NCBI GenBank assembly: GCA_963704165.1
Contig: CAVPHD010000003.1
Location: 192,001-256,000, forward strand
Origin: an uncultured delta proteobacterium
Lineage (GTDB): Bacteria > Myxococcota_A > UBA9160 > SZUA-336
Reading direction: 5' to 3'
Length of the DNA: 64,000 nucleotides
Part shown: one piece after another, positions 1 to 64,000 of the stretch
Numbering within the stretch: the stretch's first letter is position 1
Layout of the letters: each line of letters opens with the position of its first letter
Made by a program: the position numbers and the translations under genes
Notes under the pieces: generated by a model
Told to the model about the DNA's origin: nothing
What the model saw: only the letters and a program-made list of their open reading frames with translations
The model's database searches: none

Positions 1-546
1 ATTCTGCGTGCGCGCCGCCTCCTTCGTCGACAGCCCCGCACCCTGTAGCGCGGCCGTCACGTGCTTGCCGAAGTCGATGGGCACGACCCGGTACGCCGCG
101 AGACTTCCATCCTCGAGCGGATTCGAGTCGTAACCGGCGAGCTGAAGATTCCTGGGCTTGAAGGCACCGATGTTGACGATCAGCAGCCCCCCCCGCCTCA
201 GATCGGGAAGGTTCGTGCGCAACGCCGCGGGATTCATCGCGACGAGCACGTCGGGCTCGTCTCCCGCGGTGAAGATCTCCTTCGACGAGAACTGCAGCTG
301 GAATCCCGAGACGCCGGCGAGCGACCCCGCGGGTGCTCGGATTTCCGAGGGAAAGTCCGGAAACGTCGCGATGTCGTTTCCGTACAGCGCGGCGGTGCGC
401 GTGAACTCCGTGCCGGTCAGCTGCATGCCGTCGCCCGAGTCGCCGGCGAACCGGATCACGACCGAATCGAGTCGCGTCACCGGTCTTTCTGGATCTGATG
501 CTGCCTCGTCCGGGTGCCCGTTCGCGTTTGCCTGCTGGTCTTCCAT
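1..546 (-). CDS. korA: 2-oxoacid:ferredoxin oxidoreductase alpha subunit (N-terminal part; runs off the window)
   Basis: Manual translation from ATG 546: MEDQQ...VVIRFAGDSGDGMQLTG...FPDFPSEIRAPAGSLAGVSGFQLQFS..., the typical OFOR alpha N-terminus. Not in the ORF track because there is no stop in the window. Confidence 0.88.
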   Translation of the reverse strand, partial: MEDQQANANGHPDEAASDPERPVTRLDSVVIRFAGDSGDGMQLTGTEFTRTAALYGNDIATFPDFPSEIRAPAGSLAGVSGFQLQFSSKEIFTAGDEPDVLVAMNPAALRTNLPDLRRGGLLIVNIGAFKPRNLQLAGYDSNPLEDGSLAAYRVVPIDFGKHVTAALQGAGLSTKEAARTQN

Positions 547-705
547 GAGCGCTGCCGTGCTACTCCGCGACTTCGGTGGGGACCTGATGATACCCGCGCG
601 AGACCTGCCGACAACCGGCTGCGGCTCGGGTCGGGCGGCCCTCGCTTGAGGGCGCCATCCGCCGACGTGTAGAGTGCGCCGCGAGCTTCAAGAGGGGAAT
701 CAACG

Positions 706-1869
706 GTGCGCGAAGTCTACATCATCGAGGCAGTGCGAAGTCCGATCGGCAAGCGCGGTGGAGGGCTTGCGGGCATGCACCCCGCCGACCTGCTCGGCAC
801 GGTGCAGAAGGCCGCGTTGGACCGCAGCGGAGTCGCCCCCGAGGCGATCGGCCAGGTGCTCGGCGGCTGCGTGTCGCAGGTCGGCGAGCAGACCTTCAAC
901 ATCGCCCGCCTCGCATGGCTCTCGAAGGGCCTGCCGATGGACGTCGCAGCGACCACGCTCGACGCGCAGTGCGGATCGAGCCAGCAGGCGACGACGCTCG
1001 CCACCGGCTTGGTCGGCTCCGGACTCGAAGACATCGTTCTCGCCTGCGGGCTCGAGATGATGAGCCGCGTGCCGCTCGGCGCGGCGATGAAGGGCGGCTC
1101 ACCGATCCCGAAGAGCTACCTCGAGCACTACCCGCTCTCCTCGCAGTTCGGCGGCGCGGAGATGATCGGCAACGAGTACGGCATCACGCGCGAGGACACC
1201 GATCGCTTCGGCCTGCGCAGCCAGGAGCTCGCGGCGCGCGCGTGGGAGGAGAAGCGCTTCGAACGCGAGGTGATTCCGATCGCAGCCCCCGGAATCGATC
1301 CGGAAGGCAAACCGACCGGCGACGTCGTGCGCGTGGTTCGCGACGAGGGTCTGCGCAAGACCTCGCTCGAGAAGCTCGCGTCGCTCGCGCCCGTGCCCGG
1401 ACAGAACCTGCACACCGCGGGAACGTCGTCGCAGGTCAGCGACGGTGCAGCCGCGCTGATCCTGGCGTCCGCGGACGGCGTGAAGCGTCTAGGGGTGAAG
1501 CCACGCGCGCGCATCGTCGACTCGGTGCTCGTCGGATGCGATCCCGTGACCATGCTGAAGGGACCGATCCCTGCGACGCAGAAGGTGCTCGGCCGCGCGG
1601 GACTGAAGATCGAGGAGATGTCGGTCTACGAGGTGAACGAGGCGTTCGCGTCGGTCGTGCTCGCGTGGATGAAGGCGTGCAAGCCGGTCGAGGAGCGCGT
1701 GAATCCGAACGGCGGCGCAATCGCGCTCGGTCATCCCACGGGCTGCACCGGCGCGAGGTTGATCACGTCGGCGCTCCACGAACTGGAGCGAACGGGCGGC
1801 CGCTATGGCCTGGTCAGCATGTGCTGCGGCGGGGGCCTCGGCACCGGCACGATCATCGAGCGCCTCTAG
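706..1869 (+). CDS. Acetyl-CoA C-acyltransferase (thiolase), FadA5/steroid 3-ketoacyl-CoA thiolase-like
   Basis: QCGSSQQA catalytic Cys, NEAF, GAIALGHP and CCGGGLG motifs; RBS-like AGAGGGG upstream. Confidence 0.93.
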   Translation: MREVYIIEAVRSPIGKRGGGLAGMHPADLLGTVQKAALDRSGVAPEAIGQVLGGCVSQVGEQTFNIARLAWLSKGLPMDVAATTLDAQCGSSQQATTLATGLVGSGLEDIVLACGLEMMSRVPLGAAMKGGSPIPKSYLEHYPLSSQFGGAEMIGNEYGITREDTDRFGLRSQELAARAWEEKRFEREVIPIAAPGIDPEGKPTGDVVRVVRDEGLRKTSLEKLASLAPVPGQNLHTAGTSSQVSDGAAALILASADGVKRLGVKPRARIVDSVLVGCDPVTMLKGPIPATQKVLGRAGLKIEEMSVYEVNEAFASVVLAWMKACKPVEERVNPNGGAIALGHPTGCTGARLITSALHELERTGGRYGLVSMCCGGGLGTGTIIERL

Positions 1870-1896
1870 CCCCTCCGAGCGCGGAGCCGGCGCGCG

Positions 1897-3516
1897 CTAC
1901 GCGTAGCGATTCGCCGCGAACTCCTGCGCGCTCTTGTAGTCCGCCTTTCCGTTGGGCGCGCGGAACATCGCGGGTACCGCGAAGACGCGCTTCGGAAGCT
2001 TGTACGCCGCGAGCCGCTCGCGCGTGTGGGCGCGAAGCTTCTCCTCGTCGAGGATCGCGCCGTTGCGGAGCTGCACGACCGCTGCGACGGCGTTGCCCCA
2101 GCGGTCGTCGGGAACGCCGACCACGAGCGCGTCCTCGACGTCGGGGTGGGTCTTCAGCGCCTCCTCGACCTCCTCGGGGTAGATCTTCTCGCCCGCGGAG
2201 TTGATGCACGCGCTTCCGCGTCCGAGCAGCGTCAGCGTGCCATCGGTCTCGACCGTGCACCAATCGCCGGGAATCGAGTAGCGAACGCCGCCGATCGTCG
2301 GGAACGTCTTCTCGCTCTTCTCCGGATCCTTCCAGTACCCGACGGGGATCGGTCCGCTTCGCGCGATGAAACCCTTCTCGCCGCTTCCCGGCGCGACTTC
2401 ACGGTGATCCTCGCTGAAGACCTTGCAGCGCTCGCCGATCGTGAACTTCGCGGTCTTCACCTCGCCCGCAGCGGTCATGATCGAGGAGCCGAAGCCGACC
2501 GCCTCCGACGAGCCGAACGAGTCCGTGAGGATCATGCCGGGGTTGTGGCGCAAGAGGCCCTTCTTCACCTCGGTGCTCCACATCACGCCGGAGGAGACGA
2601 TCACCTTCACCGACGAGATGTCCCAGCGCCCCGGGTCCTCGTCGAGCGCGTTCAGCATCGGCTTCGCGAACGCGTCGCCGACGATCACGAGCGAGTTCAC
2701 CTGATGACGCTGAACGGTGTCATAGAGCTCGGCGGGGTCGAACCTGTGCCCCGGGGTGGTGACGATGCAACCGCCGGCGGTGATCGTCCCGATCGCCGTG
2801 AAGAGTCCCGTTCCGTGCATCAGCGGGCAGCACGGGATCTGCTTCGAGAGCGGCCCCGCCTTCACCACGTTCGAGACGTGCTCTGCGAGCGTCTCGGGCG
2901 CGACGCCGCCGTTCGCCGGCGCGTTCGCACCCGCGGCGAGCGCGTGCCAGAGGTCGTTCGCGGCCCACATCACGCCCTTCGGCATGCCGGTCGTCCCGCC
3001 GGTGTACAGGAAGAGCAGATCCTTCCCGTCGCGCGGAATCCCGAGCGCGCGCCCGTTGCCGGAGGTCGCGAGGGATTCGTAGGGGATCGCGAAGTCCAGC
3101 AGCTCTCCGCCGACCTGCACCCAGGTGGTCACCTTCGGGAGGCGCGCGTGCAGCTTCGCGACCCGGTCCGCGAACTCACCGTCGAAGACGACCACCTTCG
3201 CGTCGGAGTTGTCGAAGATGTACCAGAGCTCCTCGTCGAGGTAGCGGTAGTTCACGTTCACGTGCACGAGCCGCGCCTTGAAGCACGCCGCCAGCGTCTC
3301 GACGTATTCGGGACGGTTGCGCAGGTAGAAGCCGACCTTGTCGTCGGCCGTCCCGCCGCGCGCGAGAAGCTGCGCGGCGAGGTTGTTCGAGCGGCGCGCG
3401 AATTCGCTCCACGTCGTGACGACGTCGCCGTGGATCAGCGCGGGCGCGTCCGAGGCGTAATCCGCGTCGAGCGCGTCGAGGATGTCGCCGAGGTTCCAGT
3501 TCGGGGCCGTGGGCAT
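1897..3516 (-). CDS. Acyl-CoA synthetase (AMP-binding), FadD19-like
   Basis: YTGGTTGMPKG, VNVNYRY, DSFGSSE, GRGSACINSAGEKIYPEEVE, NGKADY motifs; start set at MPTAPNWN after a GGAGG RBS. Confidence 0.92.
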   Translation of the reverse strand: MPTAPNWNLGDILDALDADYASDAPALIHGDVVTTWSEFARRSNNLAAQLLARGGTADDKVGFYLRNRPEYVETLAACFKARLVHVNVNYRYLDEELWYIFDNSDAKVVVFDGEFADRVAKLHARLPKVTTWVQVGGELLDFAIPYESLATSGNGRALGIPRDGKDLLFLYTGGTTGMPKGVMWAANDLWHALAAGANAPANGGVAPETLAEHVSNVVKAGPLSKQIPCCPLMHGTGLFTAIGTITAGGCIVTTPGHRFDPAELYDTVQRHQVNSLVIVGDAFAKPMLNALDEDPGRWDISSVKVIVSSGVMWSTEVKKGLLRHNPGMILTDSFGSSEAVGFGSSIMTAAGEVKTAKFTIGERCKVFSEDHREVAPGSGEKGFIARSGPIPVGYWKDPEKSEKTFPTIGGVRYSIPGDWCTVETDGTLTLLGRGSACINSAGEKIYPEEVEEALKTHPDVEDALVVGVPDDRWGNAVAAVVQLRNGAILDEEKLRAHTRERLAAYKLPKRVFAVPAMFRAPNGKADYKSAQEFAANRYA

Positions 3517-3605
3517 CTGAGATTCCTCCGAGGGAGCGCGGATGATACCCGAAACGCCCTGGGGCCCGATGACGGGATGGCTTCGATCCTCCCGCTGACG
3601 CGCGG

Positions 3606-4223
3606 TCAGCGGACCGGATCGGCGCCGAGCGGTCCGACGGTGGTCTCGACCACCGTGCGCAGGAAACGCGCGATCTGCTCGGGTGAGCGCCCCGCGAATT
3701 TCATCTGCGCGACGGCGGGCGCGATGGCGATGATCATGCGCGCGTCCTCCTCGGCATCGACGCTCGAGGGGACCGTGCCCTCCGCCTTGCCGCGCTCGAC
3801 GATGCGCGCGACTCGATCGGTCAGGCGATCCTGAAATGCGACGAAGCGAGGCCAGAGCTCGTCGCCGATCGCCGCGCTGCACTCGAGCCAGATTCGAGCG
3901 TACTCGGGGTGGGCGTCGATCGATTCCTCGAACGACGTCGCGAGTGCGAGCAATACACGCGGAGCCGGCCGATCGAGGGCGAGCGTCCGATCGACCATCG
4001 CGAGGAAGAACCGCTCGACCTCGTCGAGGACCGCCGTCACGAGCGCCGCCCGGGTCGGGAAGTAGACGAACACGGTGGAGACCGCGACGCCGCTCTGGCG
4101 GGCGATCTCCGCGTGCCGTCCCGCAGCGATCCCGCGTCGTCCGAAGACCTGGATCGCACAGGCGAGGAGCTGGGCTCGGCGGGCCTCAGGATCGAGACGG
4201 GATGCACGGGCTCGCTTCGCCAT
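3606..4223 (-). CDS. TetR-family regulator, HapR/SmcR/LuxR(Vibrio)-like
   Basis: HTH RLDPEARRAQLL..VFGRRGIAAGRHAEIA..VAVSTVFVYFPTR and C-terminal IWLECSAAIGDELWPRFV, which parallel HapR segments as recalled (GHADIA..VSVATVFNYFPTR; VWFEWSASTRDEVWPLFV). Alternative start 4238. Confidence 0.85.
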   Translation of the reverse strand: MAKRARASRLDPEARRAQLLACAIQVFGRRGIAAGRHAEIARQSGVAVSTVFVYFPTRAALVTAVLDEVERFFLAMVDRTLALDRPAPRVLLALATSFEESIDAHPEYARIWLECSAAIGDELWPRFVAFQDRLTDRVARIVERGKAEGTVPSSVDAEEDARMIIAIAPAVAQMKFAGRSPEQIARFLRTVVETTVGPLGADPVR

Positions 4224-4244
4224 CGGGATCCCGACCATAAAAAC

Positions 4245-4264
4245 TATTGACAGACTTCTCAATT
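4245..4264. promoter_or_regulatory. Putative TetR operator 1, overlapping a TTGACA -35 hexamer (4247-4252)
   Basis: TATTGACA-GACT-TCTCAATT, an imperfect 8-4-8 inverted repeat in an AT-rich divergent intergenic gap. Confidence 0.6.
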
Positions 4265-4278
4265 GAGCGGATAAGATT

Positions 4279-4298
4279 TATTGATAATGCTATCAGTA
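4279..4298. promoter_or_regulatory. Putative TetR operator 2 (LuxR/SmcR-box-like palindrome)
   Basis: TATTGATA-ATGC-TATCAGTA, an 8-4-8 inverted repeat with one mismatch. Confidence 0.7.
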
Positions 4299-4324
4299 GT
4301 GTTCGACCCAATATCGGAGGATCC

Positions 4325-5515
4325 ATGGCCGACTCGGTGAGAATCCACGAACTGCCGACGCTCCCGACCGACATCCCGCTGCACGACGCGGAGCTCTCGC
4401 ACTACGAGGACCGCTACCGCGGCGACCTTCGCCGCTGGTCCGAGATCCTGCAGCGCAACGCGGAGCGCATGAAGGCGGGAAAGTACTCGCTCCACTGGCT
4501 CGAGCAGGACGGTCCGAACTGGGGCCGCCGGGCGAAGCCCTCCTCGCGCGGCCTCACCTACACCGACATCAACCAGGTGCCCGGGTACGGCGACGTGCCC
4601 GCGGTCGCCGACTGGCTGAACTTCGCGCCGCGCGGCTCGGTGCGCGAACCGTATCGCGCCGACATGCCGACGGTCGACGACTACACCGTGCTCGACGGGC
4701 GCGAGCTCTGGGCCGAGAACGTGATCACGCTCTACGAAGAGGCGAAGGCGCGCCAGTGGAACGCGACGCGCGACATCGAGTGGAAGGAGCTCGAAAAGCT
4801 CCCCGACGATCTCGAGAAGGCGACCTGCCAGCTCTACACGTTCCTGACCGAGGTCGAATTCGTCGCCGGCGACTTCCCGGCCAAGTGGCTGGTGCGCATC
4901 CCGCAGGACTTCTTCGAGGTGAAGAGCTTCCTCACCACGCAGATCATGGACGAGGCGCGGCATCAGGAGGTCTTCCGCAAGCGCGCGATCGCGGGCGGCG
5001 GCCTGCGGCACTCCTCACCCGGCTTCGAGTGGGCGCTGAAGGCGATCCTCGACGCGCCGACGCACACGATGGGAACGTTCCTGCTGAACGTGCTCGGCGA
5101 GGGCCTCGTGCTCTCCGTGTTCCGCTCCGGCGAGATGATCGCCAAGACGCACGTCGACAAGGAGATCTTCCGACGCTGCCTGCAGGACGAGGCCCGCCAC
5201 GTCTCGTACGGCGTGATGCAGCTCAAGTGGTATCTCGATCACCACTCCGATCGCGCCGGAGCGCTCGAGGAGCTGCACCGCTTCGCCGACGTCGGCGAGC
5301 AGGTGATCCTGACCGCCTTCACCGAGTCCGCGCTGGTGGAGCCGCTCGCCGTGCTGCTCGGCGGCGGGCTCGACAAGATCGACCAGGGGATGCAGGGCTT
5401 CACCAAGCTCTGGTCGATGTTCATGGAGGAGTATCTGCAGCGCTGCGAGCGCGCGGGCTTCGATCGACGCGGTCGCATCAAGCTGCCGATCACCGCGCCG
5501 TGGGGAGGACGCTGA
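4325..5515 (+). CDS. Ferritin-like diiron-carboxylate protein (putative oxygenase/hydroxylase)
   Basis: Two DEARH (ExxH) motifs, each preceded by a helix Glu (LTEVEF; VLGEG); GGAGG RBS before ATG 4325. Confidence 0.85.
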   Translation: MADSVRIHELPTLPTDIPLHDAELSHYEDRYRGDLRRWSEILQRNAERMKAGKYSLHWLEQDGPNWGRRAKPSSRGLTYTDINQVPGYGDVPAVADWLNFAPRGSVREPYRADMPTVDDYTVLDGRELWAENVITLYEEAKARQWNATRDIEWKELEKLPDDLEKATCQLYTFLTEVEFVAGDFPAKWLVRIPQDFFEVKSFLTTQIMDEARHQEVFRKRAIAGGGLRHSSPGFEWALKAILDAPTHTMGTFLLNVLGEGLVLSVFRSGEMIAKTHVDKEIFRRCLQDEARHVSYGVMQLKWYLDHHSDRAGALEELHRFADVGEQVILTAFTESALVEPLAVLLGGGLDKIDQGMQGFTKLWSMFMEEYLQRCERAGFDRRGRIKLPITAPWGGR

Positions 5516-5516
5516 G

Positions 5517-5981
5517 ATGGCCGACACGATCCGATTCCCGTCGGTAGAGTGGTTTCAGCGCCTCGCGCTCCTGATGCACGAGAGCCGCACGCGCCAGATC
5601 CAGCTCGGCTACGTCGATTGCACGGTGCTCTTCACCGTGACCGACGGAGGCACGGGCGGTCGCCCTTGGTCCGCGCTCGTCACGTTCGAGGAGTTCGACG
5701 CGATCGATGTGCGCGAGGCCAGCGCGGCCGATGCCGCGCGCGCGGACTTCGCGCTCGAAGCGACGCTCGCGACCTGGCGCGAGATGATCGAGAGCATCGC
5801 CGCGGGCGGCGGGCGGCCCGACCTCGACCACACGCTGAACCGGCTGTCGCACCTCGGTTCACCGCTGCGGGTGAGCTCGGACGACGTGCTCAAGACGGAC
5901 CTCTACTTCCGCTTCAATCAGAGCCTGCAGGAGTTCGTCAACGCGTCGGCGGCGTTCCGCACCCAGATCGCGAGTCCGTAG
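5517..5981 (+). CDS. Hypothetical protein, SCP2 (sterol carrier)-like fold
   Basis: N-terminal FPSVEWF and ADFALEATLATWREMI are typical of bacterial SCP2-like proteins; starts 1 nt after the diiron gene stop, with a GGAGG RBS. Confidence 0.65.
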   Translation: MADTIRFPSVEWFQRLALLMHESRTRQIQLGYVDCTVLFTVTDGGTGGRPWSALVTFEEFDAIDVREASAADAARADFALEATLATWREMIESIAAGGGRPDLDHTLNRLSHLGSPLRVSSDDVLKTDLYFRFNQSLQEFVNASAAFRTQIASP

Positions 5982-5992
5982 GACCCACGGCG

Positions 5993-6274
5993 GTGGCGCG
6001 CAGCGGCCACTTCTACATCGACGAGACCTGCATCGGCTGCGGGGCGTGCGAGCACGCCTGTCCGGGAAAGGTCGACGCGATCTATCCGGTCGCGGACGAC
6101 TTCCTCGGCCGCTTCGCGATCGTGCTCGAGAGCTGCATCGACTGCGGCAAGTGCACTCCGCTTTGCCCGGTGGCCTGCATCCACGACGCGCGGAGCGAGG
6201 GGATCGTCGCGGGCGCCGGCGGTTACACGCGCATCCGGGAGCTCCAGGCCTGGGCCAAGGAGCGGATCGGTTAG
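5993..6274 (+). CDS. 2x[4Fe-4S] dicluster ferredoxin
   Basis: CIGCGACEHACP and CIDCGKCTPLCP; GTG start at 5993 inside track ORF 5549..6274. Confidence 0.88.
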   Translation: MARSGHFYIDETCIGCGACEHACPGKVDAIYPVADDFLGRFAIVLESCIDCGKCTPLCPVACIHDARSEGIVAGAGGYTRIRELQAWAKERIG

Positions 6275-6879
6275 CCGCGCCCGGCTCGGCGGGGCGCCTC
6301 GAGATGCGCGACCTCGTTCAGCGCGACGATGCTTCGCTCACCCGACGAGGCCGCGGCGAAACGGTTGATGCTCGTGTAGTCGGGCTGGAAGAAGAGCTGC
6401 CGGGCCGCGCCAAGGACATGGGCCGCAAAGACGTTGATGACGCCGCCGTGGCAGAAGACCGCGACCCGGCGTCCGCGATGCCGCGCGATGCACGCGTCGA
6501 GCGCCGAGCGCACCTCGGCGACGAAGACCTCGATCGGCACGCCTTCGCCGTAGCCGTTCTCCATGAATGCCCTCCAGGCCGGGTAGTCGGTCCGCTTCAG
6601 CTCTTCGAGCGGGACGTAGAGGGCGCTGTCGCGGTCGAACTCCGCCACGCGAGGCTCGATCTCGACCTCGAGGCCCAAGGCCTCGGCCAGCGGCGCGGCG
6701 GTCTCGCGCGCCCGAAGCAAAGGGCTGGCGACGATGTGGTCGATGGACTCGTGCGCGAGCCAGTGCGCGACGGCCTCGGCCTGGGCCCGCCCCTGCGGCG
6801 CGAGCGGCGGGTCGGCCGGCCGGCCATCGTCGCGTTCGACGCGCAGGGGCAATCCGTGACGAATGAGCAGCAAGTCCAC
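6271..6879 (-). CDS. Histidine phosphatase (phosphoglycerate mutase) family protein
   Basis: LIRHG, SPLLRARETA and CHGGVI motifs. Confidence 0.9.
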   Translation of the reverse strand: MDLLLIRHGLPLRVERDDGRPADPPLAPQGRAQAEAVAHWLAHESIDHIVASPLLRARETAAPLAEALGLEVEIEPRVAEFDRDSALYVPLEELKRTDYPAWRAFMENGYGEGVPIEVFVAEVRSALDACIARHRGRRVAVFCHGGVINVFAAHVLGAARQLFFQPDYTSINRFAAASSGERSIVALNEVAHLEAPRRAGRG

Positions 6880-6903
6880 CGCGCGCCAGGATACCCGTAG
6901 AAG

Positions 6904-9786
6904 CTAGGTCGGTGCGCTCCCGGCGGCCTTGCCCATCCAGCGCGCGCACGTCTCCACCAACGCGACCTTGTCGATGGGTTTGCTCGCGTAGTCGTCGCAG
7001 CCGGCGTCGAGGCAGCGCCGCCGATCGTCGGCCATCGCGTGCGCGGTCAGGGCCACGATCGGCAGGGGGCTCCCTTCCGAGCGGAGCATACGCACCAACG
7101 TGTAGCCATCGATCTCGGGCATCTGCATGTCGGTCAAGAGCAGGTCGTAGGGCTCTCCGTTCGCCTCGGCTTCGTCGATCATCGCGAGCGCGATCCTTCC
7201 ATCGGCGGCGACAGCCACCCGAGCTCCCGCCCGCTCGAGGTGGAAGCAGATCAGCCGCTGATTGGCCGGGCTGTCCTCGGCCAGCAGAATCCGCCCGGAG
7301 AGACGGACGGGCATCGGCACCGCGGCGGGCCGTATCTCTTCGTGCTCGTCGTCGAGCTCAGCCACCGTCGCCGCCCCGGGACCGGGCACGAGCGGAAGCT
7401 CGACGCGGAAGCGCGATCCCTGCCCGGGGGCGGTCCACGCGAGCGTCACGTCGCCGCCCATGAGACGCGCAAACCGGCGCGTGATGGCCAGGCCCAGCCC
7501 CGTGCCGCCGTACTTCCGGGTCACCGTCGAGTCGGCCTGGGTGAAGGCGGTGAAGAGCAGATCGATCCGTCCGGGCTCGACACCCGGGCCGGTATCGTCC
7601 ACGTCGACGACGAGCGTCGTTCTGCCGTCGCGCTCCGCCGCACCGACGCGTACCTCCACGCTTCCGGTCTCGGTGAACTTGGCCGCGTTGCCCGCGAGAT
7701 TCATCAGGATCTGCCGCATGCGGGTCGGGTCGGTCATCACGCGATCGGGAATCGGCGTCGCGAGCGTGACCGCGAAGGTCACGCCCTTTTCCGTCGTGCG
7801 CGGCCGCATCAGGCGCCCGATTTCGACGAGCAGGCCGACGAGAGACGTGTCGACGCACTCGACCGACATCTTGCCCGCTTCGATCTTGGAGAGGTCGAGG
7901 ATGTCGTTGATGACGGTGAGCAGGTGCTGGCCTGCGCTGAGAATCGTATCGACGGTCTGGATCCGACGCAGCGGCGCCTGGCTCAGCTCCCCGTCTTCGC
8001 GAAGCAGGTCGGCATAGCCGAGGATCGCGGTGAGCGGGGTTCGGATCTCGTGGCTCATGTTCGCCAGGAACTCGCTCTTCGCCAGGTTCGCCGACTTCGC
8101 GGCATCGCGGGCCAGCTCGAGATCCCGCTCGTTGCGCTTGCTCTCGGTAACGTCGATGCCGACGGCGATCTGGCCGCTGACTGTCCCGTTCGCGTCCAGG
8201 ATCGGCCCGACGGTGATGTCCACCCAGTACAGCGATCCGTCCCGGGCCTTGTTGCAGACCTCGGCCCGCCAGATCTCGCCTCGGCCGACCTTGCTCCGCA
8301 TCGCCGCCCAGAAAGCTTTCGGTCGCCGCCCGGAGTCGAGAATCCGGTGATCCGCCCCGACCAGGTCCGCCCGAGCGTAGCCGCTGACGCGGCAGAAGAG
8401 ATCGCTGACTTCGGCAATCCGGCCCGACGAGTCCATCACCGCGACGATCGCGTGCCGGTCCAGCGTCGCGCGGTACGCGGCGAGCCGCGCCAGCGTCGTC
8501 CGGGCCTCGCGTTCGCTGGCGTGCAGATCGCGGGTCATCTCCGTGGCCATGGCGAGCGCGCGCGCCCGCCCCGATCCCATGCTCCAGAAGACCAGCGCGA
8601 GGAGAACGCTGACGAACGCTCCGCCAGCGCCGACGAGAACATGCACCCCGTGGCGCACGTCCGCTTCGAATCTCGGTGTCGAGCTCGCCTGCAGCGTCCA
8701 CGTCAGTCCGCTCGCCCGGATCACGGATTGCCTGCGGATCGAGGAACGCTGCGCATCCGCGCCTTCCTTCGCGCTGACGTAGACCGGTGCGTTCGCGCGC
8801 GTCGTGTCCGAGCCCGCGTACATCTCGATCTCCACCCAGCCACCGGCGGCTTCGGTCACTCCGTCCAGCGCCGCTTCGATCGACACCGGCGAATACACCC
8901 AGCCCCGGAGCCCACCCCGACGCATTTCCGCGCTGTCCGGGTCCGCTCCGTCGCCGTAGATCGGCAGGAAGCAGACCAGGCCGGGCCGCTTCCCGGCCGC
9001 CGATTCGACGCTACCGGTGATCGCACACGTGGTTTTGCCGGTCCGCATGGCGCGGTCCGCGGCATCCCGACGCCTGCTGTCGGTCGCGACATCCCATCCG
9101 GGCCCCTCCGCGTCGGAGTCCGGCGGCTCGATCAGCCGGGTGACGTACATCTCGGGCAGGTCGCCGGAAGTCGTGATGGTGAACTTCCGGTCATCCCGCG
9201 TCCGAACCGATTCGGTGTAGGTTTGCAGCGCGCTCCGAGGCACGCGCTCGACGAATCCGAAGCCCGTCAGCCCCGGAAACTCGTTCGGAAGATCCCGCGA
9301 GGCCACGTAGTTGCGGAACTGCATCGCGTTGAGCGAGGGGGTCACGACGAACGGCCCGCGAGCCCCGCGCAGACCATAGGCGTAGCTCTTGAGTCTGCGC
9401 TCGATCTCGATCCTGACCTGCGTCGCGCGGTGGTCGAAGCGCGCCCGGTTCGCGTCGTGAACCTTCTCCTGGAAGTGCCAGGAACCCAGGGTCGAACTCA
9501 CGAGCCCTGCGACCAGAACCACTCCGGTCAGGATCTTCAGCCGGAGCAACGGGGCAGCGCGATCCGCGTCGGGCTCGACTTGGGTGCGCCGGGCTCCTTC
9601 CAAGGCGCGCCACAGGATCAGCGGCCCGGCCAGGAGAGTGAGTGCGACCACGTCGAGGATCGCCGCGGTCACGCCTTCCATCTCGGGCGCAACCGCTGGG
9701 AGCAGAGACATGATGGCGAGCTCTACCGAGGCGATGATCGCAATGATCTCGACGACGGATCGATAGAGCTCATGTCTGCGCGCCAT
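6904..9786 (-). CDS. Hybrid sensor histidine kinase (TM-CHASE-PAS-HisKA-HATPase-REC)
   Basis: FLANMSHEIRTP H-box, NAAKFT, GGTGLGL, receiver LLTDMQMP..KP, and a CHASE-like periplasmic region. Confidence 0.93.
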   Translation of the reverse strand: MARRHELYRSVVEIIAIIASVELAIMSLLPAVAPEMEGVTAAILDVVALTLLAGPLILWRALEGARRTQVEPDADRAAPLLRLKILTGVVLVAGLVSSTLGSWHFQEKVHDANRARFDHRATQVRIEIERRLKSYAYGLRGARGPFVVTPSLNAMQFRNYVASRDLPNEFPGLTGFGFVERVPRSALQTYTESVRTRDDRKFTITTSGDLPEMYVTRLIEPPDSDAEGPGWDVATDSRRRDAADRAMRTGKTTCAITGSVESAAGKRPGLVCFLPIYGDGADPDSAEMRRGGLRGWVYSPVSIEAALDGVTEAAGGWVEIEMYAGSDTTRANAPVYVSAKEGADAQRSSIRRQSVIRASGLTWTLQASSTPRFEADVRHGVHVLVGAGGAFVSVLLALVFWSMGSGRARALAMATEMTRDLHASEREARTTLARLAAYRATLDRHAIVAVMDSSGRIAEVSDLFCRVSGYARADLVGADHRILDSGRRPKAFWAAMRSKVGRGEIWRAEVCNKARDGSLYWVDITVGPILDANGTVSGQIAVGIDVTESKRNERDLELARDAAKSANLAKSEFLANMSHEIRTPLTAILGYADLLREDGELSQAPLRRIQTVDTILSAGQHLLTVINDILDLSKIEAGKMSVECVDTSLVGLLVEIGRLMRPRTTEKGVTFAVTLATPIPDRVMTDPTRMRQILMNLAGNAAKFTETGSVEVRVGAAERDGRTTLVVDVDDTGPGVEPGRIDLLFTAFTQADSTVTRKYGGTGLGLAITRRFARLMGGDVTLAWTAPGQGSRFRVELPLVPGPGAATVAELDDEHEEIRPAAVPMPVRLSGRILLAEDSPANQRLICFHLERAGARVAVAADGRIALAMIDEAEANGEPYDLLLTDMQMPEIDGYTLVRMLRSEGSPLPIVALTAHAMADDRRRCLDAGCDDYASKPIDKVALVETCARWMGKAAGSAPT

Positions 9787-9873
9787 CGCTGACTCCGACT
9801 CCGCCGACGCGAGCCCCGGCGGAGACCTCCCTCGTCATCGGTCGTCGGACCGTCGGGAGTTGACCGTTCCGAG

Positions 9874-10896
9874 TCACTCGAAGAACGCTGAGACACGCTC
9901 CACCAGCCAGAACGCCGCGAGCGAACCGATCAGGTAGGCGATCGGCGTTCGGATCCGCGCGTCCTCGGGCCACGCAGAGCGCCGCGCTCCTCCCCGCCGG
10001 ACGAGAAGCGCCCGGAAGCCAAGCCCGAGGCCGAGGATCCCGGCAACGAACGCGAGCTGCCCGGCTTCGACGCCGACGTTGAAGCACAAGAGCGCGAGCG
10101 GGATGTCCTTCGACGGAAGCCCGACCTCGCGTAGGGCGCCGGCGAAGCCGAAGCCGTGCAGAAGGCCGAACGCGAACGCGACGATCCACGGTGCACGCGC
10201 CGTGAGCCCGCGCCGGCCTCTCCCGGAGTGCACGATCTCGGTCGCTACGAAGACGACGCTGAGCGCGATCGTCGCCTCGACCGGCGCCTGCGCCAGGTGC
10301 ATCCAACCCAGCGTCGCCGCCGTCAGCGTGACGCTGTGCGCGAGCGTGAATGCGGTCACGGTCGCGACCAGACGCCGGAAATTGCCGACGAGAAGGAGCA
10401 GGCCGAGGACGAAGAGCACGTGATCGACGCCGAAAAGGATGTGCTCCACGCCGAGCATCAGGTACGTCCGCGCCACCGCGCCCGTGCTCGGCGTGGCGTC
10501 GACCGTGAACGAGGGTCGGTCCGGCGTCAGTCGCGCAATCCGGCTCGTGCCGTCCGCGACCGCTACGCGCACGAGCACGTCGGTGCGCGTCGCGCCAAGC
10601 CCCTCGATCGAGACGGTCCGGCCGATGAGCCCGCCCGGACAGCGCGCGCTCCAGCGCTGCACGAACGCCCCACCGACGAACGAGCCCGATGGCGGCGTGG
10701 GGATGCACTCGGTGGGCAGGCGAACGTCGAGACGGAGGCGGAACTCGCCGCGCGCCGGGATCTTCCAGAGCACGTCGACGTCGTCGCGCCCGTGCTCGCG
10801 GAGCTCGAGGTAGCCCGGACGCACCTCGTGCGCATCGACGGCGCGCGCGGCTCCGACGATCGAGACGAACGCCAGCAGCGCGATCCGCGCGATCAC
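9874..10896 (-). CDS. HupE/UreJ family membrane protein (long form with N-terminal soluble domain)
   Basis: Signal peptide then AHE; GVEHILFGVDHVLF, FTLAHSVTL, GLLHGFGFA, FNVGVEAGQ. GTG start overlaps the upstream stop. Confidence 0.9.
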   Translation of the reverse strand: MIARIALLAFVSIVGAARAVDAHEVRPGYLELREHGRDDVDVLWKIPARGEFRLRLDVRLPTECIPTPPSGSFVGGAFVQRWSARCPGGLIGRTVSIEGLGATRTDVLVRVAVADGTSRIARLTPDRPSFTVDATPSTGAVARTYLMLGVEHILFGVDHVLFVLGLLLLVGNFRRLVATVTAFTLAHSVTLTAATLGWMHLAQAPVEATIALSVVFVATEIVHSGRGRRGLTARAPWIVAFAFGLLHGFGFAGALREVGLPSKDIPLALLCFNVGVEAGQLAFVAGILGLGLGFRALLVRRGGARRSAWPEDARIRTPIAYLIGSLAAFWLVERVSAFFE

Positions 10897-11759
10897 GGCT
10901 CGATCCGCACCTCGTACCCGGCGCGAAGCCGCGCGAGGAAGGCGCGGTTCGTCTCCGTGCGAAGCTCCGCCTCCCACGCTCGCACCACTTCCGCGCGCGC
11001 CTCGTCGAGGGTCCGCGCGGCGCCGGGATCGCGGCGCTCCACGCGGACGATGTGAAAGCCGTACGGGGATCGGAGCGGCCCCCCCCAGCTCCCGACCGGG
11101 AGCTTCGCGAGCTTTTCGGCGAACTCGTCTCCGAACGCGTTCGCGATCTCCTGCGCGTCCGCCGCGGCCATCGTCCGCGGCAGGAGCGTCGGATCCGCGA
11201 CGTCCGCAGGCGATGCCGGTGAAGCTTCGGACTCGAGCTGCGCCAGGAGTCGTTCCGCGTCGCTCTGCGCGGCCTCACCGCGTCGCTCGGCGCTGAAGTA
11301 GAGCTGCTGGAACGTCAGGCGCACGGGGTGGGCGAATCTCGCGGCGTTCATTTCGAAGTAGCGATCGAGCTCTTCGTCGCCGGGCGCGATTCCCGCGCCG
11401 AGGTCTTCCGAGACGAACTCCATCTTCTGGCGCAGGCGACGTCGAATCACCGTGTCGTCCAGGTCGAGCCCCAGGGCGAGCGCTTCGCGGTAGTAGATCT
11501 CCTCGTTCACGAAGTCGTCGATCAGTGCCGAGAGCTCCTCGTCCGTAGGAGGACGGAGCCAGGTGCGCGCGAATCCCTCGGCCAACGTGTCGATCCGCGC
11601 GCGCGTGACCACGATCTCGCCCGGCGCACCCGAGCCGTCGCGGCTCACCGCGGAGTACACCGTGAACAGCACGGTCCCGATCACCAGGAAGTGCAGCAGT
11701 GGCTCACGCGCAAAGCGAGCGAATCGACCCGATCGCGCGGGTGGCGCGCCCTCGCTCAC
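10893..11759 (-). CDS. PpiC/parvulin-type peptidyl-prolyl isomerase (rotamase) with N-terminal membrane anchor
   Basis: REPLLHFLVIG, EEIYYREALALGLD..DTVIRRRLRQKMEF, WGGPLRSPYGFHIV; GTGA overlap with the DUF3604 stop. Confidence 0.88.
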   Translation of the reverse strand: MSEGAPPARSGRFARFAREPLLHFLVIGTVLFTVYSAVSRDGSGAPGEIVVTRARIDTLAEGFARTWLRPPTDEELSALIDDFVNEEIYYREALALGLDLDDTVIRRRLRQKMEFVSEDLGAGIAPGDEELDRYFEMNAARFAHPVRLTFQQLYFSAERRGEAAQSDAERLLAQLESEASPASPADVADPTLLPRTMAAADAQEIANAFGDEFAEKLAKLPVGSWGGPLRSPYGFHIVRVERRDPGAARTLDEARAEVVRAWEAELRTETNRAFLARLRAGYEVRIEP

Positions 11760-13666
11760 TTCCCCGGCGTGTACCAGATCGGCGACGTGTAGGCGCGATC
11801 CTGCAGCGTCTTCGGGATGTCCTCGGGCAGCTGGGTGCCGTAGTACGCCGCGTCGTACGCGGTCCAGCGTGGCGTCGGGATCTGAAGCACGCGCGCGTAG
11901 TAGAACGCGCTCTCCTTCGCGTCGAAATCCGGATCCTTCCACACGGCGACGAGCTCGGGATCGCCGATGGTGTTGGTCCAGGTGGCCCTCGCGACATCCA
12001 CGCTGCTGCCGACGGGAGAGACGCGTCCGTCCGCTCCGAGCGTGCGGCGAGCGGCGTCGCCCCAGACGACGTCGTAGACCTGCTCGTGTGTCTCGCCCTT
12101 CGCGTCGAGCCAGCCCTTCACGATCTGGATGCGATCGAGATTCGCGCCGAGCGGGTCCTTCAGCGCGGCGACGAGGAACGTCGGCGCCGCACCCGCCTTC
12201 GCACCCTTCAGGTCGCCGCCCATCGGCACGCCCTTCGCGTAGCCCACGTCGGCGGGCAGGCGGCTGCGGACATCGTCGGGCTGGAAGTCCCAACCGCCGA
12301 AGAAGCGCACCACCATGCGCGGCCCCGTCGTCGCGTAGGTTTCACGGCGCTGCATCGCGTCGAAGAGCGACTCGCGCGTGTTCTCCATCGCCCAGACACC
12401 AGCGTAGCCCGAGGCACTCGTCATCCAGGTCATGATCTTGCGTCCGGTCGTCGGATTCTGAACGAAAGGATGAGTCGTACGCGCCGCGCTCGGCTCGGAG
12501 TTGGACGCCTTGCCGAAGAAGTTGTCCTCGTCCGCCGTCGCGAGACCCGTGTGCGAGTCGGTCGACCCGATCAGGCCGATCTTGTACGGGTTGGTGCCGA
12601 GCTCTTTTTCGAACCGGAGGCCGTTTCGCAGCGCCGCGCGCGCGTACTCGAACTCGAGCATTGCCGGCTCCTTCGCCTCGCTGAGGTCGAGGTTGCCGAG
12701 GTCCCAGGTCTCGAAGTCGGCGAACTCGTCGTTGGGCGAGAGAGTGGGATGGGTCTCTCCATCGCCCTTGATCTGAGTCACCTCGTACAGGCGCTCCCAC
12801 TTCGCGCGCGTGGTCGCGTACTCGCGGTCGATCTTCGTTCCGGTGAACGACTCGATGATCGGAAACATGCGACCGTTCGAGAGATTTCCGTTGTGCGCGA
12901 TCGCGAGCACCCGCCCCCCGGTCTTCTCCTCGTAGGCCTCGAGCCACTTCCACAGCTCGCGGGGATCGTCGCTGCCGAGCGGCTTCATGGTCGTGTACGG
13001 CACGATCTGGCCTGCCTTCGCGCCGTCGTCGCGGAAGATCACGTTGCGGTGCAGGTTGTTCCCGCTGGTGTTCGAGGTCCACTCGTAGCCGATGAAGGCC
13101 GTGAACTGACCCGGGTCGTTGGCTTCTTCCGCGGCCTTGATCGTCTCGTCCCAGGCATCGCGGAAGGCAGGGGTTCCGGGCACCGGGAGGATGGCTCGCG
13201 AGATCGTGCCCTTGCCGAAGTTGATGATGATGTCGACGGCCGCCTCCGCGCCCTTCCCGCCGGTGACCATGTCGTGCCACTTCTTGCCCTGCGGGTCGGC
13301 CATCATCGTCGGACCGCCGGCGAGAATCTGGGGGAAGAAACCCATTCCGTCGGAGTGGTCGGCCACGACCAGGAAGTCGAGCGGCCGGGAGAGCTTCACG
13401 AGCTGGCCGGTCGACGACTTGATCTCGTTGCCCTTGGCGAAGACGTAGGCGTCGCGCGGCGACAGACGCGCGCCGAACGCGCCCGCGTCCATCGAGAACG
13501 ACGTGTGCAGATGCGTGTCTCCGAAGTAGACGCGCGTCGGGAAGTCGCGAGACGCGTACGGGGAGTACGGGGGCTTCATGTCGTCGGCCCCGGCCGTCGT
13601 CGCCAGAAGGCTGCCGATCACGACTCCGAAGAGTCCCCTGCGGATCCGATTCGTGTGGGTCGTCAT
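11756..13666 (-). CDS. DUF3604 family secreted protein (PHP-like metal motifs)
   Basis: Signal peptide; YFGDTHLHTSFSMDA, DFLVVADHS, NLHRNVIFR, HNGNLSNG, GSTDSH, C-terminal RAYTSPIWYTP. Confidence 0.88.
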   Translation of the reverse strand: MTTHTNRIRRGLFGVVIGSLLATTAGADDMKPPYSPYASRDFPTRVYFGDTHLHTSFSMDAGAFGARLSPRDAYVFAKGNEIKSSTGQLVKLSRPLDFLVVADHSDGMGFFPQILAGGPTMMADPQGKKWHDMVTGGKGAEAAVDIIINFGKGTISRAILPVPGTPAFRDAWDETIKAAEEANDPGQFTAFIGYEWTSNTSGNNLHRNVIFRDDGAKAGQIVPYTTMKPLGSDDPRELWKWLEAYEEKTGGRVLAIAHNGNLSNGRMFPIIESFTGTKIDREYATTRAKWERLYEVTQIKGDGETHPTLSPNDEFADFETWDLGNLDLSEAKEPAMLEFEYARAALRNGLRFEKELGTNPYKIGLIGSTDSHTGLATADEDNFFGKASNSEPSAARTTHPFVQNPTTGRKIMTWMTSASGYAGVWAMENTRESLFDAMQRRETYATTGPRMVVRFFGGWDFQPDDVRSRLPADVGYAKGVPMGGDLKGAKAGAAPTFLVAALKDPLGANLDRIQIVKGWLDAKGETHEQVYDVVWGDAARRTLGADGRVSPVGSSVDVARATWTNTIGDPELVAVWKDPDFDAKESAFYYARVLQIPTPRWTAYDAAYYGTQLPEDIPKTLQDRAYTSPIWYTPGK

Positions 13667-13862
13667 GGAGCCCATGGTACCCGAGTCTCGCGGGGATTCA
13701 CGTCTGGGCCGTCGCGACGATCGAAGCGACGAGCCCGAAGTGTGGCTCGACTGCAGGTCGAAACACATCGACGGATCAGCGGCGCCACCAGAACGGACTT
13801 CGTGTACACGGACGCCACGCGGCCTTCCCGCTTCCGTGTCGAACGGCATGACCGGAAGCTAC

Positions 13863-14204
13863 CTAGTTCGGTGTCACCGCGGTCCCGCGCGCCTCCGTGC
13901 AGGTGTTGCTCCACAGGATCCAGTACTGCGAGTACGAGTCGGAGGTGACGCTCACCAGCGCCGTTGCCCCGGGCGCCTGCTTCAATGCGTCCTGAATCGC
14001 GTTGTCGGTGCGGTTCCCGCCCGAGATCGGAAGGATCATGAGGAGGGAGACCTGGCAGTCGGAGCCGCGCACGTTCTCCTTCACGACGGTGTAGCCGCCC
14101 GGCGCGAGCGGGATCGTCGACGGCGCGATTCCACCCGGCGTGTGGGTGCACCCAACCGAGGCGAGCGTGAACAGGACGACGAGTCCAACCGAGGCCATTC
14201 GCAT
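13863..14204 (-). CDS. Small lipoprotein (TRL/Bor-like)
   Basis: Lipobox SVGC after a hydrophobic stretch; two further Cys; C-terminal CTEARGTAV; GGAGGG RBS. Confidence 0.7.
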   Translation of the reverse strand: MRMASVGLVVLFTLASVGCTHTPGGIAPSTIPLAPGGYTVVKENVRGSDCQVSLLMILPISGGNRTDNAIQDALKQAPGATALVSVTSDSYSQYWILWSNTCTEARGTAVTPN

Positions 14205-14231
14205 CTCGACCCTCCATGTTTCGACCGAGTG

Positions 14232-14444
14232 TCAAACGTACGGAATACCCGGACGTCGCGCATCGATGGAGGGAGCGCCGACGATTCGAAGCCGTGCAGG
14301 CCGAGCCGTCCGCCCGGCATCGTAGGAGACCTCGACTTCGATCTGTCCCGGACGCGGAACCGGGGCGTCGATCTCGCCGAGCGCGAGCGGGAACCGGTCG
14401 ATCGGGTCCGGCCGCGAGAGGATCCACGCGCGCATCGCTCGCAA
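14232..14444 (-). pseudogene. Possible remnant of a Zn-dependent alcohol dehydrogenase gene
   Basis: MRAWILSRPDPIDRFPLALGEIDAPVPRPGQIEVEVS resembles an MDR/ADH N-terminus, but similarity stops before the Zn-binding Cys. Confidence 0.4.
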
Positions 14445-14462
14445 GTCTTACACTCGCGCGCG

Positions 14463-15173
14463 TTGAACGTATTTCTCTTCGACGCGAACGACGAGACCGT
14501 CCCGGGACGCGTGCGCGCGGCCGACCGGCGCCACCGCCACGTGCGCGAGATCCTGCGCGCGAACGTCGGCGACTCGATCGCGGTCGGCCGGATCGACGGA
14601 AAGCTCGGTCGGGGGAGGATCGTCGCGATCGACGACGCCGCCCTCGAGCTCGAGGTGACGCTCGATCGCGAGCCGCCGGCGCCGCTTCCCGTCACGCTCG
14701 CGCTCGCGCTGCCGCGCCCACCCAGCCTTCGCAAGGTGCTGCAGCAGGCGACGGCGCTCGGCGTGAAGCGCTTCGTGCTCTTCGCGAGCGCGCGCGTCGA
14801 GAAGAGCTACTGGCAGAGCACCGGCCTCGCGCATTCGGCGATTCGCGAGCAACTCCTGCTCGGTCTGGAGCAGGCGGTCGACACGGTCGTTCCCGAGATC
14901 GAGTTCGCCCGCCGCTTCCGGCCGTTCGTCGAGGACGAGCTGCCGCGTCTCGCGAACGGCGCGCCGATTCTCGTCGCGCACCCGGGTCCGGCCGCGACGC
15001 CTGCGCCCTTCGCGAAGGGATTCGCCGTGCTCGTCGTCGGTCCCGAAGGCGGGTTTCAGGACCACGAGCTCGAGAGGCTCGATTCCGTCGGGGCAACGCG
15101 GGTCGTCCTGGGTCCACGCGTGCTTCGTGTCGAGACCGCCGTCGTCGTTCTGCTCGCGCGCCTCGCTGGTTGA
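14463..15173 (+). CDS. rsmE: 16S rRNA m3U1498 methyltransferase
   Basis: LALPRP, VEKSYW, GLEQAVDT, VGPEGGF, LGPRVLRVETA; TTG start. Confidence 0.92.
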   Translation: MNVFLFDANDETVPGRVRAADRRHRHVREILRANVGDSIAVGRIDGKLGRGRIVAIDDAALELEVTLDREPPAPLPVTLALALPRPPSLRKVLQQATALGVKRFVLFASARVEKSYWQSTGLAHSAIREQLLLGLEQAVDTVVPEIEFARRFRPFVEDELPRLANGAPILVAHPGPAATPAPFAKGFAVLVVGPEGGFQDHELERLDSVGATRVVLGPRVLRVETAVVVLLARLAG

Positions 15174-15198
15174 CACCCCAGAGGGTCATTCGGATACT
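15170..15198 (+). promoter_or_regulatory. Sigma70 promoter of glyQS (probably leaderless)
   Basis: TTGACA (15170-15175), 17 bp spacer, GATACT (15193-15198), then 7 nt to GTG 15206. Confidence 0.65.
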
Positions 15199-15205
15199 CG
15201 CCGCC

Positions 15206-16510
15206 GTGGACGTCATGGAAAAGCTCGTCGCGCTGTGCCTGAACCGAGGATTCATCTACCCGTCGAGCGAGATCTACGGCGGTATCGCGGGATTCTGGGA
15301 TTACGGGCCGCTCGGCACCGAGATGCGCAACAACGTCAAGGCGGCGTGGTGGCAGCGCATGGTGCGCGAACGAGACGACGTGGTGGGCCTCGATTCGTCC
15401 ATCATCGCCAACCCGAAGACCTGGGTGGCGTCGGGGCACGTCGCGAACTTCAACGATCCGATGATCGATTGCCGTCGCTGCAAACGGCGCTTCCGGGAAG
15501 GACAGATCGACGACGACGATCGCTGCACCGCGGCGGAAGACGGGAAGCACGACCTGACCGAGCCGCGGCAGTTCAACCTGATGCTGAAGACGCGCGTCGG
15601 CGCCGCGGACGACTCGGCCGGCGACGCGTATCTCCGAGCCGAGACGTGTCAGTCGATCTTCCTCGACTTCAAACGAGTCATGCAATCCGCGCGCATGAAA
15701 CCCGCTTTCGGCATCGCCCAGATCGGAAAGGCGTTCCGGAACGAGATCACTCCGCGCAACTTCATCTTCCGGTCGCGCGAGTTCGAGCAGATGGAACTCG
15801 AGTTCTTCACTCCCCCTGCGGAGGCGATGGACTGGTTCGAGCGCTTTCGCGAGATCCGCATGCGCTGGCATCACGACGTCGGGATCGCGCCCGCGAAGCT
15901 GCGCTGGCACGCGCACGCCGCCGACGAGCTCGCACACTACGCGAAGGCCGCCTACGACGTGGTCTTCGAGTTCCCCTTCGGCTGGCAGGAACTCGAAGGC
16001 GTGCACAACCGCGGCGATTTCGATCTGCGCCAGCACAGCGAGCACTCGGGCAAGGATCAGTCCTACACCGACCCCGAGACGAAAGAGCGGTACTTCCCGT
16101 ACGTCGTGGAGACGTCGGTCGGCGTGGATCGCTGCCTGCTCGCGCTGCTCTGCAGCGCGTACCACGAGGACGAAGTGGGCGGAGAGAAGCGCGTCGTGCT
16201 GCGTCTCACCCCGCAGATCGCCCCGATCAAGGTGGCGATCCTGCCATTGTCGAAGAAGCTCGCCGAGCCGGCCGAGAAGATCGCCGCCGATCTGCGCCGG
16301 CGTTTCGCCGTCGATTTCGACGTTCCCGGCAGCATCGGCAAGCGCTATCGACGCCAGGACGAGGTCGGGACACCATTCTGCGTCACGTACGACTTCGACT
16401 CCGAGCAGGACCAGAAGGCGACCGTCCGCGAACGCGACACGACGAAGCAGGAGCGGATCGCCCTCGGAGAGCTGCCGTCGTACCTCTCGGAGCGAATCCT
16501 CGGCTTCTAG
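15206..16510 (+). CDS. glyQS: Glycine--tRNA ligase, homodimeric (alpha2) type
   Basis: [60 protein letters not shown]. Alternative start ATG 15215. Confidence 0.95.
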
Positions 16511-17613
16511 AACTTGATCACCGAGCGGATCGCGGATCCGTCGTGCATCGAGTCGAAGGCTTCGTTGATGCGCTCGAGCGGAAGCTCTGCGGTGACCATC
16601 TCGTCGAGCTTGATCTTTCCGCTCATGTAGCGATCGACGAAGCGGGGGAGTTGCGTGCGGCCCTTCGTGCCACCGAAGGCGGTGCCACGCCACGAGCGCC
16701 CGGTGACGAGCAGGAAGGGTCTCGCGTGGATCTCCTGCCCCGCCCCCGCGACCCCGATGATGATCGCCTGCCCCCAGCCGCGGCTCGTGCAGGCGAGCGC
16801 CTGGCCCATCACGTCGACGTTGCCGATGCATTCGAACGAGTAGTCCACGCCGCCGTCGGTCATCGACACGATCGCGGCGGCAACGTCCGCGACGTCCGTC
16901 GGATTCAGGAAGTCCGTCGCGCCCAGGCTTTTCGCGAGCTCGAACTTCCGCGGATTGAGATCGATCCCGATGATGCGCTCGGCTCCGGCCATCACCGCGC
17001 CTTGAACCACGGAGAGACCGATGCCTCCGAGGCCGAAGACCGCGACGGACGCCCCCGGCTCGACCTTTGCCGTGTGGAGCACCGCGCCGATTCCCGTCGT
17101 GACACCGCAACCGAGCAGGCAGATGCGGTCGAGCGGCGCGTCCGAGCGAACCTTCGCGAGCGCGATCTCCGGAACGACGGTGTACTCGCCGAACGTCGAT
17201 GTGCCCATGTAGTGGTGTAGGCGTTTTCCGCGCGCGGAGAGGCGACTCGATCCGTCGGGCATCAGGCCCCTGCCCTGCGTCTCGCGGATCCGCGCGCAGA
17301 GGTTCGTCCTGCCGGAGAGGCAGAACCGGCACTCACGGCACTCCGGGATGTAGAGCGGAATCACGTGGTCCCCGACCGAGAGCGAGCGGACTCCGGCGCC
17401 GACCTCGACCACCTCGCCCGCGCCTTCGTGACCGAGCACCGCGGGGAACAAGCCTTCCGGATCCTTTCCCGACAGCGTGTACGCGTCCGTGTGGCAGACC
17501 CCGGTTGCCGACAACCGGACCAGGCACTCGCCTTCGCGAGGGCCCTCGAGGTCGATCTGCTCGACTTCGAGCTTCTTCCCCGGCTCCCATGCCACGGCCG
17601 CCCTGATCTTCAC
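16507..17613 (-). CDS. frmA: S-(hydroxymethyl)glutathione dehydrogenase / class III alcohol dehydrogenase
   Basis: [50 protein letters not shown]. Confidence 0.95.
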
Positions 17614-17727
17614 GAACGTCCCTCCCGCTCGGCGCGGCGATGATACCAGCCGAGACCGGGGGTTTTTACCGAACTTTGACGCGCGGAGGGCGCGTCCCCG
17701 ATGGCGCGACCCTACCTTGTGCTCCCA

Positions 17728-18822
17728 ATGGCAAGTCCTGAAGCGTCTCCAGAGGCTGAAGCGGTAGAGTCCGGTCCCACGATCACCGACGTGATCAAGA
17801 TCCTGCCCGAGCACGTCTATCACAACCCGACGAGCCTGGGCTTGATCTACTTCGCGCGCGACGCCGCGCTCTATCTGGGCTTGATCGCCCTGCTCGTGGT
17901 GGTCGAGTCGCCCTTCCTACTGGTCCCACTCTGGGTGCTCACCGCGCTCACCACGGCCGCCCTCTTCATCCTGGCGCACGACGCCGCCCATGACTCGCTC
18001 TTCGCGAGCAAGCGCCTGAACTATGTGATCGGGCAGATCTGCATGCTGCCGTCACTCCACGTCCTCGAGGCCTGGGTGCTCGGGCACAACCGGATTCACC
18101 ACGGGCACACGGTGCGCGAGGGAATGGACTACGTCTGGCACCCTGCGACGCCGGAGAACTACCGGTCGATGACGCCGACGCAGCGCGCGATGCACCGCCT
18201 GAAGTGGTCCTGGCTCGGCGCCGGCGTGTACTACGGCTGGGACATCTGGTGGAAGAGCATGATGAACTTCACGCCTCCCGCGAAGATCGCGGCGAACGTG
18301 AAGCGTGACCGGACGATCGTCTGGACGTACGCGGCCGTGCTGAGCCTGGTATTGCTCGGTGCCGGCGCATTCCAGTACGGCGGGATCGGCGGCGCGCTGT
18401 GGATGTGGACGAAGGTCTTCGCCGTGCCGTTCCTGCTCTGGAACTACGTGATCGGCATCGCCGTCTACGTTCACCACATCGCGCCCGACATCGCCTGGCA
18501 GAGTCGCCGCGAGTGGACTCGCTTCAAGGGCCAGATGGAGGGGACGACGATCCTTCACGTACCCGCGTGGATGAACTTCTTCATGCACAACATCATGCTG
18601 CACGTCCCCCACCACGTGGACATGCGGATTCCGTTCTACCGCCTGCCGGAGGCCTGCGAGGCGATCCGCAGCGGATACGGCGACGTCGTGCGCGAGCGGA
18701 GCTTCCAGCTTTCCGACTACCGGCGCACGACCCGCGTCTGCAAGCTGTACGACTTCGAGACGCACAGCTGGCATGGCTACGACGTTGCGAACGAGGCGCC
18801 CGAGCTAGTCACGCAAGCGTAG
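17728..18822 (+). CDS. Membrane fatty acid desaturase (delta-12/DesA-like)
   Basis: Three His boxes HDAAH, HNRIHH and HVPHH; IPFYRL; TM segments. Alternative start 17701. Confidence 0.88.
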
Positions 18823-20587
18823 CCCGAGCTCCTTGAGCTGAGCGTCATCGACGGCGCTCGGCGACTCCATGAAGCTGTCCTGTGCGCGCTGCGTTTTCGG
18901 AAAAGCGAGCACGTCCCGCAGGCTCTCGCCCCCGGCGAGCATCAGCGCGAAACGGTCGAAGCCGAATGCGAATCCGCCGTGCGGCGGCGCTCCGGTGTCG
19001 AGCGCGTCGAGCATGAATCCGAAACGCGCCCGTGCTTCCGCCTCGGAGTACCCGAGGATCTCGAGGATCTTGAGCTGCACGTCGGAGCGGTGATTTCGCA
19101 GGCTACCGGAGCCGAGCTCGACACCGTTCAAGACCAGATCGTAGTGCGTGGCCACGACGCTCCTCGGATCCGTGTCGAGCTTGTCGAGATCGCTTTCGAG
19201 CGGTGCGACGAACGGCATGTGCATGTAGGTCAGCTTGCCGCCCTCCCCCTCCTCGAAGAGCGGAAAGCCGACGACGAAGTGGGGATCCCACGCCCGGCCA
19301 TCGTATCGATCGAGCTTCTGACCGAGGTCGAGGCGTAGTCGGCCGAGCACGTCGGAGACGATCGTCTCCCGGTCCGCGCCGAACAGGATCACCGAGCCGG
19401 GTCGCAGACCGGGCCCGTGCACCGATCGCCGCCTTCTCGTCGTCGGAGAGGAACTTCGCGATCGGTGACTGCCACGTTCCATCGTCGCCGACCCTCACCC
19501 AGGCCAGCCCCTTGGCACCGAAGCCACGCGCCTGCTCGTTCAGCCGATCGAGCTCGCTGCGGGTGAGCGCACTCGCGTCGTGGATCGGCAGTCCGCGTAC
19601 GACACCACCCGCCGAGAGCGCGCCGGCGAAGACCTTGAACTCGCTTGCGGCGAGCAGGTCCGAGAGCTCGACGATTTCGAGCTGGATGCGCCGCTCCGGT
19701 TTGTCGGAGCCGTAACGCGCCATCGCGTCCGCGTACTCGATGCGCGGAAACGGACGCTCGAGCTCCACGCCGAGCACGTCGCGGAACGCGCGTACGGTCA
19801 GGTGCTCGAGCAGATCGAGCACGTCGTCCATGCCGACGAACGACAGCTCCAGATCGAGCTGCGTGAACTCGAGCTGCCGATCGGCGCGTTGATCTTCGTC
19901 GCGGAAGCAGCGCGCGAGCTGGAAGTACGAGTCGAAGCCCGCGACCATCAGCATCTGCTTCAAGATCTGGGGTGACTGCGGGAGCGCGAAGAAACTGCCG
20001 TGGTGCATTCGGCTCGGCACGAGGAAGTCACGCGCGCCCTCGGGCGTGGCGCGCGCCAGGATCGGCGTCTCGATCTCGGTCAGCCCGCGCTCGGCGCAAC
20101 CGAGCCTCATCGACTGCGCGAGTTCGTGGCGCACCCGGAGACGTCTCTGCATTGCCGGACGTCGCAGGTCGTGGATTCGGTACTTGAGACGACTGCTCTC
20201 GTCGAGCTGCACGTCGTCCTCGATCTCGAACGGCGGCGTCGTGGCCGTGTTGAGGATGCGAACCTCGTGCGCGATCAGCTCGACCGCGCCCGTCGGCAGG
20301 TTCGGGTTCACGACGTCCGCGTCCCTGCGGGCGAGCACACCCCGCACGATCAGCACCCACTCGGCTCGCACCGCCTGCGCCTTGGCGTGTGCCTCGGGCT
20401 CTGCGTCCGGCTTGAAGACGACCTGCGCGATCCCGCTCCGGTCGCGCAGATCTACGAAGATCACGCCGCCGTGGTCGCGCCGCTTTCGCACCCAGCCGCA
20501 GAGAACCACTTCGCGGCCGACGTCGCTCGGTCGCACCTCTCCACAGAAATGTGTTCTGCGCAGATCGCCGAGTGGATCGAGTTGCAA
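18805..20587 (-). CDS. aspS: Aspartate--tRNA ligase (probably non-discriminating Asp/Asn); one extra base near 19412
   Basis: N-part (RTHFCG, RRDHGG, TPEGARDF, ARCFRDEDQRADRQ) and C-part (YDLVLNGVELGSGS, PPHGG, FPKTQ) join if one base is removed from GCCC-GGT. Confidence 0.93.
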
Positions 20588-20662
20588 GGAGGCTCCCTCT
20601 GCCGCGTCGGACGCTTCGGCGCGCGGAGCCTACCAAGGCCCCGCGGGCGGGTCAAAGTCCGG

Positions 20663-22057
20663 CTATCCCCGCGACGATGAGAGGTCGTCCGCCGAGCAGA
20701 CGTGATCGCGCCCGAGCGCCTTCGCGAGGTACATCGCCTTGTCGGCCAGATCGAGCAGCCGCTCGCGACTGTCCCCGTGCGTCGGAAACGTCGCCACGCC
20801 GACGGAGATCGTGAGCCGCAAGTCGAGCCCGCGCTCGGCTCCGAACGAGTGGCTGGCCACCGACTGGCGAATTCGGTCCGCGACCGAGAGCGCGCCCTCG
20901 AGTCCGGTATCGACGAGCAGGATCGTGAACTCGTCGCCGCCGTACCGTCCGACCGTGTCGATCGCTCGCACGGAATCCTGCAGCAGCACGCCGAGCTCGC
21001 GCAGCACGCGCGAGCCGACGAGGTGCCCGAATCGGTCGTTCACCGTCTTGAATCGATCGAGATCGAGGAAGAGCACGGAAAGGCGGTTCTGCGAACGCGA
21101 TGCGCGGTTGACCTCACGGTCGAGCGCGGAGAGCAGGTACCGCGCGTTGTAGAGCGAGGTGACGTCGTCGATGAAGGCCTTCTCGCGCGCGTGGAGGAAG
21201 CGCTCGGCGTTGATCAATGCGAGCTCCGCCTGCTCGATCACGAGCTCGGCGCGTTCGCCCTCGTCGTCGTCGAACGGCCGGCCGTCCGAGAAGACCCAGA
21301 TGCCTCCGATCACGCGACCCTCGCTGCGAATCGGCAGCGCCAGGAGATCGGCGTCCACGATTCCCATGCCCTCGAGGGTGGCCGCATGGGCATCGCCGCT
21401 TCGGACCTCCGGCCGCTCGAGCTCGGACGGGTCGAAGATCTTGCCGAGCTCGATCTCCGCGCGAAGCGCGGTCAACTGCTCGGGCGAGAACCCGACGATC
21501 TCGACGCCCTCGCCGGTGTGGGCGGCCAGCTCGACGAGTCGGCCGACGGCACGGCTGCGCCCGGTGAGGCGAAGCACGATGTCGAGAGCCAGGGGCAGCA
21601 CGTCGCCGCTCTCGAGGCAGGCAGCGAGTACGCGTGCGGCCTCGAACGCCTGAATGCGGCCGCGCAGCGACAGGTTCTCGTCCATCAGACGCCGGCGGAG
21701 CAGGGTCCGCTTCACGCCGTAGGTGATCTCGGAGGCCGAGACCGGTTTGCGCAGGTAGTCTGCCGCGCCAAGACGCATGGCCTGGAGCGCGCTCTCGAGC
21801 GACGCGTATCCGGTCAGGACCACGACCTCGGTCCGCGGCGATGCACGCTTCACGCGCTCGAGCAGCTCGAGCCCGTCCATCTCTCGCATCGAGAGATCGG
21901 TGATCACCAGGTCGAATGGGCCCTCGTCACCGAGGCGGGACAGCGCCTCCCGGCCGCTCGCAGCCGTCGCGACGCGGAAGCCCTCCTGGACCAGCGCGTC
22001 GCGCGTCATCTCGCGTATCAGGCGGTCGTCATCGACCACCAGCACCCGCTTGTCCAT
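20663..22057 (-). CDS. Response regulator diguanylate cyclase (REC-GAF-GGDEF)
   Basis: Receiver VLVVDDD..TDLSM..LRKP; GAF-like middle; RAID I-site (RxxD) before RYGGDEF. Confidence 0.93.
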   Translation of the reverse strand: MDKRVLVVDDDRLIREMTRDALVQEGFRVATAASGREALSRLGDEGPFDLVITDLSMREMDGLELLERVKRASPRTEVVVLTGYASLESALQAMRLGAADYLRKPVSASEITYGVKRTLLRRRLMDENLSLRGRIQAFEAARVLAACLESGDVLPLALDIVLRLTGRSRAVGRLVELAAHTGEGVEIVGFSPEQLTALRAEIELGKIFDPSELERPEVRSGDAHAATLEGMGIVDADLLALPIRSEGRVIGGIWVFSDGRPFDDDEGERAELVIEQAELALINAERFLHAREKAFIDDVTSLYNARYLLSALDREVNRASRSQNRLSVLFLDLDRFKTVNDRFGHLVGSRVLRELGVLLQDSVRAIDTVGRYGGDEFTILLVDTGLEGALSVADRIRQSVASHSFGAERGLDLRLTISVGVATFPTHGDSRERLLDLADKAMYLAKALGRDHVCSADDLSSSRG

Positions 22058-22189
22058 CGCTTCGCGCCCCCCGCTCGCGTCGCTCCTCCGCGCTCGATCG
22101 GCTCGCGCGATCGGTAGCTTGATGGCGGAGTTGCGCGCGCGAGAGGCGGCGATGGCGCGACCGGACACGCCTGTCCCCGGGCGAAGCGC

Positions 22190-22819
22190 TCAGCCGTCCT
22201 CGCCCGCCCCGCGGATCACGACGCGGCGCCCCTCGATGCGCAGCCGCCCTCGCGCGTGGAGCTCGATCGCCATCGGGTAGAGCTCGCGCTCGACGGCGGC
22301 GACGCGATCGCCGAGCGAGGTCGGGGTGTCGTCCTCGCGAACGTCGATCGCCCGCTGCAGGATGATCGGTCCGGTGTCGTACTGCTCGTCGCAATAGTGG
22401 ATCGTCGCGCCGGTGACCTTCGCGCCGTACTCGAGTACCGCTCGGTGCACACGCTCGCCGTAGAACCCCTTGCCACAGAAGGCGGGGATCAGGGACGGGT
22501 GCGTGTTCATCGTGCGCCCGTTGTAGCCGCGAAGCTCGATTCGCGACAGGAATCCGGCGAGCACCAGGAGATCCGGAGGATCCTGCGCGAGCACCTCATG
22601 GATCGCGTCGTTGAAGGCACGTTCGTCGTCGAAGGCACGTCGCGCGATTCCGTACGCCGGGATCTGGTGGCGCCGGGCGCGCTCGAGTCCGAATGCATCG
22701 GGTTTCGACGAGATCACCGCGGTCAGATCGACGTCGAGGCGGCCGCGGGCGCGCTCCGCGATCAGGTTCTCGAGCGTCGTCCCGCCCCCGGAGAGGAGCA
22801 CCGCGATGCGAAGCGCCAT
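22190..22819 (-). CDS. purN: Phosphoribosylglycinamide formyltransferase
   Basis: LLSGGGTT, LVLAGF, NTHPSLIPAF, GATIHYCDEQYDTGPII. Confidence 0.95.
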   Translation of the reverse strand: MALRIAVLLSGGGTTLENLIAERARGRLDVDLTAVISSKPDAFGLERARRHQIPAYGIARRAFDDERAFNDAIHEVLAQDPPDLLVLAGFLSRIELRGYNGRTMNTHPSLIPAFCGKGFYGERVHRAVLEYGAKVTGATIHYCDEQYDTGPIILQRAIDVREDDTPTSLGDRVAAVERELYPMAIELHARGRLRIEGRRVVIRGAGEDG

Positions 22820-22836
22820 ATCTCCCCCCGAAACGC

Positions 22837-22873
22837 GAAGGCGCCTCCGGGCCTGGGGCCGAGAGGCGCCTTC
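22837..22873. terminator. Stem-loop downstream of the giant OMP gene (terminator or processing hairpin)
   Basis: GAAGGCGCCTC ... GAGGCGCCTTC, a perfect 11-bp stem about 20 nt after the 22895 stop; U-tail weak. Confidence 0.6.
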
Positions 22874-22894
22874 TTCAGTTCTCCGATCGCGCCA

Positions 22895-25800
22895 CTAGAA
22901 CGTGTAGCGAATCCGGAGCTCGGCCATGTCGCGATACAGAACCGGCGCGACGCCGCGGAAGACCGGGCTCTTGTAGTCCGAAACCGAGCCGTACTGCGCG
23001 ATCGGGTAGTACGAGCCCTGCTGCTTGTAGACGTGACCGAAGAACTGCGTGAACCCGATGCTCGTCGAGAACTTGTCGTTCCAGCGGTACGAGAGACCGG
23101 TGATCAACGCGCCCTGTGACTCCCAAGGTGCGTACAGGAGCGTCACGCGCGGAGCGAGGCGGTCCTGGAAGTAGCCGGTGAAGAACGTGAACGCGACGTT
23201 GCCGGTGATCGGAGCCCCCGCATACCCGTAGTTGCCGTCCTGACCACCCTCGCTGCCGTCGTAGTCCGGCAGGTAGCGCAGGAACATCTGCAGATTCAGG
23301 AAGAAGCTGCGGTTCGGGTTCAGGAAGTTGAAGAACGTCGGGCGATCGACGGAGACCGAGAGCACCAGCTCGTCGGTCTGCGACAGTCCCTCGTATTCGG
23401 TGTTGTTCGGGATCAGCTTGTTCGCCATCCACGAGAACTCGATGCCCCAGCTGGTCTTCGTGACGTCTTCGGCGAAGTCGAGACCGAAACCGAAGACGTT
23501 GCGCTTCTGGTAGTTGAAGACCATCTGGCGTCCGCCCTGCCAGAGGAAATCGCGGCGCCCGTAGCGGCCGTCACCGCCCGCCTTTCGGACCGGCAGGGTC
23601 TGCGTCGTCGCGCTGAGGATTCCCGCGACGCCTCTGCAGAAGACCGGTGAGCGAGGCGGCAAGCCGTTCGGGAACAGCGCGGCGAAGTTCTCCGAGCCCA
23701 CGCCTTCGTCGGCGCGGTACGGGCTGTACTGCACGCCGTCCTGGAGCGTGTCTCCGGGGATGCCGCTGCCGCAGAGGATGTTGTCGTCGGTGATCGGACC
23801 GGGAAGGTAGTCGTCCTGCCCGTCCCAGACCGCATCGCGGTTTCGGTCGAGATCGGCGCTGAGATCGCCGTCCAGGTCGCGACCGCGATTCGTCTGGCTT
23901 CCGAACTCCCCGAGCAGCGCATTGCGCTGCGCCACGCTCATCTGCACGTACTCCGGACCGTAGGGCGTGTCGATCGCCACCACCTGCGAGGCGAGCAGCC
24001 GGCGAAGCGTCGAGAGTCCCTCGGTCTGCTGCAGGTACTGCAGCTTCGCGAGATTCACGAGCCGGTTGACTCCGGTCCCGATCGGAGGCTGATTCGGGTC
24101 GCTGGGATTGTTGGGGTCGGCGACCGTGACGATCTCGACGGCGAAGCCGATCGGCATCGCGAGAACCAGCGACTTGCCCTCGGCCTTCGCGTCCCGCGGA
24201 TCGACGAGGACGCTGTTCACGCCTAGATAGCACCACTGCGACGAACAGCTCTCCTGTGGATCGTACGCGAGCAGGAAGTCCCGACCGGCAACTCGGGGAT
24301 CGGCCCCTCCGGGCACCGGAACGTCCACGATCTGGTAGTCGGCGGAGACGTTGGGATCCGACAGCGGCGCGGAGACGACGTCGAAATCGACCTCTTCGTC
24401 GTCGAAGACGTACTGGTTGCGAGCGAAGATGCCGTCCGGGCCGGCGATCGGATCGCCCGTCGCCTGGAGCGACGTATTGGACTGCGACCAGTAGCTGAGC
24501 TCCTGCAAGCTCTCCGGCGGATCGAAGACACGATCGGCGCCGATGATCTCGAGCGAGATCAGCAGCCGCTCGAAGTTCGCCGAAACCGTCTCGAGCGAGG
24601 TGCAGCCGAGGTTGAACGGGGTGGCGACGAGTCCCGCGTTCTCGGAGTTCATCCAGCGCGAACAGTATTCGCCGTCGATGTCGGAGTAGTCGATGTTCGC
24701 GAGGTCGTTCGGATCCTGGTTCGGGTCGATCAGGTTCCACTTGTTCAACGGGCTGTCGAGGTCGAGCGGGTTGTTCGGATCCGTGTTGAAGACGATCGCG
24801 CCGAACTTGTCGAGCATCTCCTGGTTGACGGTCCAGGGCATCGGCTCGATCCAGCTGTCCGCCTCGCGAATGTTGCCCGGCTGGATCTGGTACTCCGCAC
24901 GGCCGGTCGTCCCGAGGTTGATCACGTCCTGCGGCGTGAGCCCGAGGTACTCACCGCTCTCGATGTTCCCGACCGGCGACGGAGGGCTGTTCTGCACGCC
25001 CTGGCGCGTGAAGTCGGCATCGATGTCCATGCTCTGCTGCCCGTTGCGGCTGTAGTTCAGCCCGTACTGGTAGTAGAGCTTGTACTGGTTGTTCAGTCGC
25101 GTTCCGACGAGCGCACCGGGCGAGAGCGCCTTCAGGCCGACGAACTCCTGGGTCACCACGCTCGCGTCGGCGTTCATCAGGTCGATGCCGCCGAGCTTCG
25201 ACACGCCCAGCTCCGCGTCGCGCGTGAGATCCGTCGTGATCGAGGGATCGGCGGCCCAGAGCGCCTGCTGCTCGACGCTGCACGGCGAGGCGTAGGAAGG
25301 TCCGCAGCCGAGCAGGCTGGCCTGTCCCGGCACCAGGCTGACGCCGAGATCTTGATACTGGCCGTCCTGCAGGGCGAGCGGCTCGATCGCGAGGAACTGC
25401 TGCTTGAGGAAATCCATGTCGGTGCGGTTGATGACGCTGGTGCTGCCGTCGAGCTCGACGGCCTGGATCGTCTCGACACCGTCGAGGAGCACGGCACCGA
25501 GGGAACCGAGGCCGGAGATGATGTTCGAGAGCAGGCCGAAGTCGGTCGGGAAGTTCAGCCGGTCGAACGCGCAGAACCCTTCGTCCGAATCGAACGTGTA
25601 GGCGCACAGGGAATGGAAGAGCGTCTGGTTGATGTTCTGGAGCGCCGCCACCCCATCGGTGCTGCGCAGCGTCTGCTGTCCGTCGGGCGTGTCGGGCGGA
25701 TTCCAGAGCAGGCAGTTGCCGGCGCTCGGGAAGATGTTGTCGCCGGTCGTGTCGGCTCGTCCGTCCGGACCGACGGCCTGACCCTCGTCATTCGTGCGAA

Positions 25801-28393
25801 TCGTGCAGCCGGTGGAGGCATTTCGCGAGCCGACGGAGAGCGGCGCCCCCGTCACCGGGTCGGAGGTGCGCTCGTACTGCTGGACCAGATCGAGATAGAA
25901 GCCGTCGTCCCAGCCGTAGAAGTCGGAGATCGCGAACGTGAAGCGGTCCAAGCGCCCCTCGATGCGCGCGCCGAAGTCGAAGCGCTCGAACCCGGCATAG
26001 TCGTCGTAGGGGTTGTGCTCCCCGATCACACCGATTCCGGCGAGCCCGTTGGCCATCGCGCCGAAGCTCTTCAGGCAGACGATGTCGACCGCGGAACCCT
26101 CGCCGCACTTGCCGAGATCCGTCGGCTCGAAGCGGTTGAAGAGCCCGAGCACCTCGAGACGCAGATCCTCGACCGGACCCACGCGCATGAACATCTCCGG
26201 GGAGAACGTCATGCTGACGCCCCACTGCCCGACGCGCTGCTCCTCGAGCGGCGCGAAGATGCCGTTGCCGATGTCGAGCGGGTTGTTTCGATCCTGGTTG
26301 CGGAAGAGCTCCGTCTTGCCCCAGACCGTGATCAGCTTGCCGACGCGCGTGTAGACCTGGCTGTCCGCCATCTCGAACTCGAGGTAGCCCTCGGCAAACT
26401 CGTGCTCACGCTGGCTCGCGCCGTGGTTCCACTGCAGCGAATCGACGCTGTACTTGAGGTCGAGGTTCGACACCAGGTTGTCGTAGTTCTGGTACTCCCG
26501 GCGCTGGCCGGGCGAGTCGAAGTAGATCCCGTTGTCGCTCGCGCGCGGCCGGGCCGGCAGCGTGTTGTTCGGTCCGCCGTCCGCGTAGGATCGGAAGTCG
26601 GTCGCATCGAGCGGCTCGACCGTGGAGTCGAGAGGCCGAACGGTGAGATCGCCGAGCAGGCTCAGCACCTCGAACTGGACCCGCGCTTGCGGCGCGACCT
26701 GGCCGGCGTTCTGAGTCGGTGACGTGGTGTTGATCTCGATGCAGTTGCCGTCCCCGTTGACCCCGATGTTCAACGACGTGTTGTTCCTCGCGGTGGTGCT
26801 GCAGCCGATCGCCAGCGCCTGAGAGGTCAGGTCGCCGGCCGACGAGCCACAGGTCCCGGCCAACCGGTTGTACGTTCCGCCGGCAGCCGAACATCCCTGA
26901 TTGATCAGGAATGCATCGGTGTACACACCGTAGAGCTCGACGAGCTTCGTCGAGCCCGGGTTGCTCGCGCTCGGAACGTTGATCTTCGCGGTCAGCGAGT
27001 ACTTCGGACGCGCGACATCCGTCGCGGAGTTCCGGCCGAAGGTCGCGTCGAAGCGGTCCTCGTCCTCCGGGCCGGAAGCGGTGATCGGAGTCGAGAGCTC
27101 GTAGCCGGCCTGCAGGGCGCGATCGTTGTTGACGACGTAGGGCAAGTCGTCGGCCGTGTCGCGGATGCCGTCCGGACCGACGAAGAACGGATTGACCCGG
27201 TTGGAGGCGTTCGCCGCCGAGAAGACCGCCGTCCCCTCCGCGTCGTTGGTCTGCGGAAGGCCTCCGATCGTCATGACCAGCGTCTCGCCGAGCGCCTGGT
27301 CGTAGTGACCGATCGTGTCGAGCGCGCCACCGCCCGCGAAGTATCCATCGGGGCGAATCGGCGTGTTGATCGTCGCCAGGAACGGCCAGACCATGCTGCC
27401 GAGCTGACTCGAGCCCCACTTCGCGGTGAGCAGCTCGGGAGCCATGTCCTCGGCCAGGATCCCGAAGCGACTCACATCCGGGCGCGTCGCGAGGAGCGCG
27501 GGAATGTTCGCGTCGAAGGTCGTCTCCGGCGTGCCCAGGATCGCGTCCGCCTCCGCGGTCAACGCCGCCGCGAGCGCGGGATCGTCGGTCTCGCTCGCCT
27601 CCGCAAGCAGCGCCATGCGGTAGGCGTTTTGCGCGTTCGACAGAACGTTGCCGTTGATCAGCAGGCTCTGGATGCGCGTGTATTCGTCGTTTCCGATCCG
27701 GGGTCGTGCCGCGGCCGAAAGGCTCGCGCGAGTGAACGGATGGAAGGATCCCGCTCGGACCTCCCAGGTCTTGTTGCCCGTCTGGTTGTTCGGGTTGTCG
27801 AGCGGGGACTTGTTGTTCAGGTTGCAGAAGACCGCCAGCGGAAAGGGATTCGAGAAGACCCCGGCCGGATTCTCACAGTCGCGGTAGCGGCGGCCCGGGT
27901 TCAGCTCCTGCTGCCCCGGGACGAGCGAGCCGGGGCGGTACGTCTGCTCGAGCAGGCCCGCGAAGTACGGCGACTTGTTCTTGACGTCCTCTCGGAGCGA
28001 GAGCGGCTGCCGCACCGCCGAGCGCTGATCGTCCCCGTACGAATCGGCGCTGTTGAAGAGTCCGCAGGAGCGCGAGTAGATGCAGTCGTAGCTGATCAGG
28101 AAGCGCGAGAACAAGAACATCGAGTCGAACGGCCCGAAGCCGTCCGGGAAGGCGTTGAACTCGACCTCGGTCGAGAGCACGTGGCGCCAGCTCGACCAGG
28201 TCGCTCCGTTCAGCGGCAGCTCGGAACCGACGAACATGAGCCGCGACTCGTAGAAACCGTGGATGGAGAGCTTGCGTTCCCCCTCCAGTTCCCACTCGAA
28301 CGCCGCGGCCGTCCGCGCGACTCCGCTCCCGATCAACAGGATGCCGAGGAGCAGAGCGGCAGCATTTCCGGCTTTCAGCGTTCCCCTCATCAC
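22895..28393 (-). CDS. Giant outer-membrane protein, DUF1302-like, with large insertions (1832 aa)
   Basis: Sec signal (..ARTAAA/FEW); DUF1302-like blocks (EGYLEF..TRVGKLITVWGKTELFRNQDRNNPLD; RNVFGFGLDF..SWGIEFSW); C-terminal RIRYTF beta-signal; downstream of MMPL and YCF48-like genes. Confidence 0.75.
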   Translation of the reverse strand: MMRGTLKAGNAAALLLGILLIGSGVARTAAAFEWELEGERKLSIHGFYESRLMFVGSELPLNGATWSSWRHVLSTEVEFNAFPDGFGPFDSMFLFSRFLISYDCIYSRSCGLFNSADSYGDDQRSAVRQPLSLREDVKNKSPYFAGLLEQTYRPGSLVPGQQELNPGRRYRDCENPAGVFSNPFPLAVFCNLNNKSPLDNPNNQTGNKTWEVRAGSFHPFTRASLSAAARPRIGNDEYTRIQSLLINGNVLSNAQNAYRMALLAEASETDDPALAAALTAEADAILGTPETTFDANIPALLATRPDVSRFGILAEDMAPELLTAKWGSSQLGSMVWPFLATINTPIRPDGYFAGGGALDTIGHYDQALGETLVMTIGGLPQTNDAEGTAVFSAANASNRVNPFFVGPDGIRDTADDLPYVVNNDRALQAGYELSTPITASGPEDEDRFDATFGRNSATDVARPKYSLTAKINVPSASNPGSTKLVELYGVYTDAFLINQGCSAAGGTYNRLAGTCGSSAGDLTSQALAIGCSTTARNNTSLNIGVNGDGNCIEINTTSPTQNAGQVAPQARVQFEVLSLLGDLTVRPLDSTVEPLDATDFRSYADGGPNNTLPARPRASDNGIYFDSPGQRREYQNYDNLVSNLDLKYSVDSLQWNHGASQREHEFAEGYLEFEMADSQVYTRVGKLITVWGKTELFRNQDRNNPLDIGNGIFAPLEEQRVGQWGVSMTFSPEMFMRVGPVEDLRLEVLGLFNRFEPTDLGKCGEGSAVDIVCLKSFGAMANGLAGIGVIGEHNPYDDYAGFERFDFGARIEGRLDRFTFAISDFYGWDDGFYLDLVQQYERTSDPVTGAPLSVGSRNASTGCTIRTNDEGQAVGPDGRADTTGDNIFPSAGNCLLWNPPDTPDGQQTLRSTDGVAALQNINQTLFHSLCAYTFDSDEGFCAFDRLNFPTDFGLLSNIISGLGSLGAVLLDGVETIQAVELDGSTSVINRTDMDFLKQQFLAIEPLALQDGQYQDLGVSLVPGQASLLGCGPSYASPCSVEQQALWAADPSITTDLTRDAELGVSKLGGIDLMNADASVVTQEFVGLKALSPGALVGTRLNNQYKLYYQYGLNYSRNGQQSMDIDADFTRQGVQNSPPSPVGNIESGEYLGLTPQDVINLGTTGRAEYQIQPGNIREADSWIEPMPWTVNQEMLDKFGAIVFNTDPNNPLDLDSPLNKWNLIDPNQDPNDLANIDYSDIDGEYCSRWMNSENAGLVATPFNLGCTSLETVSANFERLLISLEIIGADRVFDPPESLQELSYWSQSNTSLQATGDPIAGPDGIFARNQYVFDDEEVDFDVVSAPLSDPNVSADYQIVDVPVPGGADPRVAGRDFLLAYDPQESCSSQWCYLGVNSVLVDPRDAKAEGKSLVLAMPIGFAVEIVTVADPNNPSDPNQPPIGTGVNRLVNLAKLQYLQQTEGLSTLRRLLASQVVAIDTPYGPEYVQMSVAQRNALLGEFGSQTNRGRDLDGDLSADLDRNRDAVWDGQDDYLPGPITDDNILCGSGIPGDTLQDGVQYSPYRADEGVGSENFAALFPNGLPPRSPVFCRGVAGILSATTQTLPVRKAGGDGRYGRRDFLWQGGRQMVFNYQKRNVFGFGLDFAEDVTKTSWGIEFSWMANKLIPNNTEYEGLSQTDELVLSVSVDRPTFFNFLNPNRSFFLNLQMFLRYLPDYDGSEGGQDGNYGYAGAPITGNVAFTFFTGYFQDRLAPRVTLLYAPWESQGALITGLSYRWNDKFSTSIGFTQFFGHVYKQQGSYYPIAQYGSVSDYKSPVFRGVAPVLYRDMAELRIRYTF

Positions 28394-28427
28394 GTTCCCC
28401 TCTCTGCGAGCGACCCGAATCTGGAAA

Positions 28428-31400
28428 TTATCCGATGCTTCCGACCGCGGACTTCACTTGCGTGGCACCCATGTCATGTTGCTCCGAAGACGCAGAGGGT
28501 GACGCTGAGAAGAACTTCGGCCGCAGGATCGAAACGCACGCCGGAACGAGAAAAACCGCGCCCAGCATGTTCATGCCCATCAAGATGCTCAGAAGTTGCG
28601 CCATCTCGGCTTGGAAGCGGAGATTGCTGAACGACCACACGACGATGCCCGCGATCAACGTCGTCGCCGTGAACGAGACGGCCATTCCGGTGGTCCGAAT
28701 CGCGCGGCGGATCGCCTCGTCGAGGTCGCCGCACCAGACGTATTCCTGTTTGATCCGGTCGGTGACATAGAGCGAGTAGTCTACGCCGATTCCGACACCG
28801 ACGGATTGGACCGGTAGCGTCTGGATCGTGAGCCCGGTTTCTCGCAGCGCCATGTAGGCGAGCGATCCCATCGTGGCGACGGCCAGGCTGAAGACCAGGA
28901 TCAGGCCGGACGACGGCGAGCGATAGCTGACCGCCACGAACGTCCAGCAGATCAGGAAGATCAGCACGATGTTCGCGACGTGTCCGCGCTCGACCTCTTC
29001 GTTCACGGCGGCGTACACACCCATGATGCCGCCGGCGAGCACGAACTCGGCGCCTCGCGTGTAGGTGTTCGTACGCTGGGGGTTGAACGAGGTGTCCTTG
29101 AACTTCGAGTTCTGGGTCCAGAGCTCGTAACGGCAGTAGTGGCGGCAGTACCGGATCGTCTGCGCGGTGATGTTGCCGTCGTCGTTCTTCCACTCCTCGT
29201 CGATGTAGTACACGCTGCGGGACACGATGTGGTTGACGAGATCGCCGACGGTCTCGAGACCGACCATCACGTCTTCCTTGGTGGAATCGACGGTCTCGAC
29301 CCGGTAGTCGTACTCGGCCGAGAGCTTCTCGCCGATCTTGCCGAGCCTCTGGGCATTCAGGCCGAGATCCTTTCTCATCCGATCGGTGAGGCTGATCTCG
29401 GGAAGCTTCTTGAGCGACAGCGCCTTGATCGCCGCGATCACGTTCTTCTCGACCTCGGCCGGATCGACCGACTCGGTCCAGCGATCGATGCGGACGGCAT
29501 CCTTCCCCTGGTAGCCGGTGATCTTCTGGTCGTCGTTGATGTCCGCGACCTGCACGACCATCTCGCTGTGTCGGGGGAAGAGCACCGGACCGAAGAGGTA
29601 GTAGGCGGCCGAGAGAATCCCGCCCTTGTCCTCGACGAGGCGCACGCTGATGCGCCCCATCGGGTTGGCCTCGATGAACTCCTGCGCATAGTGGATCGCG
29701 CGCTTGATCGTCCTGCCTTTGTGATCGCGGAAGAAGAACGTGATGTTCGCGTCCTCCGCGTCCTCGGTCAGGAACGGGCGCAGGAACCCCGGGATGCTGC
29801 TCCGCTGAAGCTGGAAGATGATCCCGCCGACGGTCTGCGCGGAATCGGGCACGAACCCCCACTTCGGATCCGCGTAGTGATTCACGAGCCAGTACTGCTT
29901 GATGATGTCGACGAGCGATATCGTCGCGCCCGGATCGACGTGCTTCTTCATCCAGCGCTGCATCGCTTCCATGCGCTGGAGCACGAGCCCGTCGGAGCTT
30001 GCGCTCTTGCCGTCGCCATCGACGAAGATCGTCATCTGGTCGACACCACCGAACTTCTCGCCGAGCTCCGCGGTCGCGACGTTGAACGGATGATCGGGCC
30101 AGAAGATCGGAACGCCCGGACGGCTCTCGCCCACCGTCGTGTGGAAGAGCACGTAGTAGGTCGCCACCATCAACGCGAGAGCGGTTCCGCCCGTGAGCGC
30201 GAACTTGCTGACCCGCCCGGTGGCGAGGTTGCCGGCGAAGGTGAGGAAGGCGTTCATCCAACGCGGCGTGAAGTGCTCGTAAGCGTGCGGTGGCGGCAGG
30301 TACGCGATCATGATCGGGTGGAGCAGGATCACGTTGAAGATGATCGCGATGACCCAGAACGAGCCGAAGATCGACAGATCTCGCATCGTCTGGATCGTCG
30401 TCAGGAAGCACACCGCGAGACCCGCGGCGTCGGTGATGATCCCGAGCATCCCGGGCAGCATCAGCTTGGCCATGGCGGTGGTCGCGGTCTCGACCTTCGC
30501 TTCGTTCATCTCCTCCGGCGTCATCTTGCGACCGAGCTTCCGCTCGAGCGCGCCGCACTCCATCTCGTAGTCCTCGAAGAAGCGCTCGGCCATCTGGATC
30601 GTGTGCGAGATCGAGCGCGCCGTGATCAAGAGCGGAATCACGAGGATGAGCGGATCGAGCGTGATCCCGAGCCAGGCGCAGAAGCCCATGCCCCAGATCG
30701 CGGTCGCGAGTCCGGCGACCATCGGAATCGCCACGCCGTGCAGCCGGCGGAAGTAGGCGAGCAGCAGGAAGAACAGCGAGACGATCGTGAGCAGCAGGTA
30801 GTAGCCCATCTCGAACGCCTGCGAGATCACGTAGCCCGTCGCCATCGGAGCGCCCGAGATGAAGATCTCCGCGGTTCCGTCCGCTTCCTCTTCGGCCTTC
30901 AGATTCTGCAGATAGTTGAAGAGCTCGATGTAGGCTTCGCTGTTGTCGAGCCGGTGCGTGATGAAGCCGGCCGAGACGAGACAGGCGCGGTGATCCTTCG
31001 AGACGAGGTTGCCGTAGATCATGCCCGGGTTCTCGAGCACCGTCTCTTTCAGCTTGGCGAGATCCTCGGGCTCTTCGGGGATCTCCTCGAGCAGCGGGAC
31101 GGCCTCGATGGCGCCGTCGGGCTCGATGTGGATCACGCGCGTGTTGATGTGAGAGAGGCTCCGCACCTGGTAGTGATTGACGTTGGGCGCCTTGTCGAGC
31201 TTGTCCGTGACGCGCGAGACCTTCTCGAGGAAGTCGTAGTCGTAGATCTGCCCCTCTTTCTTGATCACCGCGATCGCGATGAACGAGGCCGATCCGAACT
31301 TGCCCGAGAACTTGTCCTGCGAGTGGATGTACGGGTGCTCGGGGTAGGTCTTCCGCACGTTCGCGTCGACGCGGAAGCGCGCCTTCACGCCGAGCAGGAG

Positions 31401-31607
31401 CTCGCCCTCGCCGGTCTCGCTCTGCGAAGCCGTGTAGTTGTAATAGGCGGCGTTCACGAGCGGAAACGAGAAGAAGACGCCGATGCTGAGCAGAGTGATC
31501 AGCGTCGCGAAGCGATTTCGCATGATCATCCGGCCAAAGCGCATCGAGAACGCGCTCTCCGGCAGGTTCTCTTCGACGGGACCGCGCTGCGGATTCTGGT
31601 CGGACAT
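28428..31607 (-). CDS. MMPL/RND family transporter with an enlarged second periplasmic domain
   Basis: Two repeats of 1+5 TM helices; ARSISHTIQMAERF, GIITDAAG, GVGIGVDYSLY, SNLRFQAEM; start MSDQNP 2 nt after the upstream stop. Confidence 0.9.
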   Translation of the reverse strand: MSDQNPQRGPVEENLPESAFSMRFGRMIMRNRFATLITLLSIGVFFSFPLVNAAYYNYTASQSETGEGELLLGVKARFRVDANVRKTYPEHPYIHSQDKFSGKFGSASFIAIAVIKKEGQIYDYDFLEKVSRVTDKLDKAPNVNHYQVRSLSHINTRVIHIEPDGAIEAVPLLEEIPEEPEDLAKLKETVLENPGMIYGNLVSKDHRACLVSAGFITHRLDNSEAYIELFNYLQNLKAEEEADGTAEIFISGAPMATGYVISQAFEMGYYLLLTIVSLFFLLLAYFRRLHGVAIPMVAGLATAIWGMGFCAWLGITLDPLILVIPLLITARSISHTIQMAERFFEDYEMECGALERKLGRKMTPEEMNEAKVETATTAMAKLMLPGMLGIITDAAGLAVCFLTTIQTMRDLSIFGSFWVIAIIFNVILLHPIMIAYLPPPHAYEHFTPRWMNAFLTFAGNLATGRVSKFALTGGTALALMVATYYVLFHTTVGESRPGVPIFWPDHPFNVATAELGEKFGGVDQMTIFVDGDGKSASSDGLVLQRMEAMQRWMKKHVDPGATISLVDIIKQYWLVNHYADPKWGFVPDSAQTVGGIIFQLQRSSIPGFLRPFLTEDAEDANITFFFRDHKGRTIKRAIHYAQEFIEANPMGRISVRLVEDKGGILSAAYYLFGPVLFPRHSEMVVQVADINDDQKITGYQGKDAVRIDRWTESVDPAEVEKNVIAAIKALSLKKLPEISLTDRMRKDLGLNAQRLGKIGEKLSAEYDYRVETVDSTKEDVMVGLETVGDLVNHIVSRSVYYIDEEWKNDDGNITAQTIRYCRHYCRYELWTQNSKFKDTSFNPQRTNTYTRGAEFVLAGGIMGVYAAVNEEVERGHVANIVLIFLICWTFVAVSYRSPSSGLILVFSLAVATMGSLAYMALRETGLTIQTLPVQSVGVGIGVDYSLYVTDRIKQEYVWCGDLDEAIRRAIRTTGMAVSFTATTLIAGIVVWSFSNLRFQAEMAQLLSILMGMNMLGAVFLVPACVSILRPKFFSASPSASSEQHDMGATQVKSAVGSIG

Positions 31608-31609
31608 GC

Positions 31610-33088
31610 TCACTCCCCCGCGCCGGTCGTCGGGATCTGCTCGCGTTTGGGCAGGATCTCGAACCAGTTCAATCCAGAGTCGGTCGAGCGCAGTACGTTT
31701 CCGCCCGCGCCCACCATCCAGCACACGTTCGGCGTTCCGCACGTCACGTCGCGGAAGTAGCCGTGCTTGTCGGCCGGGAATCGGCCCTTGCCCTTGCCGG
31801 TCTCGTCGCCCAGACGGACGAAGGTGGCTCCACCGTCGTCACTGATCCGGCGAATGCCCTTCTCGCCGACGACGATCAGGTTGCGATCCGCGAACGCGCC
31901 CGAAAAGAGCGCCTGCCTCGAGCCGCTCGGCAAGTACGTCCAGGTCCGGCCGCCATCGGCGGAGCTGAGCAGGACGCCGCCGAGCCCCGTGATCATGCCT
32001 TGGTCGGGATCCTTGAACTTCACGTCGAAGAGGAACGGGGTCTCGACGACCTGGATCCGAAGCGCCGGCACCGGCGAGAGCTTTCGGTCCGCGAACGCCT
32101 TCATGTCGATGCCTTCTTGATCGAGCGGCGTCGCGTTCTTGATCTTGATGCGATCCTGGTTGATGCCTTCGTTCTCCAGGAACTTCTGGATCTCGTCGGC
32201 GCGTTCGTCGGCGAGGAAGGTATCGCCACGGGCGCGCAGCTCGTCGGCGGTGACCATGCCCTCGATCTCGATTCGAAGGTAGGGCTTCTGCTCGAGCACC
32301 TTCGTCGCGGCGAAGATCTGCTCCCACTTGTCCTTCGGAACCTTCTTCTCGTTCTTCTCAAAGACGATTTCGTCGAACTTGACCGTGCCCACGATCTGGC
32401 CGCGATCCCAGTTCTCGCCGCCGTCCTCGGTCCGGTAGATGTGGCCGTACTCGCCGGCCATCCAGCCGCGCTTCTCGTCCACGAAGAAGACGTCGTTCAG
32501 GAAGATGTCGTCGTAGATCTTCTCGCCGCGTTCGAAGGCTTCGAGCTCGTCGTCGCTCAGGTACTTGAAGCTCGGGTGGTCCTCGGTGAGGAGGAAGGAC
32601 CGGTCCTGCCAGTTCTTGCCGCCGTCGTTCGTGTAGTAGCGACCGCCCCAATCACCGACGGCCCAGGCCGTGTTCGCCGTGACGGCCGTGATCGCGAACA
32701 AGTGCTGCGAGGGCTTGCGCGGGATGCTCTGCAGCTCCCAGGTGTCTCCGCCGTCGGTCGTGTGGATCACGAATCCGCGTCGGCCGACGGCCCAACCGTT
32801 CTTCTCGTCCGCGAAGTCGATGTCGTAGATCGACTGGTCGGTCATCCCGTCGAGCTTTCGCCAGCTCTTCCCACCGTCGAGGGTGCGGTAGATGGCGCCG
32901 AAGTAACCGGCGGCCCACAAGTGGTCCGCTCCGATCGCGGTCACGGCGTAGAGATCGTCGGGGAGATCGATCTCTCCTTCCGCGTACTTCTCTTCGTACG
33001 ACTCCTCCATGCAGCCGCTCGAGAGGAACGCGACCAATCCGAGGCAAGCGAGAGCGCGCACTCCGCGCACGACGAACCAGCTGTTCAA
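31610..33088 (-). CDS. YCF48-like BNR-repeat beta-propeller lipoprotein with inserted OmpA-like domain
   Basis: Lipobox LSSGC; repeated T/S-x-DGG-x-T/S-W Asp-boxes; internal IEIEG..LADERA..IQKFL..GI..DRI segment. Confidence 0.85.
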   Translation of the reverse strand: MNSWFVVRGVRALACLGLVAFLSSGCMEESYEEKYAEGEIDLPDDLYAVTAIGADHLWAAGYFGAIYRTLDGGKSWRKLDGMTDQSIYDIDFADEKNGWAVGRRGFVIHTTDGGDTWELQSIPRKPSQHLFAITAVTANTAWAVGDWGGRYYTNDGGKNWQDRSFLLTEDHPSFKYLSDDELEAFERGEKIYDDIFLNDVFFVDEKRGWMAGEYGHIYRTEDGGENWDRGQIVGTVKFDEIVFEKNEKKVPKDKWEQIFAATKVLEQKPYLRIEIEGMVTADELRARGDTFLADERADEIQKFLENEGINQDRIKIKNATPLDQEGIDMKAFADRKLSPVPALRIQVVETPFLFDVKFKDPDQGMITGLGGVLLSSADGGRTWTYLPSGSRQALFSGAFADRNLIVVGEKGIRRISDDGGATFVRLGDETGKGKGRFPADKHGYFRDVTCGTPNVCWMVGAGGNVLRSTDSGLNWFEILPKREQIPTTGAGE

Positions 33089-33344
33089 TGCCCCTCCCCG
33101 TCGAAACCCGCGGCGCGTCGCACCGCTGCAAAATGCGAAGACGAACCAGCAAACCGGCGCGCAAGTCGCAGAGCCTCCCCAAGGGGAGAGTTCATCGATC
33201 TCGATGACCGGTGGCCGTTTCTATTACGGGGGTGAAGCCGGTGTCAAGCATCGGGCCCGATCCGACACACGGATGTGCAGCTTTTGCGCAAGAAGCCGGG
33301 GCCTCGAGGCGACTCCATGATGCGTCGCGTCTAGAATCCGCCGC

Positions 33345-34652
33345 ATGACGGCATTCGCGAGCGATGGGCGACACCCGAGGTCTCCCGCAACGACCCTGGC
33401 GAGCGCGGCGATTCGCGCCGCTGCGAGCGATTGGAGGCCGCTCAGGGGGAAGCGCACGCGTGCCGAGCGCGATGCCGATGCCGGCCGGAGGATGGCCCTG
33501 GCATTCGGCTCGCTCCGCGGGATCTACACGAAGCTGGGCCACCAGCTGGCGACCCGCGTCGATGCACTTTCGGACGAGTTTCGCGCCCCGCTCGCTGCGC
33601 TCGGCGATTCGGCTCCGCCGGTTCCCTTCGAACGGATCCGTGCGGAGATCTCGCGCGCGCTCGGTTCGGCCGAGCGCTTCGCGTGGATCGATCCCGAGCC
33701 GCTCGGAACCGGATCGATCGCGCAGGTCCATCGCGCGCGCCTCCGCAGCGGCGCGGTGGTCGCGGTCAAAGTGCGTCATGCCGAACTGACGCCGGACCGG
33801 ATCGCCCGCGACGTGCGGAGGCTTCGCCGCATCGCCTGGGTGCTGCGGCCCTGGCTCGGACGAGGCGACGCCTCGGAGATCATCGACGGTCTATCCGATG
33901 CGCTGCTTCGCGAGATCGATTTCGAGTTCGAGGGACGTGTCGCCGAAGCGATCGCTCGCGACCTCGAGGACGACTCCCGAATCGTCGTACCGCGCGTGCA
34001 TTGGGAGGCGACTTCGCGAAGCGTGCTCACCCTCGACTACGTGCCTCGCGTGCGCTTCGACGATCGCTCGGCGCTCGAGGCGCGCGGCGTCTCCCTCGAA
34101 GCGGTGCTGGCGATCGTCGCCGACGCCTATGGCCGACAGGTCTTCGGACACGGGCTGTTTCACGCCGACCCCCACGCGGGGAACCTCTACGTCGTCGACG
34201 AGCCGGGTCCCGAACCGCGCGTTCTCTTCGTCGATTTCGGCCTGGCGGAACGCCTCTCGCCGCACACCCGCGAAGAGCTTCGCAGCGGACTGAAGGCGCT
34301 GTTGAAGCGCGACGTCGACGGCCTGCTCGCCGGACTCGAGAGAATTCGAGCGCTCGTACCGGGTCGTGAGGCCCGGGCGCGCGAAGCGCTCGTAGCGGCA
34401 CTCGACGGCGGCGCGGCCGGGGCGCTCGGCGCGAACGCGGCCGACATCCGGATCATGAAATCACTGGGCAAGCGCCTCGTGCACGAGAGCGGCGCGTTTC
34501 GAGTGCCGCGCGAGCTTCTGCTCTGGGTGCGCACGCTCGCCCACGTCTACGACTTGTTCGAGCAGATCGCACCGGGTGCGGATCCGATGCGGCGTCTCTT
34601 GCCGCACGTCCTGCGCTTCGTGACCGAGGACGGCGAGAACGCTACTCGATGA
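33345..34652 (+). CDS. AarF/UbiB (ABC1) atypical kinase
   Basis: YTKLGHQL, LGTGSIAQVHRA, VAVKV, FHADPHAGN, VDFG. Confidence 0.9.
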   Translation: MTAFASDGRHPRSPATTLASAAIRAAASDWRPLRGKRTRAERDADAGRRMALAFGSLRGIYTKLGHQLATRVDALSDEFRAPLAALGDSAPPVPFERIRAEISRALGSAERFAWIDPEPLGTGSIAQVHRARLRSGAVVAVKVRHAELTPDRIARDVRRLRRIAWVLRPWLGRGDASEIIDGLSDALLREIDFEFEGRVAEAIARDLEDDSRIVVPRVHWEATSRSVLTLDYVPRVRFDDRSALEARGVSLEAVLAIVADAYGRQVFGHGLFHADPHAGNLYVVDEPGPEPRVLFVDFGLAERLSPHTREELRSGLKALLKRDVDGLLAGLERIRALVPGREARAREALVAALDGGAAGALGANAADIRIMKSLGKRLVHESGAFRVPRELLLWVRTLAHVYDLFEQIAPGADPMRRLLPHVLRFVTEDGENATR

Positions 34653-35340
34653 TCTGATCTCGGATCAGCTTTGCGAGGATCTCGAGGGTGCGGACGCGAT
34701 CGGACGTCGAGAGGCTGATCAGATCGCCGATCGTCACACGTCCGTCGACCTGGGCGAGCATGAATCCCTCGTCGGTCCGGAGCTTCAGCTTCATGATCTC
34801 CGCGAGGCTGATCCGCCGGCGCAAGACCCGACCCTGGTCTCCGATCTCCTTCGCCCACGTCTGCGCGCGCTCGGTGCGCACGAGCTGCAGGTAGCCCTGA
34901 ACGTCGAGTCGCTCCGGCTGCGCCTTGGCCACGTCGTTGAGCTCGCGCCAGGCGTCGTCGTAGCGCCCCTCCTTGTAGGCCTGCAGCGCGAGCTGCAGCT
35001 GGGTGTCGGGATCGTCGTCGGTCTCGAACTCGATGATCGGGCTGCTCTTGGGAGTGTCGTCGTCGTCGGTGACGATCCGACCGGCCGTTACGCTCCCGGT
35101 GGATGGCCCCGACGAGTTCCCCGCGGCGCGCGCCGGTCCGGAAGCAGGTGGCGTCTTCTTGCGCGCCCCGCCGTTCTCCTCGTAGGCCGTCTCGAGATAG
35201 TCGTGGACCGCCTGGTTCTCCGGGTCGAGCGCACGCGCCTGCTCCCAGCACGCGATTGCGCCGTCGAGATCGCCCAACCCGTAGTGGTTGAGCCCTCGCT
35301 TCAGCAGGCGCGTCACATCATCGTGTCGGGACTCGCTCAA
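34642..35340 (-). CDS. Tetratricopeptide repeat protein with C-terminal winged-helix-like (DUF4388-type) tail
   Basis: TPRs GDLDGAIACWEQARALDPEN and GRYDDAWRELNDV; C-terminal EGFMLAQVDGRVTIGDLISLS..LEILAKL. Confidence 0.7.
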   Translation of the reverse strand: MSESRHDDVTRLLKRGLNHYGLGDLDGAIACWEQARALDPENQAVHDYLETAYEENGGARKKTPPASGPARAAGNSSGPSTGSVTAGRIVTDDDDTPKSSPIIEFETDDDPDTQLQLALQAYKEGRYDDAWRELNDVAKAQPERLDVQGYLQLVRTERAQTWAKEIGDQGRVLRRRISLAEIMKLKLRTDEGFMLAQVDGRVTIGDLISLSTSDRVRTLEILAKLIRDQIIE

Positions 35341-35349
35341 CGCCGGATC

Positions 35350-36930
<1,581 letters not shown>

Positions 36931-36954
36931 CTCTTCCTCATGACTCGAAGCTCT

Positions 36955-37968
36955 TCATAGGGTCTGCAAGGCCTGACGGACTTCCTTGTCCATCGGATCG
37001 AGCTCCCAGGCGCGCTGCAGGTGCTTGCGCGCCTTCTGCACGTCGCCTGCCTGCCGATAGATGGACCCGAGCGACTTCCGGAAGCGCAGGTTGTCTTCGT
37101 CCAGCGATGCCGCGCGTTCGCCGTACAGCGCGGCCTTCGCGAGGTCGCCCACCGACTCGAAGAGCAGGACCGACAGCTGGTGCGCGAGCTCGGCGTCGGT
37201 CGGACAGAGCTGCGAGGCTTCCTCGAGCAGCTCCGCCGCTCCGACGCGGTCGCCGTGAAGCAAGAGGTCCGCCTTGCGCCGGACGTCGGCCGCGCGCTCG
37301 GAGTTCGCGCGCGGAAGCAGATCCGCGAGCTCGTCGTGGTACTGCTTCTCGCGCGGGTCGAACGCGAGCGCGAGTTCGACGAGCTGCGCCGCCCGAGTCC
37401 ACGAGCCCGCCGCCTTCTGCTGAAGCGCCGCCTCGAAGTGCTTGCGCGCGCGCGCGCGGCTCTGTTCGAGCGCGTTCTCCAGGGCACTGAGCACGAGCCC
37501 CGGAGACTGCAGGCCCAGGCGATTGCGGAGCGACGATCCGCGGCCACCCGGAGGCGCCGATGTCCGCCTCGGCGCAGCTCGCGGCGGAGTAGCGGTCGGT
37601 CGCGACTTCGCGGCGGCGTTTGGCTCGGGCAGCGACTTCTGATAGCTCGATCGCAGCTTCGGATCGCGGAGCACGTCGTGTGCAGCGACGATGCGCTTGT
37701 AGATCTCGTTCAGGAGCGCCGCATACGGTCCGAGCTCCTTCGTGAAGTAGCGATCCGGATGGAACACCTTCGAGCGCTCGAAGAACGCATCGCGGATCTC
37801 CTCCGGCGACGCGGTGCGGGCAACACCGAGGAGCTGGAAGTAGTCGAGCTCGGGAAGCACGCGCGCGAGCTCTCGGATCTCCGCCTGAAAGGCGTCCGGC
37901 AGGTCCACGCGCACGTTCGTCCGCGAAGCCTCGGTAGAGGCCACTCCGCGGTCGTGGCTCGAGCTCAT
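36955..37968 (-). CDS. J-domain protein with C-terminal TPRs
   Basis: DYFQLLGV...SKVFHPDRY J-domain; TPR helices at the C-terminus. Confidence 0.88.
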   Translation of the reverse strand: MSSSHDRGVASTEASRTNVRVDLPDAFQAEIRELARVLPELDYFQLLGVARTASPEEIRDAFFERSKVFHPDRYFTKELGPYAALLNEIYKRIVAAHDVLRDPKLRSSYQKSLPEPNAAAKSRPTATPPRAAPRRTSAPPGGRGSSLRNRLGLQSPGLVLSALENALEQSRARARKHFEAALQQKAAGSWTRAAQLVELALAFDPREKQYHDELADLLPRANSERAADVRRKADLLLHGDRVGAAELLEEASQLCPTDAELAHQLSVLLFESVGDLAKAALYGERAASLDEDNLRFRKSLGSIYRQAGDVQKARKHLQRAWELDPMDKEVRQALQTL

Positions 37969-38084
37969 CCCGTCTCCACTCCGATGCGCAAGTTCGCATC
38001 GAAGCTATCGGGGAGGCTCGCACCGAAGTTGAGAGCGCGGGTCACCCATCGCCGCGATTGGCGAGGCTGTCGCGTTGCCGGCGA

Positions 38085-39010
<926 letters not shown>

Positions 39011-39033
<23 letters not shown>

Positions 39034-39886
39034 GCTTCGTCCCCACGCCGCCATCGGTGAAGATCTCGAGCAGGAGTGCGTGCGGCACGCGCCCGTCGAT
39101 GATGTGAGCAGCGGTCACGCCGCGCTCGAGCGCGTGAACCGCGCACTCGAGCTTGGGAATCATGCCACCCTTCACGGTGCCGATCCCGATCGCGTCGCGA
39201 ACCTGTGCTTCGCTCATCTGCGCGATCAGCGTCTTGTCTTCGTCGAGCACGCCGACCACGTCCGTCAGCAGGATCAACTTCTCGGCCGAGAGCGCTTCGG
39301 CGATCGCGCCTGCGGCGGTATCGGCGTTCACGTTGTAGGTCGCTCCCGCACCATCGACGCCGACGGGCGCGATCACGGGGATGAAGCCGTCCTTGGTCAA
39401 CGTGCGAATCAGCGAGACGTCGACGCGCTCGGGCGTCCCGACGCGGCCGAGGTCGCGCCCGCCCGGACCGAGCAGCTTGCGCACGCGCAGGAAACCGCCC
39501 GAATCCTTCCCGGTCAGTCCGATCGCCCGACCGCCGGCGTCGCCGATCAGCGACACGATCTCGGCGTTGATCTGACCGCCGAGCACCATCTCGACCACTT
39601 CCATGGTCTCGTCGTCGGTCACGCGCACGCCATCGACGAACTCGGACTGCTTTCCGAGGCGCGTGAGCATCCGCCCGATCTGCGGCCCCCCGCCGTGAAC
39701 GATCACGGGCCGCAGACCGATGAACCGGAGCAGTGTCACGTCGGTGGCGAACGACGACTTCAAGGCGTCGTTCTCCATCGCGGCGCCGCCGTACTTGATG
39801 ACGACCGTCTTGTCGCTGAATGTGCGGATGTACGGCAGCGCCTCGACGAGGATCTTCGCCTTGCGGATCAGCTCTTCCATGTCCAT
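39011..39886 (-). CDS. argB: Acetylglutamate kinase
   Basis: [37 protein letters not shown]. Confidence 0.96.
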
Positions 39887-41202
39887 CTAGAGGATGAACC
39901 GGGAGAGTTCCCGGTCACCCGCGATGTCGGCGAGGCTTTCGCGCACGCGCGCGCCGTCGAAGACGACCGAGGTACCGCCGAGATCGGGCGCCTCGAAGAG
40001 CGTCTCGTCGAGCAGGCGTTCGAGCACCGTGTGGAGTCGCCGCGCGCCGATGTTCTCGGTGGACTGGTTCACGAGCGCGGCGATCCGCGCGATCTCGCGG
40101 ATCGCGTCCGGCTTGAACGACAGGGTCACGCCCTCGGTCGCCAGGAGCGCCTCGTACTGCTTCACGAGCGCATTGTGTGGCTCCTCGAGGATCCGCACAA
40201 ACGCCGCCTCGTCGAGGTTCTCGAGCTCGACGCGGATCGGAAAACGACCCTGCAGTTCCGGAATCAGATCGGACGGGCGCGAGGTGTGAAACGCCCCGGC
40301 GGCGATGAAGAGCACGTGGTCGGTTCGCACGGTTCCGTGCTTGGTCTGTACGCTCGTGCCCTCGACGATCGGCAGCAGATCACGCTGCACGCCCTCGCGC
40401 GAGACGTCCGGACCCCCGTGCCCTTCGCGGCGGGCGATCTTGTCGATCTCGTCGATGAAGACGATTCCGGTCTGCTCGACGCGCTGCACCGCCTTCTCGC
40501 GGACGGAATCCGGATCGAGCATGCGAGCGGCTTCGTCGTCGCGAAGCAGCTCGCGCGCCTGCGCGACCTTCACGCGCCGCGCCCGCGTCTTCTTCGGCAG
40601 GAGCCCCCCATCATGTCCTTCAGCGCGACGCCGATGTCCTCGACGCCCGGCGGCGAGAAGATCTCGAGCCCGGTTCCCGCGCGCTCGGGCAGGTCGATCT
40701 CGACTTCTCGCTCCTCGAGTTCGCCGGCGCGAAGCATCTCGCGCATGCGCTCGCGCGTGGTGTCGGGCGAGGAGCCCGCACCGGGTTTTCGCGGGAAGAG
40801 CGCATCGAGCAGCCGCTCCTCGGCAATCCGCTCGGCGGAGGCGCGGACCTTCTCCATCTCCTCTTCGCGCACGAGCTTCATGCCGACCTCGACGAGATCG
40901 CGAACGATCGACTCGACGTCCCGGCCGACGTAGCCGACCTCGGTGAACTTCGAGGCTTCGACCTTGCTGAACGGCGCCGCCGCGAGCTTCGCGAGGCGAC
41001 GCGCGATCTCGGTCTTGCCGACGCCGGTCGGCCCGATCATCAGGATGTTCTTCGGCTGGATCTCGTCCCGGAGCTCGCCCTCGACCTGCTGCCTTCGCCA
41101 GCGGTTTCGCAGCGCGATCGCGACGGCCCGCTTCGCGGCGTTCTGACCGACGATGTAGCGGTCGAGCTCCGACACCACCTCGCGCGGGGTGAAGGTCTTC
41201 AT
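39887..41202 (-). CDS. hslU: ATP-dependent protease ATPase subunit; one base missing in a G-run near 40604-40609
   Basis: [13 protein letters not shown] and [11 protein letters not shown] in one frame; [35 protein letters not shown] in the other. Confidence 0.93.
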
Positions 41203-41747
41203 GACTCGAGCTCCTCGACGGTGATCTGGTCGTTCGTGTACAGGCAGATCTCGGCGGCGATGCGCAGCGCCCGTTCGGCGATCTCGCGCGCGGAGAGCTC
41301 GGTCGCATCCATGAGCGCCCTCGCGGCCGCGAGCGCGTACGGGCCGCCCGAGCCGATCGCCGTGACGCCGCTGTCGGGCTCGATCACGTCGCCGTTGCCG
41401 GAGATCACCAGCAGGTCCTGCGCGTCCGCGACGATCAAGAGCGCCTCGAGACGCCTCATCATCCGGTCGGTACGCCAGTCCTTGGCGAGCTCGACCGCGG
41501 CGCGGCGCAAGATCCCGCCACGCTCCTCGAGCTTGGCCTCGAATCGCTCCGCGAGCGCGAACGCATCGGCCGTGGAGCCGGCGAAGCCCGCGAGGACTCT
41601 TCCACCGCGCAGGCGCTGGATCTTGCGCGCGGTCCGCTTCATCACGGTGGTGCCCATCGTGACCTGACCGTCTCCGGCGATCACGACGCGACCGCCGCGG
41701 CGGACGGCGACGACGGTGGTTCCATGGAACTCGACGGACTTCGTCAT
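41199..41747 (-). CDS. hslV: ATP-dependent protease peptidase subunit
   Basis: HGTT N-terminal nucleophile, [21 protein letters not shown]. Confidence 0.96.
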
Positions 41748-42655
41748 GCTTTCTCGGTTCCCTTGGCGCGAGGGTGCGCCTGGCGATAGACCCGCGCCAG
41801 GCGCTCGGCCGAAACGTGGGTATAGCGCTGAGTCGTGGAGAGTCGCTCGTGTCCGAGCAGCTCCTGGATCGCGCGAAGGTCGACGTCGGCATCGAGCAGG
41901 TGCGTGGCGTAGGAATGGCGCAGCGTGTGCGGGCTCGCCGGTCGGGCGATCCCCGCCACGAGCATCCTGCGGCGCAGGATCACGCGCACGCCGCGCTCGG
42001 ACAGCGCGAGACCGCGCGCGTTCGTGAAGAGGGGCTTTGCGAGCAGACCCTGGGGTTCGCGGAGACCGAGCCAGGCAAGGAGCGCTTCGCGCGCCTTCGC
42101 GGGCACCGGAACGATCCGCTCCTTGCTGCCCTTGCCGAGCACACGGAGCTCCCGCCGGTCGGCGTACCAATCGCGAACGCGCAGGCGAGAAAGCTCGCCG
42201 ACGCGCAGGCCGGTGCCGTAGAGCAGCTCGAAAAGAGCGCGGTCGCGGACCGCGAGTCGAGGCGCCCGGTCCCGCTCCTCGGCTTCGACCAGGGTCTCGC
42301 AGTCCTCGGCCGAGAGTGGCGCCGGCAGCCGTCGCTCTGCCTTCGGCCCCGGGAGTCCCTCGGTCGGATCGGCCACGCGGTCGCCGCCGCGCACGCGGAA
42401 GCGGAAGAACGCGCGCAGCGCGGCGAGTCGGCGATTGCGCGTGGAGGGCTTGTGCGTCCGGTGAAAGCTCGCGAGGTAGGAACGGACTGCGAGCGCGTCG
42501 ATCTGGTCGAGTCCGCCACTTCGCGCGCATTCGGGTCGCTCGGCCAGCCGCGCCGCCTCCGAGAGATACGCGCGCAGCGTGTGTTTCGAGAGTCCACGCT
42601 CGGCCTCGAGATGGCGTGAAAATGCGGCAATCGCGCGAGCGTCGGCGCTCGTCAC
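41744..42655 (-). CDS. xerC: Tyrosine recombinase XerC
   Basis: [40 protein letters not shown]; canonical trmFO-xerC-hslV context. Confidence 0.9.
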
Positions 42656-43992
42656 GGCTGCACGGGGACCGCGCGGACCGCCCGCGTCCAGGACTCGAGG
42701 TCCGCGAGCGCGCGATCCGCGATCCGGACGTTGCGCTCGCGCCGCGGAGCGCGCGCCGCCTCGCCCTCGAGTGGCGGGAACAGGCCGAAGTTCACGTTCA
42801 TGGGTTGGAAGTGGCGCGGATTCGCCTCGCGCAGGTGCCGGAGCAGCGCACCGAGCGCCGTCGTCGTCGGGGGAATCGGTGCCTCGGACGCACCCGCCTT
42901 CGCGGCGACGAAGACGCCGGCGAGCAGGCCGAGCGCGGCGGACTCGACGTAGCCTTCGACGCCGGCCATCTGCCCCGCGAAGTGGAGCCCCGGACGTCCG
43001 CGGTGCTGAAGTCGCTCGTCCAGGAGCAGCGGCGCGCGGATGAACGTGTTGCGATGCACGGAGCCGAAGCGCGCGAAGACGGCGTTGGCCATGCCCGGCA
43101 GGGCGCGGAAGATCCGTTTCTGTTCGCCCACCTTCATCTTGGTCTGGAATCCGACGAGGTTGTAGAGCGTGCCCGCCTTGTCCTCCTGGCGCAGCTGAAC
43201 GACCGCATACGGTGCAGGGCCGCCGCGTCGATCCTCGAGCCCGACGGGCTTCATCGGGCCGAACGAGAGCGTCTCCGCTCCGCGCTCGGCCATCACTTCG
43301 ATCGGCAGGCAGCCCTCGAAGTACTGCGGCTTCTCGAACGGGTGCAGCGGTGTCTTCTCGGCGGCGAGGAGCTCCGAGACGAACGCGTGATACTCGTCGC
43401 GCGAGAGCGGGATGTTCAGGTAGTCGCCGTCGTCCTCGGCCGGATCGCGCCACCGCGAGGCGCGGAAGATCACGTCGAGATCGAGGCTGTCGGCGTGAAC
43501 GACGGGCGCGATCGAGTCGTAGAAGTAGAGCGCATCACCGCAGAGCTTCTGCACTTCCGCGGCGAGCGCGTCGCTGGTGAGCGGTCCGGTCGCGAGGATC
43601 GCGAGACCCTCGGGAAGCTCGCTCACTTCACGGCGCACGAGCTCGATCGCCGGCTCCGCTTCGATCCGCTCGGTGATCGCGTTCGCGAACGCGATCCGGT
43701 CCACGGCCAGCGCCGATCCCGCGGGAACGCGATTGGCGTCGGCGGCCGCAAGCACGAGCGAGCCCGCGCGACGCAGCTCCTCGTGGAGAAGTCCGACCGC
43801 GTTCTCGCGCGCATCCGAGCGCAGGCTGTTCGAGCAGACGAGCTCTCCGAGCGCATCGGTCGAGTGGGCCGGCGATGTGCGCTCGGGCCGCATCTCGAAC
43901 AGGCGCACCGACACGCCCCTTCGCGCGAGCTGCCACGCGGCCTCACAGCCCGCGAGCCCTCCACCGACCACGGAAACGTGTTGCGACTCCAC
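42652..43992 (-). CDS. trmFO: Folate/FAD-dependent tRNA m5U54 methyltransferase
   Basis: [49 protein letters not shown]. Confidence 0.96.
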
Positions 43993-44015
43993 GCGCGGAG
44001 GATAGCTCGCATGCG

Positions 44016-45101
44016 TCAGGCGGGCCGCGTTCGAGCGAGCCGCGCGCCCTCTCGACGCAGGAGTCCCGCGAGCTCGAGATCGAGCAGGACTCCGGAGAGC
44101 TCGGCGGGACCTCGACCGAGCTCCCGCGCGATGTCGTCCGCGTCGCGTGGACCGTCGGACAGAAGCGCGAGGACGGCGCGGCCGGCGTCGCCCTCGGCCC
44201 CGGGCTCGTCGTGCACCGGCCGCGCTCGCCGGGCGAGCGGACCGAGCACGGCCTCGATCGCATCGGCCGACTCGAGCACCGGAGTCGCGCCGTCGCGGAG
44301 CAGGCGATTCGTGCCGCGCGAGAGATCCGAGTCGATCGGCCCGGGGACGACGAGAACTTCACGGCCCTGCTCGAGAGCATGGCGCGCGGTCCAGAGCGAA
44401 CCGCTCTTCTCGCGCGCCTCGACGATCAGCGTCGCGGCCGCGAGGCCGCTGATCAGTCGATTGCGTTCCGGGAAGTGGTGCGGATGCGCACCCTCGCCGG
44501 GGGCGTGTTCCGAGAGCCACGCGCCGCCCGCGTCGAGGATGCGATTCGCGAGCCGGCGCTGACCGGTCGGTGTCACGCGGTCGAGGCCCGAGGCGAGAAC
44601 GGCGACCGTGTGGCCGCCACCCTCGAGCGCGCCCTCGTGCGCGGCTGCGTCGATGCCGTAGGCAAGACCGCTGACGACCGAGATGCCCGCGGCCGCGACG
44701 TCTCGCGCGAAGTCTCGCGCACTCGCGAGGCCGCGCGCCGATCCCCTTCGCGCGCCGACGATCGCGAGCGCCGGCCGGCCCGGCAGCGCGCCTCGGAGCC
44801 AGACCACGAGCGGCGGATCCGGAATCACCGTCAAGACGTCGGGAAAGTCGGGAGATCCCGGTGCGAGCGCGCGGATCCCGTGAACGCGCGCGTCGGCAAG
44901 AACGCGCTTCGCCGCGGGAGCTTCGCGCGCCCGCTCGACGGCCGCCGCCAGCGCGGGCGCCAGCCAGGCTTCGCGTGTCTTCGCGCGCGCATGGAAGAGC
45001 GCGGCAGCGGAGCCGAATCGCGCGATCAGACGCTGTGCATGTGCGCGCCTCAACCCCGGCAGGCGCGCGAGCTCGACGCGCGCGGCGACTTCCTCGTCCA
45101 C
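44016..45101 (-). CDS. dprA: DNA-processing protein DprA
   Basis: [39 protein letters not shown]; start (GTG 45101) approximate. Confidence 0.93.
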
Positions 45102-45152
45102 TTCGTCTCCGCGGGACCGCGCGGGGTGACCGGCCGCTAGAGTAGCCGGCAC

Positions 45153-45845
45153 ATGTCGCCCTCGCCTGCCGATTCCCCGCGCGCGCTCCTCCTGCCCTAC
45201 GCGCTTCCCTACCTGATCTACGTGGGACTCGGCTCGGTCTTCGACAGCCGTGCCGAGCCGCTCGCGCTGTACGGCGCGCGAGCGCTGCTGGTCACGGCCG
45301 CGCTTCTCTTTGGTTCGCGCCGCTGGCTCCCGCTTCGGGGTCCCAAGGGCGTGCTCGGCTCGATCGCCGTCGGTGCCGCGGTCGGCCTCGTCGGCACCGG
45401 GCTCTGGATCGCGCTTGCCGCCCCCTTCAGGGTCGCCGATGCCGTCGCGTGGTCCGACGCGGCCTGGCTCGCACGCGCGCTGGTCGCGACCACGTTGCCA
45501 CCGCTCGTCGAGGAGCCGCTTCTGCGCGGCTACGTCTTCGGCGGGGTCTTGCTCGTCGAGCGCAGCCGGCGCGCGGGCCTGGCGATCGGGGACGCGATGG
45601 ATCACCGCTCACTTCGCGAGATCGCCCCCGGGGAGTGGAGTCTGCTCGCGGTCGCGATCTCGACCGCGGCCTTCGCCTCCGGCCATGCGCCCTCGGAGTG
45701 GCTCGCAGCGAGCGCCTATGGTCTCTTGATGTGCGGCCTCTGGATCGCGCGCGGCGACCTCGTATCATGCGTTTCGGCCCACGCGTTCACGAACGCAGCT
45801 CTGGCCGTGTACGTGCGCGCGACCGGAAGCTGGGCACTTTGGTGA
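45153..45845 (+). CDS. CPBP (CAAX prenyl protease-related) intramembrane glutamic protease
   Basis: VEEPLLRGY, FASGH..EW, AHAFTN motifs; multiple TM helices. Confidence 0.85.
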   Translation: MSPSPADSPRALLLPYALPYLIYVGLGSVFDSRAEPLALYGARALLVTAALLFGSRRWLPLRGPKGVLGSIAVGAAVGLVGTGLWIALAAPFRVADAVAWSDAAWLARALVATTLPPLVEEPLLRGYVFGGVLLVERSRRAGLAIGDAMDHRSLREIAPGEWSLLAVAISTAAFASGHAPSEWLAASAYGLLMCGLWIARGDLVSCVSAHAFTNAALAVYVRATGSWALW

Positions 45846-45862
45846 GCCCGACAGAGGACGAG

Positions 45863-48493
45863 ATGCCCGAGATTCCACAGAGCTACGAGTTCGCCAGAGC
45901 GGAGCGCGAGTGGTCCGAGCGCTGGGAGCGCGACGGCATCCACCGCTACGATCCGAGTCGAAGTCGCGCCGAGACCTTCGCCGTCGACACCCCGCCGCTC
46001 ACCGTCTCCGGCTCGCTGCACATCGGACACGCGTTCAGCTTCACGCAGGCCGATGTGATCGTCCGCTATCAGCGCATGACCGGGAAGAACATCGCCTACC
46101 CGATCGGTTGGGACGACAACGGTCTCGCCACCGAGCGACGCGTACAGAACGTGTTCGGCATCCGGCCCGACCCGCGCAAGGCCCACGACCCGAACTGGAA
46201 GCCGACGCGCGAGCGCGCCAAGGACGCGCCGCTCGAGGAGGTCTCGCGGCGGAACTTCGTCGAGGCCTGCGGACTGATCACGGCCGAGGACGAGCGCGCG
46301 TTCGAGGAAGTCTGGCGCCGCGTCGGGCTCTCGGTCGATTGGACGACGCAGTACGCGACCATCGACGAGCACTGCCGACGCGTGTCGCAGCTCTCGTTCC
46401 TCGACCTGGTCGCGCGCGGCGAGGTGTATCAGAAGTACGCGCCGACGATGTGGGACGTCGACGACCGAACGGCCGTCGCGCAGGCCGAGGTCGAGGATCG
46501 CGAGCAGCCGGGCGCGTATCACGATCTGCGCTTCGCGGTCGAAGGCGGCGGGGAGTTCGCGATCTCGACCACACGGCCCGAGCTGCTCGGCGCCTGTGTG
46601 GCGGTGGTCGCGCACCCCGGTGACGAACGCTACCAGCGATACTTCGGCAAGTCGGCGCGCACGCCGCTCTTCCACGCGCTCGTGCCGATCCTGTCGTCGG
46701 AGCATGCCGACCCCGAAAAGGGCACCGGCATCCTGATGGTCTGCACGTTCGGCGACCAGGCCGACGTGGAGTTCTGGAGGGGCCGCGACCTGCCGCTGCG
46801 CCAGCTGATCGGCATCGATGGCCGCATGCGCGCCGTGACGTTCGGCGAAGCCCCCTTCGAGAGTGCGGATCCGGCGCGCGCACGCGAGGCGTGGTCGGCT
46901 CTCGAGGGCAAGACGGTGAAGCAGGCGCAGGCGCGCAGCGTCGAGCTTCTGCGAAGCGAAGGCGCACTAGTCGGCGAGCCGCGTCCGATCACGCACCCGG
47001 TGAAGTACTACGAACGCGGCTCGCGTCCGCTCGAATTCGTTCCGACACGACAGTGGTTCATCCGCTTGCTGCAACACAAAGAGGCGTTCCTCGAGCAGGG
47101 GCGGAAGATCGAGTGGCGGCCGGCGTTCATGCGCGCGCGATACGAGAATTGGGTGCAGGGACTGAACCAGGACTGGTGCGTGAGCCGCCAGCGCTACTCG
47201 GGCGTTCCGTTTCCGGTCTGGTACCCGCTCGGCGCGAACGGGGCGCCCGACTACGATCGCCCGATCTTCGCCGCGAAGGACGCGCTACCCGTCGATCCGA
47301 TGTCTTCGACGCCCTCCGGCTACGTCGAGGCGCAGCGCGATCAGCCCGGCGGGTTCGCCGGGGATCCCGACGTGATGGACACTTGGGCCACGTCGTCGCT
47401 CACTCCGCAGATCGTGAGCCACTGGCCCCTCGACCCGAAGCGGCACGAGAGCCTCTTCCCGATGGACATGCGCCCGCAGTCGCACGAGATCATCCGCACC
47501 TGGGCGTTCTACACGATCGTGAAGGCGTGGATGCACGAGCGGAAGATCCCCTGGCGCAACGTCGTCGTCTCGGGCTGGATCCTCGATCCCGACCGCAAGA
47601 AGATGTCGAAGTCGAAGGGCAACGTGGTGACGCCGATGGCCCTGTTCGAGACGCACTCCGTCGACGCCGTGCGCTACTGGGCCGCGCGCGCGCGGCTCGG
47701 TGTCGATACCGCGCTCGACGAGCAGGTCATGAAGCTGGGACGCCGGCTCGCGAACAAGCTGGCCAACGCCGGACGGTTCGCGCTCCTGCAACTCGAACGC
47801 GCGGGCGCGAGCACGACATCGCATCCGCCCTCGCACATCACGCATCCGCTCGACGTCGATTTCGCGGCGAAGCTCGCGGCGCTGGTCGAGCGCGCCACGC
47901 GCTGCTTCGCCGACTTCGAGTTCGCGCCCGCGCTGCAGGCCTGCGAAGAGACTTTCTGGGACTTCTGCGACAACTACCTCGAGATCGTGAAGGTTCGCGC
48001 GTACGCGGAATCGGCATCCGACGGACGGGAGTCCGCACTCGCGACGCTTCAGCTCGCACTGCGCGTCTTCCTGCGCCTGTTTGCGCCGGTGATGCCCTAC
48101 GTGACCGAAGAGGTCTGGTCGTGGCGCTTCGCGGGTGCCGGACGCGAGAAGTCGATCCACACGAGCGCCTGGCCGACGGCGAGCGATTTCGAGGGCATCG
48201 CGCTCGCGCGCGCGGGCCGCGCCTACGATGCAGCGCGCGAGGTCTCGGCCGCGATCCGCGGCGCGAAGACGAGCGCGAAGAAGAGCCTGCGCTGGCCGGT
48301 CGCGCGGCTCGAGGTTCGGGGAGGCGACGCCGAGCTCGCAGCGCTGCGCGCGGTCCTCTCGGACGTGCTCGGCGCCGGCAGCGTGGATGCCTCGGCGTGC
48401 TCGCTCGAGCCGGGAACGGCCGACGAGGGCGCGCTCTTCGCGACCTCGATCGAGCTCGCCGAGCAAGCGGCGGAGCCCGGCACCCCGAGCTAG
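45863..48493 (+). CDS. valS: Valine--tRNA ligase (archaeal/actinobacterial-like type)
   Basis: DTPPLTVSGSLHIGH, GWDDNGL, DWCVSRQR, DTWATSSLTP, KMSKSKGN; no C-terminal coiled coil. Confidence 0.94.
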   Translation: MPEIPQSYEFARAEREWSERWERDGIHRYDPSRSRAETFAVDTPPLTVSGSLHIGHAFSFTQADVIVRYQRMTGKNIAYPIGWDDNGLATERRVQNVFGIRPDPRKAHDPNWKPTRERAKDAPLEEVSRRNFVEACGLITAEDERAFEEVWRRVGLSVDWTTQYATIDEHCRRVSQLSFLDLVARGEVYQKYAPTMWDVDDRTAVAQAEVEDREQPGAYHDLRFAVEGGGEFAISTTRPELLGACVAVVAHPGDERYQRYFGKSARTPLFHALVPILSSEHADPEKGTGILMVCTFGDQADVEFWRGRDLPLRQLIGIDGRMRAVTFGEAPFESADPARAREAWSALEGKTVKQAQARSVELLRSEGALVGEPRPITHPVKYYERGSRPLEFVPTRQWFIRLLQHKEAFLEQGRKIEWRPAFMRARYENWVQGLNQDWCVSRQRYSGVPFPVWYPLGANGAPDYDRPIFAAKDALPVDPMSSTPSGYVEAQRDQPGGFAGDPDVMDTWATSSLTPQIVSHWPLDPKRHESLFPMDMRPQSHEIIRTWAFYTIVKAWMHERKIPWRNVVVSGWILDPDRKKMSKSKGNVVTPMALFETHSVDAVRYWAARARLGVDTALDEQVMKLGRRLANKLANAGRFALLQLERAGASTTSHPPSHITHPLDVDFAAKLAALVERATRCFADFEFAPALQACEETFWDFCDNYLEIVKVRAYAESASDGRESALATLQLALRVFLRLFAPVMPYVTEEVWSWRFAGAGREKSIHTSAWPTASDFEGIALARAGRAYDAAREVSAAIRGAKTSAKKSLRWPVARLEVRGGDAELAALRAVLSDVLGAGSVDASACSLEPGTADEGALFATSIELAEQAAEPGTPS

Positions 48494-49365
48494 GCCGCGC
48501 CGGGTCCCGCGAGGATCCGCAACGCCTGCTTCAGATGCGGGCGATCGAGCATCTTGCCGTCGAGCGCGACGGTGCCCGCCTGCGGATTCGCCTCGAACGC
48601 CGCGACCACGTTGCGGGCGTGCGCGATCTCCTCCGGCGACGGCGTGAACGCGCGCTGGATGATCGGCACCTGGTCGGGATGGATCGCGATCTTGCCGGTG
48701 AACCCGTCCCGGCGCGCTCGCACCGCGCTCGTCTCGAGACCTTCGAGGTCGCGGAAGTCGGGATGAACCGTGTCGAGCGGTTGCACGTCGGCCGCGACCG
48801 CCGCCGCGAGGCAGAGCGCGCGAGCGAGCTGGTAGACGAACGCGAGCTCGCCATCGGGACCGCGATTGGTCGTCGCTCCGAGCGCGGCCGGGAGATCCTC
48901 CGCGCCCCAGGTGAGCCCCTGAAGTCGCGGGCTCGAGCCCGCGTAGCTGTCGAGGTGAAAGAGCGCCCCCGCGGTCTCGGTCGCGACCGGCAGGATTCGC
49001 GTCTGGCCGAGCGCGATCCCGTCGCGCGTCTCGAGCGCGGACAGATAGTGATCGAGCCGGACGACGTCGGCGGCGGAACCGGTCTTCGGCACGACGATTC
49101 CGTCGGGTGCGCCCGGCATCACGGCAGCGAGGTCCTCGAGGGCATCCGAGCCATCGAGTGGGTTGATGCGCACGAAGAGCGCCGGCCTCCGCGTGCCACG
49201 CCGGGCCTCGAGGTACTCGCGCACCAGACCCCGCGCGTACGGTCGCCGTTCGAGCGCGACCGCGTCCTCGAGATCGAGGATCAGCGCGTCGGCACCGGAG
49301 TCGCCGCCCTTCGCGAGCTTGCGCTCGCTGTCGCCGGGAACGAAGAGCATCGCGCGGAAGATCAC
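48490..49365 (-). CDS. CitE-like CoA-ester lyase (HpcH/HpaI aldolase/citrate lyase family)
   Basis: LFVPGD, DLEDAV, VRIN, WGAEDL, GKIAIHPDQ, GKMLDRPH. Confidence 0.9.
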   Translation of the reverse strand: MIFRAMLFVPGDSERKLAKGGDSGADALILDLEDAVALERRPYARGLVREYLEARRGTRRPALFVRINPLDGSDALEDLAAVMPGAPDGIVVPKTGSAADVVRLDHYLSALETRDGIALGQTRILPVATETAGALFHLDSYAGSSPRLQGLTWGAEDLPAALGATTNRGPDGELAFVYQLARALCLAAAVAADVQPLDTVHPDFRDLEGLETSAVRARRDGFTGKIAIHPDQVPIIQRAFTPSPEEIAHARNVVAAFEANPQAGTVALDGKMLDRPHLKQALRILAGPGAA

Positions 49366-49405
49366 GGCCGAAGCCTAGCCGAATTCGAAACGCGCGGTCC
49401 GGTCG

Positions 49406-50536
49406 CTAGGGCAAGTTCCGGAAGCTGTCGCCGATGACCAGCTCGCGCTCCGAACGCGTCACGAGAGCGAGCGAGGTCCGCTCGCCGGCCTTGACCACGA
49501 AGACCTCACCCACGACGTCGTCCGGAACCATCAGCATGTTGGACGAGAGCGGATCGCGCACCTGGCGGCCCGCGCGGAAGACCATGAGGCGCCTTCCCGG
49601 AACGACACCACTGCGTGTACCCTGGTCCAGAACCACGAAGTCCCGATCGCCCACGCGCTGTCGGTAGGGCTCGAAGGCGACGATCTCGCCGCGCACGGGC
49701 TGACCGGTGCGCACCTCGGTGACCGCCTCGGGCTCCTCGACGAATGGCATCACGCGGTCGCCGGGCTGCATCTCCGCCCAGGACTGGGTGATGCGTACCC
49801 ACGAAGTCTCGGGGAGAAGCTGAGTGATCTCGGCCTTGCCGAGAACCTGGATGAAGTAGCCGAGCAGCTCGCCCGAGTCCGGGTGGTACAGCGGGCGGCG
49901 GACCCGGAAGACCGTGTAGGCGTCCCCGATGTGCGCCTGGCCTTCGCCGACGCTCACGATCGAGCGCTGGCCCTGAACCGTCCAGTAGTTCTCCTCGTGA
50001 TTTCCCATGATCGCCCCGCTCGCCTTCAGGACATCGTCCGTGACGAAGCTGACCCCTTGGAGCGTCGGGATCTCGAGCTTGAAGTCGTCGCTGACCTCGG
50101 CAGAATCGAGGCCCGAGAACGGATCCGGCTCCTCGCTGGGCTCCGCGATCTTCCGCACCGCGGGAGCAGGAGCCTCCGGCGCCGGGGCCGCGGGTACCTC
50201 GGTCGGGGCCTCGGTTCGGGCATTCGCCGCGGCGAGGCGAGCCGCCTCCTCCGGCGTGAGCTTGCGCATCATGCCCTCGGAGATCCAGATCAGCTCGCCG
50301 GGGAAGATGCGATGCGGATTGGCGATCTCCGCCTCGTTCTCCTTCCACACCGACGGCCAGATCCACGGCGTGCCGAGGTAGGTTTCCGATATGGCCCAGA
50401 GCGTATCGCCCTTCTGAACCTTGTAGATCTGTCCCTTCTTGCCGTCGGGTGTCACGCCCGTACCCTGACCCTGCGCGAGGCAGAAACCGGGCAGGACCAG
50501 TCCGACGACCAGCACGATGGAGCGAAGCGAGGACAT
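49406..50536 (-). CDS. LysM peptidoglycan-binding protein, TsaP-like
   Basis: Signal peptide; YKVQKGDTLWAIS..PWIWPSVW..NPHRIFPG; beta-rich C-terminal region. Confidence 0.85.
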   Translation of the reverse strand: MSSLRSIVLVVGLVLPGFCLAQGQGTGVTPDGKKGQIYKVQKGDTLWAISETYLGTPWIWPSVWKENEAEIANPHRIFPGELIWISEGMMRKLTPEEAARLAAANARTEAPTEVPAAPAPEAPAPAVRKIAEPSEEPDPFSGLDSAEVSDDFKLEIPTLQGVSFVTDDVLKASGAIMGNHEENYWTVQGQRSIVSVGEGQAHIGDAYTVFRVRRPLYHPDSGELLGYFIQVLGKAEITQLLPETSWVRITQSWAEMQPGDRVMPFVEEPEAVTEVRTGQPVRGEIVAFEPYRQRVGDRDFVVLDQGTRSGVVPGRRLMVFRAGRQVRDPLSSNMLMVPDDVVGEVFVVKAGERTSLALVTRSERELVIGDSFRNLP

Positions 50537-50605
50537 GGATTCCCCTTTCCACGACGCGCATCGGCAGTGCCTACGCGTGCCTTTAGAAAGGTCTCCGCAT
50601 CCGAC

Positions 50606-53050
50606 TCAGCCGGCCTGAAGCTCCTTCAAGAGCTTCTCGGCGGCTTCGCGCTCGGCGAAGTTCGAACTCTCCTCCAGCGCGCGCCTGAGTTCCTGGACGG
50701 CGCGATCACGCTCGCCGTTCTTCTCGTACGCGGACGCGAGGTGGTAGCGGACCGTGCCGCGAAGCGGGTGGCCGTTGGGGTAGCCATCGACCGCCTCCCG
50801 AAACAGCGCAATCGCAGCCGACGGGATGCCCTTCTTGTACATCACCCAGCCCAGCGTGTCGGCGACGCTCGGATCGTTGGGCATCGCGTTCTTCGCGTCC
50901 TGGGCGAGCTGGAGCGCGCGATCGAGCTCGGCCGGCGTTGCCTGATCGTTGTCGGCCAGCAGCCACGCCAGGTTGTTCTTCGCTCCCGGCTGGTCCTGGT
51001 CGAGCCGGAGCACGACCTCGTAGTTCTCCTTCGCCTCGTCCTTGCGCCCGGCCGTCTCGGACAGCGATGCGAGCTCGAGTGCGATCAGCGGGTTCTGCGA
51101 GTCCATCTCGCGCGCCTTCTTGTAGGCCGTGATCGCATCGTCGAGGTGGCTGCCGTCGCGCTGCCAGAGTGTCCGGTACAGCTTGGCGAGCGTGACCACG
51201 CTGTCCACGCGCTTCGGATCCTTCTCGATCGCGAGCTTGAGGTCCGCGAGTGCCAGCGCGATTCCCTCCGGTTTGTCGCCGCCGGGTGACGAGAGGCGGA
51301 TCTTCGCGCGCATCTCGTAGAGCGGGACGTTGTCGGGCTGCGCCTTGATGAAGCCGTCGATTTTCTTCATCGCGGCCTCGTAGTTCCGCTCGTCGAGATC
51401 CGACTGGATCAACTCGGCCATCGCCGCCGGGTCGTTCGGGTTCTCGGCGATCAGCGCCTCGAGGATCGGTGCCGCAGCCTTGGTGTCACGCGTGCGGCGA
51501 TAGAGTTCCGCGATCTTGAGCCGGATCGGCGCAGGTAGCTCCGTCGTGACCTCGATCGGCCGGAGCATCTCGCGCGCCTCGTGGATGCGCTTCAGTCGCG
51601 TCAGGGCTTCGACCAGGATCAATCGGATGCGCAGATCTTTCGGGTTCTGCTCGACGACGAGCTTCGCTTCACGAGCCGCGCTTTCGTCTTCACCCGCGGC
51701 GAGATACAGGGCGGAGAGCTGGCTGCGCGCGGGCATGTACTGGGCATCGACCTGGAGCGCCTCCTGGAACTCGCTGCGCGCGAGATCCTGCTGACGCTGA
51801 GCGAGGTACGCGGTGCCGAGCAGCACGTGGGCCGCTGCGCTCGGCTGCTGATCGATCACGCGCCGCAGACTGGTCGCGGCCTCCGAATACTTCTTGTCGA
51901 GCAGGTAGAACTTCCCCTCGGTGAAGAGCCCGAGCACGCTCTTCGGGTTCTCCGTCAGGATCTCCCGCACGATGGCCCAGGCCTCGGGAGTGGGCGTGGC
52001 ATCTTCGCCCTTGGTGTCCACGATCAGCTCGGCTCTGCGCAGACGGGCGGCCTCGCTCTTGGGCTCGACTTCGATGGCGCGATCGACGTCCGCAAGCGCC
52101 TGCTCGACGTTCCCGGCCCGTCGGTGGTAGTCCGCGAGCACGAGCAGCGGCTCGGCGAGGCCGGGCTGCATCTTCACGCTCTCTTCGAGCATCGCTTCGG
52201 CCTGGTCGCTCTTGTTGGTCGAGTAGTAGAAGCGCGCCAGCGTCAACAACACGTTTGCGTCGTCGGGCGCGTCCTTGCGGGCCTCGAGCAGGATCTCCTC
52301 GGCTTTGTCCGGCTGCCCTTGGTTGATGTAGAAGTTGGTCAGGAACAGGCGTGCCTGGGTGCGCTCGTCCGAGCTCTCCGCTGCGCCGATCGCCGAGTTC
52401 AATTCGGCGAGTGCCTCGTCGCTCTTGCCGACGATGGAAAGGAAACGCGCGACCGAGAGGTGGTTCGACGTCGAAGGCTTGACGACGACGAGTCTGCGCA
52501 GCGCCTCTTCCGCGCCCGCGATGTCGCCCTTCCGCCCGAGAGCCTGCGCTCGCAGCGCGAGCGAATCGGGGTGATCGGGATCGATCGCGAGCGCGACGTC
52601 GAGATCCTCGATCAGCCCGTCGACGTCGCCCTTCACCGATTTCAGAGCGCCGCGAAGAAGCAGCGCGTCGATGTTCTTCGGGTCCTTCTCGAGAACCGTC
52701 GAGACCTGCTCGAGAGCGGTATCGTAGTCGCGCGCGGCGAAGAGCACCTGCGTGAGCTTCATCCGCCACTCGGCGTTGTCGGGCGCGAGTCGCGACGCTT
52801 CCTTGTACTGCCAGAGCGCTTCGCCGAACTCCTGAAGCGCCCAGAGCGTCTCGGCCATCTTGTAGTGCGCCTCAGCGTCGTTCGGAGCGAGCTGGAGCAG
52901 ATTCAGGTACGCGATCTTCGCTTCGCTCCACTCCTCGTCATCGAAGAACGCGGTGGCCGCCTCGCGCTGCTCGGCGATCCGAGCTTCCTTCGACGTGCAC
53001 CCAAGCACGACGGAAAGCAGGAGAGAGCACAGAATCGCCGCAACTCGCAT
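50606..53050 (-). CDS. Large TPR-repeat lipoprotein (PrsT-like)
   Basis: Lipobox VLGC; many TPRs; C-terminal AKNNLAWLL..DTLGWV..YHLA. Confidence 0.82.
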   Translation of the reverse strand: MRVAAILCSLLLSVVLGCTSKEARIAEQREAATAFFDDEEWSEAKIAYLNLLQLAPNDAEAHYKMAETLWALQEFGEALWQYKEASRLAPDNAEWRMKLTQVLFAARDYDTALEQVSTVLEKDPKNIDALLLRGALKSVKGDVDGLIEDLDVALAIDPDHPDSLALRAQALGRKGDIAGAEEALRRLVVVKPSTSNHLSVARFLSIVGKSDEALAELNSAIGAAESSDERTQARLFLTNFYINQGQPDKAEEILLEARKDAPDDANVLLTLARFYYSTNKSDQAEAMLEESVKMQPGLAEPLLVLADYHRRAGNVEQALADVDRAIEVEPKSEAARLRRAELIVDTKGEDATPTPEAWAIVREILTENPKSVLGLFTEGKFYLLDKKYSEAATSLRRVIDQQPSAAAHVLLGTAYLAQRQQDLARSEFQEALQVDAQYMPARSQLSALYLAAGEDESAAREAKLVVEQNPKDLRIRLILVEALTRLKRIHEAREMLRPIEVTTELPAPIRLKIAELYRRTRDTKAAAPILEALIAENPNDPAAMAELIQSDLDERNYEAAMKKIDGFIKAQPDNVPLYEMRAKIRLSSPGGDKPEGIALALADLKLAIEKDPKRVDSVVTLAKLYRTLWQRDGSHLDDAITAYKKAREMDSQNPLIALELASLSETAGRKDEAKENYEVVLRLDQDQPGAKNNLAWLLADNDQATPAELDRALQLAQDAKNAMPNDPSVADTLGWVMYKKGIPSAAIALFREAVDGYPNGHPLRGTVRYHLASAYEKNGERDRAVQELRRALEESSNFAEREAAEKLLKELQAG

Positions 53051-53111
53051 CTTCGGGGACCTCCGGGCGCGTATTCGGTCCCGAAGTGCTAGCACACGGC
53101 GGGGTCCGAGT

Positions 53112-53792
53112 TCAGGTCCGCTCGGCGGCGTCGGTGTCGGCTGCGGGCACGAGGTAGCGCTTGCCCTCTTGCTCGAGCCAGCCGGAGTCCTTGAGTTCCT
53201 TCACGACGCGCGTGATGGTCTCGCGACTCGTACCGACGAGATCGGCGAGCTGCTGGTGCGTGATCGGCGACGTCGCCATGCGATCCTCGCGCGATGGCAC
53301 CTTCTCCTTGGCCAGACGCGCGAGCAGACGCCGCGCCCGGCTTTCGACGCGCTCGAAGGAGAGGCCGCGGATTTGCTCGTCGGTCTCGCGCAGGCGCCGC
53401 GCGAACTCGCGAAGCAGATCGAGCGTGAGCTCGTGATTCTGCTTCAGCAGCCCCAGGAAATCCTGGCGGGAGAGCGCGAGCAGCACGCATGCCGTCGTCG
53501 TCTTCACGGAAGCCGAACGCGGCTCGCGATCGAGCAGCGCCATCTCGCCGAAGAAGTCGCCCGGCCCGAGGATCTCGAGGATCTTCTCGCGGCCGTCCTC
53601 GGACATCTTCGTGACCTTCACCTGGCCTTCCTGGATCAGGTACATGTAGTCGCCGAGCGAACCGTCCTCGAAAATCACGGCATCGCGCGGGAACTTCCGA
53701 TCGATCAAGAGGCCCGCGATGTCGGCGAGATCCTTCTCGTCGAGGTTGCGGAAGAGCGGAATGCCGCGGAGAGCGTCGTTGTGTTCCTTCAT
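53112..53792 (-). CDS. Crp/Fnr family transcriptional regulator (cNMP-binding)
   Basis: FFGEMALL..PRSASV cNMP cassette; HTH THQQLADLVGTSRETITR. Confidence 0.93.
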   Translation of the reverse strand: MKEHNDALRGIPLFRNLDEKDLADIAGLLIDRKFPRDAVIFEDGSLGDYMYLIQEGQVKVTKMSEDGREKILEILGPGDFFGEMALLDREPRSASVKTTTACVLLALSRQDFLGLLKQNHELTLDLLREFARRLRETDEQIRGLSFERVESRARRLLARLAKEKVPSREDRMATSPITHQQLADLVGTSRETITRVVKELKDSGWLEQEGKRYLVPAADTDAAERT

Positions 53793-53829
53793 ACCTGTCT
53801 GCCTCGGTCCATGGACATGGACGGAACTC

Positions 53830-54921
53830 CTATAGGAGCTCTTCACGATGCTGGCGGGTGAGCTCATCGACGACCCCTCGCACGTCCTGCGCGTGATCTT
53901 TAGCGCAGACGAGAAGTGCGTCGGTGGTCTGGATCACAAGCAGGTCCTGCACGCCGATCAGCACCACCTGCCTATCGGCCGAACTCCACACGACATTGCG
54001 TCTCGCCTCGAAGAGCAGCGGCGATGGTGAGCAGTGTACACGGTTGCCGTCGCGTGGGGGCAGATGCTCGCCGAGTGCGTCCCAGCTCCCGAGGTCCGAC
54101 CAGCCAAAATCCCCGCGCACGGCGCGAACGCGGCGACTCCGCTCCAGGACCGCGAAATCGAACGAGAGCGGTCGAACCCGCGCCCAGGCTCGGGCGAACG
54201 CCGCGCGCGGCACGGAACGTCCCTCGGCGATCCGCGAGAGCGTCGCTCCGAGCGCGTCCCAGATCTCTGGCGCGTGCGTGCGCGTCTCGGCGAGGATCCG
54301 CTCGGGGCGCGCGAACAGCATGCCGGAGTTCCACAGAACCCGACCGCTCGAAACGAGGGTCCGAGCTCGCGCGCGCGTGGGCTTCTCGACGAAGCGCTCG
54401 ACCTCGAGACCCCCATCGCGGCCCGCGCGACGCGAGACGCCGAGGTAGCCGTAACCCGTCTCCGGCCGCGTCGGTTCGATGCCGAGCAGCACGAGGTGCT
54501 CACCGTCCGCGGCGACGCTCGATGCCCGTCTCACGCAGCGAACGAAGGCACCGGGCTTCGTGATCAGGTGATCCGCCGGAAAGACGCCGATCACCCCGTC
54601 GCGTCCGCGCCCGAGCGCATCCGCCGCGGACCAGGCGATCGCCGCCGCCGTGTTCCGCGCGAGCGGCTCGAGCAGGAGTCGTGCGCCGCGATGCGCGCGA
54701 AGCGCGGAGCGCGTCGGACCGGCGAGCGAAGCGGCCGAGACGACCGTCGTGCGACCCGGCGGCGCGATCCGCCGCAATCGCGTGAGCGTGTCACCGAGGA
54801 GCGTACGTGTTCCGACGAGCTTCACGAACGGCTTCGGAAGCGCGCGGCGGCTCGCGGGCCAGAAGCGGGTTCCCGCACCGCCCGCGAGTACGACCGGCAG
54901 GATTTCCCGCCTTCGGGCTAT
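53830..54921 (-). CDS. manC: Mannose-1-phosphate guanylyltransferase (start codon uncertain)
   Basis: VLAGGAGTRFWPASR..PK, EPLARNTA, PADH, GYGY, FVEKP, WNSG, WSDLGSW. Confidence 0.9.
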   Translation of the reverse strand: MARRREILPVVLAGGAGTRFWPASRRALPKPFVKLVGTRTLLGDTLTRLRRIAPPGRTTVVSAASLAGPTRSALRAHRGARLLLEPLARNTAAAIAWSAADALGRGRDGVIGVFPADHLITKPGAFVRCVRRASSVAADGEHLVLLGIEPTRPETGYGYLGVSRRAGRDGGLEVERFVEKPTRARARTLVSSGRVLWNSGMLFARPERILAETRTHAPEIWDALGATLSRIAEGRSVPRAAFARAWARVRPLSFDFAVLERSRRVRAVRGDFGWSDLGSWDALGEHLPPRDGNRVHCSPSPLLFEARRNVVWSSADRQVVLIGVQDLLVIQTTDALLVCAKDHAQDVRGVVDELTRQHREELL

Positions 54922-56228
54922 CGTCCCACTCCCGTGTAGCGGAATCCCATCTGCAGCATCTCGGCCGGCTCGCAGACGTTTCGCATGTCGATCACGATCG
55001 GTTCGCGCAACAGCTCCTTCAGGCGCACCAGATCGAGCTTCCGGAACTCGTTCCACTCGGTCAGGTAGAGCAGCGCGTCGCTCCCCTTCGCGGTGTCGTA
55101 CGCGTCCTCGCAGAAGTCGACGTCCGAAAGCTCACGTGCGGCCGTCTTCATCGCCTCGGGGTCGTAACAGCGGATCTTCGCACCGCGCTTCTGCAGCTCT
55201 CGAATCACCCAGATCGCAGGTGAGTCGCGCACGTCGTCGGTATTCGGCTTGAAGGAGAGGCCGAGCGCGCCGAGCGTCTTGCCCCGAAGCGCTCCGACCA
55301 TCCCCTCGACCTTCGTGATCATGCGCGCGCGCTGAGCGTCGTTTGCAGCCACCGTCGCCGCTACGATCCGCTGTTCGACGCCGAACTCCCGGCTGAACCG
55401 CACGAGCGAGAGCGTGTCCTTCGGGAAGCAGGAGCCGCCGTAGCCCGGTCCGGGATGGAGGAACTTCCGGCCGATCCGGCCGTCGAGACCCATCGCGCGA
55501 GAGACGTGGTGAACGTCCGCGCCGACGGCCTCGCAGAGCGCGGAGATCTCGTTGATGAAGCTGATCTTGGTCGCGAGAAAGGCGTTGCTCGCGTACTTGA
55601 TGAGCTCCGCCGTCGCGACGTTCGTGATCACGAACGGCACCTCGATCAGATTCAGCGGTTTGTACAGATCCTTCAGGATCGCGACCGCCTCCGGATCGTC
55701 CGCGCCGATCACGACGCGGTCGGGGTGAAGGAAATCCTCGACGGCGCTGCCCTCGCGCAGGAACTCCGGGTTCGAGGCGACCGAGCAGCGGATCGAGCGC
55801 TTGCCGGCCGCCTTCGCGGCCTCGTACACCGTGTTCCGCACGCGCTCGGCCGTCTTCACGGGCACGGTGCTCTTCGTGACGACGACCTTGTAGCCGTCGA
55901 GGTGCGCGCCGATGGTGCGTGCGACCTCGTCGACGTAGGAGAGGTCGGTGCTGCCGTCCTCCTGCGGAGGTGTCGGAACGGCGATGAAGATCACGAGGGA
56001 CTGCTGCACGGCGCTGCGGGCGTCGGTCGTGAAATGCAGGCGTCCCGCCGCGGCATTGCGACGGACGATGTCCTCGAGTCCGGGCTCGAAGATCGGGATC
56101 TCACCGCGCTCGAGGCGCGCGATCTTCTCGGCATCCTTGTCCACGCAGATCACGTTGATGCCGAACTCCGAGAATCCGGCGCCGGTGACGAGCCCGACGT
56201 AGCCCGTGCCGATCACGGCGATGTTCAT
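54918..56228 (-). CDS. ugd: UDP-glucose/GDP-mannose 6-dehydrogenase
   Basis: IGTGYVG, KSTVP, SNPEFLREG, GYGGSCFPKD, FKPNTDDVR. Confidence 0.94.
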   Translation of the reverse strand: MNIAVIGTGYVGLVTGAGFSEFGINVICVDKDAEKIARLERGEIPIFEPGLEDIVRRNAAAGRLHFTTDARSAVQQSLVIFIAVPTPPQEDGSTDLSYVDEVARTIGAHLDGYKVVVTKSTVPVKTAERVRNTVYEAAKAAGKRSIRCSVASNPEFLREGSAVEDFLHPDRVVIGADDPEAVAILKDLYKPLNLIEVPFVITNVATAELIKYASNAFLATKISFINEISALCEAVGADVHHVSRAMGLDGRIGRKFLHPGPGYGGSCFPKDTLSLVRFSREFGVEQRIVAATVAANDAQRARMITKVEGMVGALRGKTLGALGLSFKPNTDDVRDSPAIWVIRELQKRGAKIRCYDPEAMKTAARELSDVDFCEDAYDTAKGSDALLYLTEWNEFRKLDLVRLKELLREPIVIDMRNVCEPAEMLQMGFRYTGVGR

Positions 56229-56607
56229 GGTGGTGCTTCCTTCTTCCAAGCGAGGGTCAGCGGACGAAGGCCCTCGAAGAGAGCGGCTCCTATTCCCACG
56301 CCGACGACGTCCCTGATGAAATCTCCGAGCGAAGCGAAGCGGCTGGGCACCATTCGCTGCAGACTCTCGTCGATCGCCGCGAAGACGACGATCGAAACGG
56401 TGACGAGCACGAGTCGCGGCACGCGCGGTCCGACGACGGCCCAGAGGGTAACCAAGGTGAGTCCGGTGAACAGAGGGATGTGGGCCAGCTCGAGCAGGGC
56501 GGCCGAGACACCCCAGCTGGAGACCTCCCGGCCCGGCAGGGTCGTGAGTACGAGCACGCCGATCGTATAGGCGAGAGCGGCGAGGCCGCGCAGGGGCACG
56601 ACGCGCA

Positions 56608-56608
<1 letters not shown>
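56225..56608 (-). CDS. VanZ family membrane protein
   Basis: Hydrophobic; AH..F..L and DESLQRMVPSRFASLGD motifs. Confidence 0.8.
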
Positions 56609-58585
<1,977 letters not shown>

Positions 58586-58638
58586 CTAGTAGCAGAGATG
58601 CCGCGCGGACGCGATCGGCCGGCGCGGGCCCTTGCCGA

Positions 58639-60516
58639 TCACGGGCCGGCGCTCCGGGCCGTGCACCACCAGCGGTAACAGAGCGCCGTGACGAGCGCGG
58701 TGTAGAGCGCGGGATTCGTCGAGGACGCCGCCCAGAGTCTCTCGGCGCCACCGGGCCGGAATGGATCCGGAAACCCGGGCGTACCCTCGGCCAGGAGCGC
58801 GCGCATCGAGTCGGCGACCCTCGGGTCGCGAAGCCAGGAGCGCATCGGGATGCCGAATCCCCGCTTCGGAGCGGCGCAGACCTCGGGCGGAAGATGCCGG
58901 GAGGCGAGCCGCCGCAGCAGGTACTTGTTCCGCCCGTCCTTCACCCGCAGCCGGGACGGCACGCGCAGCCCGAGCTCCACCATCCGGTAGTCGAGGAACG
59001 GCGATCGAAGCTCGAGCGAGTGGCGCATGCTCATCCGATCGACCTTCACGAGGATGTCGTCGAGCATGTAGCTGCGCAGGTCCGTGCGCTGCGACTGGTC
59101 GATGGCGCTGGCGCCACGCCACGCGGGAAGTCGCGCCGCGTAGCGCCGCACGAGCTCGCTCCCGGCGACGTGAAGACCGGGAGCGAGTAGCTCCGCTGGC
59201 CAGTCCTCGAACGGATAGAGCGTCGAGCCCATTCCGAATCGCCCCACCGACTCGCCCAGACGCGACGCGAAGCGCCGCAGCGTCGAATCGGGTGGCGCGA
59301 CCCGGCCGATCATCGCACCGACGCCGCTCCGGAGCGATCGCGGCACGCGGTCGAGCGCGCGCCAGCGCCAGGCACGGACGTGACTCGGGTAGCCCCCGAA
59401 GACCTCGTCTCCCGCGTCCCCGGTCAGAACCACGACCAGGTGTTTGCGCGCCTCCGCGCAGATCAGCGATGTGGGAAGCGCCGACGTGTCGAAGCTGGGC
59501 TCGTCGAAGTGACCCATGACGGCGGGGAGTTCATCCATGCCTCGGCGCAGGTCGACATCGAGCGTCTGCAATTCGACACCGAGACGGCGCGCGGTCGCGG
59601 CCGCCAGCGGCGTCTCGTCCTCGGCCTCGCCGCCGAATCCGACGGTGAAGCACGACAGGCCGCTGCGCTGCTTCGCCGCCGCCGCCGCGACGAGCCCCGA
59701 GTCGATGCCGCCGGAGAGAAACACCCCGAGAGGCACGTCGGCGCGCAGTCGAATTCGGGTCGCATCGACGAGCAGCGCCTCGATCTCGTCGACCCACGCG
59801 TCCTCGCTGCGTCCGTCTTCGATCTCACCGACGGGCGGGAGGTCCCAGTAGGGCGTCGGCTCTTCCGTTCCGGGCTCGTCGAGGCGGAAGCGGATCCAGT
59901 GCCCCGGCGGCAGCTTCTTCACCCCGGGATACACGCACGCCCAGTCGGGAACCACGCCGACGCGGAAGTACGCGCCGAGCGCATCCGCGTCGAGCTCCGA
60001 CGGAAATCCCGGAACGTCGCGAATGGCGCGAAGCTCGGAGGCGAACGAGAGCGCGCGCCCGGTTCGTCTGTAGAAGAGCGGCTTCACTCCCAAACGGTCG
60101 CGGGCGAGGACGAGCGTTCGGTCCCGCGCGTCGTAGATCGCGAAGGCGAACATTCCGTTCAGCTGCGACAGGCACTCGGCCCCGTCGCGCGCGAAGAGCG
60201 TGAGCAGCACCTCCGTGTCGGATCGGCTGCGGAACTGCACGCCCATGCGCTCGAGATCCGCGCGAAGCTCCTCGAAGTTGTAGATCTGGCCGTTGAAGAC
60301 GATGGTGAAGCGACCGTCGGGAGTGGTCATCGGCTGATGCCCCGCCGGCGAGAGATCGACGATCGCGAGGCGCCGGAATCCCAGGAAGAGCCCCCGATCG
60401 CGGAACGTCGCCGCCTGATCCGGCCCACGGTGCGCGAGCCGGTCGCGCCAGCCGTCGAACGCGGCCGCCGTGACACGGTCGTCTTCGCGGGTCAGGACTC
60501 CGACGATGCCGCACAT
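58639..60516 (-). CDS. asnB: Asparagine synthase (glutamine-hydrolysing)-like amidotransferase
   Basis: MCGI N-terminal Cys, HRGPD, ARDRLGVKP, LSGGIDS, KVDRMSM..SLELRSPFLD. Confidence 0.92.
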   Translation of the reverse strand: MCGIVGVLTREDDRVTAAAFDGWRDRLAHRGPDQAATFRDRGLFLGFRRLAIVDLSPAGHQPMTTPDGRFTIVFNGQIYNFEELRADLERMGVQFRSRSDTEVLLTLFARDGAECLSQLNGMFAFAIYDARDRTLVLARDRLGVKPLFYRRTGRALSFASELRAIRDVPGFPSELDADALGAYFRVGVVPDWACVYPGVKKLPPGHWIRFRLDEPGTEEPTPYWDLPPVGEIEDGRSEDAWVDEIEALLVDATRIRLRADVPLGVFLSGGIDSGLVAAAAAKQRSGLSCFTVGFGGEAEDETPLAAATARRLGVELQTLDVDLRRGMDELPAVMGHFDEPSFDTSALPTSLICAEARKHLVVVLTGDAGDEVFGGYPSHVRAWRWRALDRVPRSLRSGVGAMIGRVAPPDSTLRRFASRLGESVGRFGMGSTLYPFEDWPAELLAPGLHVAGSELVRRYAARLPAWRGASAIDQSQRTDLRSYMLDDILVKVDRMSMRHSLELRSPFLDYRMVELGLRVPSRLRVKDGRNKYLLRRLASRHLPPEVCAAPKRGFGIPMRSWLRDPRVADSMRALLAEGTPGFPDPFRPGGAERLWAASSTNPALYTALVTALCYRWWCTARSAGP

Positions 60517-61310
60517 GATTCGATCCTCGGCGAATCGGACGACGACGCGAGGAACTTCTCCCAGCGCCGCCAGCCGACCCACTGCCATACGAAGTAGGGA
60601 ACGCTGCGGACCCCGCGTCCCAGCCGCTCGCGCTCCAGCCGGTAGTCGTCGGACAGGAACGCCCGGATGCTCTCGTGATACGCACGCAGCGCCTCGACCG
60701 TGAACGCGTCCGAGCCGGCGGCGTAGCCCCGGAGAAACGAGCCCGCCCAGAGCTCCGGCGACCAGTGAAGGAGCGCGCTTCGGGGTCGGAAACGGAAGAA
60801 GAAGAGAGCGAACCACAGGATGTCGAAGTACCGGCTTCCGGTCGTGGCGACGGATCGCAGCGCCGGGGCCGTGGACCAGTCGAGGATCACGATCCGATCC
60901 CGGGACGGATCGTATCCGACGTTCGACCCGTTCAGATCTCCGTGCAGGACACACTCGTCTGCCGGTTCGCCGACGAGCGGTGCGGGGAGCGGAATGCGCA
61001 AGGTGTCGGGAAGTCGCAGCTCCGCGTGCACGTCCGCGATCGCGCGACCGACGCGTTCGCAGATGCCGGGCAGGCGGGCGTCGCGTCGCGAAACCAGCTG
61101 CATCAGGCTGAGGAAGCCGTGAACGCGCTCGGTGTCGAGCACGCCGGCGCGGGCATCGAAGCCGACCACCGGCGGAACGTGAAACCGACCCGTGCGCGCG
61201 GCGACCTTCGCGGCGCAGGTCGTCTTGGTGACCTCCGCTTCGAGTCGGTCGGCCGGGCCGTGCTTGCGCGCGACGTCGCCGATCAGCTCCATGCGGGCGT
61301 CCGGAGCCAA
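60492..61310 (-). CDS. Protein kinase-like (APH/choline kinase fold) phosphotransferase
   Basis: LHGDLNGSNV catalytic loop and ILDW; start uncertain (61292 or 61310). Confidence 0.7.
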   Translation of the reverse strand: MAPDARMELIGDVARKHGPADRLEAEVTKTTCAAKVAARTGRFHVPPVVGFDARAGVLDTERVHGFLSLMQLVSRRDARLPGICERVGRAIADVHAELRLPDTLRIPLPAPLVGEPADECVLHGDLNGSNVGYDPSRDRIVILDWSTAPALRSVATTGSRYFDILWFALFFFRFRPRSALLHWSPELWAGSFLRGYAAGSDAFTVEALRAYHESIRAFLSDDYRLERERLGRGVRSVPYFVWQWVGWRRWEKFLASSSDSPRIESCAASSES

Positions 61311-61520
61311 CTCATGCCGTCTTCCTCGGGAGCCGATCGGCTGAAACGTGCATCACGCCTGCCGCGCGGCTGCGCGAACACCGTGAGCGCGCGACCGCGG
61401 GTCGAGGCAGGGTAGCCGATCCGGGCCGAGCCCCCACGCACGGCCACCGGCGCCTTCCGGCGCTGTCTTTCAGAGAACCGCCCTGCTCTGCTATCCACGA
61501 GCGAGCCGATCACGACCGGG

Positions 61521-62630
61521 GTGGCCAGCATCGTGCGCAAACTGCTCTTCATCGTTCCGACTCTCCGCGGGGGAGGTGCAGAGCGGGTCGTCGTCACGTT
61601 GGTGCGTCATCTCGATCCGACCCGGTTCGAGGCGACCCTGGCCGTCGTGGACACGCGAGACGCCGTCTACCGCAAAGACGTCCCCGACGATGTCGAGTTC
61701 GTGGATCTCGAATGCGCGCGAGTGCGCCACGCGATTCCGAAGATCCTCCGTCTCGTGTGGCGGGTGAGACCCGATGTGGTGTTCTCGACGCTCGGAAACC
61801 TGAACCTCGTGCTCGCCGCGCTGCGGCCGTTCATGCCCCGAAGAACGGCGTTCATCGGTCGCGAGGCGACCATCGTCTCGGAGCGATTGAAGGAGTTCGA
61901 GCGGCCCGCGCTGTGGCGTCTCGCCTATCGCGCTCTCTATCCACGGTTCGACGCCGTCGTGTGTCAGTCGAGGTACATGCAGAAGGACCTCGTGGAGAAG
62001 CACGGTCTTCCGATCGCGAAGACGGTGGTGATCAACAATCCGGTGGATCTCGAACGAATCGCAGCCGACCTTCCGGCCCAGCGGCGTCGGCATCGAGAGA
62101 CGGGCGAGCCGCTCCGACTCGTCGCGGCGGGCCGCCTGTCCGACGTGAAGCGCTTCGACCTCCTGCTCGACGCCCTCGCGCTCCTGCGCGACCTGAACAT
62201 CCAGCTGACCATCCTCGGCGACGGCCCGCTCATGGCGGACCTTCGGCGCCAGATCGCGCGGCTCGCGCTCGATCGATCGGTGACGCTGCTCGGATTTCGA
62301 TCCGACCCTCACAAGTACTTCGCCGAATCCGATGCGCTCGTTCTCTCTTCGCGCTACGAGGGCTTCCCGAACGTCGTGCTCGAAGCGCTGGCGTGCGGGA
62401 TCGGAGTGATCACGACGCCCGCCGTCGGAGGTGTCTCCGAGATCGTCTCGGGTGTCGCGGGCTGCGAGATGGCGGACGAGGTCTCCGCGCCCGCACTCGC
62501 GACGGCGATCCGAAAGTGGGCGGCGACCCCGTTCGGCGGCATCGCCCCCTCGGTTCTGGAGAAGTACCGGACCACCGAGATCTCGAATCAGTACGCTCGG
62601 CTCTTCGAGCGTGTGTGCCAGCAGCGCTGA
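61521..62630 (+). CDS. Glycosyltransferase family 4
   Basis: GGGAER, INNPVD, AGRL..VKRF, SRYEGFPNVVLEALACG. Confidence 0.93.
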   Translation: MASIVRKLLFIVPTLRGGGAERVVVTLVRHLDPTRFEATLAVVDTRDAVYRKDVPDDVEFVDLECARVRHAIPKILRLVWRVRPDVVFSTLGNLNLVLAALRPFMPRRTAFIGREATIVSERLKEFERPALWRLAYRALYPRFDAVVCQSRYMQKDLVEKHGLPIAKTVVINNPVDLERIAADLPAQRRRHRETGEPLRLVAAGRLSDVKRFDLLLDALALLRDLNIQLTILGDGPLMADLRRQIARLALDRSVTLLGFRSDPHKYFAESDALVLSSRYEGFPNVVLEALACGIGVITTPAVGGVSEIVSGVAGCEMADEVSAPALATAIRKWAATPFGGIAPSVLEKYRTTEISNQYARLFERVCQQR

Positions 62631-62643
62631 GCAGGAGTCGCCC

Positions 62644-63681
62644 GTGAGTTCGGAAAATCTCGATCGCGAATCTCGCGCTTCGTCTCTCGACACCACCCTC
62701 GAGCTTTTCCAGTGCCCGGGCTGCCGCGCTGGACTCGAACGCGCCGGGGCCGGACTCCGCTGCGTGAGCTGTCGCCACGAGTTCGCGATCGAAGACGACA
62801 TTCCCCTGCTGTTCTGGCCGAACGAATGGGACGGCTCGAAGCGCGACGTGACCGAAGAGGTCAAGGCGTTCTACGAGGAGACGCCGTTCCCCAGCTACGA
62901 CGATTTCGACAGCATCGCGAGCCTGCAGGAGAAGGCGAGGCAGGGCCTCTTCGCGCGCCTCCTCGACGAACAAGTGCCCCCGGGAGTCCGCATCATCGAG
63001 TGCGGGTGTGGAACCGCGCAGCTCAGCAACTTCCTCTCGATCGCGAACCGCGAGGTCTTCGCGACCGACATGTGCCTGAACTCGCTGCGACTCGGCCGGG
63101 ACTTCGCGCGCAGCCAGCAGCTTCGCCGCGTGCGCTTCGTGCAGCAGAATCTGTTCCGACCGGCCTTCAAGCCGGGATCCTTCCACCTCGTGATCTCCAA
63201 TGGCGTCCTCCACCACACCGCGGATCCCCGCCTCGCGTTCTCGCGGATCTCGACCCTGGTGCGTCCCGGCGGCTACATCCTCGTCGGGCTCTATCACCGC
63301 TACGGGCGCCTGATCACCGACTTCCGACGACAGCTCTTCCGGCTCTCCGGAGACCGCTTCAAGTTCCTCGACCCGAACCTGCGCAAGGCGAGCTCGAGCC
63401 ACGCGAAGAAACGAGCCTGGTTCGCGGATCAGTACAAGCATCCTCACGAGTCGAAGCACACGATCGGGGAGACGCTTCGCTGGCTCGAAGAGGACGGCTT
63501 CGATTTCGTGAAGAGCCTGCCGCCGTCGAAGCCGTTTCAGGCCTTCGACGGGACCGTGCGGCTCTTCGAGCCCGACACGCCGGGAAATGCGTTCGAGCGC
63601 CTGATCGTCGAGCTCGGGATGATCCTGCAGGGAAGTCGCGAGGGCGGCTTCTTCATCGTGATCGGGAAGAAGAGGACCTGA
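62644..63681 (+). CDS. Class I SAM-dependent methyltransferase with N-terminal Trm112-like zinc ribbon
   Basis: CPGC..CVSC..DDIP, FYEETPFP, ECGCGT, SNGVLHHT, DQYKHPHE. Confidence 0.88.
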   Translation: MSSENLDRESRASSLDTTLELFQCPGCRAGLERAGAGLRCVSCRHEFAIEDDIPLLFWPNEWDGSKRDVTEEVKAFYEETPFPSYDDFDSIASLQEKARQGLFARLLDEQVPPGVRIIECGCGTAQLSNFLSIANREVFATDMCLNSLRLGRDFARSQQLRRVRFVQQNLFRPAFKPGSFHLVISNGVLHHTADPRLAFSRISTLVRPGGYILVGLYHRYGRLITDFRRQLFRLSGDRFKFLDPNLRKASSSHAKKRAWFADQYKHPHESKHTIGETLRWLEEDGFDFVKSLPPSKPFQAFDGTVRLFEPDTPGNAFERLIVELGMILQGSREGGFFIVIGKKRT

Positions 63682-64000
63682 TCCGCTCGACCAGCGGCTG
63701 GAGCCGGTCGGCGATGTGCCGCGCCAGGACGGTCGATCCCTCGTCGTTCACGTGCACTCCGTCGTAGAAGATCCGGTTCGGCTCCTTCCAATCGGGAACC
63801 GTCGCCGCCAGATACTCGACGTTGTCGATCAAGAGGGCGCCCTCGTCGGCGGCGACCCTGCGGACGATCTCGTTGAAGCGCTCCTGGTTGTGCAGATCGA
63901 TCCAGTCCGGCGTGAGCTCGGTGCGCATGGCGACCGAGGGCTGGGTCATGAGCACGGGTTGGATTCCGAAGGCGCGACAGATCCCGACGAAGGCGCGAAG
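63653..64000 (-). CDS. SGNH/GDSL hydrolase family protein (C-terminal part; runs off the window)
   Basis: LMTQP...FNEIVRRVA...FYDGVHVNDEG (DxxH catalytic motif). Confidence 0.75.
   Translation of the reverse strand, partial: LRAFVGICRAFGIQPVLMTQPSVAMRTELTPDWIDLHNQERFNEIVRRVAADEGALLIDNVEYLAATVPDWKEPNRIFYDGVHVNDEGSTVLARHIADRLQPLVERIRSSSSRSR

Follow-up and report, generated by a model that had tools for sequence, protein, structure and literature searches.

The locus described here lies in a 64,000-nucleotide stretch of DNA, and by "the window" we mean that whole stretch. It consists of a gene for a TetR-family regulator, P0001, and, transcribed away from it, a cassette of three genes for a ferritin-like dimetal-carboxylate protein (P0002), an SCP2-fold protein and a ferredoxin (Table 1). 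The gap between the regulator gene and the diiron gene is 101 bp long and carries two boxes of LuxR type. Genes for a thiolase, an acyl-CoA ligase and a histidine phosphatase flank the cassette in the window (706-3519 and 6271-6879); they were considered as parts of the system and set aside, since they are not conserved in homologous loci.

Table 1. Features of the regulator-oxygenase locus (window coordinates).
Feature	Position	Strand	Details
TetR-family regulator P0001, HapR/LuxR/SmcR relative, 205 aa	3606..4223	-	ATG 4223, stop 3606
Predicted sigma-70 promoter of tetR, TTGAGA-17-TATGGT	4234..4262	-	Consensus match only; 1 found vs 0.2 expected from shuffles
Box 1, TATTGACA-GACT-TCTCAATT	4245..4264		6/8 arm pairs complementary; 3 mismatches to LuxR box
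Box 2, TATTGATA-ATGC-TATCAGTA	4279..4298		7/8 arm pairs complementary; 1 mismatch to LuxR box
Ferritin-like dimetal-carboxylate (diiron-type) protein P0002, 396 aa	4325..5515	+	Invariant E176/E178, E210xxH213, E259, E289xxH292
SCP2-fold protein, 154 aa; predicted partner subunit of the diiron protein	5517..5981	+
2x[4Fe-4S] ferredoxin, 93 aa; likely electron donor	5993..6274	+

No other 70-mer of the window is as AT-rich as the one starting at position 4237, which has 31% GC compared to 46% for the next. Box 1 contains a TTGACA (4247-4252) oriented toward the oxygenase operon, and the -35 element of the predicted tetR promoter falls inside the same box; box 2 ends 26 bases ahead of the diiron start codon. 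Downstream of TTGACA the -10 element is poor in the window (GATAAG), and the pattern TAnnnT is found at 16 to 18 bases from TTGACA in only 10 of 45 homologous loci. The consensus TATTGATA-N4-TATCAATA is given for LuxR and OpaR in the available parts of PMC3323551 and PMC8034623. An earlier reading made from the letters alone, referred to here as the sequence-only reading, had pointed to the AT-rich gap of about 100 bp, the two 8-4-8 palindromes, the TTGACA under the first of them and the LuxR/SmcR consensus, and each of these is borne out. Apart from these two boxes, the genome (3.87 Mb, 68% GC) has no site that differs from the LuxR box at four or fewer positions. Matrix scoring, which the same reading had proposed, gives them 32.8 and 28.4 bits, with the next best site of the genome at 13.7; the matrix was built from 75 homologue sites picked by their likeness to the consensus, and the window sites were left out of it. 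Across the homologue sites, the outer TA and the inner A of the box are 84 to 92% conserved.

The 18 best of 86 PDB matches to P0001 are chains of OpaR, HapR, SmcR, and LuxR (E values of 1e-27 to 7e-21), and the best match outside that group is MbdR, at 1.8e-10. When the C-terminal residues 66-205 were searched alone, HapR-family chains took the first 18 of 23 PDB rows, with a best E value of 1.9e-6, and other rows had values of 0.002 to 0.12. The ligand domain on its own therefore still places HapR-family chains first, although just one row has an E value below 1e-3. Compared with four Vibrionaceae proteins, P0001 is 51 to 56% identical in the DNA-binding part and 19 to 21% in the ligand domain, of which the IWLECS segment is the conserved part (33 to 48%). 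The likeness to the Vibrio regulators that had been read from the sequence does extend to both the HTH and the C-terminal domain by PDB ranking, but the ligand domain as a whole is far less similar than the segment quoted for it would suggest. Among NCBIfam models the HapR model NF040929 is the best for P0001, with 93.9 bits compared to 38.9 for the next model; its equivalog cut-off is 350 bits, and a Vibrio protein scores 419. In trees, the P0001 family and the Vibrionaceae proteins form one supported group against other TetR proteins of the same genome. Judged by its sequence, P0001 shares descent with HapR, SmcR, and LuxR in both domains and is a relative that stands outside the HapR equivalog. 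Many of its homologues carry the automatic JGI name "hemagglutinin/protease transcriptional regulator." The locus does lie far outside the Vibrionaceae, as the sequence-only reading had it, although a HapR homologue from outside that group, Aeromonas LitR, is already in print (PMC5247445, in the part available).

The regulator family is patchy among relatives, being found in 13 of 61 related genomes, and it is present in records named as Myxococcota, Binatia, and Gammaproteobacteria, one of the searches covering the best 80 of 172 matches. A sample of 400 gammaproteobacterial genomes gave two matches, with few candidates scored per genome. We scanned the 250 bases upstream of homologous genes from several phyla for the box, and a site with at most three mismatches was found at 69 of 95 loci and at none of 92 downstream controls. 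After removal of the window locus and four duplicates, the count was 65 of 90, compared to 5 in 9,000 shuffles; because the loci are related, these counts should not be read as independent. At 49 of the 90 loci, the divergent gene encodes a homologue (>60% identity) of the window diiron protein, and in all 38 diiron loci with enough flank the diiron, SCP2-like, and ferredoxin genes follow in that order. A box with at most three mismatches accompanies 43 of the 49 cassette loci, and at three of the 49 the scanned 250 bases hold no site within five mismatches. Conservation is higher for the diiron gene than for the regulator, with median identities of 75% and 54%, respectively, over 45 loci. One relative (G008) has a cassette with no TetR gene, behind unrelated genes (L199:1900-4400), and its surrounding 6 kb hold no site within six mismatches; we take this cassette without regulator or box as a sign that the cassette moves. 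The proposal that protein and operator are conserved together is supported by these counts, and many homologous loci do keep the divergent diiron operon with palindromes upstream of it.

Near-consensus sites number one or two per genome in five of five relatives, with a control count of zero, and this agrees with the local action that had been proposed for the window genome. In five genomes of other groups there are 4, 9, 4, 4, and 2 sites, compared to 2, 1, 6, 1, and 1 in the controls, so local action is less clean there. In each genome scanned the best or tied-best site adjoins the regulator. The genome with nine sites and one control site, that of locus L043, also has a second paralogue.

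P0002 has the metal-ligand pattern E...ExxH...E...ExxH, invariant in 45 sequences, and a four-helix bundle by fold match. No Pfam family covers it, its structural model is of middling quality (pLDDT 67.9), and a Foldseek search with that model gave no match at an E value of 0.001. A wide structural search returned ADO-like proteins with Z = 16.1 (rmsd of 3.4 over 208 residues and 4.1 over 243), the methane monooxygenase (MMO) hydroxylase with 14.7, and R2lox with 13.1, so that no class is a clear winner. None of the R2lox, ADO, AurF, and BMM profiles scored above its cut-off (R2lox, 30.8 bits, cut-off 194), and AurF came up only as 50% of one atlas cluster. There were no plasmid-borne diiron homologues, and no cultured host is named among the listed members of 10 diiron clusters. 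Among papers outside subscription we found none on oxygenase-linked HapR relatives or on this cassette.

The 154-aa protein has a confident model (pLDDT 91), whose top Foldseek rows are SCP2 proteins (E value of 5e-5, TM score of 0.59); the Pfam SCP2 match is weak and occurs in 8 of 40 family members. The predicted complex of the diiron and SCP2-fold proteins scores 0.81, and the best of three controls scores 0.00. Of 157 solved pairs, 116 reach the mark used for this score, as do 2 of 215 mismatched pairs; with our own alignments these counts are only a rough guide. At least 94% of contacts are shared between the runs, and partner pLDDT is at least 90. These predictions support binding between the two proteins. 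The predicted SCP2 interface is formed by the helices around the second ExxH motif of the diiron protein, roughly the region at which the coupling proteins of multicomponent monooxygenases dock. Since an SCP2-fold partner is predicted at the metal-site helices, the substrate of the cassette is likely to be hydrophobic. The sequence-only reading had gone further and spoken of a lipid-oxidising operon, for which the SCP2 fold gives weak support, while the acyl-CoA ligase and thiolase genes are not kept beside the cassette elsewhere.

The genome from which the window comes also holds two paralogous cassettes, on contigs C6 (L196:4299-6971) and C2 (L197:5654-8400). Both combine one SCP2-like gene with a pair of diiron genes that match the family profile with E values of 1e-48 to 6e-85; this arrangement suggests alpha and beta versions. 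The neighbors include genes that we take to be wax-ester-synthase-like and enoyl-CoA-hydratase-like, and an FkbM methyltransferase gene also adjoins these cassettes. No LuxR box was found at either, and the same genome has about nine other, distant ferritin-like genes.

Beyond the cassette, 42 of 80 candidate neighboring ORFs were scanned at loci that lack it, after apparent shadow frames and near-duplicate loci had been removed by eye. Eighteen belong to oxygenase families, 13 to other families, and 11 to none. The oxygenases are seven luciferase-like proteins, three P450s, two AurF-like and two FMO-like proteins, three soluble di-iron subunits (from two loci), and one FAD hydroxylase, which adjoins a different regulator. 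The others are two acyl-CoA dehydrogenases, three wax ester synthases, two glutathione S-transferases (GSTs), two hydrolases, and four further proteins. Of two additional members of the regulator family, one faces subunit C of a copper monooxygenase and the other a P450. The former type is seen at L170:3816-4607 and L167, where regulator genes with a LuxR-type box are divergent from an amoC/pmoC-like gene for subunit C of a copper membrane monooxygenase. At L094:1880-5781 and at L114 the regulator gene diverges from the four genes of a soluble di-iron monooxygenase, arranged in the order beta, coupling, alpha, reductase, and the L114 gap holds three boxes. In another genome (G011), a near-copy of box 1 lies between an FAD-dependent hydroxylase gene and what is likely another regulator gene (L111:1500-1520). 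Many loci of the family have two or three boxes, and FMO-linked members have one, which covers the start codon. Gene neighborhoods and sites suggest that the family at large is a portable module of repressor plus box, recruited mostly to oxygenases.

Seventeen DNA-contacting or interface residues of LuxR are named in the available part of PMC8034623, and 11 of them are identical in P0001 (R11, R17, R32, T52, F54, Y56, P58, T59, R60, E116, and E124). The six that differ are R9, R36, S49, A51, N55, and R122; P0001 has A7 at R9, A34 at R36, S49 at A51, V53 at N55, and G120 at R122, with an arginine one residue before A7. Because four base- or backbone-contacting LuxR residues differ, the affinity of P0001 for the box is not guaranteed. 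P0001 is also unusual in having Cys115, a position that is Trp in all 146 other aligned members. R9, R36, A51, and N55 are 100% conserved in 51 sequences, namely, 24 from Vibrionaceae, 11 linked to hpt, and 16 from between carA and dapB. At position 55, 48 cassette-linked sequences have Val or Phe in 88% and Asn in 10%; cassette-linked gammaproteobacterial members with Asn there are L043, L057, L060, L075, and L076. According to the available parts of PMC8191795 and PMC3705450, the N55I forms of SmcR and LuxR no longer read degenerate sites or activate, and they keep repression. Val or Phe at this position fits a narrow repressor, by analogy with those variants and as a correlation along one lineage.

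Ten pocket residues of SmcR can be taken from PMC12977469 (2026), as far as that text is available; F75, W114, and V140 are identical in P0001, and the others are replaced by hydrophobic or small residues. The same source states that SmcR-type proteins have no known native ligand, yet the pocket controls turnover. Either F75Y or C170F alone abolishes the sensitivity of SmcR to PTSP, as given in the accessible part of bioRxiv 10.1101/2021.04.14.439868, and for this reason the identity of a ligand cannot be transferred from P0001 to Vibrio. With a pocket about 20% identical, the suggestion that this locus could reveal the natural ligand class of HapR stays a tentative one.

In metagenome loci of the lineages nearest Vibrio (the best 80 of 121), the regulator gene is FMO-linked, lies between carA and dapB, or is divergent from hpt, as is also the case in the Vibrionaceae; the hpt-divergent members include Agarivorans- and Aeromonas-type proteins. 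Trees recover the context order FMO, carA-dapB, hpt, and Vibrionaceae, with the Vibrionaceae as one long-branched clade, and outgroup trees place that clade deep inside the family. The Vibrio master regulators appear, as far as sequence trees go, to be one long-branched, hpt-linked lineage of a wider family. A root on the Vibrionaceae branch was compatible with the AU tests (p = 0.43 and 0.53), as was one that separates the N55 group from all other members (p = 0.67, the constrained tree being 3.7 log units better). The ancestor-deviation root falls on the hpt-linked branch, a non-reversible model was uninformative on the root, and the two outgroup-free rootings did not favor a root among the local members. 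Because the tests leave alternative roots standing, we make no claim on the ancestry of HapR, and the ancestral function that the sequence-only reading hoped to find here is not established. Most TetR proteins are local repressors, which makes a local repressor plausible as the common ancestor of the family.

Two observations touch these lineages. Locus L122 and 15 similar metagenome loci encode homologues of Thalassolituus type whose recognition helix is the complete Vibrio one, between carA and dapB and with long AT-rich upstream regions; they are possible global regulators. The 4.94-Mb Aeromonas caviae record NZ_AP026896.1 (L198) is filed as a plasmid and has hpt-litR, so it is probably a chromosome.

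The reading that we prefer, with a probability of about 0.7, is that P0001 is a local repressor, likely ligand-released, of its own gene and of the divergent three-gene oxygenase cassette, which would act on a hydrophobic substrate. It starts from kinship, boxes, promoter overlap, rarity of the sites in the genome, and joint conservation, all of which are read directly from sequence. P0001 would likely bind the two boxes in the gap, where, as a dimer, it could block access to the start region at box 2 and to the -35 elements that lie in box 1. With the SCP2-fold protein bound to it and the ferredoxin supplying electrons, the diiron protein would oxidise a greasy small molecule, and that molecule or its product may be the inducer that releases the repressor.

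A local regulator on these boxes might instead sense a general signal, such as oxygen, redox state, a metal, or a common metabolite, or might be controlled by proteolysis. We regard this as improbable, even though one specific substrate would be a poor explanation for a family that faces at least six unrelated oxygenase types as well as hydrolases, GSTs, and acyl-CoA dehydrogenases. The pocket is also fairly constant across contexts at the positions of F100, W114, Y/F129, and Q133, and SmcR is turned over by ClpAP upon ligand binding (PMC12977469, in the part available). Against a general signal, the family alignment shows no conserved cysteine or metal motif. Pocket positions 75, 79, 167, 170, and 171 differ among the family groups. 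Divergently encoded TetR repressors are usually released by a molecule of the pathway, which again favors the ligand-released local repressor.

It seems very improbable that P0001 instead acts as HapR does, as a master regulator of quorum sensing whose large regulon is built on degenerate sites. NF040929 as best model and the JGI names point that way, and Vibrio sites are degenerate enough that a mismatch scan could miss them (PMC8191795, available part). The score nevertheless falls far short of the equivalog cut-off, there is no linkage to hpt, and the matrix scan drops from 28.4 bits straight to 13.7, although degenerate sites may escape scanning of any kind. Position 55 is Val in P0001, and Ile at this position confines SmcR to near-consensus sites (PMC8191795 and PMC3705450, available parts). 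The patchy presence in 13 of 61 genomes also speaks against a master regulator, as does LuxS, not found in this genome, which is 84% complete. A Qrr search gave no match, and its control likewise matched nowhere. Box enrichment in Aeromonas caviae was tried as a sign of a global regulon and gave no signal (eight sites, compared to nine in the control).

The slimmest chance of all is that the palindromes are just back-to-back -35 hexamers of divergent promoters in an AT-rich gap and resemble LuxR boxes incidentally: TTGACA and TTGAGA do lie inside box 1, and the operon-facing half-site is TTGACA in 28 of 45 loci (the tetR-facing half in 2 of 45), but no other divergent promoter of the genome gives such a site, the outer TA and inner A are conserved, many loci have two or three boxes, the FMO-linked box covers a start codon, and the cassette without a TetR gene has no box.

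A HapR homologue in Aeromonas and HapR-type JGI names were known before. A broader and distinctly tentative proposal can also be made: the Vibrio masters arose from a widespread family whose members repressed oxygenase genes locally and were by then able to recognize the LuxR box, the step to a global activator-repressor came with R9, R36, A51, and above all N55, and the pocket kept a capacity for small hydrophobic substrates or products of oxygenases. On this view the cassette would represent a novel diiron oxygenase of three components, in which the SCP2-fold protein serves as coupling subunit, and knowing what it acts on would indicate the missing ligand class of SmcR and HapR. Relatives that keep the same box, each facing one defined enzyme, offer a practical ligand screen for SmcR. 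The natural Val or Phe at position 55 mirrors the repress-only N55I variant, so the step from local to global can be tested by single substitutions. The predicted oxygenase cassette is itself of interest for its conservation across phyla, at the median diiron identity given above.

The nearest known systems are of four kinds. MbdR is a local repressor of aromatic catabolism that is released by an aryl-CoA. It is likewise a TetR regulator and the nearest non-HapR solved structure to P0001 (PDB 4uds), but its match is far weaker than those of the HapR-family chains, and it is missing from the C-terminal-only search.

P0002 shares with ADO, VlmB/AurF-like proteins, R2lox, and BMM alpha subunits a four-helix metal site with two ExxH motifs, and the cassette resembles the ferritin-like dimetal oxygenases in having a small predicted partner and a ferredoxin as likely donor. 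P0002 is only 10 to 20% identical to those proteins, however, and the cassette differs from the known dimetal oxygenases in the SCP2 fold of its partner, its 2x[4Fe-4S] ferredoxin, and its lack of a reductase gene.

Aeromonas LitR and the hpt-linked homologues of Agarivorans and relatives belong to the same family and are 37% identical to P0001; no oxygenase neighbor was seen for them, they sit beside hpt like hapR, and they keep R9, R36, A51, and N55. With LuxR, HapR, SmcR, OpaR, and LitR of the Vibrionaceae (NF040929), P0001 has in common the TetR fold, the 8-4-8 box, and, likely, autorepression. The Vibrionaceae regulators command a large regulon and adjoin hpt, whereas the P0001 genome has two strong sites and the P0001 gene is divergent from the diiron gene of an oxygenase cassette.

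Follow-up and report, generated by a model that had tools for sequence, protein, structure and literature searches.

A conserved cassette of a ferritin-like dimetal-carboxylate protein, an SCP2-fold protein and a ferredoxin: a candidate soluble hydroxylase

What reaction might be served by a ferritin-like protein that is encoded side by side with an SCP2-like protein and a ferredoxin? Soluble dimetal oxygenases perform C-H chemistry that is among the hardest in biology, and few families of them are known. The stretch of DNA analysed here (64,000 nucleotides from an uncultured delta proteobacterium; hereafter, the window) contains a 2-kb cassette that a first-pass annotation had proposed to be a three-component oxygenase, either a hydroxylase or a desaturase. 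Its genes are as follows.

4325..5515, + strand: alpha, a ferritin-like dimetal-carboxylate protein of 396 aa (ATG 4325 to TGA 5515)
5517..5981, + strand: a protein of 154 aa with a predicted SCP2 fold (ATG 5517 to TAG 5981)
5993..6274, + strand: a ferredoxin of 93 aa, predicted 2x[4Fe-4S] (GTG 5993 to TAG 6274)

Conservation of the cassette

The open reading frame coordinates bear out the tight packing noted at first pass, with 1 nt between the alpha and SCP2 genes and 11 nt between the SCP2 and ferredoxin genes, and an RBS-like purine-rich stretch precedes the start of each. As also noted then, no NAD(P)H reductase gene is present in the cassette or beside it, according to the gene calls of the window and profile searches of the flanks. 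The neighbourhood survey, on which the annotation had made its proposal depend, examined 80 related loci, spread over at least five phyla, and 72 of them have all three genes in this order; thus, the cassette is not a chance arrangement. The alpha family comprises at least 1,689 proteins, and one cassette (L066) lies in the record of a cultured strain. For the phylum search an alignment was used instead of a single protein, which was insensitive (8 of 151). Among plasmids, alpha had only distant ferritin-like matches (5 records, 25-30% identity) and the SCP2 protein had none. Contigs of relatives from two metatranscriptome runs (6% of words) span the three genes and both junctions, but give no reading on expression or habitat.

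The acyl-CoA synthetase, thiolase, histidine phosphatase and 2-oxoacid:ferredoxin oxidoreductase that flank the cassette in the window were rejected as parts of it because they are not kept beside it elsewhere; a cluster of an NADH reductase and a regulatory protein was likewise not conserved among the 80 + 62 loci. No paper describing the cassette was found in a literature search that had subscription journals and supplements outside its scope.

Alpha among the dimetal-carboxylate proteins

Across an alignment of 59 sequences, the ligands of alpha (E178, E210/H213, E259 and E289/H292; the motif DEARH occurs twice) do not vary, and E176 hardly does. The complete E/ExxH/E/ExxH set reported at first pass therefore stands, as does the N-terminal extension, a structured arm of 130 residues. 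Sequence and predicted model (pLDDT 89.5, a large ferritin-like fold) together place alpha in the ferritin-like dimetal-carboxylate superfamily, with metal binding predicted. Its best fold matches are ADO (Z 19.4; rmsd 2.3 A across 208 residues), a VlmB homolog (19.0), MMOH alpha (18.4), R2lox (17.5) and MMOH beta (17.4), followed by Paa (14.7-14.9), BoxB (13.1), desaturases (12.6 and 10.9) and AurF (11.9). Judged by the model, alpha appears about equally near ADO, VlmB, MMOH and R2lox, and because the top values lie only about 2 apart, the fold search cannot separate a hydroxylase from a deformylase, N-oxygenase or epoxidase. Foldseek gave no match to the alpha model at E<=0.001, and alpha exceeded no cut-off in Pfam or NCBIfam; against the class I ribonucleotide reductase R2 family (PF00268) it scored 15 bits, compared to a cut-off of 33.6. 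Position 217, which follows the first ExxH and which we take to be the site of the class I R2 radical Tyr, is Phe in 127 of 127 alphas, that is, the Tyr is absent there.

Two readings follow the top fold matches, although neither ADO nor VlmB/AurF has an SCP2 partner, identity to both is 14-18%, and the respective Pfam matches are sub-threshold or lacking. In an ADO-like reaction, fatty aldehyde from a neighbouring alcohol dehydrogenase (ADH) would be converted to a Cn-1 alkane and formate; ADO depends on ferredoxin, as stated in PMC9314684, and a ferredoxin is encoded here too. However, none of the 59 alpha-family members has an Ald_deCOase (or a desaturase) Pfam match at E<=0.1, ADO is a protein of ~220 aa with neither N-terminal arm nor partner subunits, and the aldehyde-oxidoreductase-like gene adjacent in some loci would compete for the aldehyde, so that we hold this reaction to be quite unlikely. 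An AurF/VlmB-like N-oxygenase acting on an amine would fit the best PDB match by sequence (the VlmB homolog, E 8e-5), an Atlas cluster that is 50% AurF, and the AurF family PF11583, which is matched by 31 of the 59 members (best E 2e-5, below the gathering cut-off). The window alpha itself has no PF11583 match; short paralogs in the same genome do pass the cut-off. Given the poorer AurF fold score, no recurring biosynthetic genes nearby and an SCP2 partner left unexplained, N-oxygenation appears very improbable.

With R2lox, alpha shares all-Glu ligands and Phe after the first ExxH. Since these are also features of the Mn/Fe R2lox proteins, "dimetal" is a safer label than the "diiron" of the first-pass annotation: the dimetal-carboxylate enzyme is upheld and the iron pair itself is inferred. 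The R2lox profile NF006200 weakly matches 59 of 59 alpha-family members (best E 2.5e-10), and the window alpha reaches 30.8 bits where the cut-off is 194, compared to 222-232 bits for true R2lox of two mycobacterial genomes. Alpha lacks the R2lox Tyr-Val ether cross-link pair, in which Tyr precedes the third Glu by five residues and Val comes three beyond the first Glu (Y162/V71 in the R2lox of L200): position 254 of alpha is L/M/I/V and 181 is A/P in 127 of 127 sequences; in an alternative register, position 179 (F/M/L/Y) likewise offers no Val. Alpha differs from R2lox also in its N-terminal arm, its own SCP2 family and its alpha/beta forms (see below). The first-pass view that the combination is not a characterised system holds in that there is no characterised ortholog, but a similar combination is on record: in haloarchaea, R2lox is reported to lie in gene clusters together with a ferredoxin, a sterol carrier and sterol-binding proteins (PMC9314684).

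The large ferritin-like catalytic subunit and the small third protein recall sMMO, phenol hydroxylase and ToMO/T4MO, from which the cassette differs in having no FAD/[2Fe-2S] reductase gene and in that the small protein has an SCP2 fold. Phenol_Hydrox (PF02332) matches none of the 59 alpha-family members. The helix-E Thr-Asn pair is a mark of bacterial multicomponent monooxygenases; alpha lacks it, with L263 followed by S/T/D at 264, which counts against the hydroxylase reading that we prefer.

Partner proteins and sister cassettes

The AlphaFold model of the middle protein (pLDDT 96.9) resembles known SCP2 structures, with a Foldseek E of 9e-6 and, to 2cx7, Z 13.7 and an rmsd of 2.5 A across 126 residues, and the top ten fold-search rows are all SCP2 or SCP2-domain proteins; the SCP2 domain of UbiJ gives Z 7.7. 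The protein thus has, by its predicted structure, the SCP2 fold assigned to it at first pass. It has no match in Pfam, and 1 of 72 relatives matches PF02036 (SCP2), weakly (E 0.009). Of 55 high-scoring loci of the SCP2-like gene, 52 have an alpha gene alongside; the SCP2-like protein is a family of its own, almost always found beside alpha. Its conserved polar motifs would fit a fixed subunit as well as a substrate presenter. No alpha-SCP2 fusion was detected among longer proteins in a search with the SCP2 alignment, which is weak evidence: two long matches were unrelated repeat proteins, and P0170, in which a piece of alpha runs into a piece of the SCP2 protein, was rejected as a genuine fusion, a deletion or assembly artefact being the probable cause. 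A second small protein, from actinobacteria, has no detectable relation to the middle protein (hhalign 1%). In the Coq7-Coq9 and UbiJ/UbiT systems, too, a lipid-binding partner serves a hydroxylase; these belong to other families, and no ubiquinone genes lie near the cassette.

The ferredoxin has two CxxCxxCxxxCP motifs, kept in relatives, and exceeds the cut-offs of Pfam Fer4 families, which confirms it as a dicluster ferredoxin; its C-terminal tail is conserved and clade-specific. Of the 68 loci with sufficient downstream DNA, 67 have a ferredoxin gene after the SCP2 gene, and distant cassette clades have clearly differing ferredoxins, suggestive of an electron donor under selection.

The trio is nevertheless only one architecture. 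In sister cassettes, a metal-less paralog of alpha (beta) takes the place of the ferredoxin, and in the window's class this form, with the SCP2-like protein and alpha, is the commoner one (34 loci vs. 11). The window's genome carries three paralogous cassettes in all, two with beta; the window's own cassette has none. Beta has lost all six ligands and keeps 40 structural positions, and some hydrophobic positions are conserved in alpha, not in beta. Loss of ligands with retention of structure is typical of the non-catalytic subunits of multicomponent oxygenases, and the alpha/beta design, in which pairing is predicted, would by analogy be like that of methane monooxygenase or PaaA/C. In the trees (both quick trees with SH-aLRT support only), beta appears to have arisen within the alpha family, which would make the likeness to multicomponent monooxygenases parallel, not inherited. 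No ferredoxin gene adjoins an alpha/beta cassette (0 of 80), and 5 genomes with alpha/beta loci only lack a close homolog of the window ferredoxin; this leaves the electron source of the alpha/beta form unexplained and counts against the preferred reading. The constant partner of alpha is the SCP2 protein, not the ferredoxin.

The pair of a catalytic protein and a metal-less paralog (as PaaA/PaaC) also recalls the PaaABCE and BoxAB systems, as does the ferredoxin, which weakly matches TIGR03224 (BoxA, a donor with a dicluster ferredoxin domain). An epoxidase or oxygenase for the ring of an aryl-CoA or other aromatic would suit these likenesses as well as the synthetase and thiolase upstream in the window. 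However, those two genes are not conserved beside the cassette, ring-cleavage or other pathway genes do not recur, there is neither a family match nor a reductase, and the Paa and BoxB folds score lower; ring oxidation is, accordingly, a reading of low probability.

Regulation, gene neighbourhoods and proposed function

Upstream of alpha, a divergent regulator and two predicted operators were found, which, like the beta paralogs, are additions to the first-pass annotation.

3606..4223, - strand: divergent TetR-family regulator of LuxR/HapR/OpaR type (NF040929, E 1e-26)
4245..4264, no strand: predicted operator 1, a 20-bp imperfect palindrome of the Vibrio MQSR-box type (14/16 pattern positions)
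4279..4298, no strand: predicted operator 2 (15/16 pattern positions)

The regulator scores 93.9 bits, below the NF040929 cut-off of 350 for LuxR/HapR/OpaR quorum regulators, and a TetR homolog adjoins alpha in 29 of the 80 loci. Predicted operator 1 contains a perfect TTGACA and overlaps the regulator's promoter-like site (4262-4234). Under the prefilter of the scan, the two operators are the sole sites scoring >=13 in the 3.87-Mb genome. The pattern was derived from these very sites, which makes the count at loci with TetR partly circular; loci without TetR and the whole-genome scan served as controls. The Vibrio MQSR box was compared as given in PMC3323551. The HapR-like TetR protein is likely a local repressor of the cassette.

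Of the 80 loci, 15 have a Zn alcohol dehydrogenase gene, compared to 4.6% of same-size windows in the window's genome, an enrichment that is overstated because some of the ADH loci are closely related to one another. In four Acidimicrobiia loci (L070-L072 and L074), the ferredoxin gene is followed, on its own strand, by ADH and Mo aldehyde-oxidoreductase-like genes; both ADHs tested (L070, L072) are of the NDMA-dependent type, above cut-off. At a single locus (L293), genes for a CYP153-family P450 and its [2Fe-2S] ferredoxin, along with a truncated ADH gene, stand upstream in the same orientation. These neighbours, together with the R2lox reported as an alkane hydroxylase and clustered with alcohol and aldehyde dehydrogenases in Geobacillus (PMC10867098), argue for a hydroxylase; the lack of conserved flanking genes in most loci, the window's clade included, argues against it. 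Acyl-CoA dehydrogenase, ligase, hydratase and SDR neighbours are at or near background.

Of the two activities proposed at first pass, the neighbours moderately favour the hydroxylase. A soluble desaturase would take two hydrogens off an SCP2-bound acyl chain or lipid. Alpha shares the ligand pattern of acyl-ACP desaturases, and SCP2 proteins bind fatty acids (according to PDB titles). Desaturases, moreover, use ferredoxin without a dedicated reductase gene. Yet the desaturase folds match more poorly than the leading ones (Z 17-19), genes for ACP or lipid synthesis are not conserved near the cassette, and the ADH neighbours and patchy distribution suggest catabolism; we consider desaturation unlikely. 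Low potential and O2 sensitivity are typical of dicluster ferredoxins, and this, with the lack of a conserved downstream pathway in most loci, would suit an O2 or peroxide sink or a lipid-peroxide reductase, instead of a substrate oxygenase. Such a role seems highly unlikely, given that three paralogous cassettes, a dedicated local regulator and the alpha-only hydrophobic positions point to substrate specialisation.

With moderate confidence, we therefore prefer to read the cassette, from its sequences and models, as an inducible soluble O2-activating hydroxylase whose substrate would be hydrophobic, for instance an alkane or alkyl chain. Alpha would act as a homodimer here and form a heterodimer with beta in sister cassettes. 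With two metal ions bound (Fe/Fe or Mn/Fe) and electrons supplied by the neighbouring ferredoxin, it would add oxygen to a C-H bond. Because the cassette has no reductase of its own, the ferredoxin would depend on a host enzyme for its reduction. The SCP2 protein may bind alpha and hold or deliver the substrate; the alcohol formed would pass to alcohol and aldehyde dehydrogenases, and the HapR-like regulator would sense substrate or product, lifting repression.

Only tentatively, a wider proposal may be made: that of a new class of soluble multicomponent monooxygenases, apart from sMMO and its relatives and from R2lox, with hydroxylation of unactivated alkyl C-H bonds, an SCP2-fold protein as obligate substrate-handling subunit, a 2x[4Fe-4S] ferredoxin as donor, and control by a regulator that is related to the quorum master regulator of Vibrio and senses a lipid-like ligand. 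In such a class, the path of the bacterial multicomponent monooxygenases from homodimer to alpha/beta would have been repeated independently, at least once, possibly twice, and every stage of it would still be extant.

The alpha family is widespread and unnamed, and its compact cassette, with a copy in the record of a cultured strain, is directly testable. In soils, sediments and wastewater, it may represent an overlooked route by which hydrocarbons or lipids are oxidised, and it may be a new biocatalyst. The TetR regulator offers a simple system for identifying a natural ligand of HapR/SmcR-type proteins, and the coexistence of alpha-only, alpha-alpha and alpha-beta cassettes provides a living model for the gain of a non-catalytic monooxygenase subunit.

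Layout and spread of the cassette

The three genes form the tight unit described in the first-pass annotation, with intergenic gaps of 1 and 11 nt and a GC content close to that of the surroundings.

Features of the cassette (window coordinates)
3606-4223: TetR gene, divergent to the cassette
4245-4264 and 4279-4298: predicted operator palindromes, resembling the Vibrio MQSR box described in PMC3323551
4325-5515: alpha, ferritin-like dimetal-carboxylate protein, 396 aa
5517-5981: SCP2-like middle protein, 154 aa
5993-6274: ferredoxin, 93 aa, GTG start
downstream: histidine phosphatase gene, convergent, ending the unit

About 4 kb away lie 2-oxoacid:ferredoxin oxidoreductase alpha and beta genes (1-459 and upstream; G000:C3:189605-192459 in the window's own genome), a possible host reductant of the cassette ferredoxin, although the linkage is not conserved. 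The stretch 706-3534 encodes a steroid 3-ketoacyl-CoA thiolase (NF005889) and an acyl-CoA synthetase (NF005863), each above cut-off; neither was found conserved beside the cassette in relatives.

Among the best 80 of 425 confirmed genome loci, a sample biased toward close kin, the alpha, SCP2-like and ferredoxin genes occur in this order in 72, and in 67 of the 68 loci with at least 1.3 kb downstream (a ferredoxin being called on at least one cysteine motif), so that the co-occurrence expected elsewhere was indeed found; these in-order loci span Myxococcota, Binatota, Pseudomonadota, Actinomycetota and Chloroflexota. Because the flanking genes differ between the 80 loci, the cassette is taken to be self-contained. 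In the genus of G274, the genome that holds locus L066 (titled Mycobacterium nebraskense DSM 44803), the cassette is present in 7 of 300 genomes, with one genome unscored, and four copies in one genus (L066, L286, L296 and L297) are 99.96-100% identical over 2.8-8.1 kb, pointing to recent transfer. The genes beside these copies look insertion-sequence-like, and the cassette was read there as a mobile element. At L067 (5989-8372), the cassette lies between seemingly arabinosyltransferase-like genes and what looks like an acyl-CoA carboxylase/polyketide synthase pair.

Two CxxCxxCxxxCP motifs are present in the cassette ferredoxin, whose tail is conserved. Ferredoxins of close relatives score 123-177 bits against it, whereas Chloroflexota, distant Actinomycetota and locus L098 carry a visibly different ferredoxin in the same place (17-43 bits), which suggests repeated recruitment of the electron donor. 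In a distant actinobacterial clade (L096, L099-L101, L105, L107 and L108), a small gene whose 63-78-aa product carries Cys/His motifs is conserved between the SCP2 and ferredoxin genes, and the ferredoxins have additional C-terminal CxxC pairs; the one copy of the small gene scanned had no Pfam or NCBIfam match.

The alpha and SCP2-like proteins

Alpha passed no Pfam or NCBIfam cut-off, the top match being R2lox, the Mn/Fe ligand-binding oxidase (NF006200, 30.8 bits vs. a cut-off of 194). Scoring of 7,997 candidates gave the family at least 1,689 matches, all annotated simply as 'hypothetical' or 'ferritin-like' save for a single stray label; among the matches listed, the nearest named homologs are chiefly from Myxococcota and 'deltaproteobacterial' MAGs, and the window's DNA is probably from an organism of this kind. 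Residues E178, E210, H213, E259, E289 and H292 are invariant in an alignment of 59 members. The AlphaFold model, which has a pLDDT of 89.5 and is disordered only up to about residue 18, retrieved nothing with Foldseek at E ≤ 0.001; VIA-align Z was 19.4 for the aldehyde-deformylating oxygenase ADO, 19.0 for a VlmB homolog, 18.4 for MMOH alpha and 17.5 for R2lox, and lower for acyl-ACP desaturase (12.6) and AurF (11.9), which sets the modelled fold among large ferritin-like oxygenases but singles out none of them. Identity with R2lox was rejected because neither residue occurs at the cross-link Tyr and Val positions, located by reference to the true R2lox of locus L200, in 127 of 127 alphas; the absence of a characterised ortholog is upheld. 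F217, at the site of the R2 radical tyrosine, is present in all 127, as a Phe likewise is in R2lox, so that Mn/Fe is as possible as Fe/Fe: of the 'diiron' description, the complete E/ExxH dimetal ligand set stands but Fe/Fe is not singled out. The genome also encodes shorter ferritin-like proteins that lack the N-terminal arm, one pair of them in tandem (G000:C11:228452-230499, C1:211530-212501, C4:324082-325164 and C11:157098-157871), and each of the three that were scanned exceeds the AurF Pfam cut-off; its repertoire of dimetal enzymes is expanded.

The middle protein has no Pfam match and 191 relatives at 50%-identity clustering. Its predicted model (pLDDT 96.9) resembles SCP2 proteins (Foldseek E 9e-6, Z 13.7), in keeping with the fold initially proposed. 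Because its best-conserved residues include polar motifs (H105 T106 L107 N108, D128, R132 and Q138), a protein interface may fit them as well as a lipid tunnel.

Sister cassettes with a metal-less paralog

Two further SCP2-like genes lie elsewhere in the genome; downstream of each come an intact alpha and beta, a paralog without any of the six ligands.

Sister cassettes (SCP2-like, alpha and beta; opposite gene orders, no ferredoxin)
G000:C2:55650-59087: L014, preceded by a different TetR
G000:C6:56295-58970: L015

Beta is a conserved family (148 matches). The ligands are substituted in 147 sequences, many of them close kin, with E210 replaced by Ala in 136, and 40 other positions, N-terminal arm included, are at least 90% conserved in alpha and beta alike. 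E176 sits two residues ahead of the first ligand; 124 of 127 alphas retain it and betas have lost it, which makes it a candidate catalytic residue.

An SCP2-anchored search of 151 genomes of the window's class gave matches in 52; the 60 stretches analysed represent 62 of 75 search rows, those set aside being 3 from the window's own genome and 10 close to the end of a contig.

Gene orders at 55 high-scoring SCP2 loci
SCP-beta-alpha: 22
SCP-alpha-beta: 12
alpha-SCP-ferredoxin: 11
alpha-SCP: 5
ferredoxin-alpha-beta'-SCP: 1
SCP-alpha at contig end: 1
SCP alone: 3

Four of the five low-scoring loci stand alone. No dicluster ferredoxin occurred in the best 80 of 326 alpha/beta-type metagenome loci, many on short contigs, and no close homolog of the window ferredoxin in five genomes where only alpha/beta loci were seen. 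Among the partners of alpha, the SCP2-fold protein is the constant one, with ferredoxin and beta as nearly exclusive alternatives.

In two quick trees (rows thinned by identity, root uncertain), betas form one group (SH-aLRT 99-100) that joins its own partner alphas (SH-aLRT 99), away from ferredoxin-type alphas, which makes duplication inside the alpha family the likely origin of beta. L080 (4815-7011) has two intact alphas in tandem; at L191 (5533-7957), a copy that has degenerated in another way falls on a long branch and has a ferredoxin upstream, perhaps a second origin of a beta-like paralog. Both are possible intermediates in beta evolution.

Regulation, neighbouring genes and precedent

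The nearest family of the TetR is LuxR/HapR/OpaR, under cut-off, and a homolog adjoins alpha in 29 of the best 80 of 425 loci. Under the prefilter used for the scan, the two palindromes are the only sites in the genome scoring at least 13 of 16 pattern positions. Across the 80 loci, an MQSR-type site precedes alpha in 27 of 29 with the TetR, a count partly circular as the pattern was read from these cassette sites, vs. 3 of 48 in which no TetR was called (the remaining 3 had too short upstream DNA). Since the sites track TetR loci and are unique in the genome, the TetR would be a dedicated local regulator, as for an inducible catabolic module. A PAS-LuxR regulator replaces it in L082, L083, L089, L090, L092, L093 and L098, mostly Chloroflexota. 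The predicted operators of this non-Vibrio TetR (4245-4298) nearly match the box of the Vibrio quorum master regulator, a possible starting point for tracing where HapR/SmcR came from and which ligand it naturally binds.

Zn alcohol dehydrogenases (ADHs) occur in 15 of the best 80 of 425 loci, vs. a rough background of 4.6%; only they exceed background, other lipid-catabolic families being at or near it. Actinobacterial cassettes add a second, canonical SCP2 gene (PF02036 match in 6 of 7, 2 above cut-off), an NDMA-dependent ADH (above cut-off in 3 of 5 ADHs tested) and a two-component pair, and four Acidimicrobiia loci have a Mo aldehyde-oxidoreductase-like subunit, below cut-off. At L293, the genes upstream of the cassette on its strand encode a CYP153-family P450 (E 5e-169 to CYP153A7), a [2Fe-2S] ferredoxin and a truncated ADH. 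Judged from related loci and this one anecdote, the neighbours appear to follow the usual hydroxylase-alcohol-aldehyde-acid route.

The combination had been considered unlike any characterised system. A literature search of main texts outside subscription journals found no paper on this alpha/SCP2 family, but the type of gene cluster already has precedent: according to PMC9314684, citing Kumar 2020, R2lox genes in haloarchaea show induction on hexadecane and frequently lie in clusters with genes for ferredoxin, sterol carrier and sterol-binding proteins. Alkane loss is described for crude GkR2loxI lysates in PMC10867098. The cassette is genuine and widespread, and it encodes an uncharacterised dimetal system of the ferritin-like type, which belongs to neither R2lox nor the bacterial multicomponent monooxygenase hydroxylases and most plausibly works like one or the other.

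What the first reader, a model, noticed from the sequence alone, without database searches (positions are those of the whole stretch)
22895..33088. Elaborated trans-envelope system: YCF48-like lipoprotein + MMPL + giant DUF1302-like OMP, without DUF1329
Seen: a three-gene operon (gaps of 2 and 34 nt) ending in a strong hairpin. Known: DUF1302/DUF1329/YCF48-like/RND clusters recur beside hydrocarbon, aromatic and steroid catabolic genes and are thought to move hydrophobic compounds across the envelope. Unusual here: every component carries an extra module, the usual DUF1329 (LolA-like) gene is absent from the operon, and the neighbours are purN and a divergent UbiB kinase rather than catabolic genes. 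Inference: a cell-wall-anchored lipid trafficking machine with a large surface domain, possibly a core envelope function in this lineage.
Basis: partly seen in the sequence, partly recalled or inferred. Interest (0 to 1): 0.72.

Follow-up and report, generated by a model that had tools for sequence, protein, structure and literature searches.

The report
Giant capped barrel with free twin
In a class of uncultured Myxococcota, the outer-membrane channel of a likely lipid-type transporter carries a predicted surface cap of about 1,360 residues with no structural match found, and in this family the cap is also encoded as a separate, channel-free, likely secreted protein that likely keeps exchanging sequence with it.

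Summary
The operon is real (gaps 2 and 34 nt). The 1,832-aa protein misses the DUF1302 cut-off itself, but 10 of 22 relatives pass and a 980-aa relative folds as an 18-strand barrel. Two loops (562 and 801 aa) hold three quarters of the protein. The same two loops, joined without the barrel and given a signal peptide and a dockerin-like tail, are encoded elsewhere in this genome and in 11 of 24 family relatives. That copy folds as one confident body (pLDDT 92, pTM 0.93) with no PDB or viral match. Trees, site patterns and shared indels show barrel-borne and free caps grouping by genome in patches, which points to repeated gene conversion. DUF1329 is missing only from the operon. Two unlinked paralogs are sisters of genes that flank this barrel or this YCF48 in other families. 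The MMPL insert contains an acyl-carrier-like domain without the conserved serine. The OmpA-like insert keeps the Arg but not the Asp, so wall anchoring is doubtful. The system is class-wide and in a housekeeping slot. Verdict: new variant of the AmeABCD/DUF1302 kind; cargo and direction are untested. The scan noted this operon before in another genome (e1-942540).

The parts
33218..33247 (-). Conserved sigma-70-like promoter candidate, TTGACA-N18-TAGAA(A/C)
   Evidence: Present upstream of the gene in 5 of 5 regions inspected; not listed by the consensus scan; function untested
31610..33088 (-). YCF48-like beta-propeller lipoprotein, 492 aa, lipobox Cys26 (AmeC-like)
   Evidence: PSII_BNR 114 bits; lipobox Cys in 18 of 18 orthologs aligned; single copy in 34 of 41 genomes
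32054..32377 (-). OmpA/Pal-like insert in the propeller (about residues 238-345)
   Evidence: PF00691 26.8 bits against cut-off 27.2; weak match to Pal structures, E 0.08; Arg 18 of 18, Asp 3 of 18; absent from three paralogs aligned
28428..31607 (-). MMPL/HAE3-like RND pump, 1,059 aa (AmeD-like)
   Evidence: PF03176 59.5 bits; TIGR00921 80.9 bits, far below its 351.9 cut-off; GIGVDY motif in the second half; 10 hydrophobic segments by a simple scan
29058..29630 (-). Insert in the second predicted periplasmic domain (about residues 660-850), shared in variable form across the class
   Evidence: Present in all long homologs aligned, absent from two short ones
29223..29474 (-). Acyl-carrier-protein-like domain (residues 712-795) nested in that insert, only in the operon-type pumps
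   Evidence: Profile of 15 orthologs hits PDB ACPs, best E 2.3e-5, and most of the 56 listed hits are ACPs; no Pfam PP-binding hit for any member; Ser at the attachment position in 1 of 15
22895..28393 (-). Giant outer-membrane protein, 1,832 aa, signal peptide, C-terminal Phe; remote DUF1302 homolog (AmeA-like)
28085..28300 (-). Barrel block 1 (predicted strands 1-3, residues 32-103)
   Evidence: Strands mapped from the model of relative P0054
26399..28084 (-). Cap part 1: 562-aa insert after strand 3, inferred extracellular
   Evidence: residues 187-622 are 50% identical to the barrel-free paralog
25910..26398 (-). Barrel block 2 (predicted strands 4-9, residues 666-828); holds the weak PF06980 match
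23507..25909 (-). Cap part 2: 801-aa insert after strand 9, inferred extracellular
   Evidence: residues 842-1621 are 59% identical to the barrel-free paralog; 20 of the protein's 22 Cys lie in the two inserts
22895..23506 (-). Barrel block 3 (predicted strands 10-18, residues 1630-1832)
   Evidence: class-restricted profile
22836..22875 (-). GC-rich hairpin between the giant gene and purN; terminator or mRNA-stabilising stem, untested
   Evidence: -32.1 kcal/mol; similar stems in relatives

Best explanation
The operon encodes three of the four kinds of part of a likely AmeABCD-type transporter that would move hydrophobic, lipid-like cargo across the envelope: an MMPL-family pump, a YCF48-like lipoprotein, and a predicted 18-strand outer-membrane barrel whose two long loops are predicted to fold together into a surface cap that is also encoded on its own elsewhere in the genome. 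Shown: the gene set, the homologies, the class-wide spread, the barrel-free copy, and the patchy grouping of barrel-borne and free caps by genome. Predicted: the barrel fold (from a 980-aa relative) and the one-body cap fold (from the free copy). Inferred: the fourth part is supplied in trans by two unlinked DUF1329 (LolA-like) proteins, one serving the barrel (G000:C12:45851-47401) and one the propeller and pump (C1:292077-293441 or its close paralog); they would shuttle cargo through the periplasm. Also inferred: the cap is a non-enzymatic, disulfide- and calcium-stabilised binding surface over the pore, and the likeliest job is capture and handling of external lipid nutrients. The free, signal-peptide- and dockerin-like-tail-bearing copy would be a secreted or surface-tethered second binder whose specificity is kept matched to the barrel's cap by repeated gene conversion. 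The serine-less acyl-carrier-like insert would be a docking or acyl-binding module, not a covalent carrier.
For: Homology: 10 of 22 barrel-bearing relatives pass PF06980; the Atlas places relative P0054 in DUF1302 clusters at 0.97-0.98; its model has 18 long strands, pLDDT 91, and its best full-length match is AlgE, TMt 0.46-0.49, as reported for DUF1302 (PMC13499233, passages). Cap: the free paralog lacks all three barrel blocks and folds at pTM 0.93; no His is conserved at 90%. Conversion: monophyly of free copies is rejected (p-AU 3e-35 for 33 of 72 rows; p-AU 0.0012 for the five syntenic copies under a mixture model); shared indels between G000 and G005 run 17 by genome, 6 by paralog, 0 other; one tract (441-560) groups by genome in the close pair G008/G010 (6:1:0) while its flanks group by paralog (3:45 and 9:111). 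DUF1329 in trans: the best homolog of the C12 gene lies convergent to a giant barrel in 11 of 13 non-family genomes with a match; a DUF1329 precedes the YCF48 ortholog in 7 of 12 non-family loci; the tree makes this genome's two orphans sister to these groups (SH-aLRT 94 and 85). Two predicted complexes for P. putida, DUF1329 with the barrel and DUF1329 with BNR plus RND, fit this (PMC10866462, section 12). Lipid nutrients: 49 acyl-CoA dehydrogenase domain matches in 3.87 Mb; up to 5 barrel paralogs per genome with variable caps in other families; homologous genes are needed for growth on Tween 20 and butyl stearate in P. putida (passages). LolA and LptD are present, so it need not replace Lol or Lpt.
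Against: The window protein fails the PF06980 cut-off and was never folded whole, being over the size limit. No catabolic gene or regulator flanks the operon; the housekeeping slot and conserved promoter fit an envelope-building role as well. The one deletion study reads AmeABCD as an exporter (PMC6394551, abstract and passages). Synonymous sites gave no clear conversion signal, and no identical DNA run between the paralogs exceeds 37 nt, so the exchange is old or the signal is partly convergence. The DUF1329 sister relationships are under the 95 support mark, and the b-type subfamily is multi-copy. G009 (93% complete) has no MMPL in the operon and no close ortholog was found. Free copies were found in only 11 of 24 family relatives, one of them broken, so they are dispensable or unassembled.
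Confidence: 0.5

Rival explanations
1. The machine exports one of the cell's own envelope lipids to the outer membrane, held on the wall by the OmpA-like insert, with the cap acting as a lid or release site.
For: Fixed slot among dnaK, argG, aspS and purN, single-copy YCF48-OmpA; conserved promoter-like site; MMPL-family pumps export lipids (established knowledge); pleiotropic mutants and a proposed cell-wall export role (10.1101/072470, passage); ACP-like insert.
Against: The OmpA Asp is kept in only 3 of 18 rows. No squalene-hopene or oxidosqualene cyclase was found in this 84% complete genome. Multi-copy barrels with loops varying from 180 to 562 and 309 to 846 aa and a free copy of the cap are hard to explain for a single own lipid. 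The barrel was not found in 4 of 27 class genomes that are at least 85% complete.
Confidence: 0.25
2. Whatever the pore carries, the cap is mainly a target of phages or predators, or an adhesin or lattice subunit. The free copy is then a matched decoy, a lattice partner, or a donor cassette for varying the cap.
For: [quoted passage not shown]
Against: The paralogs are only 55-61% identical in the cap, loose for a decoy. No recent identical tracts. No phage or binding data exist.
Confidence: 0.15
3. The free copies are independent, repeated duplications of the cap, or the by-genome similarity is convergence or alignment bias, and there is no gene conversion.
For: The tail module is abundant (4-19 matches per genome in 15 of 41 genomes), and some free copies carry other tails (Dockerin_1, IPTL-CTERM-like). 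Free loci outside the genus are not syntenic. Synonymous patterns are flat.
Against: Within the genus the free gene sits between the same neighbours in G000, G005, G008 and G010, with the downstream flank also shared in G007, and has a homologous junction. The third, control pattern of indels is 0 in all 5 quartets. The trees of the two inserts conflict with each other.
Confidence: 0.1

Closest known systems
AmeABCD of Castellaniella defragrans (DUF1302 + DUF1329 + COG4447/YCF48-like + HAE3 RND; PMC6394551, abstract and passages seen)
   Same: The same four kinds of protein are in the genome, three of them in one operon; RND of the MMPL/HAE3 type; barrel homologous to DUF1302.
   Different: Barrel 1,832 aa against 605; pump 1,059 against 787; propeller 492 against 316 and with an OmpA-like insert; DUF1329 unlinked and apparently two paralogs; housekeeping rather than catabolic-island context; a barrel-free copy of the cap exists.
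DUF1302/DUF1329/BNR/RND sets of Shewanella, Kangiella and Pseudomonas (10.1101/072470, 10.1101/2020.07.04.188060, PMC10866462, PMC13499233; passages seen)
   Same: Split clusters are already known (P. stutzeri and P. putida carry barrel plus DUF1329 apart from BNR plus RND); 18-strand barrel predicted; AlgE is the nearest solved fold.
   Different: Here the split leaves DUF1329 out and joins barrel, propeller and pump. No giant loops, ACP-like insert or free cap is mentioned in the passages read.
Gene conversion among outer-membrane protein paralogs, such as Helicobacter bab/hom and Brucella omp2 (search listing only)
   Same: Patchwise exchange between surface-protein paralogs.
   Different: As recalled, those paralogs are all membrane-anchored barrels in pathogens. 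Here one partner is a barrel-free protein made of two non-adjacent loops, in free-living uncultured bacteria.
Secreted or surface binders paired with outer-membrane transporters, such as HasA/HasR and SusD/SusC (recalled, no call)
   Same: A separate extracellular binder could feed or flank an outer-membrane channel.
   Different: Those binders are unrelated in sequence to their channel; here the binder is a copy of the channel's own cap. Works-like analogy only.

Membership tests
DUF1302 (PF06980) | Score at or above the curated cut-off (23.2 bits) for this protein | tested here: not met
   No hmmscan hit; 16.7 bits, E 0.004 in the genome search. Filed as a remote homolog, not as a PF06980 member.
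DUF1302 (PF06980) | Homology through relatives that pass the cut-off | tested here: met
   10 of 22 barrel-bearing relatives pass, up to 60 bits; many of the rest are fragments. Block profiles hit this genome's PF06980-positive proteins at E 7e-38, 1.5e-11 and 0.005. Atlas score 0.98.
DUF1302 (PF06980) | 18-strand outer-membrane beta-barrel, AlgE-like | tested here: met
   Model of relative P0054 has 18 long strands, pLDDT 91; AlgE TMt 0.46-0.49; all 18 map onto the window protein. One preprint gives both 18 and 16 strands for the family.
DUF1302 (PF06980) | Signal peptide and C-terminal aromatic residue | tested here: met
   N-terminal hydrophobic stretch ending AAA and C-terminus RYTF read from the sequence; no predictor was run.
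AmeABCD-type four-part RND system | All four genes in one cassette | tested here: not met
   Three in the operon; DUF1329 unlinked. In other families the parts are split differently.
AmeABCD-type four-part RND system | All four kinds of protein encoded in the genome | tested here: met
   PF07044 83.8 and 144.1 bits for the two orphans; tree.
AmeABCD-type four-part RND system | HAE3-family RND pump | tested here: inconclusive
   PF03176 passes; TIGR00921 is the best NCBIfam hit but at 80.9 against 351.9 bits; no tree with AmeD itself was built.
AmeABCD-type four-part RND system | COG4447/YCF48-like propeller | tested here: met
   PF14870 114 bits against cut-off 27.
AmeABCD-type four-part RND system | Physical complex of DUF1329 with barrel or pump | not tested
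AmeABCD-type four-part RND system | Transport of hydrophobic compounds | not testable with these tools
   No cultured member or assay here.
OmpA-like peptidoglycan-binding domain | Pfam OmpA cut-off | tested here: not met
   26.8 against 27.2 bits, E 7e-6.
OmpA-like peptidoglycan-binding domain | Asp and Arg that bind diaminopimelate (roles recalled from Pal/OmpA) | tested here: inconclusive
   Arg 18 of 18; Asp 3 of 18 and shifted by two residues against Pal.
Acyl carrier protein | Sequence profile similarity to ACPs | tested here: met
   Best E 2.3e-5 against PDB sequences; no single member hits Pfam PP-binding.
Acyl carrier protein | Conserved phosphopantetheine-accepting serine (DSL) | tested here: not met
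   Ser in 1 of 15 rows, Ala in the window protein.
Known folds for the cap | Structural match in PDB or BFVD | tested here: inconclusive
   Searched as one 1,182-residue model only; single domains were not folded apart.

The most novel reading that the evidence does not exclude
Two non-adjacent loops of an outer-membrane barrel have grown into an autonomous domain of about 1,200 residues with a new fold. The cell makes that domain twice, once on the pore and once as a free or surface-tethered protein, and keeps the two matched by recurrent gene conversion because they must recognise the same thing (cargo, each other or a phage). That would be a self-derived scavenger or decoy for a transporter, an arrangement not found in the searches made here.
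Probability: 0.35. Interest if true: 0.82.

Novelty: new variant of a known kind. Interest (0 to 1): 0.62.

Why it matters
The DUF1302/DUF1329/YCF48/RND system is widespread, has no solved barrel structure, and its cargo and direction are disputed (export of a wall component, efflux of terpenes, uptake or hydrolysis of fatty esters). This lineage offers handles. A soluble, barrel-free copy of the surface cap can be expressed, crystallised and screened for ligands without membrane work. Two DUF1329 paralogs that track the barrel and the propeller separately test the shuttle model. An acyl-carrier-like insert in the pump hints at acyl cargo. It is also an unusually clear natural case of a discontinuous loop domain being freed from a barrel and then co-evolving with it. 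The same set marks one class of uncultured Myxococcota.

Tried and rejected
Pfam and NCBIfam scans of the giant protein gave nothing. A profile comparison of A2 with this genome's canonical DUF1302 was weak (probability 53%, E 1.4e-4, 53 columns). Fold searches of the cap model found no match: Foldseek PDB none at E 0.001, VIA best Z 4.0 on a small helix bundle, BFVD none. An Atlas search with cap part 2 gave no usable hit. These blanks do not prove a new fold. No cap relative was found in viral contigs (0 of 125 candidates confirmed). No sequencing run was listed for the operon, which says nothing on expression. Synonymous-site quartets were uninformative. An enzymatic cap was considered; no His is conserved at 90%, so it was set aside but not excluded. 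Replacement of Lol or Lpt was set aside since LolA and LptD are present. Protein 1 and the query were out of frame and are disregarded; one search repeats the latter correctly. Rows dropped: 10 of 82 (fragments and long branches) before the AU test; 20 of 82 used; 53 of 82 had enough of insert 1. Literature searches: DUF1302 (18 listed), DUF1329 (19), PF06980 (2), PA3923/PA3922 (15), Myxococcota + dockerin + beta-barrel (0), gene conversion + outer membrane protein (15), UBA9160 (16). No title or abstract start described this giant form or the free cap; most of these papers were seen as listings only, subscription journals are not covered, and no supplements were read.
Full report
Observation. 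The window is G000:C3:192001-256000. The first matches PSII_BNR strongly and OmpA just under cut-off; the second matches MMPL; the third matches nothing in Pfam or NCBIfam. A hairpin follows (-32.1 kcal/mol) without a clean U run, and purN comes next on the same strand. A TTGACA-N18-TAGAA site upstream is kept in 5 of 5 regions inspected.

What the giant protein is. It scores 16.7 bits on PF06980, below the cut-off. A search of 1.84 billion representatives with its last 1,101 residues gave 434 hits at E 0.001, of which 150 were listed. Full-length relatives run from about 920 to 2,200 aa and share three blocks. Ten of 22 barrel-bearing relatives scanned pass PF06980, and the Atlas puts P0054 among DUF1302 clusters. 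The AlphaFold model of P0054 (92-row alignment, pLDDT 91, pTM 0.90) has 18 long strands. Its hits are outer-membrane barrels, with AlgE the best full-length match at TMt 0.46-0.49, in line with passages of PMC13499233. Mapped on the window protein, strands 1-3, 4-9 and 10-18 are separated by inserts of 562 and 801 aa; in 71 other rows these loops measure 180-467 and 309-846 aa. Since barrel termini are periplasmic (established knowledge), loops after strands 3 and 9 face outward; this is inferred. The protein is thus a remote DUF1302 homolog that fails the family's own cut-off.

The free twin. The same genome encodes a 1,371-aa protein at C3:480152-484267 with a signal peptide, residues matching 187-622 (50%) and 842-1621 (59%) of the giant protein joined by a short linker, none of the barrel blocks, and a 167-aa TSP3-like and cysteine-rich dockerin-like tail. 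Of 82 collected sequences covering insert 2, 41 carry barrel blocks and 41 do not; 34 of the 41 match the tail, and a few others are fragments or have other tails. Free copies were seen in 11 of 24 other genomes of the family, one broken. The query did not reach other families at all (0 of 16), so their state is untested. Residues 24-1205 fold at pLDDT 92.3 and pTM 0.93 from 70 sequences, so the two non-adjacent loops are predicted to form one body that needs no barrel. No structural match was found, with the caveat that it was searched whole. Conserved residues are mostly Cys, Gly, Pro and Asp.

Exchange between cap and twin. On the insert-2 tree the two forms interleave, with at least 9 changes forced by well-supported branches. 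The insert-1 tree also interleaves them but differently. Monophyly of free copies is rejected (33 of 72 rows, p-AU 3e-35), also for five syntenic copies of the genus under a mixture model (p-AU 0.0012). In the genus the free gene keeps its neighbours and junction, which argues for one origin there. Informative sites between G000 and G005 run 60 by genome, 36 by paralog and 4 other, and indel blocks 17, 6 and 0. In the close pair G008/G010, one tract (441-560) groups by genome 6:1:0 while the rest groups by paralog; it includes a shared 5-6 residue insertion. Against: synonymous patterns are flat and identical runs reach at most 37 nt. I read this as old, patchy gene conversion, likely but not formally tested.

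The missing DUF1329. The genome has 20 PF07044 matches. In other families the giant barrel often lies convergent to a DUF1329. The best homolog of this genome's orphan at C12:45851-47401 is that neighbour in 11 of 13 non-family genomes with a match; in the other two the barrel gene sits at a contig end. The YCF48-OmpA gene is single-copy in 34 of 41 genomes and holds the same slot near dnaK, ubiB, the GGDEF gene and aspS across the class. In 7 of 12 non-family loci a DUF1329 precedes it, and none of the 12 shows an MMPL or barrel beside it. The nearest MMPL homologs there stand apart. A tree of 38 DUF1329 proteins makes the C12 clade sister to the barrel neighbours (SH-aLRT 94) and C1:292077 sister to the YCF48 neighbours (85). 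So the four kinds of part are class-wide and variously linked; this family gathered propeller, pump and barrel (13 family genomes plus one further record; G009 lacks the pump there) and left the DUF1329 genes outside. Split clusters are already known in Pseudomonas, and AlphaFold work suggests DUF1329 joins either the barrel or the BNR-RND pair (PMC10866462 section 12). I could not run a complex prediction.

The other inserts. The pump has an insert at about 660-850 in its second predicted periplasmic domain, shared in variable form across the class. In the operon-type pumps it holds an 84-aa segment whose profile finds acyl carrier proteins (best E 2.3e-5), with Ser at the attachment site in 1 of 15 rows and no Pfam hit. 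The propeller's insert resembles Pal; the Arg is kept in 18 of 18 rows and the Asp in 3 of 18 (their roles are recalled), so wall binding is open.

Range. Named records are Myxococcota or delta-proteobacterial MAGs. The block-3 profile hits 23 of 27 other genomes of the class and 0 of 123 from other classes of the phylum sample at E 1e-20; 32 of 41 relatives have a hit below 1e-30 with the single sequence. I take the class to be GTDB's UBA9160 (renamed Vahlivitia in 10.64898/2026.07.10.737566, passages); this is a guess from recall, and no call names the class.

Mechanism. Shown: parts, homologies, range, free copy, mosaic pattern. Predicted: barrel and cap folds. Inferred: a proton-driven pump (GIGVDY kept) and its propeller partner exchange hydrophobic cargo with the barrel through LolA-like shuttles supplied in trans, and the cap binds cargo outside. 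I favour handling of external lipid nutrients: 49 acyl-CoA dehydrogenase matches, several barrels with different caps per genome in other families, and fatty-ester growth defects of homologs. Export of an own lipid remains a strong rival given the housekeeping slot and the readings in 10.1101/072470 and PMC6394551. The free cap may be a second binder, a decoy or a lattice partner.

Verdict. A real, class-wide, strongly elaborated variant of a known but poorly understood system. Interest 0.62.

Noticed in passing
window 18805-20587; 38005-39054; 39887-41892: aspS, argF and hslU each appear split over two frames; relatives have aspS as one ORF of about 600 aa. Likely assembly indels; the three operon genes are unbroken.
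   Followed up: partly
G000:C3:479219-480151 (L053:3220-4152): A PrsW-family intramembrane protease gene (PF13367, 65 bits) starts directly after the free-cap gene and keeps that place in G005, G007, G008 and G010; possibly co-transcribed.
   Followed up: partly
G000:C1:182873-191927 (L056): A second, complete cluster: divergent DUF1329, YCF48 without OmpA insert, 1,056-aa MMPL, small lipoprotein and a 759-aa DUF1302 barrel with small loops. Its MMPL insert holds a different segment that looks helix-hairpin-helix-like (recalled, untested).
   Followed up: partly
L072:408-15066: Four giant-barrel paralogs (1,232, 1,242, 947 and over 929 aa) in a row around one DUF1329 gene.
   Followed up: no
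L085:4921-10326 (G020:C103): Three tandem free-cap variants of 601, 383 and 765 aa, each keeping different pieces of the cap.
   Followed up: no
L017:8622-16191 (G009); L016:9677-15149 (G005): G009 has YCF48 directly before the barrel with no MMPL; G005 has a second barrel copy, in two frames, away from the operon.
   Followed up: no
   Followed up: partly
G000:C3:134569-136098: A 509-aa protein matching residues 1138-1371 of the free cap protein (46%), that is the tail plus the last stretch of the cap.
   Followed up: no
G000:C4:35059-38079 and C4:446922-451060: Orphan 1,006-aa MMPL paralog (38% over the full length) and a further YCF48 + MMPL pair without barrel.
   Followed up: partly
G000:C3:487534-494199: A 2,221-aa RHS-like ORF near the free-cap locus, judged from its N-terminal sequence only.
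   Followed up: no

What the first reader, a model, noticed from the sequence alone, without database searches (positions are those of the whole stretch)
29218..29466. Acyl-carrier-protein-like domain lacking the phosphopantetheine Ser, inserted in the MMPL periplasmic loop
Seen: between TM7 and TM8, inside an insertion of about 200 aa, lies EVEKNVIAAIKALSLKKLPEISLTDRMRKDLGLNAQRLGKIGEKLSAEYDYRV...LETVGDLVNHIVSR. This follows the ACP pattern: helix I, 'EI', DLG(L)DSL, helix II, 'EF/Y D', and TVGDLV..I. The DSL motif is replaced by NAQ, so it cannot be phosphopantetheinylated. Known: ACPs are cytoplasmic four-helix bundles with an acyl-chain pocket. Inference: an ACP fold reused on the periplasmic side as a non-covalent lipid-binding or docking module, a fusion I do not know to be described.
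Basis: partly seen in the sequence, partly recalled or inferred. Interest (0 to 1): 0.75.

Follow-up and report, generated by a model that had tools for sequence, protein, structure and literature searches.

The report
Serine-less carrier fold caps membrane transporter
A membrane transporter of one family of uncultured bacteria carries, in a loop predicted to face the periplasm, a domain derived from the fatty-acid carrier protein that has lost its cofactor serine; sister transporters have an unrelated domain, a short helix or nothing in the same loop, so it likely works as an exchangeable structural or contact cap rather than as a carrier.

Summary
Confirmed. Residues ~713-800 of a 1059-aa MMPL/HAE3-type RND transporter (window 28428-31607, minus strand) are an ACP-derived domain. 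A family profile retrieves ACPs from the PDB (best E 4.6e-6), and the AlphaFold model superposes on ACPs at 1.8-1.9 A. Serine stands at the attachment column in 3 of 55 orthologs, and the acidic recognition helix is neutralised.

The domain caps a ~115-aa beta-rich 'crown' between TM7 and TM8 that ordinary paralogs lack. The same loop holds a NusA-like helix-hairpin-helix domain, a short helical segment or nothing in sister clades. All four versions occur in this genome.

The ACP version was found in 19 of 31 other genomes of one family and 0 of 169 elsewhere in the class. It was kept in 58 of 58 clade members, under relaxed purifying selection (dN/dS 0.36).

Best reading: a cofactor-less structural or contact cap. 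No description turned up in eight literature searches. The scan noted a similar periplasmic Ser-less ACP in ActF on other DNA, but not this fusion.

The parts
28428..31607 (-). RND transporter, MMPL/HAE3 (COG1033-like), 1059 aa, 12 predicted TM helices; clade A of a four-clade crowned family
   Evidence: Pfam MMPL E 3e-16; hydropathy; AlphaFold pLDDT 79.9 and Foldseek best to MmpL4/5; 370 homologs
29208..29471 (-). ACP-like four-helix domain, residues 713-800, capping the crown
29352..29354 (-). Ala752, at the column of the ACP phosphopantetheine serine; Ser in 3 of 55 orthologs
   Evidence: hhalign register; column counts
29295..29309 (-). Near-invariant D-Y-R-x-E motif (767-771) after helix II; not an ACP motif
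   Evidence: D 55/55, Y 51/55, R 54/55, E 55/55
29472..29660 (-). N-terminal half of the beta-rich crown (650-712), with a conserved aromatic helix followed by a G-P-x-x-x-P-R-type segment
   Evidence: alignment across clades A-D; model strands
29052..29207 (-). C-terminal half of the crown (801-852)
29133..29147 (-). Cys821/Cys825 pair in the crown; likely a disulfide, fitting a periplasmic location (inferred)
   Evidence: both Cys in 53 of 56, both lost together in the other 3
30141..30209 (-). TM7 (467-489), preceded by a basic cytoplasmic stretch
28923..28985 (-). TM8 (~875-895)
31610..33088 (-). Upstream YCF48/BNR beta-propeller protein with a lipobox-like Cys (by eye)
   Evidence: Pfam PSII_BNR E 9.6e-33; directly upstream in 30 of 30 clade A loci
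32138..32362 (-). OmpA-like domain inserted in the YCF48 protein
   Evidence: Pfam OmpA E 6.8e-6, 26.8 bits against a cut-off of 27.2; absent from this genome's two other aligned YCF48 paralogs
22895..28393 (-). Downstream 1832-aa protein related to DUF1302 outer-membrane proteins, greatly enlarged
   Evidence: no Pfam hit; BLASTP E 8e-20 and 2e-11 to this genome's Pfam-positive DUF1302 paralog; downstream in 29 of 30 clade A loci, the 30th is cut short

Best explanation
The segment is an AcpP-derived domain without the attachment serine, inserted into one loop of a beta-rich crown in the transporter's second large, predicted periplasmic domain, where it likely serves as a cofactor-less structural cap: a spacer or contact surface for the periplasmic partners of an AmeABCD-type (DUF1302/YCF48/RND) system that likely moves hydrophobic compounds. 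Shown: the fold (profile and model), the serine loss, the neutralised helix II, the shared insertion site, retention in the clade and purifying selection. Inferred: periplasmic location (RND topology, basic cytoplasmic loops, Cys pair); anchoring to the crown through the invariant residues at the end of helix II and of helix IV; a contact or spacer role; a hydrophobic substrate. On this reading the cap marks one paralog among several in the same cell, and its bulk and surface matter more than any ACP chemistry.
For: 1) One loop, four states. Of 240 homologs, 58 carry the ACP cap, 62 a ~37-aa helical segment and 113 an HhH domain, with no overlap. 7 carry none of these: 5 full-length clade D proteins plus 2 shorter proteins not examined further. 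All four states occur among this genome's own paralogs. The HhH cap scores Pfam HHH_5 E 4.4e-6, over cut-off, and is best matched by NusA (E 9e-5). A tree built without the crown recovers each clade as one group, SH-aLRT 99-100.
2) Carrier chemistry is lost. Ser is in 3 of 55; helix II region net charge averages -0.3 against -7 in the genome's two AcpPs; the whole domain averages -5 against -16/-17.
3) The domain is kept and constrained. It is in 58 of 58 clade A proteins, dN/dS is 0.36, and it has new invariant residues K/R757, D767, E771, R797 (55/55), R769 54/55 and S763 53/55.
4) Context. YCF48 is upstream in 30 of 30 loci and the DUF1302-like gene downstream in 29 of 30, both with extra domains of their own. 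AmeABCD, with DUF1302 and DUF1329 members and an HAE3 RND, is reported as a monoterpene exporter (PMC6394551, passages).
Against: No partner is identified. The domain is the least constrained region measured (dN/dS 0.36 against 0.15 overall; column conservation 0.55), and its distal end is variable, which fits a passenger equally well. One genome of the same genus (G030, 93% complete) lacks the RND gene at the locus but keeps YCF48 with its OmpA-like insert and the large DUF1302-like gene, ~190 bases apart. A dedicated, obligate cap-partner pair is therefore not required there. No DUF1329 gene lies at this locus.
Confidence: 0.52

Rival explanations
1. Tolerated passenger: an acpP fragment landed once in a permissive surface loop of the crown, lost its serine, became structurally locked in through contacts with the crown, and has no job of its own.
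For: The loop accepts 3-9, 37, 52 or ~90 residues. The domain has the highest dN/dS of all regions (0.36). The distal end takes indels. The whole gene is missing in G030. The neighbouring genes also collected insertions, which suggests a lineage that accumulates them.
Against: No loss of the cap in 58 of 58 clade A proteins at 59-90% identity. Charged residues 757, 767, 769, 771 and 797 are invariant or nearly so and differ from those of ACP. The HhH cap is likewise retained across 113 proteins.
Confidence: 0.25
2. Non-covalent lipid pocket: the helical bundle still sequesters an acyl chain and would hand substrate between the RND and the periplasmic or outer-membrane components.
For: The core positions stay hydrophobic (744, 755, 758, 762, 770, 787, 790, 794), and position 759 is small (Ala 37, Gly 6 of 55), which could leave room. 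The system type handles hydrophobic compounds: fitness on fatty esters (10.1101/2020.07.04.188060, passages) and monoterpenes (PMC6394551).
Against: Position 784, equivalent to a pocket-lining Ile of AcpP (register; pocket role recalled), is Trp in 36 and Phe in 11 of 55. The pocket-mouth end and helix III are the least conserved parts (0.48 and 0.41). Sister clades carry an HhH domain, which has no known lipid pocket (recalled), or nothing. ACPs hold acyl chains that are tethered through phosphopantetheine (established knowledge).
Confidence: 0.17
3. Working carrier or cytoplasm-facing ACP mimic: the loop would face the cytoplasm and the domain would be loaded, or would stand in for the AcpM/MbtL bound to mycobacterial MmpLs.
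For: A D-S pair survives in 3 orthologs. MmpL4 binds ACPs (PMC11850643, passages). IMG names 3 orthologs as including 'acyl carrier protein'.
Against: 52 of 55 lack Ser. In MmpL4 the ACP binds the cytosolic face through acidic residues of helix 2, and that helix is neutral here. There is no extra TM segment in 489-873, the model has the standard 12-TM layout, and the Cys pair is conserved.
Confidence: 0.03

Closest known systems
Type II acyl carrier protein AcpP/AcpM (Pfam PF00550, NCBIfam NF002150/TIGR00517; PDB 2kwl, 2cgq, 9dp6_B)
   Same: Four-helix fold at 1.8-1.9 A in the model, D-L before helix II, T-V-G-D-type start of helix IV, hydrophobic core pattern. The profile scores this genome's two AcpPs (10.7 and 9.0 bits) above its other seven carrier domains (4.0 bits or less).
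   Different: No serine, neutral helix II, about 6 extra residues before helix III, a new D-Y-R-x-E motif; an internal domain in a predicted periplasmic loop rather than a free cytoplasmic protein.
AmeD of AmeABCD (HAE3 RND with DUF1302, DUF1329 and a periplasmic AmeC; PMC6394551) and the cofit DUF1302/DUF1329/BNR/COG1033 clusters (10.1101/072470; P. putida PP_2018-2019, PP_0765-0766)
   Same: MMPL-type RND next to a YCF48/BNR gene and a DUF1302-related gene.
   Different: A 203-aa crown-plus-cap insert in the TM7-TM8 domain, an OmpA-like insert in YCF48, a DUF1302-like protein of 1832 aa instead of ~600, and no DUF1329 at the locus (copies lie elsewhere in the genome). AmeD itself was not aligned here.
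MmpL4/MmpL5 with bound AcpM, MbtL or E. coli ACP (PMC11850643 passages; PMC11633376 and PMC12346298 abstracts in listing)
   Same: An RND of the MMPL type physically joined to an ACP fold; MmpL4/5 are the best Foldseek matches of the whole model.
   Different: There the ACP is a separate protein bound on the cytosolic face by charge. Here it is fused, Ser-less and on the opposite side. MmpL4/5 extend a coiled coil from the periplasmic domain, whereas this family has a beta crown.
Clade C paralogs of the same family with an HhH (PF14520, NusA acidic-repeat-like) cap
   Same: Same crown, same loop, a small helical domain of a type known from cytoplasmic proteins, retained through the clade (113 proteins).
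   Different: Unrelated fold; no description was found for this either, though it was not searched for by name in the literature.

Membership tests
ACP/PP-binding | Four-helix carrier fold | tested here: met
   Model helices 716-730, 752-766, 777-783, 787-797; rmsd 1.8-1.9 A to ACPs. Predicted, not solved; Foldseek E only 0.009 and Z ~11, which the tool warns can be reached by common helical bundles.
ACP/PP-binding | Sequence homology at profile level | tested here: met
   PDB profile E 4.6e-6; 11 of the 15 non-family hits among 1.84 billion representatives carry PP-binding; hhalign 98.6% (4 of 6 templates were picked by this same profile, so partly circular).
ACP/PP-binding | Score above the curated family cut-off | tested here: not met
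   Query: no Pfam hit, NCBIfam 13.2 bits against 66; 3 of 30 members hit PF00550 at E<=1, best 8e-4.
ACP/PP-binding | Serine at the start of helix II for phosphopantetheine | tested here: not met
   Ala752; column P15 K11 A7 E4 Q4 S3 among 55.
ACP/PP-binding | Acidic recognition helix II | tested here: not met
   Mean net charge -0.3 (range -5 to +3) against -7 in both AcpPs of this genome.
ACP/PP-binding | Acyl-chain pocket | not testable with these tools
MMPL/HAE3 RND | 12 TM helices with two large loops (TM1-2, TM7-8) | tested here: met
MMPL/HAE3 RND | Asp-Tyr proton-relay pairs in TM4 and TM10 | tested here: inconclusive
   D943-Y944 in TM10 is near-invariant; TM4 has S-H instead in all four crowned clades, so only one of the two recalled pairs is present.
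AmeABCD-type four-part system | YCF48/BNR and DUF1302 neighbours | tested here: met
   DUF1302 assigned by BLAST to a Pfam-positive paralog, not by Pfam directly.
AmeABCD-type four-part system | DUF1329 member in the cluster | tested here: not met
   No PF07044 match inside the window; several elsewhere in the genome. Split clusters are known in Pseudomonas.
AmeABCD-type four-part system | Transport of a hydrophobic substrate | not testable with these tools
   needs experiment

The most novel reading that the evidence does not exclude
This lineage's RNDs have evolved a previously undescribed periplasmic crown whose tip is a plug-in socket. It has at least twice captured small cytoplasmic housekeeping folds (ACP; NusA-like HhH) and repurposed them as paralog-specific address tags or hand-off sites for matching, likewise decorated YCF48 and DUF1302 partners. 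The ACP version may still grip an acyl chain without its cofactor, as one example of a wider class of exported serine-less ACP folds.
Probability: 0.25. Interest if true: 0.82.

Novelty: new variant of a known kind. Interest (0 to 1): 0.62.

Why it matters
The ACP fold is treated as a cytoplasmic, cofactor-bearing shuttle, and known RND-ACP links are on the cytosolic face. Here the fold appears cofactor-less in a predicted periplasmic loop, as one of several exchangeable caps on an unclassified domain. How the widespread DUF1302/DUF1329/YCF48/RND systems bridge the periplasm is an open question. Four paralogs in one cell that differ at one loop give a natural swap experiment for asking whether the RND head selects its partners. 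It is also an annotation warning: databases already label some orthologs 'acyl carrier protein'.

Tried and rejected
Pfam on the query and its fragments gave no PP-binding hit. The domain profile against this genome's 37,529 six-frame ORFs ranked the two AcpPs 3rd and 6th among non-self hits but at E 2 and 6.5, which is suggestive only; shuffles of one AcpP reached at most 5.8 bits against 10.7.

ESM Atlas on the domain gave leads under 0.9 only, with a PP-binding cluster at rank 7, 0.78. Atlas on the cap-less crown of P0255 gave no feature hit and all TM <0.4. The structure searches of the insert were filled by the ACP part. The crown's fold is therefore unassigned, not shown to be new.

Complex prediction of YCF48 with the crown plus cap returned 'no answer' (runs 0.02, 0.50, 0.00) and is not used either way. 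A homolog search with the exported-looking ACP P0135 found only itself among 13 candidates, so no family of such proteins was established. A VIA-align search of the full-length model did not run, so the crown was not tested in that context.

Rejected: a frameshift or mis-assembly (one open frame, GC3 0.82-0.96 through residue 1000, same domain in 58 proteins); a chance helical resemblance (profile and structure agree); PKS/NRPS origin (those carriers score 4 bits or less, though 3 PKS-like proteins are among the weak hits); an obligate ACP-cap/OmpA-insert pairing (G030). P0057 was dropped from the column counts because its domain looked frameshifted (55 of 56 rows used).

Full report
Observation. 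The gene is window 28428-31607 (minus), 1059 aa, Pfam MMPL E 3e-16. The quoted peptide is residues 718-797 (29217-29456). The finding's end coordinate is one base out of frame. Hydropathy and the AlphaFold model (117-sequence alignment, mean pLDDT 79.9) give 12 TM helices with large loops at TM1-2 and TM7-8, and no hydrophobic segment between residues 489 and 873. Basic stretches precede TM1 and TM7 and follow TM2, TM8, TM10 and TM12 (read from the sequence), which by the positive-inside rule and known RND topology puts the TM7-TM8 loop in the periplasm. This is inferred, not measured. A Cys pair in the insert is present in 53 of 56 orthologs and lost as a pair in the other 3, which fits a disulfide.

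Is it an ACP? The single sequence barely shows it: no Pfam hit, NCBIfam E 0.079, and 1 of 47 full-length orthologs with a weak PP-binding hit. A profile of 30 domain sequences (alignment A3, cut from 29 of the 30 clade A loci plus the window) retrieves ACPs from the PDB. The best E is 4.6e-6, and 56 of the 60 rows shown are ACPs or ACP subunits, 3 are unrelated and 1 is uncertain (some subunit names recognised as ACP from memory). Against 1.84 billion representatives it finds 5 family members at E<=2e-13 and 15 weaker hits, 11 of which carry Pfam PP-binding; the other 4 are unrelated repeat proteins. The insert model (pLDDT 84.8) matches AcpM at rmsd 1.9 A over 82 columns with TM(target) 0.80-0.84 and probability 1.00, although no Foldseek row reaches E 0.001. 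VIA-align gives Z 11.2 and rmsd 1.8 A over all 74 residues of 2cgq, and most of the 50 rows name carrier proteins or PKS/NRPS. The tool warns that Z under 13 can be a common helical arrangement, so the case rests on sequence and structure agreeing. The profile prefers this genome's two free AcpPs to its seven other carrier domains.

It is not a working carrier. Ala752 aligns with the serine. Among 55 orthologs that column is Pro 15, Lys 11, Ala 7, Glu 4, Gln 4, Ser 3. The helix II region has a mean net charge of -0.3 against -7 in AcpP. New invariant or near-invariant residues appear at 757 (K/R), 763, 767-771 and 797. Position 784, aligned with a pocket-lining Ile of AcpP (pocket role recalled), is Trp in 36 and Phe in 11, while 759 is small. 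Helix III (0.41) and the loop before the serine position (0.48) are the least conserved parts, and they take insertions of up to 8 residues. Eight pairs of loci give dN/dS 0.36 for the domain against 0.15 for the protein, 0.27 and 0.13 for the crown halves and 0.04 for TM8-12 (a simple counting method, probably inflated by high GC3, with one near-identical pair).

The larger picture. The ~200-aa insert is a conserved beta-rich crown (650-712 plus 801-852) with the ACP domain nested in one loop. Three conventional paralogs of this genome have 8-16 residues in place of the crown. Two homolog searches (the best 120 of 370 hits each) show four crowned clades that differ at that loop. Of 240 proteins, 58 carry the ACP cap (A), 62 a ~37-aa mostly acidic helical segment (B) and 113 an HhH domain (C), with no overlap; 7 carry none, of which 5 are full-length clade D proteins and 2 are shorter proteins not examined. 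This genome has one paralog of each kind. The HhH cap passes Pfam HHH_5 (E 4.4e-6) and is closest to the acidic repeats of NusA (E 9e-5). A quick IQ-TREE of 43 selected rows (12 A, 10 B, 10 C, 5 D, 3 own paralogs, 3 outgroups) without the crown recovers each clade at SH-aLRT 99-100, with A and B together at 99. The root is unsure because the outgroups are long branches. Since ACP and HhH are unrelated folds, at least two separate captures at this loop follow whatever the root.

Distribution and context. The ACP cap was found in 19 of 31 other genomes of the window's family and in 0 of 169 genomes of 11 other families of the class, always once. A clade B query matches 139 of 201 genomes across all 12 families. 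Named relatives are labelled Myxococcota or Deltaproteobacteria. In 30 of 30 clade A loci a YCF48 gene with an OmpA-like insert lies directly upstream, and in 29 of 30 a ~1800-aa DUF1302-related gene follows; several loci are near-copies. The OmpA-like insert was found in 23 of 31 family genomes, with 4 weak matches elsewhere. No DUF1329 gene is in the window, though the genome has several. In G030, a 93%-complete genome of the same genus, YCF48 and the large gene sit about 190 bases apart with no RND between them, and no clade A gene was found elsewhere. Four other family genomes tested lacked both the crowned RNDs and this YCF48.

Mechanism. The transporter likely belongs to the AmeABCD type. 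That system is reported as a monoterpene exporter (PMC6394551, passages). Similar clusters are cofit and were proposed to export a cell-wall component (10.1101/072470, one passage) and are needed on fatty esters (10.1101/2020.07.04.188060, passages). Substrate and direction here are unknown. For the cap I commit to a cofactor-less structural or contact role (0.52): it is kept and has its own invariant residues, but its ACP chemistry is gone and other folds can stand in the same place. A locked-in passenger (0.25) and a non-covalent lipid pocket (0.17) remain open; a working or cytoplasmic carrier is unlikely (0.03).

Comparison and novelty. MmpL4 binds ACPs on its cytosolic face through the acidic helix 2 (PMC11850643, passages); MmpL5-AcpM complexes are listed likewise (abstracts). 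This case is fused, Ser-less and on the other side. Eight full-text searches found no description of an ACP domain in an RND periplasmic loop. The library lacks most subscription papers, no supplements were read, and the crown and HhH cap were not searched by name. The scan holds no look-alike of this insert but has unchecked notes on Ser-less ACP folds in a periplasmic loop of ActF and on phage rIIB. Among my own weak hits, P0131 and P0135 have lipobox-like N-termini and P0128 a twin-arginine-like segment (all by eye), each with Ser-less ACP domains. Verdict: real, a new variant of a known kind, interest 0.62.

Noticed in passing
G000:C1 RND paralog, L105:9999-13166(-), residues 760-810: A NusA-like helix-hairpin-helix domain sits in the same periplasmic crown loop, in a clade of at least 113 proteins. 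This paralog also has an extra ~90-aa helical-looking insert in its first large loop.
   Followed up: partly
window 32054-32413 (-): OmpA-like domain inserted in the YCF48 propeller. By eye, the Asp of the peptidoglycan-binding motif (motif recalled) is Thr/Ser in the aligned orthologs while the Arg is kept, so it may be a second degenerate borrowed domain in the operon.
   Followed up: partly
window 22895-28393 (-): A 1832-aa DUF1302-related protein, about three times the usual length. Related proteins in reading frames of ~1000-2300 codons occur in up to 6 copies per genome across the class (133 of 201 genomes) and escape Pfam here.
   Followed up: partly
P0131, P0135, P0128: Free-standing proteins with Ser-less ACP domains and export-like signals by eye (two lipobox-like, one twin-arginine-like). 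P0135 had no relatives in the homolog search.
   Followed up: partly
L108:7556-7750 (G030:C32): The clade A RND gene is cleanly absent between intact YCF48 and DUF1302-like genes in a genome of the same genus.
   Followed up: yes
L055 and L090: In these two clade B loci the RND is followed by a gene that looks like leucyl-tRNA synthetase (N-terminus recognised from memory). No YCF48 or DUF1302-like neighbour was detected with the window's queries in the 53 clade B loci, many of them short.
   Followed up: no
G000:C4:177148-179949 (+): A conventional MMPL paralog with a C-terminal extension that looks like a cyclic-nucleotide-binding domain (by eye; no family scan run).
   Followed up: no
window 19103-20587, 38005-39054, 39887-41308: The aspS-, argF- and hslU-like ORFs (names by eye) drift into unrelated-looking sequence at one end, suggesting frameshift sequencing errors in this assembly.
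   Followed up: no
window 34642-37968 (-): A DnaK-like gene flanked by a DnaJ-TPR gene and a TPR gene; DnaK lies upstream of the operon in most long clade A loci.
   Followed up: no
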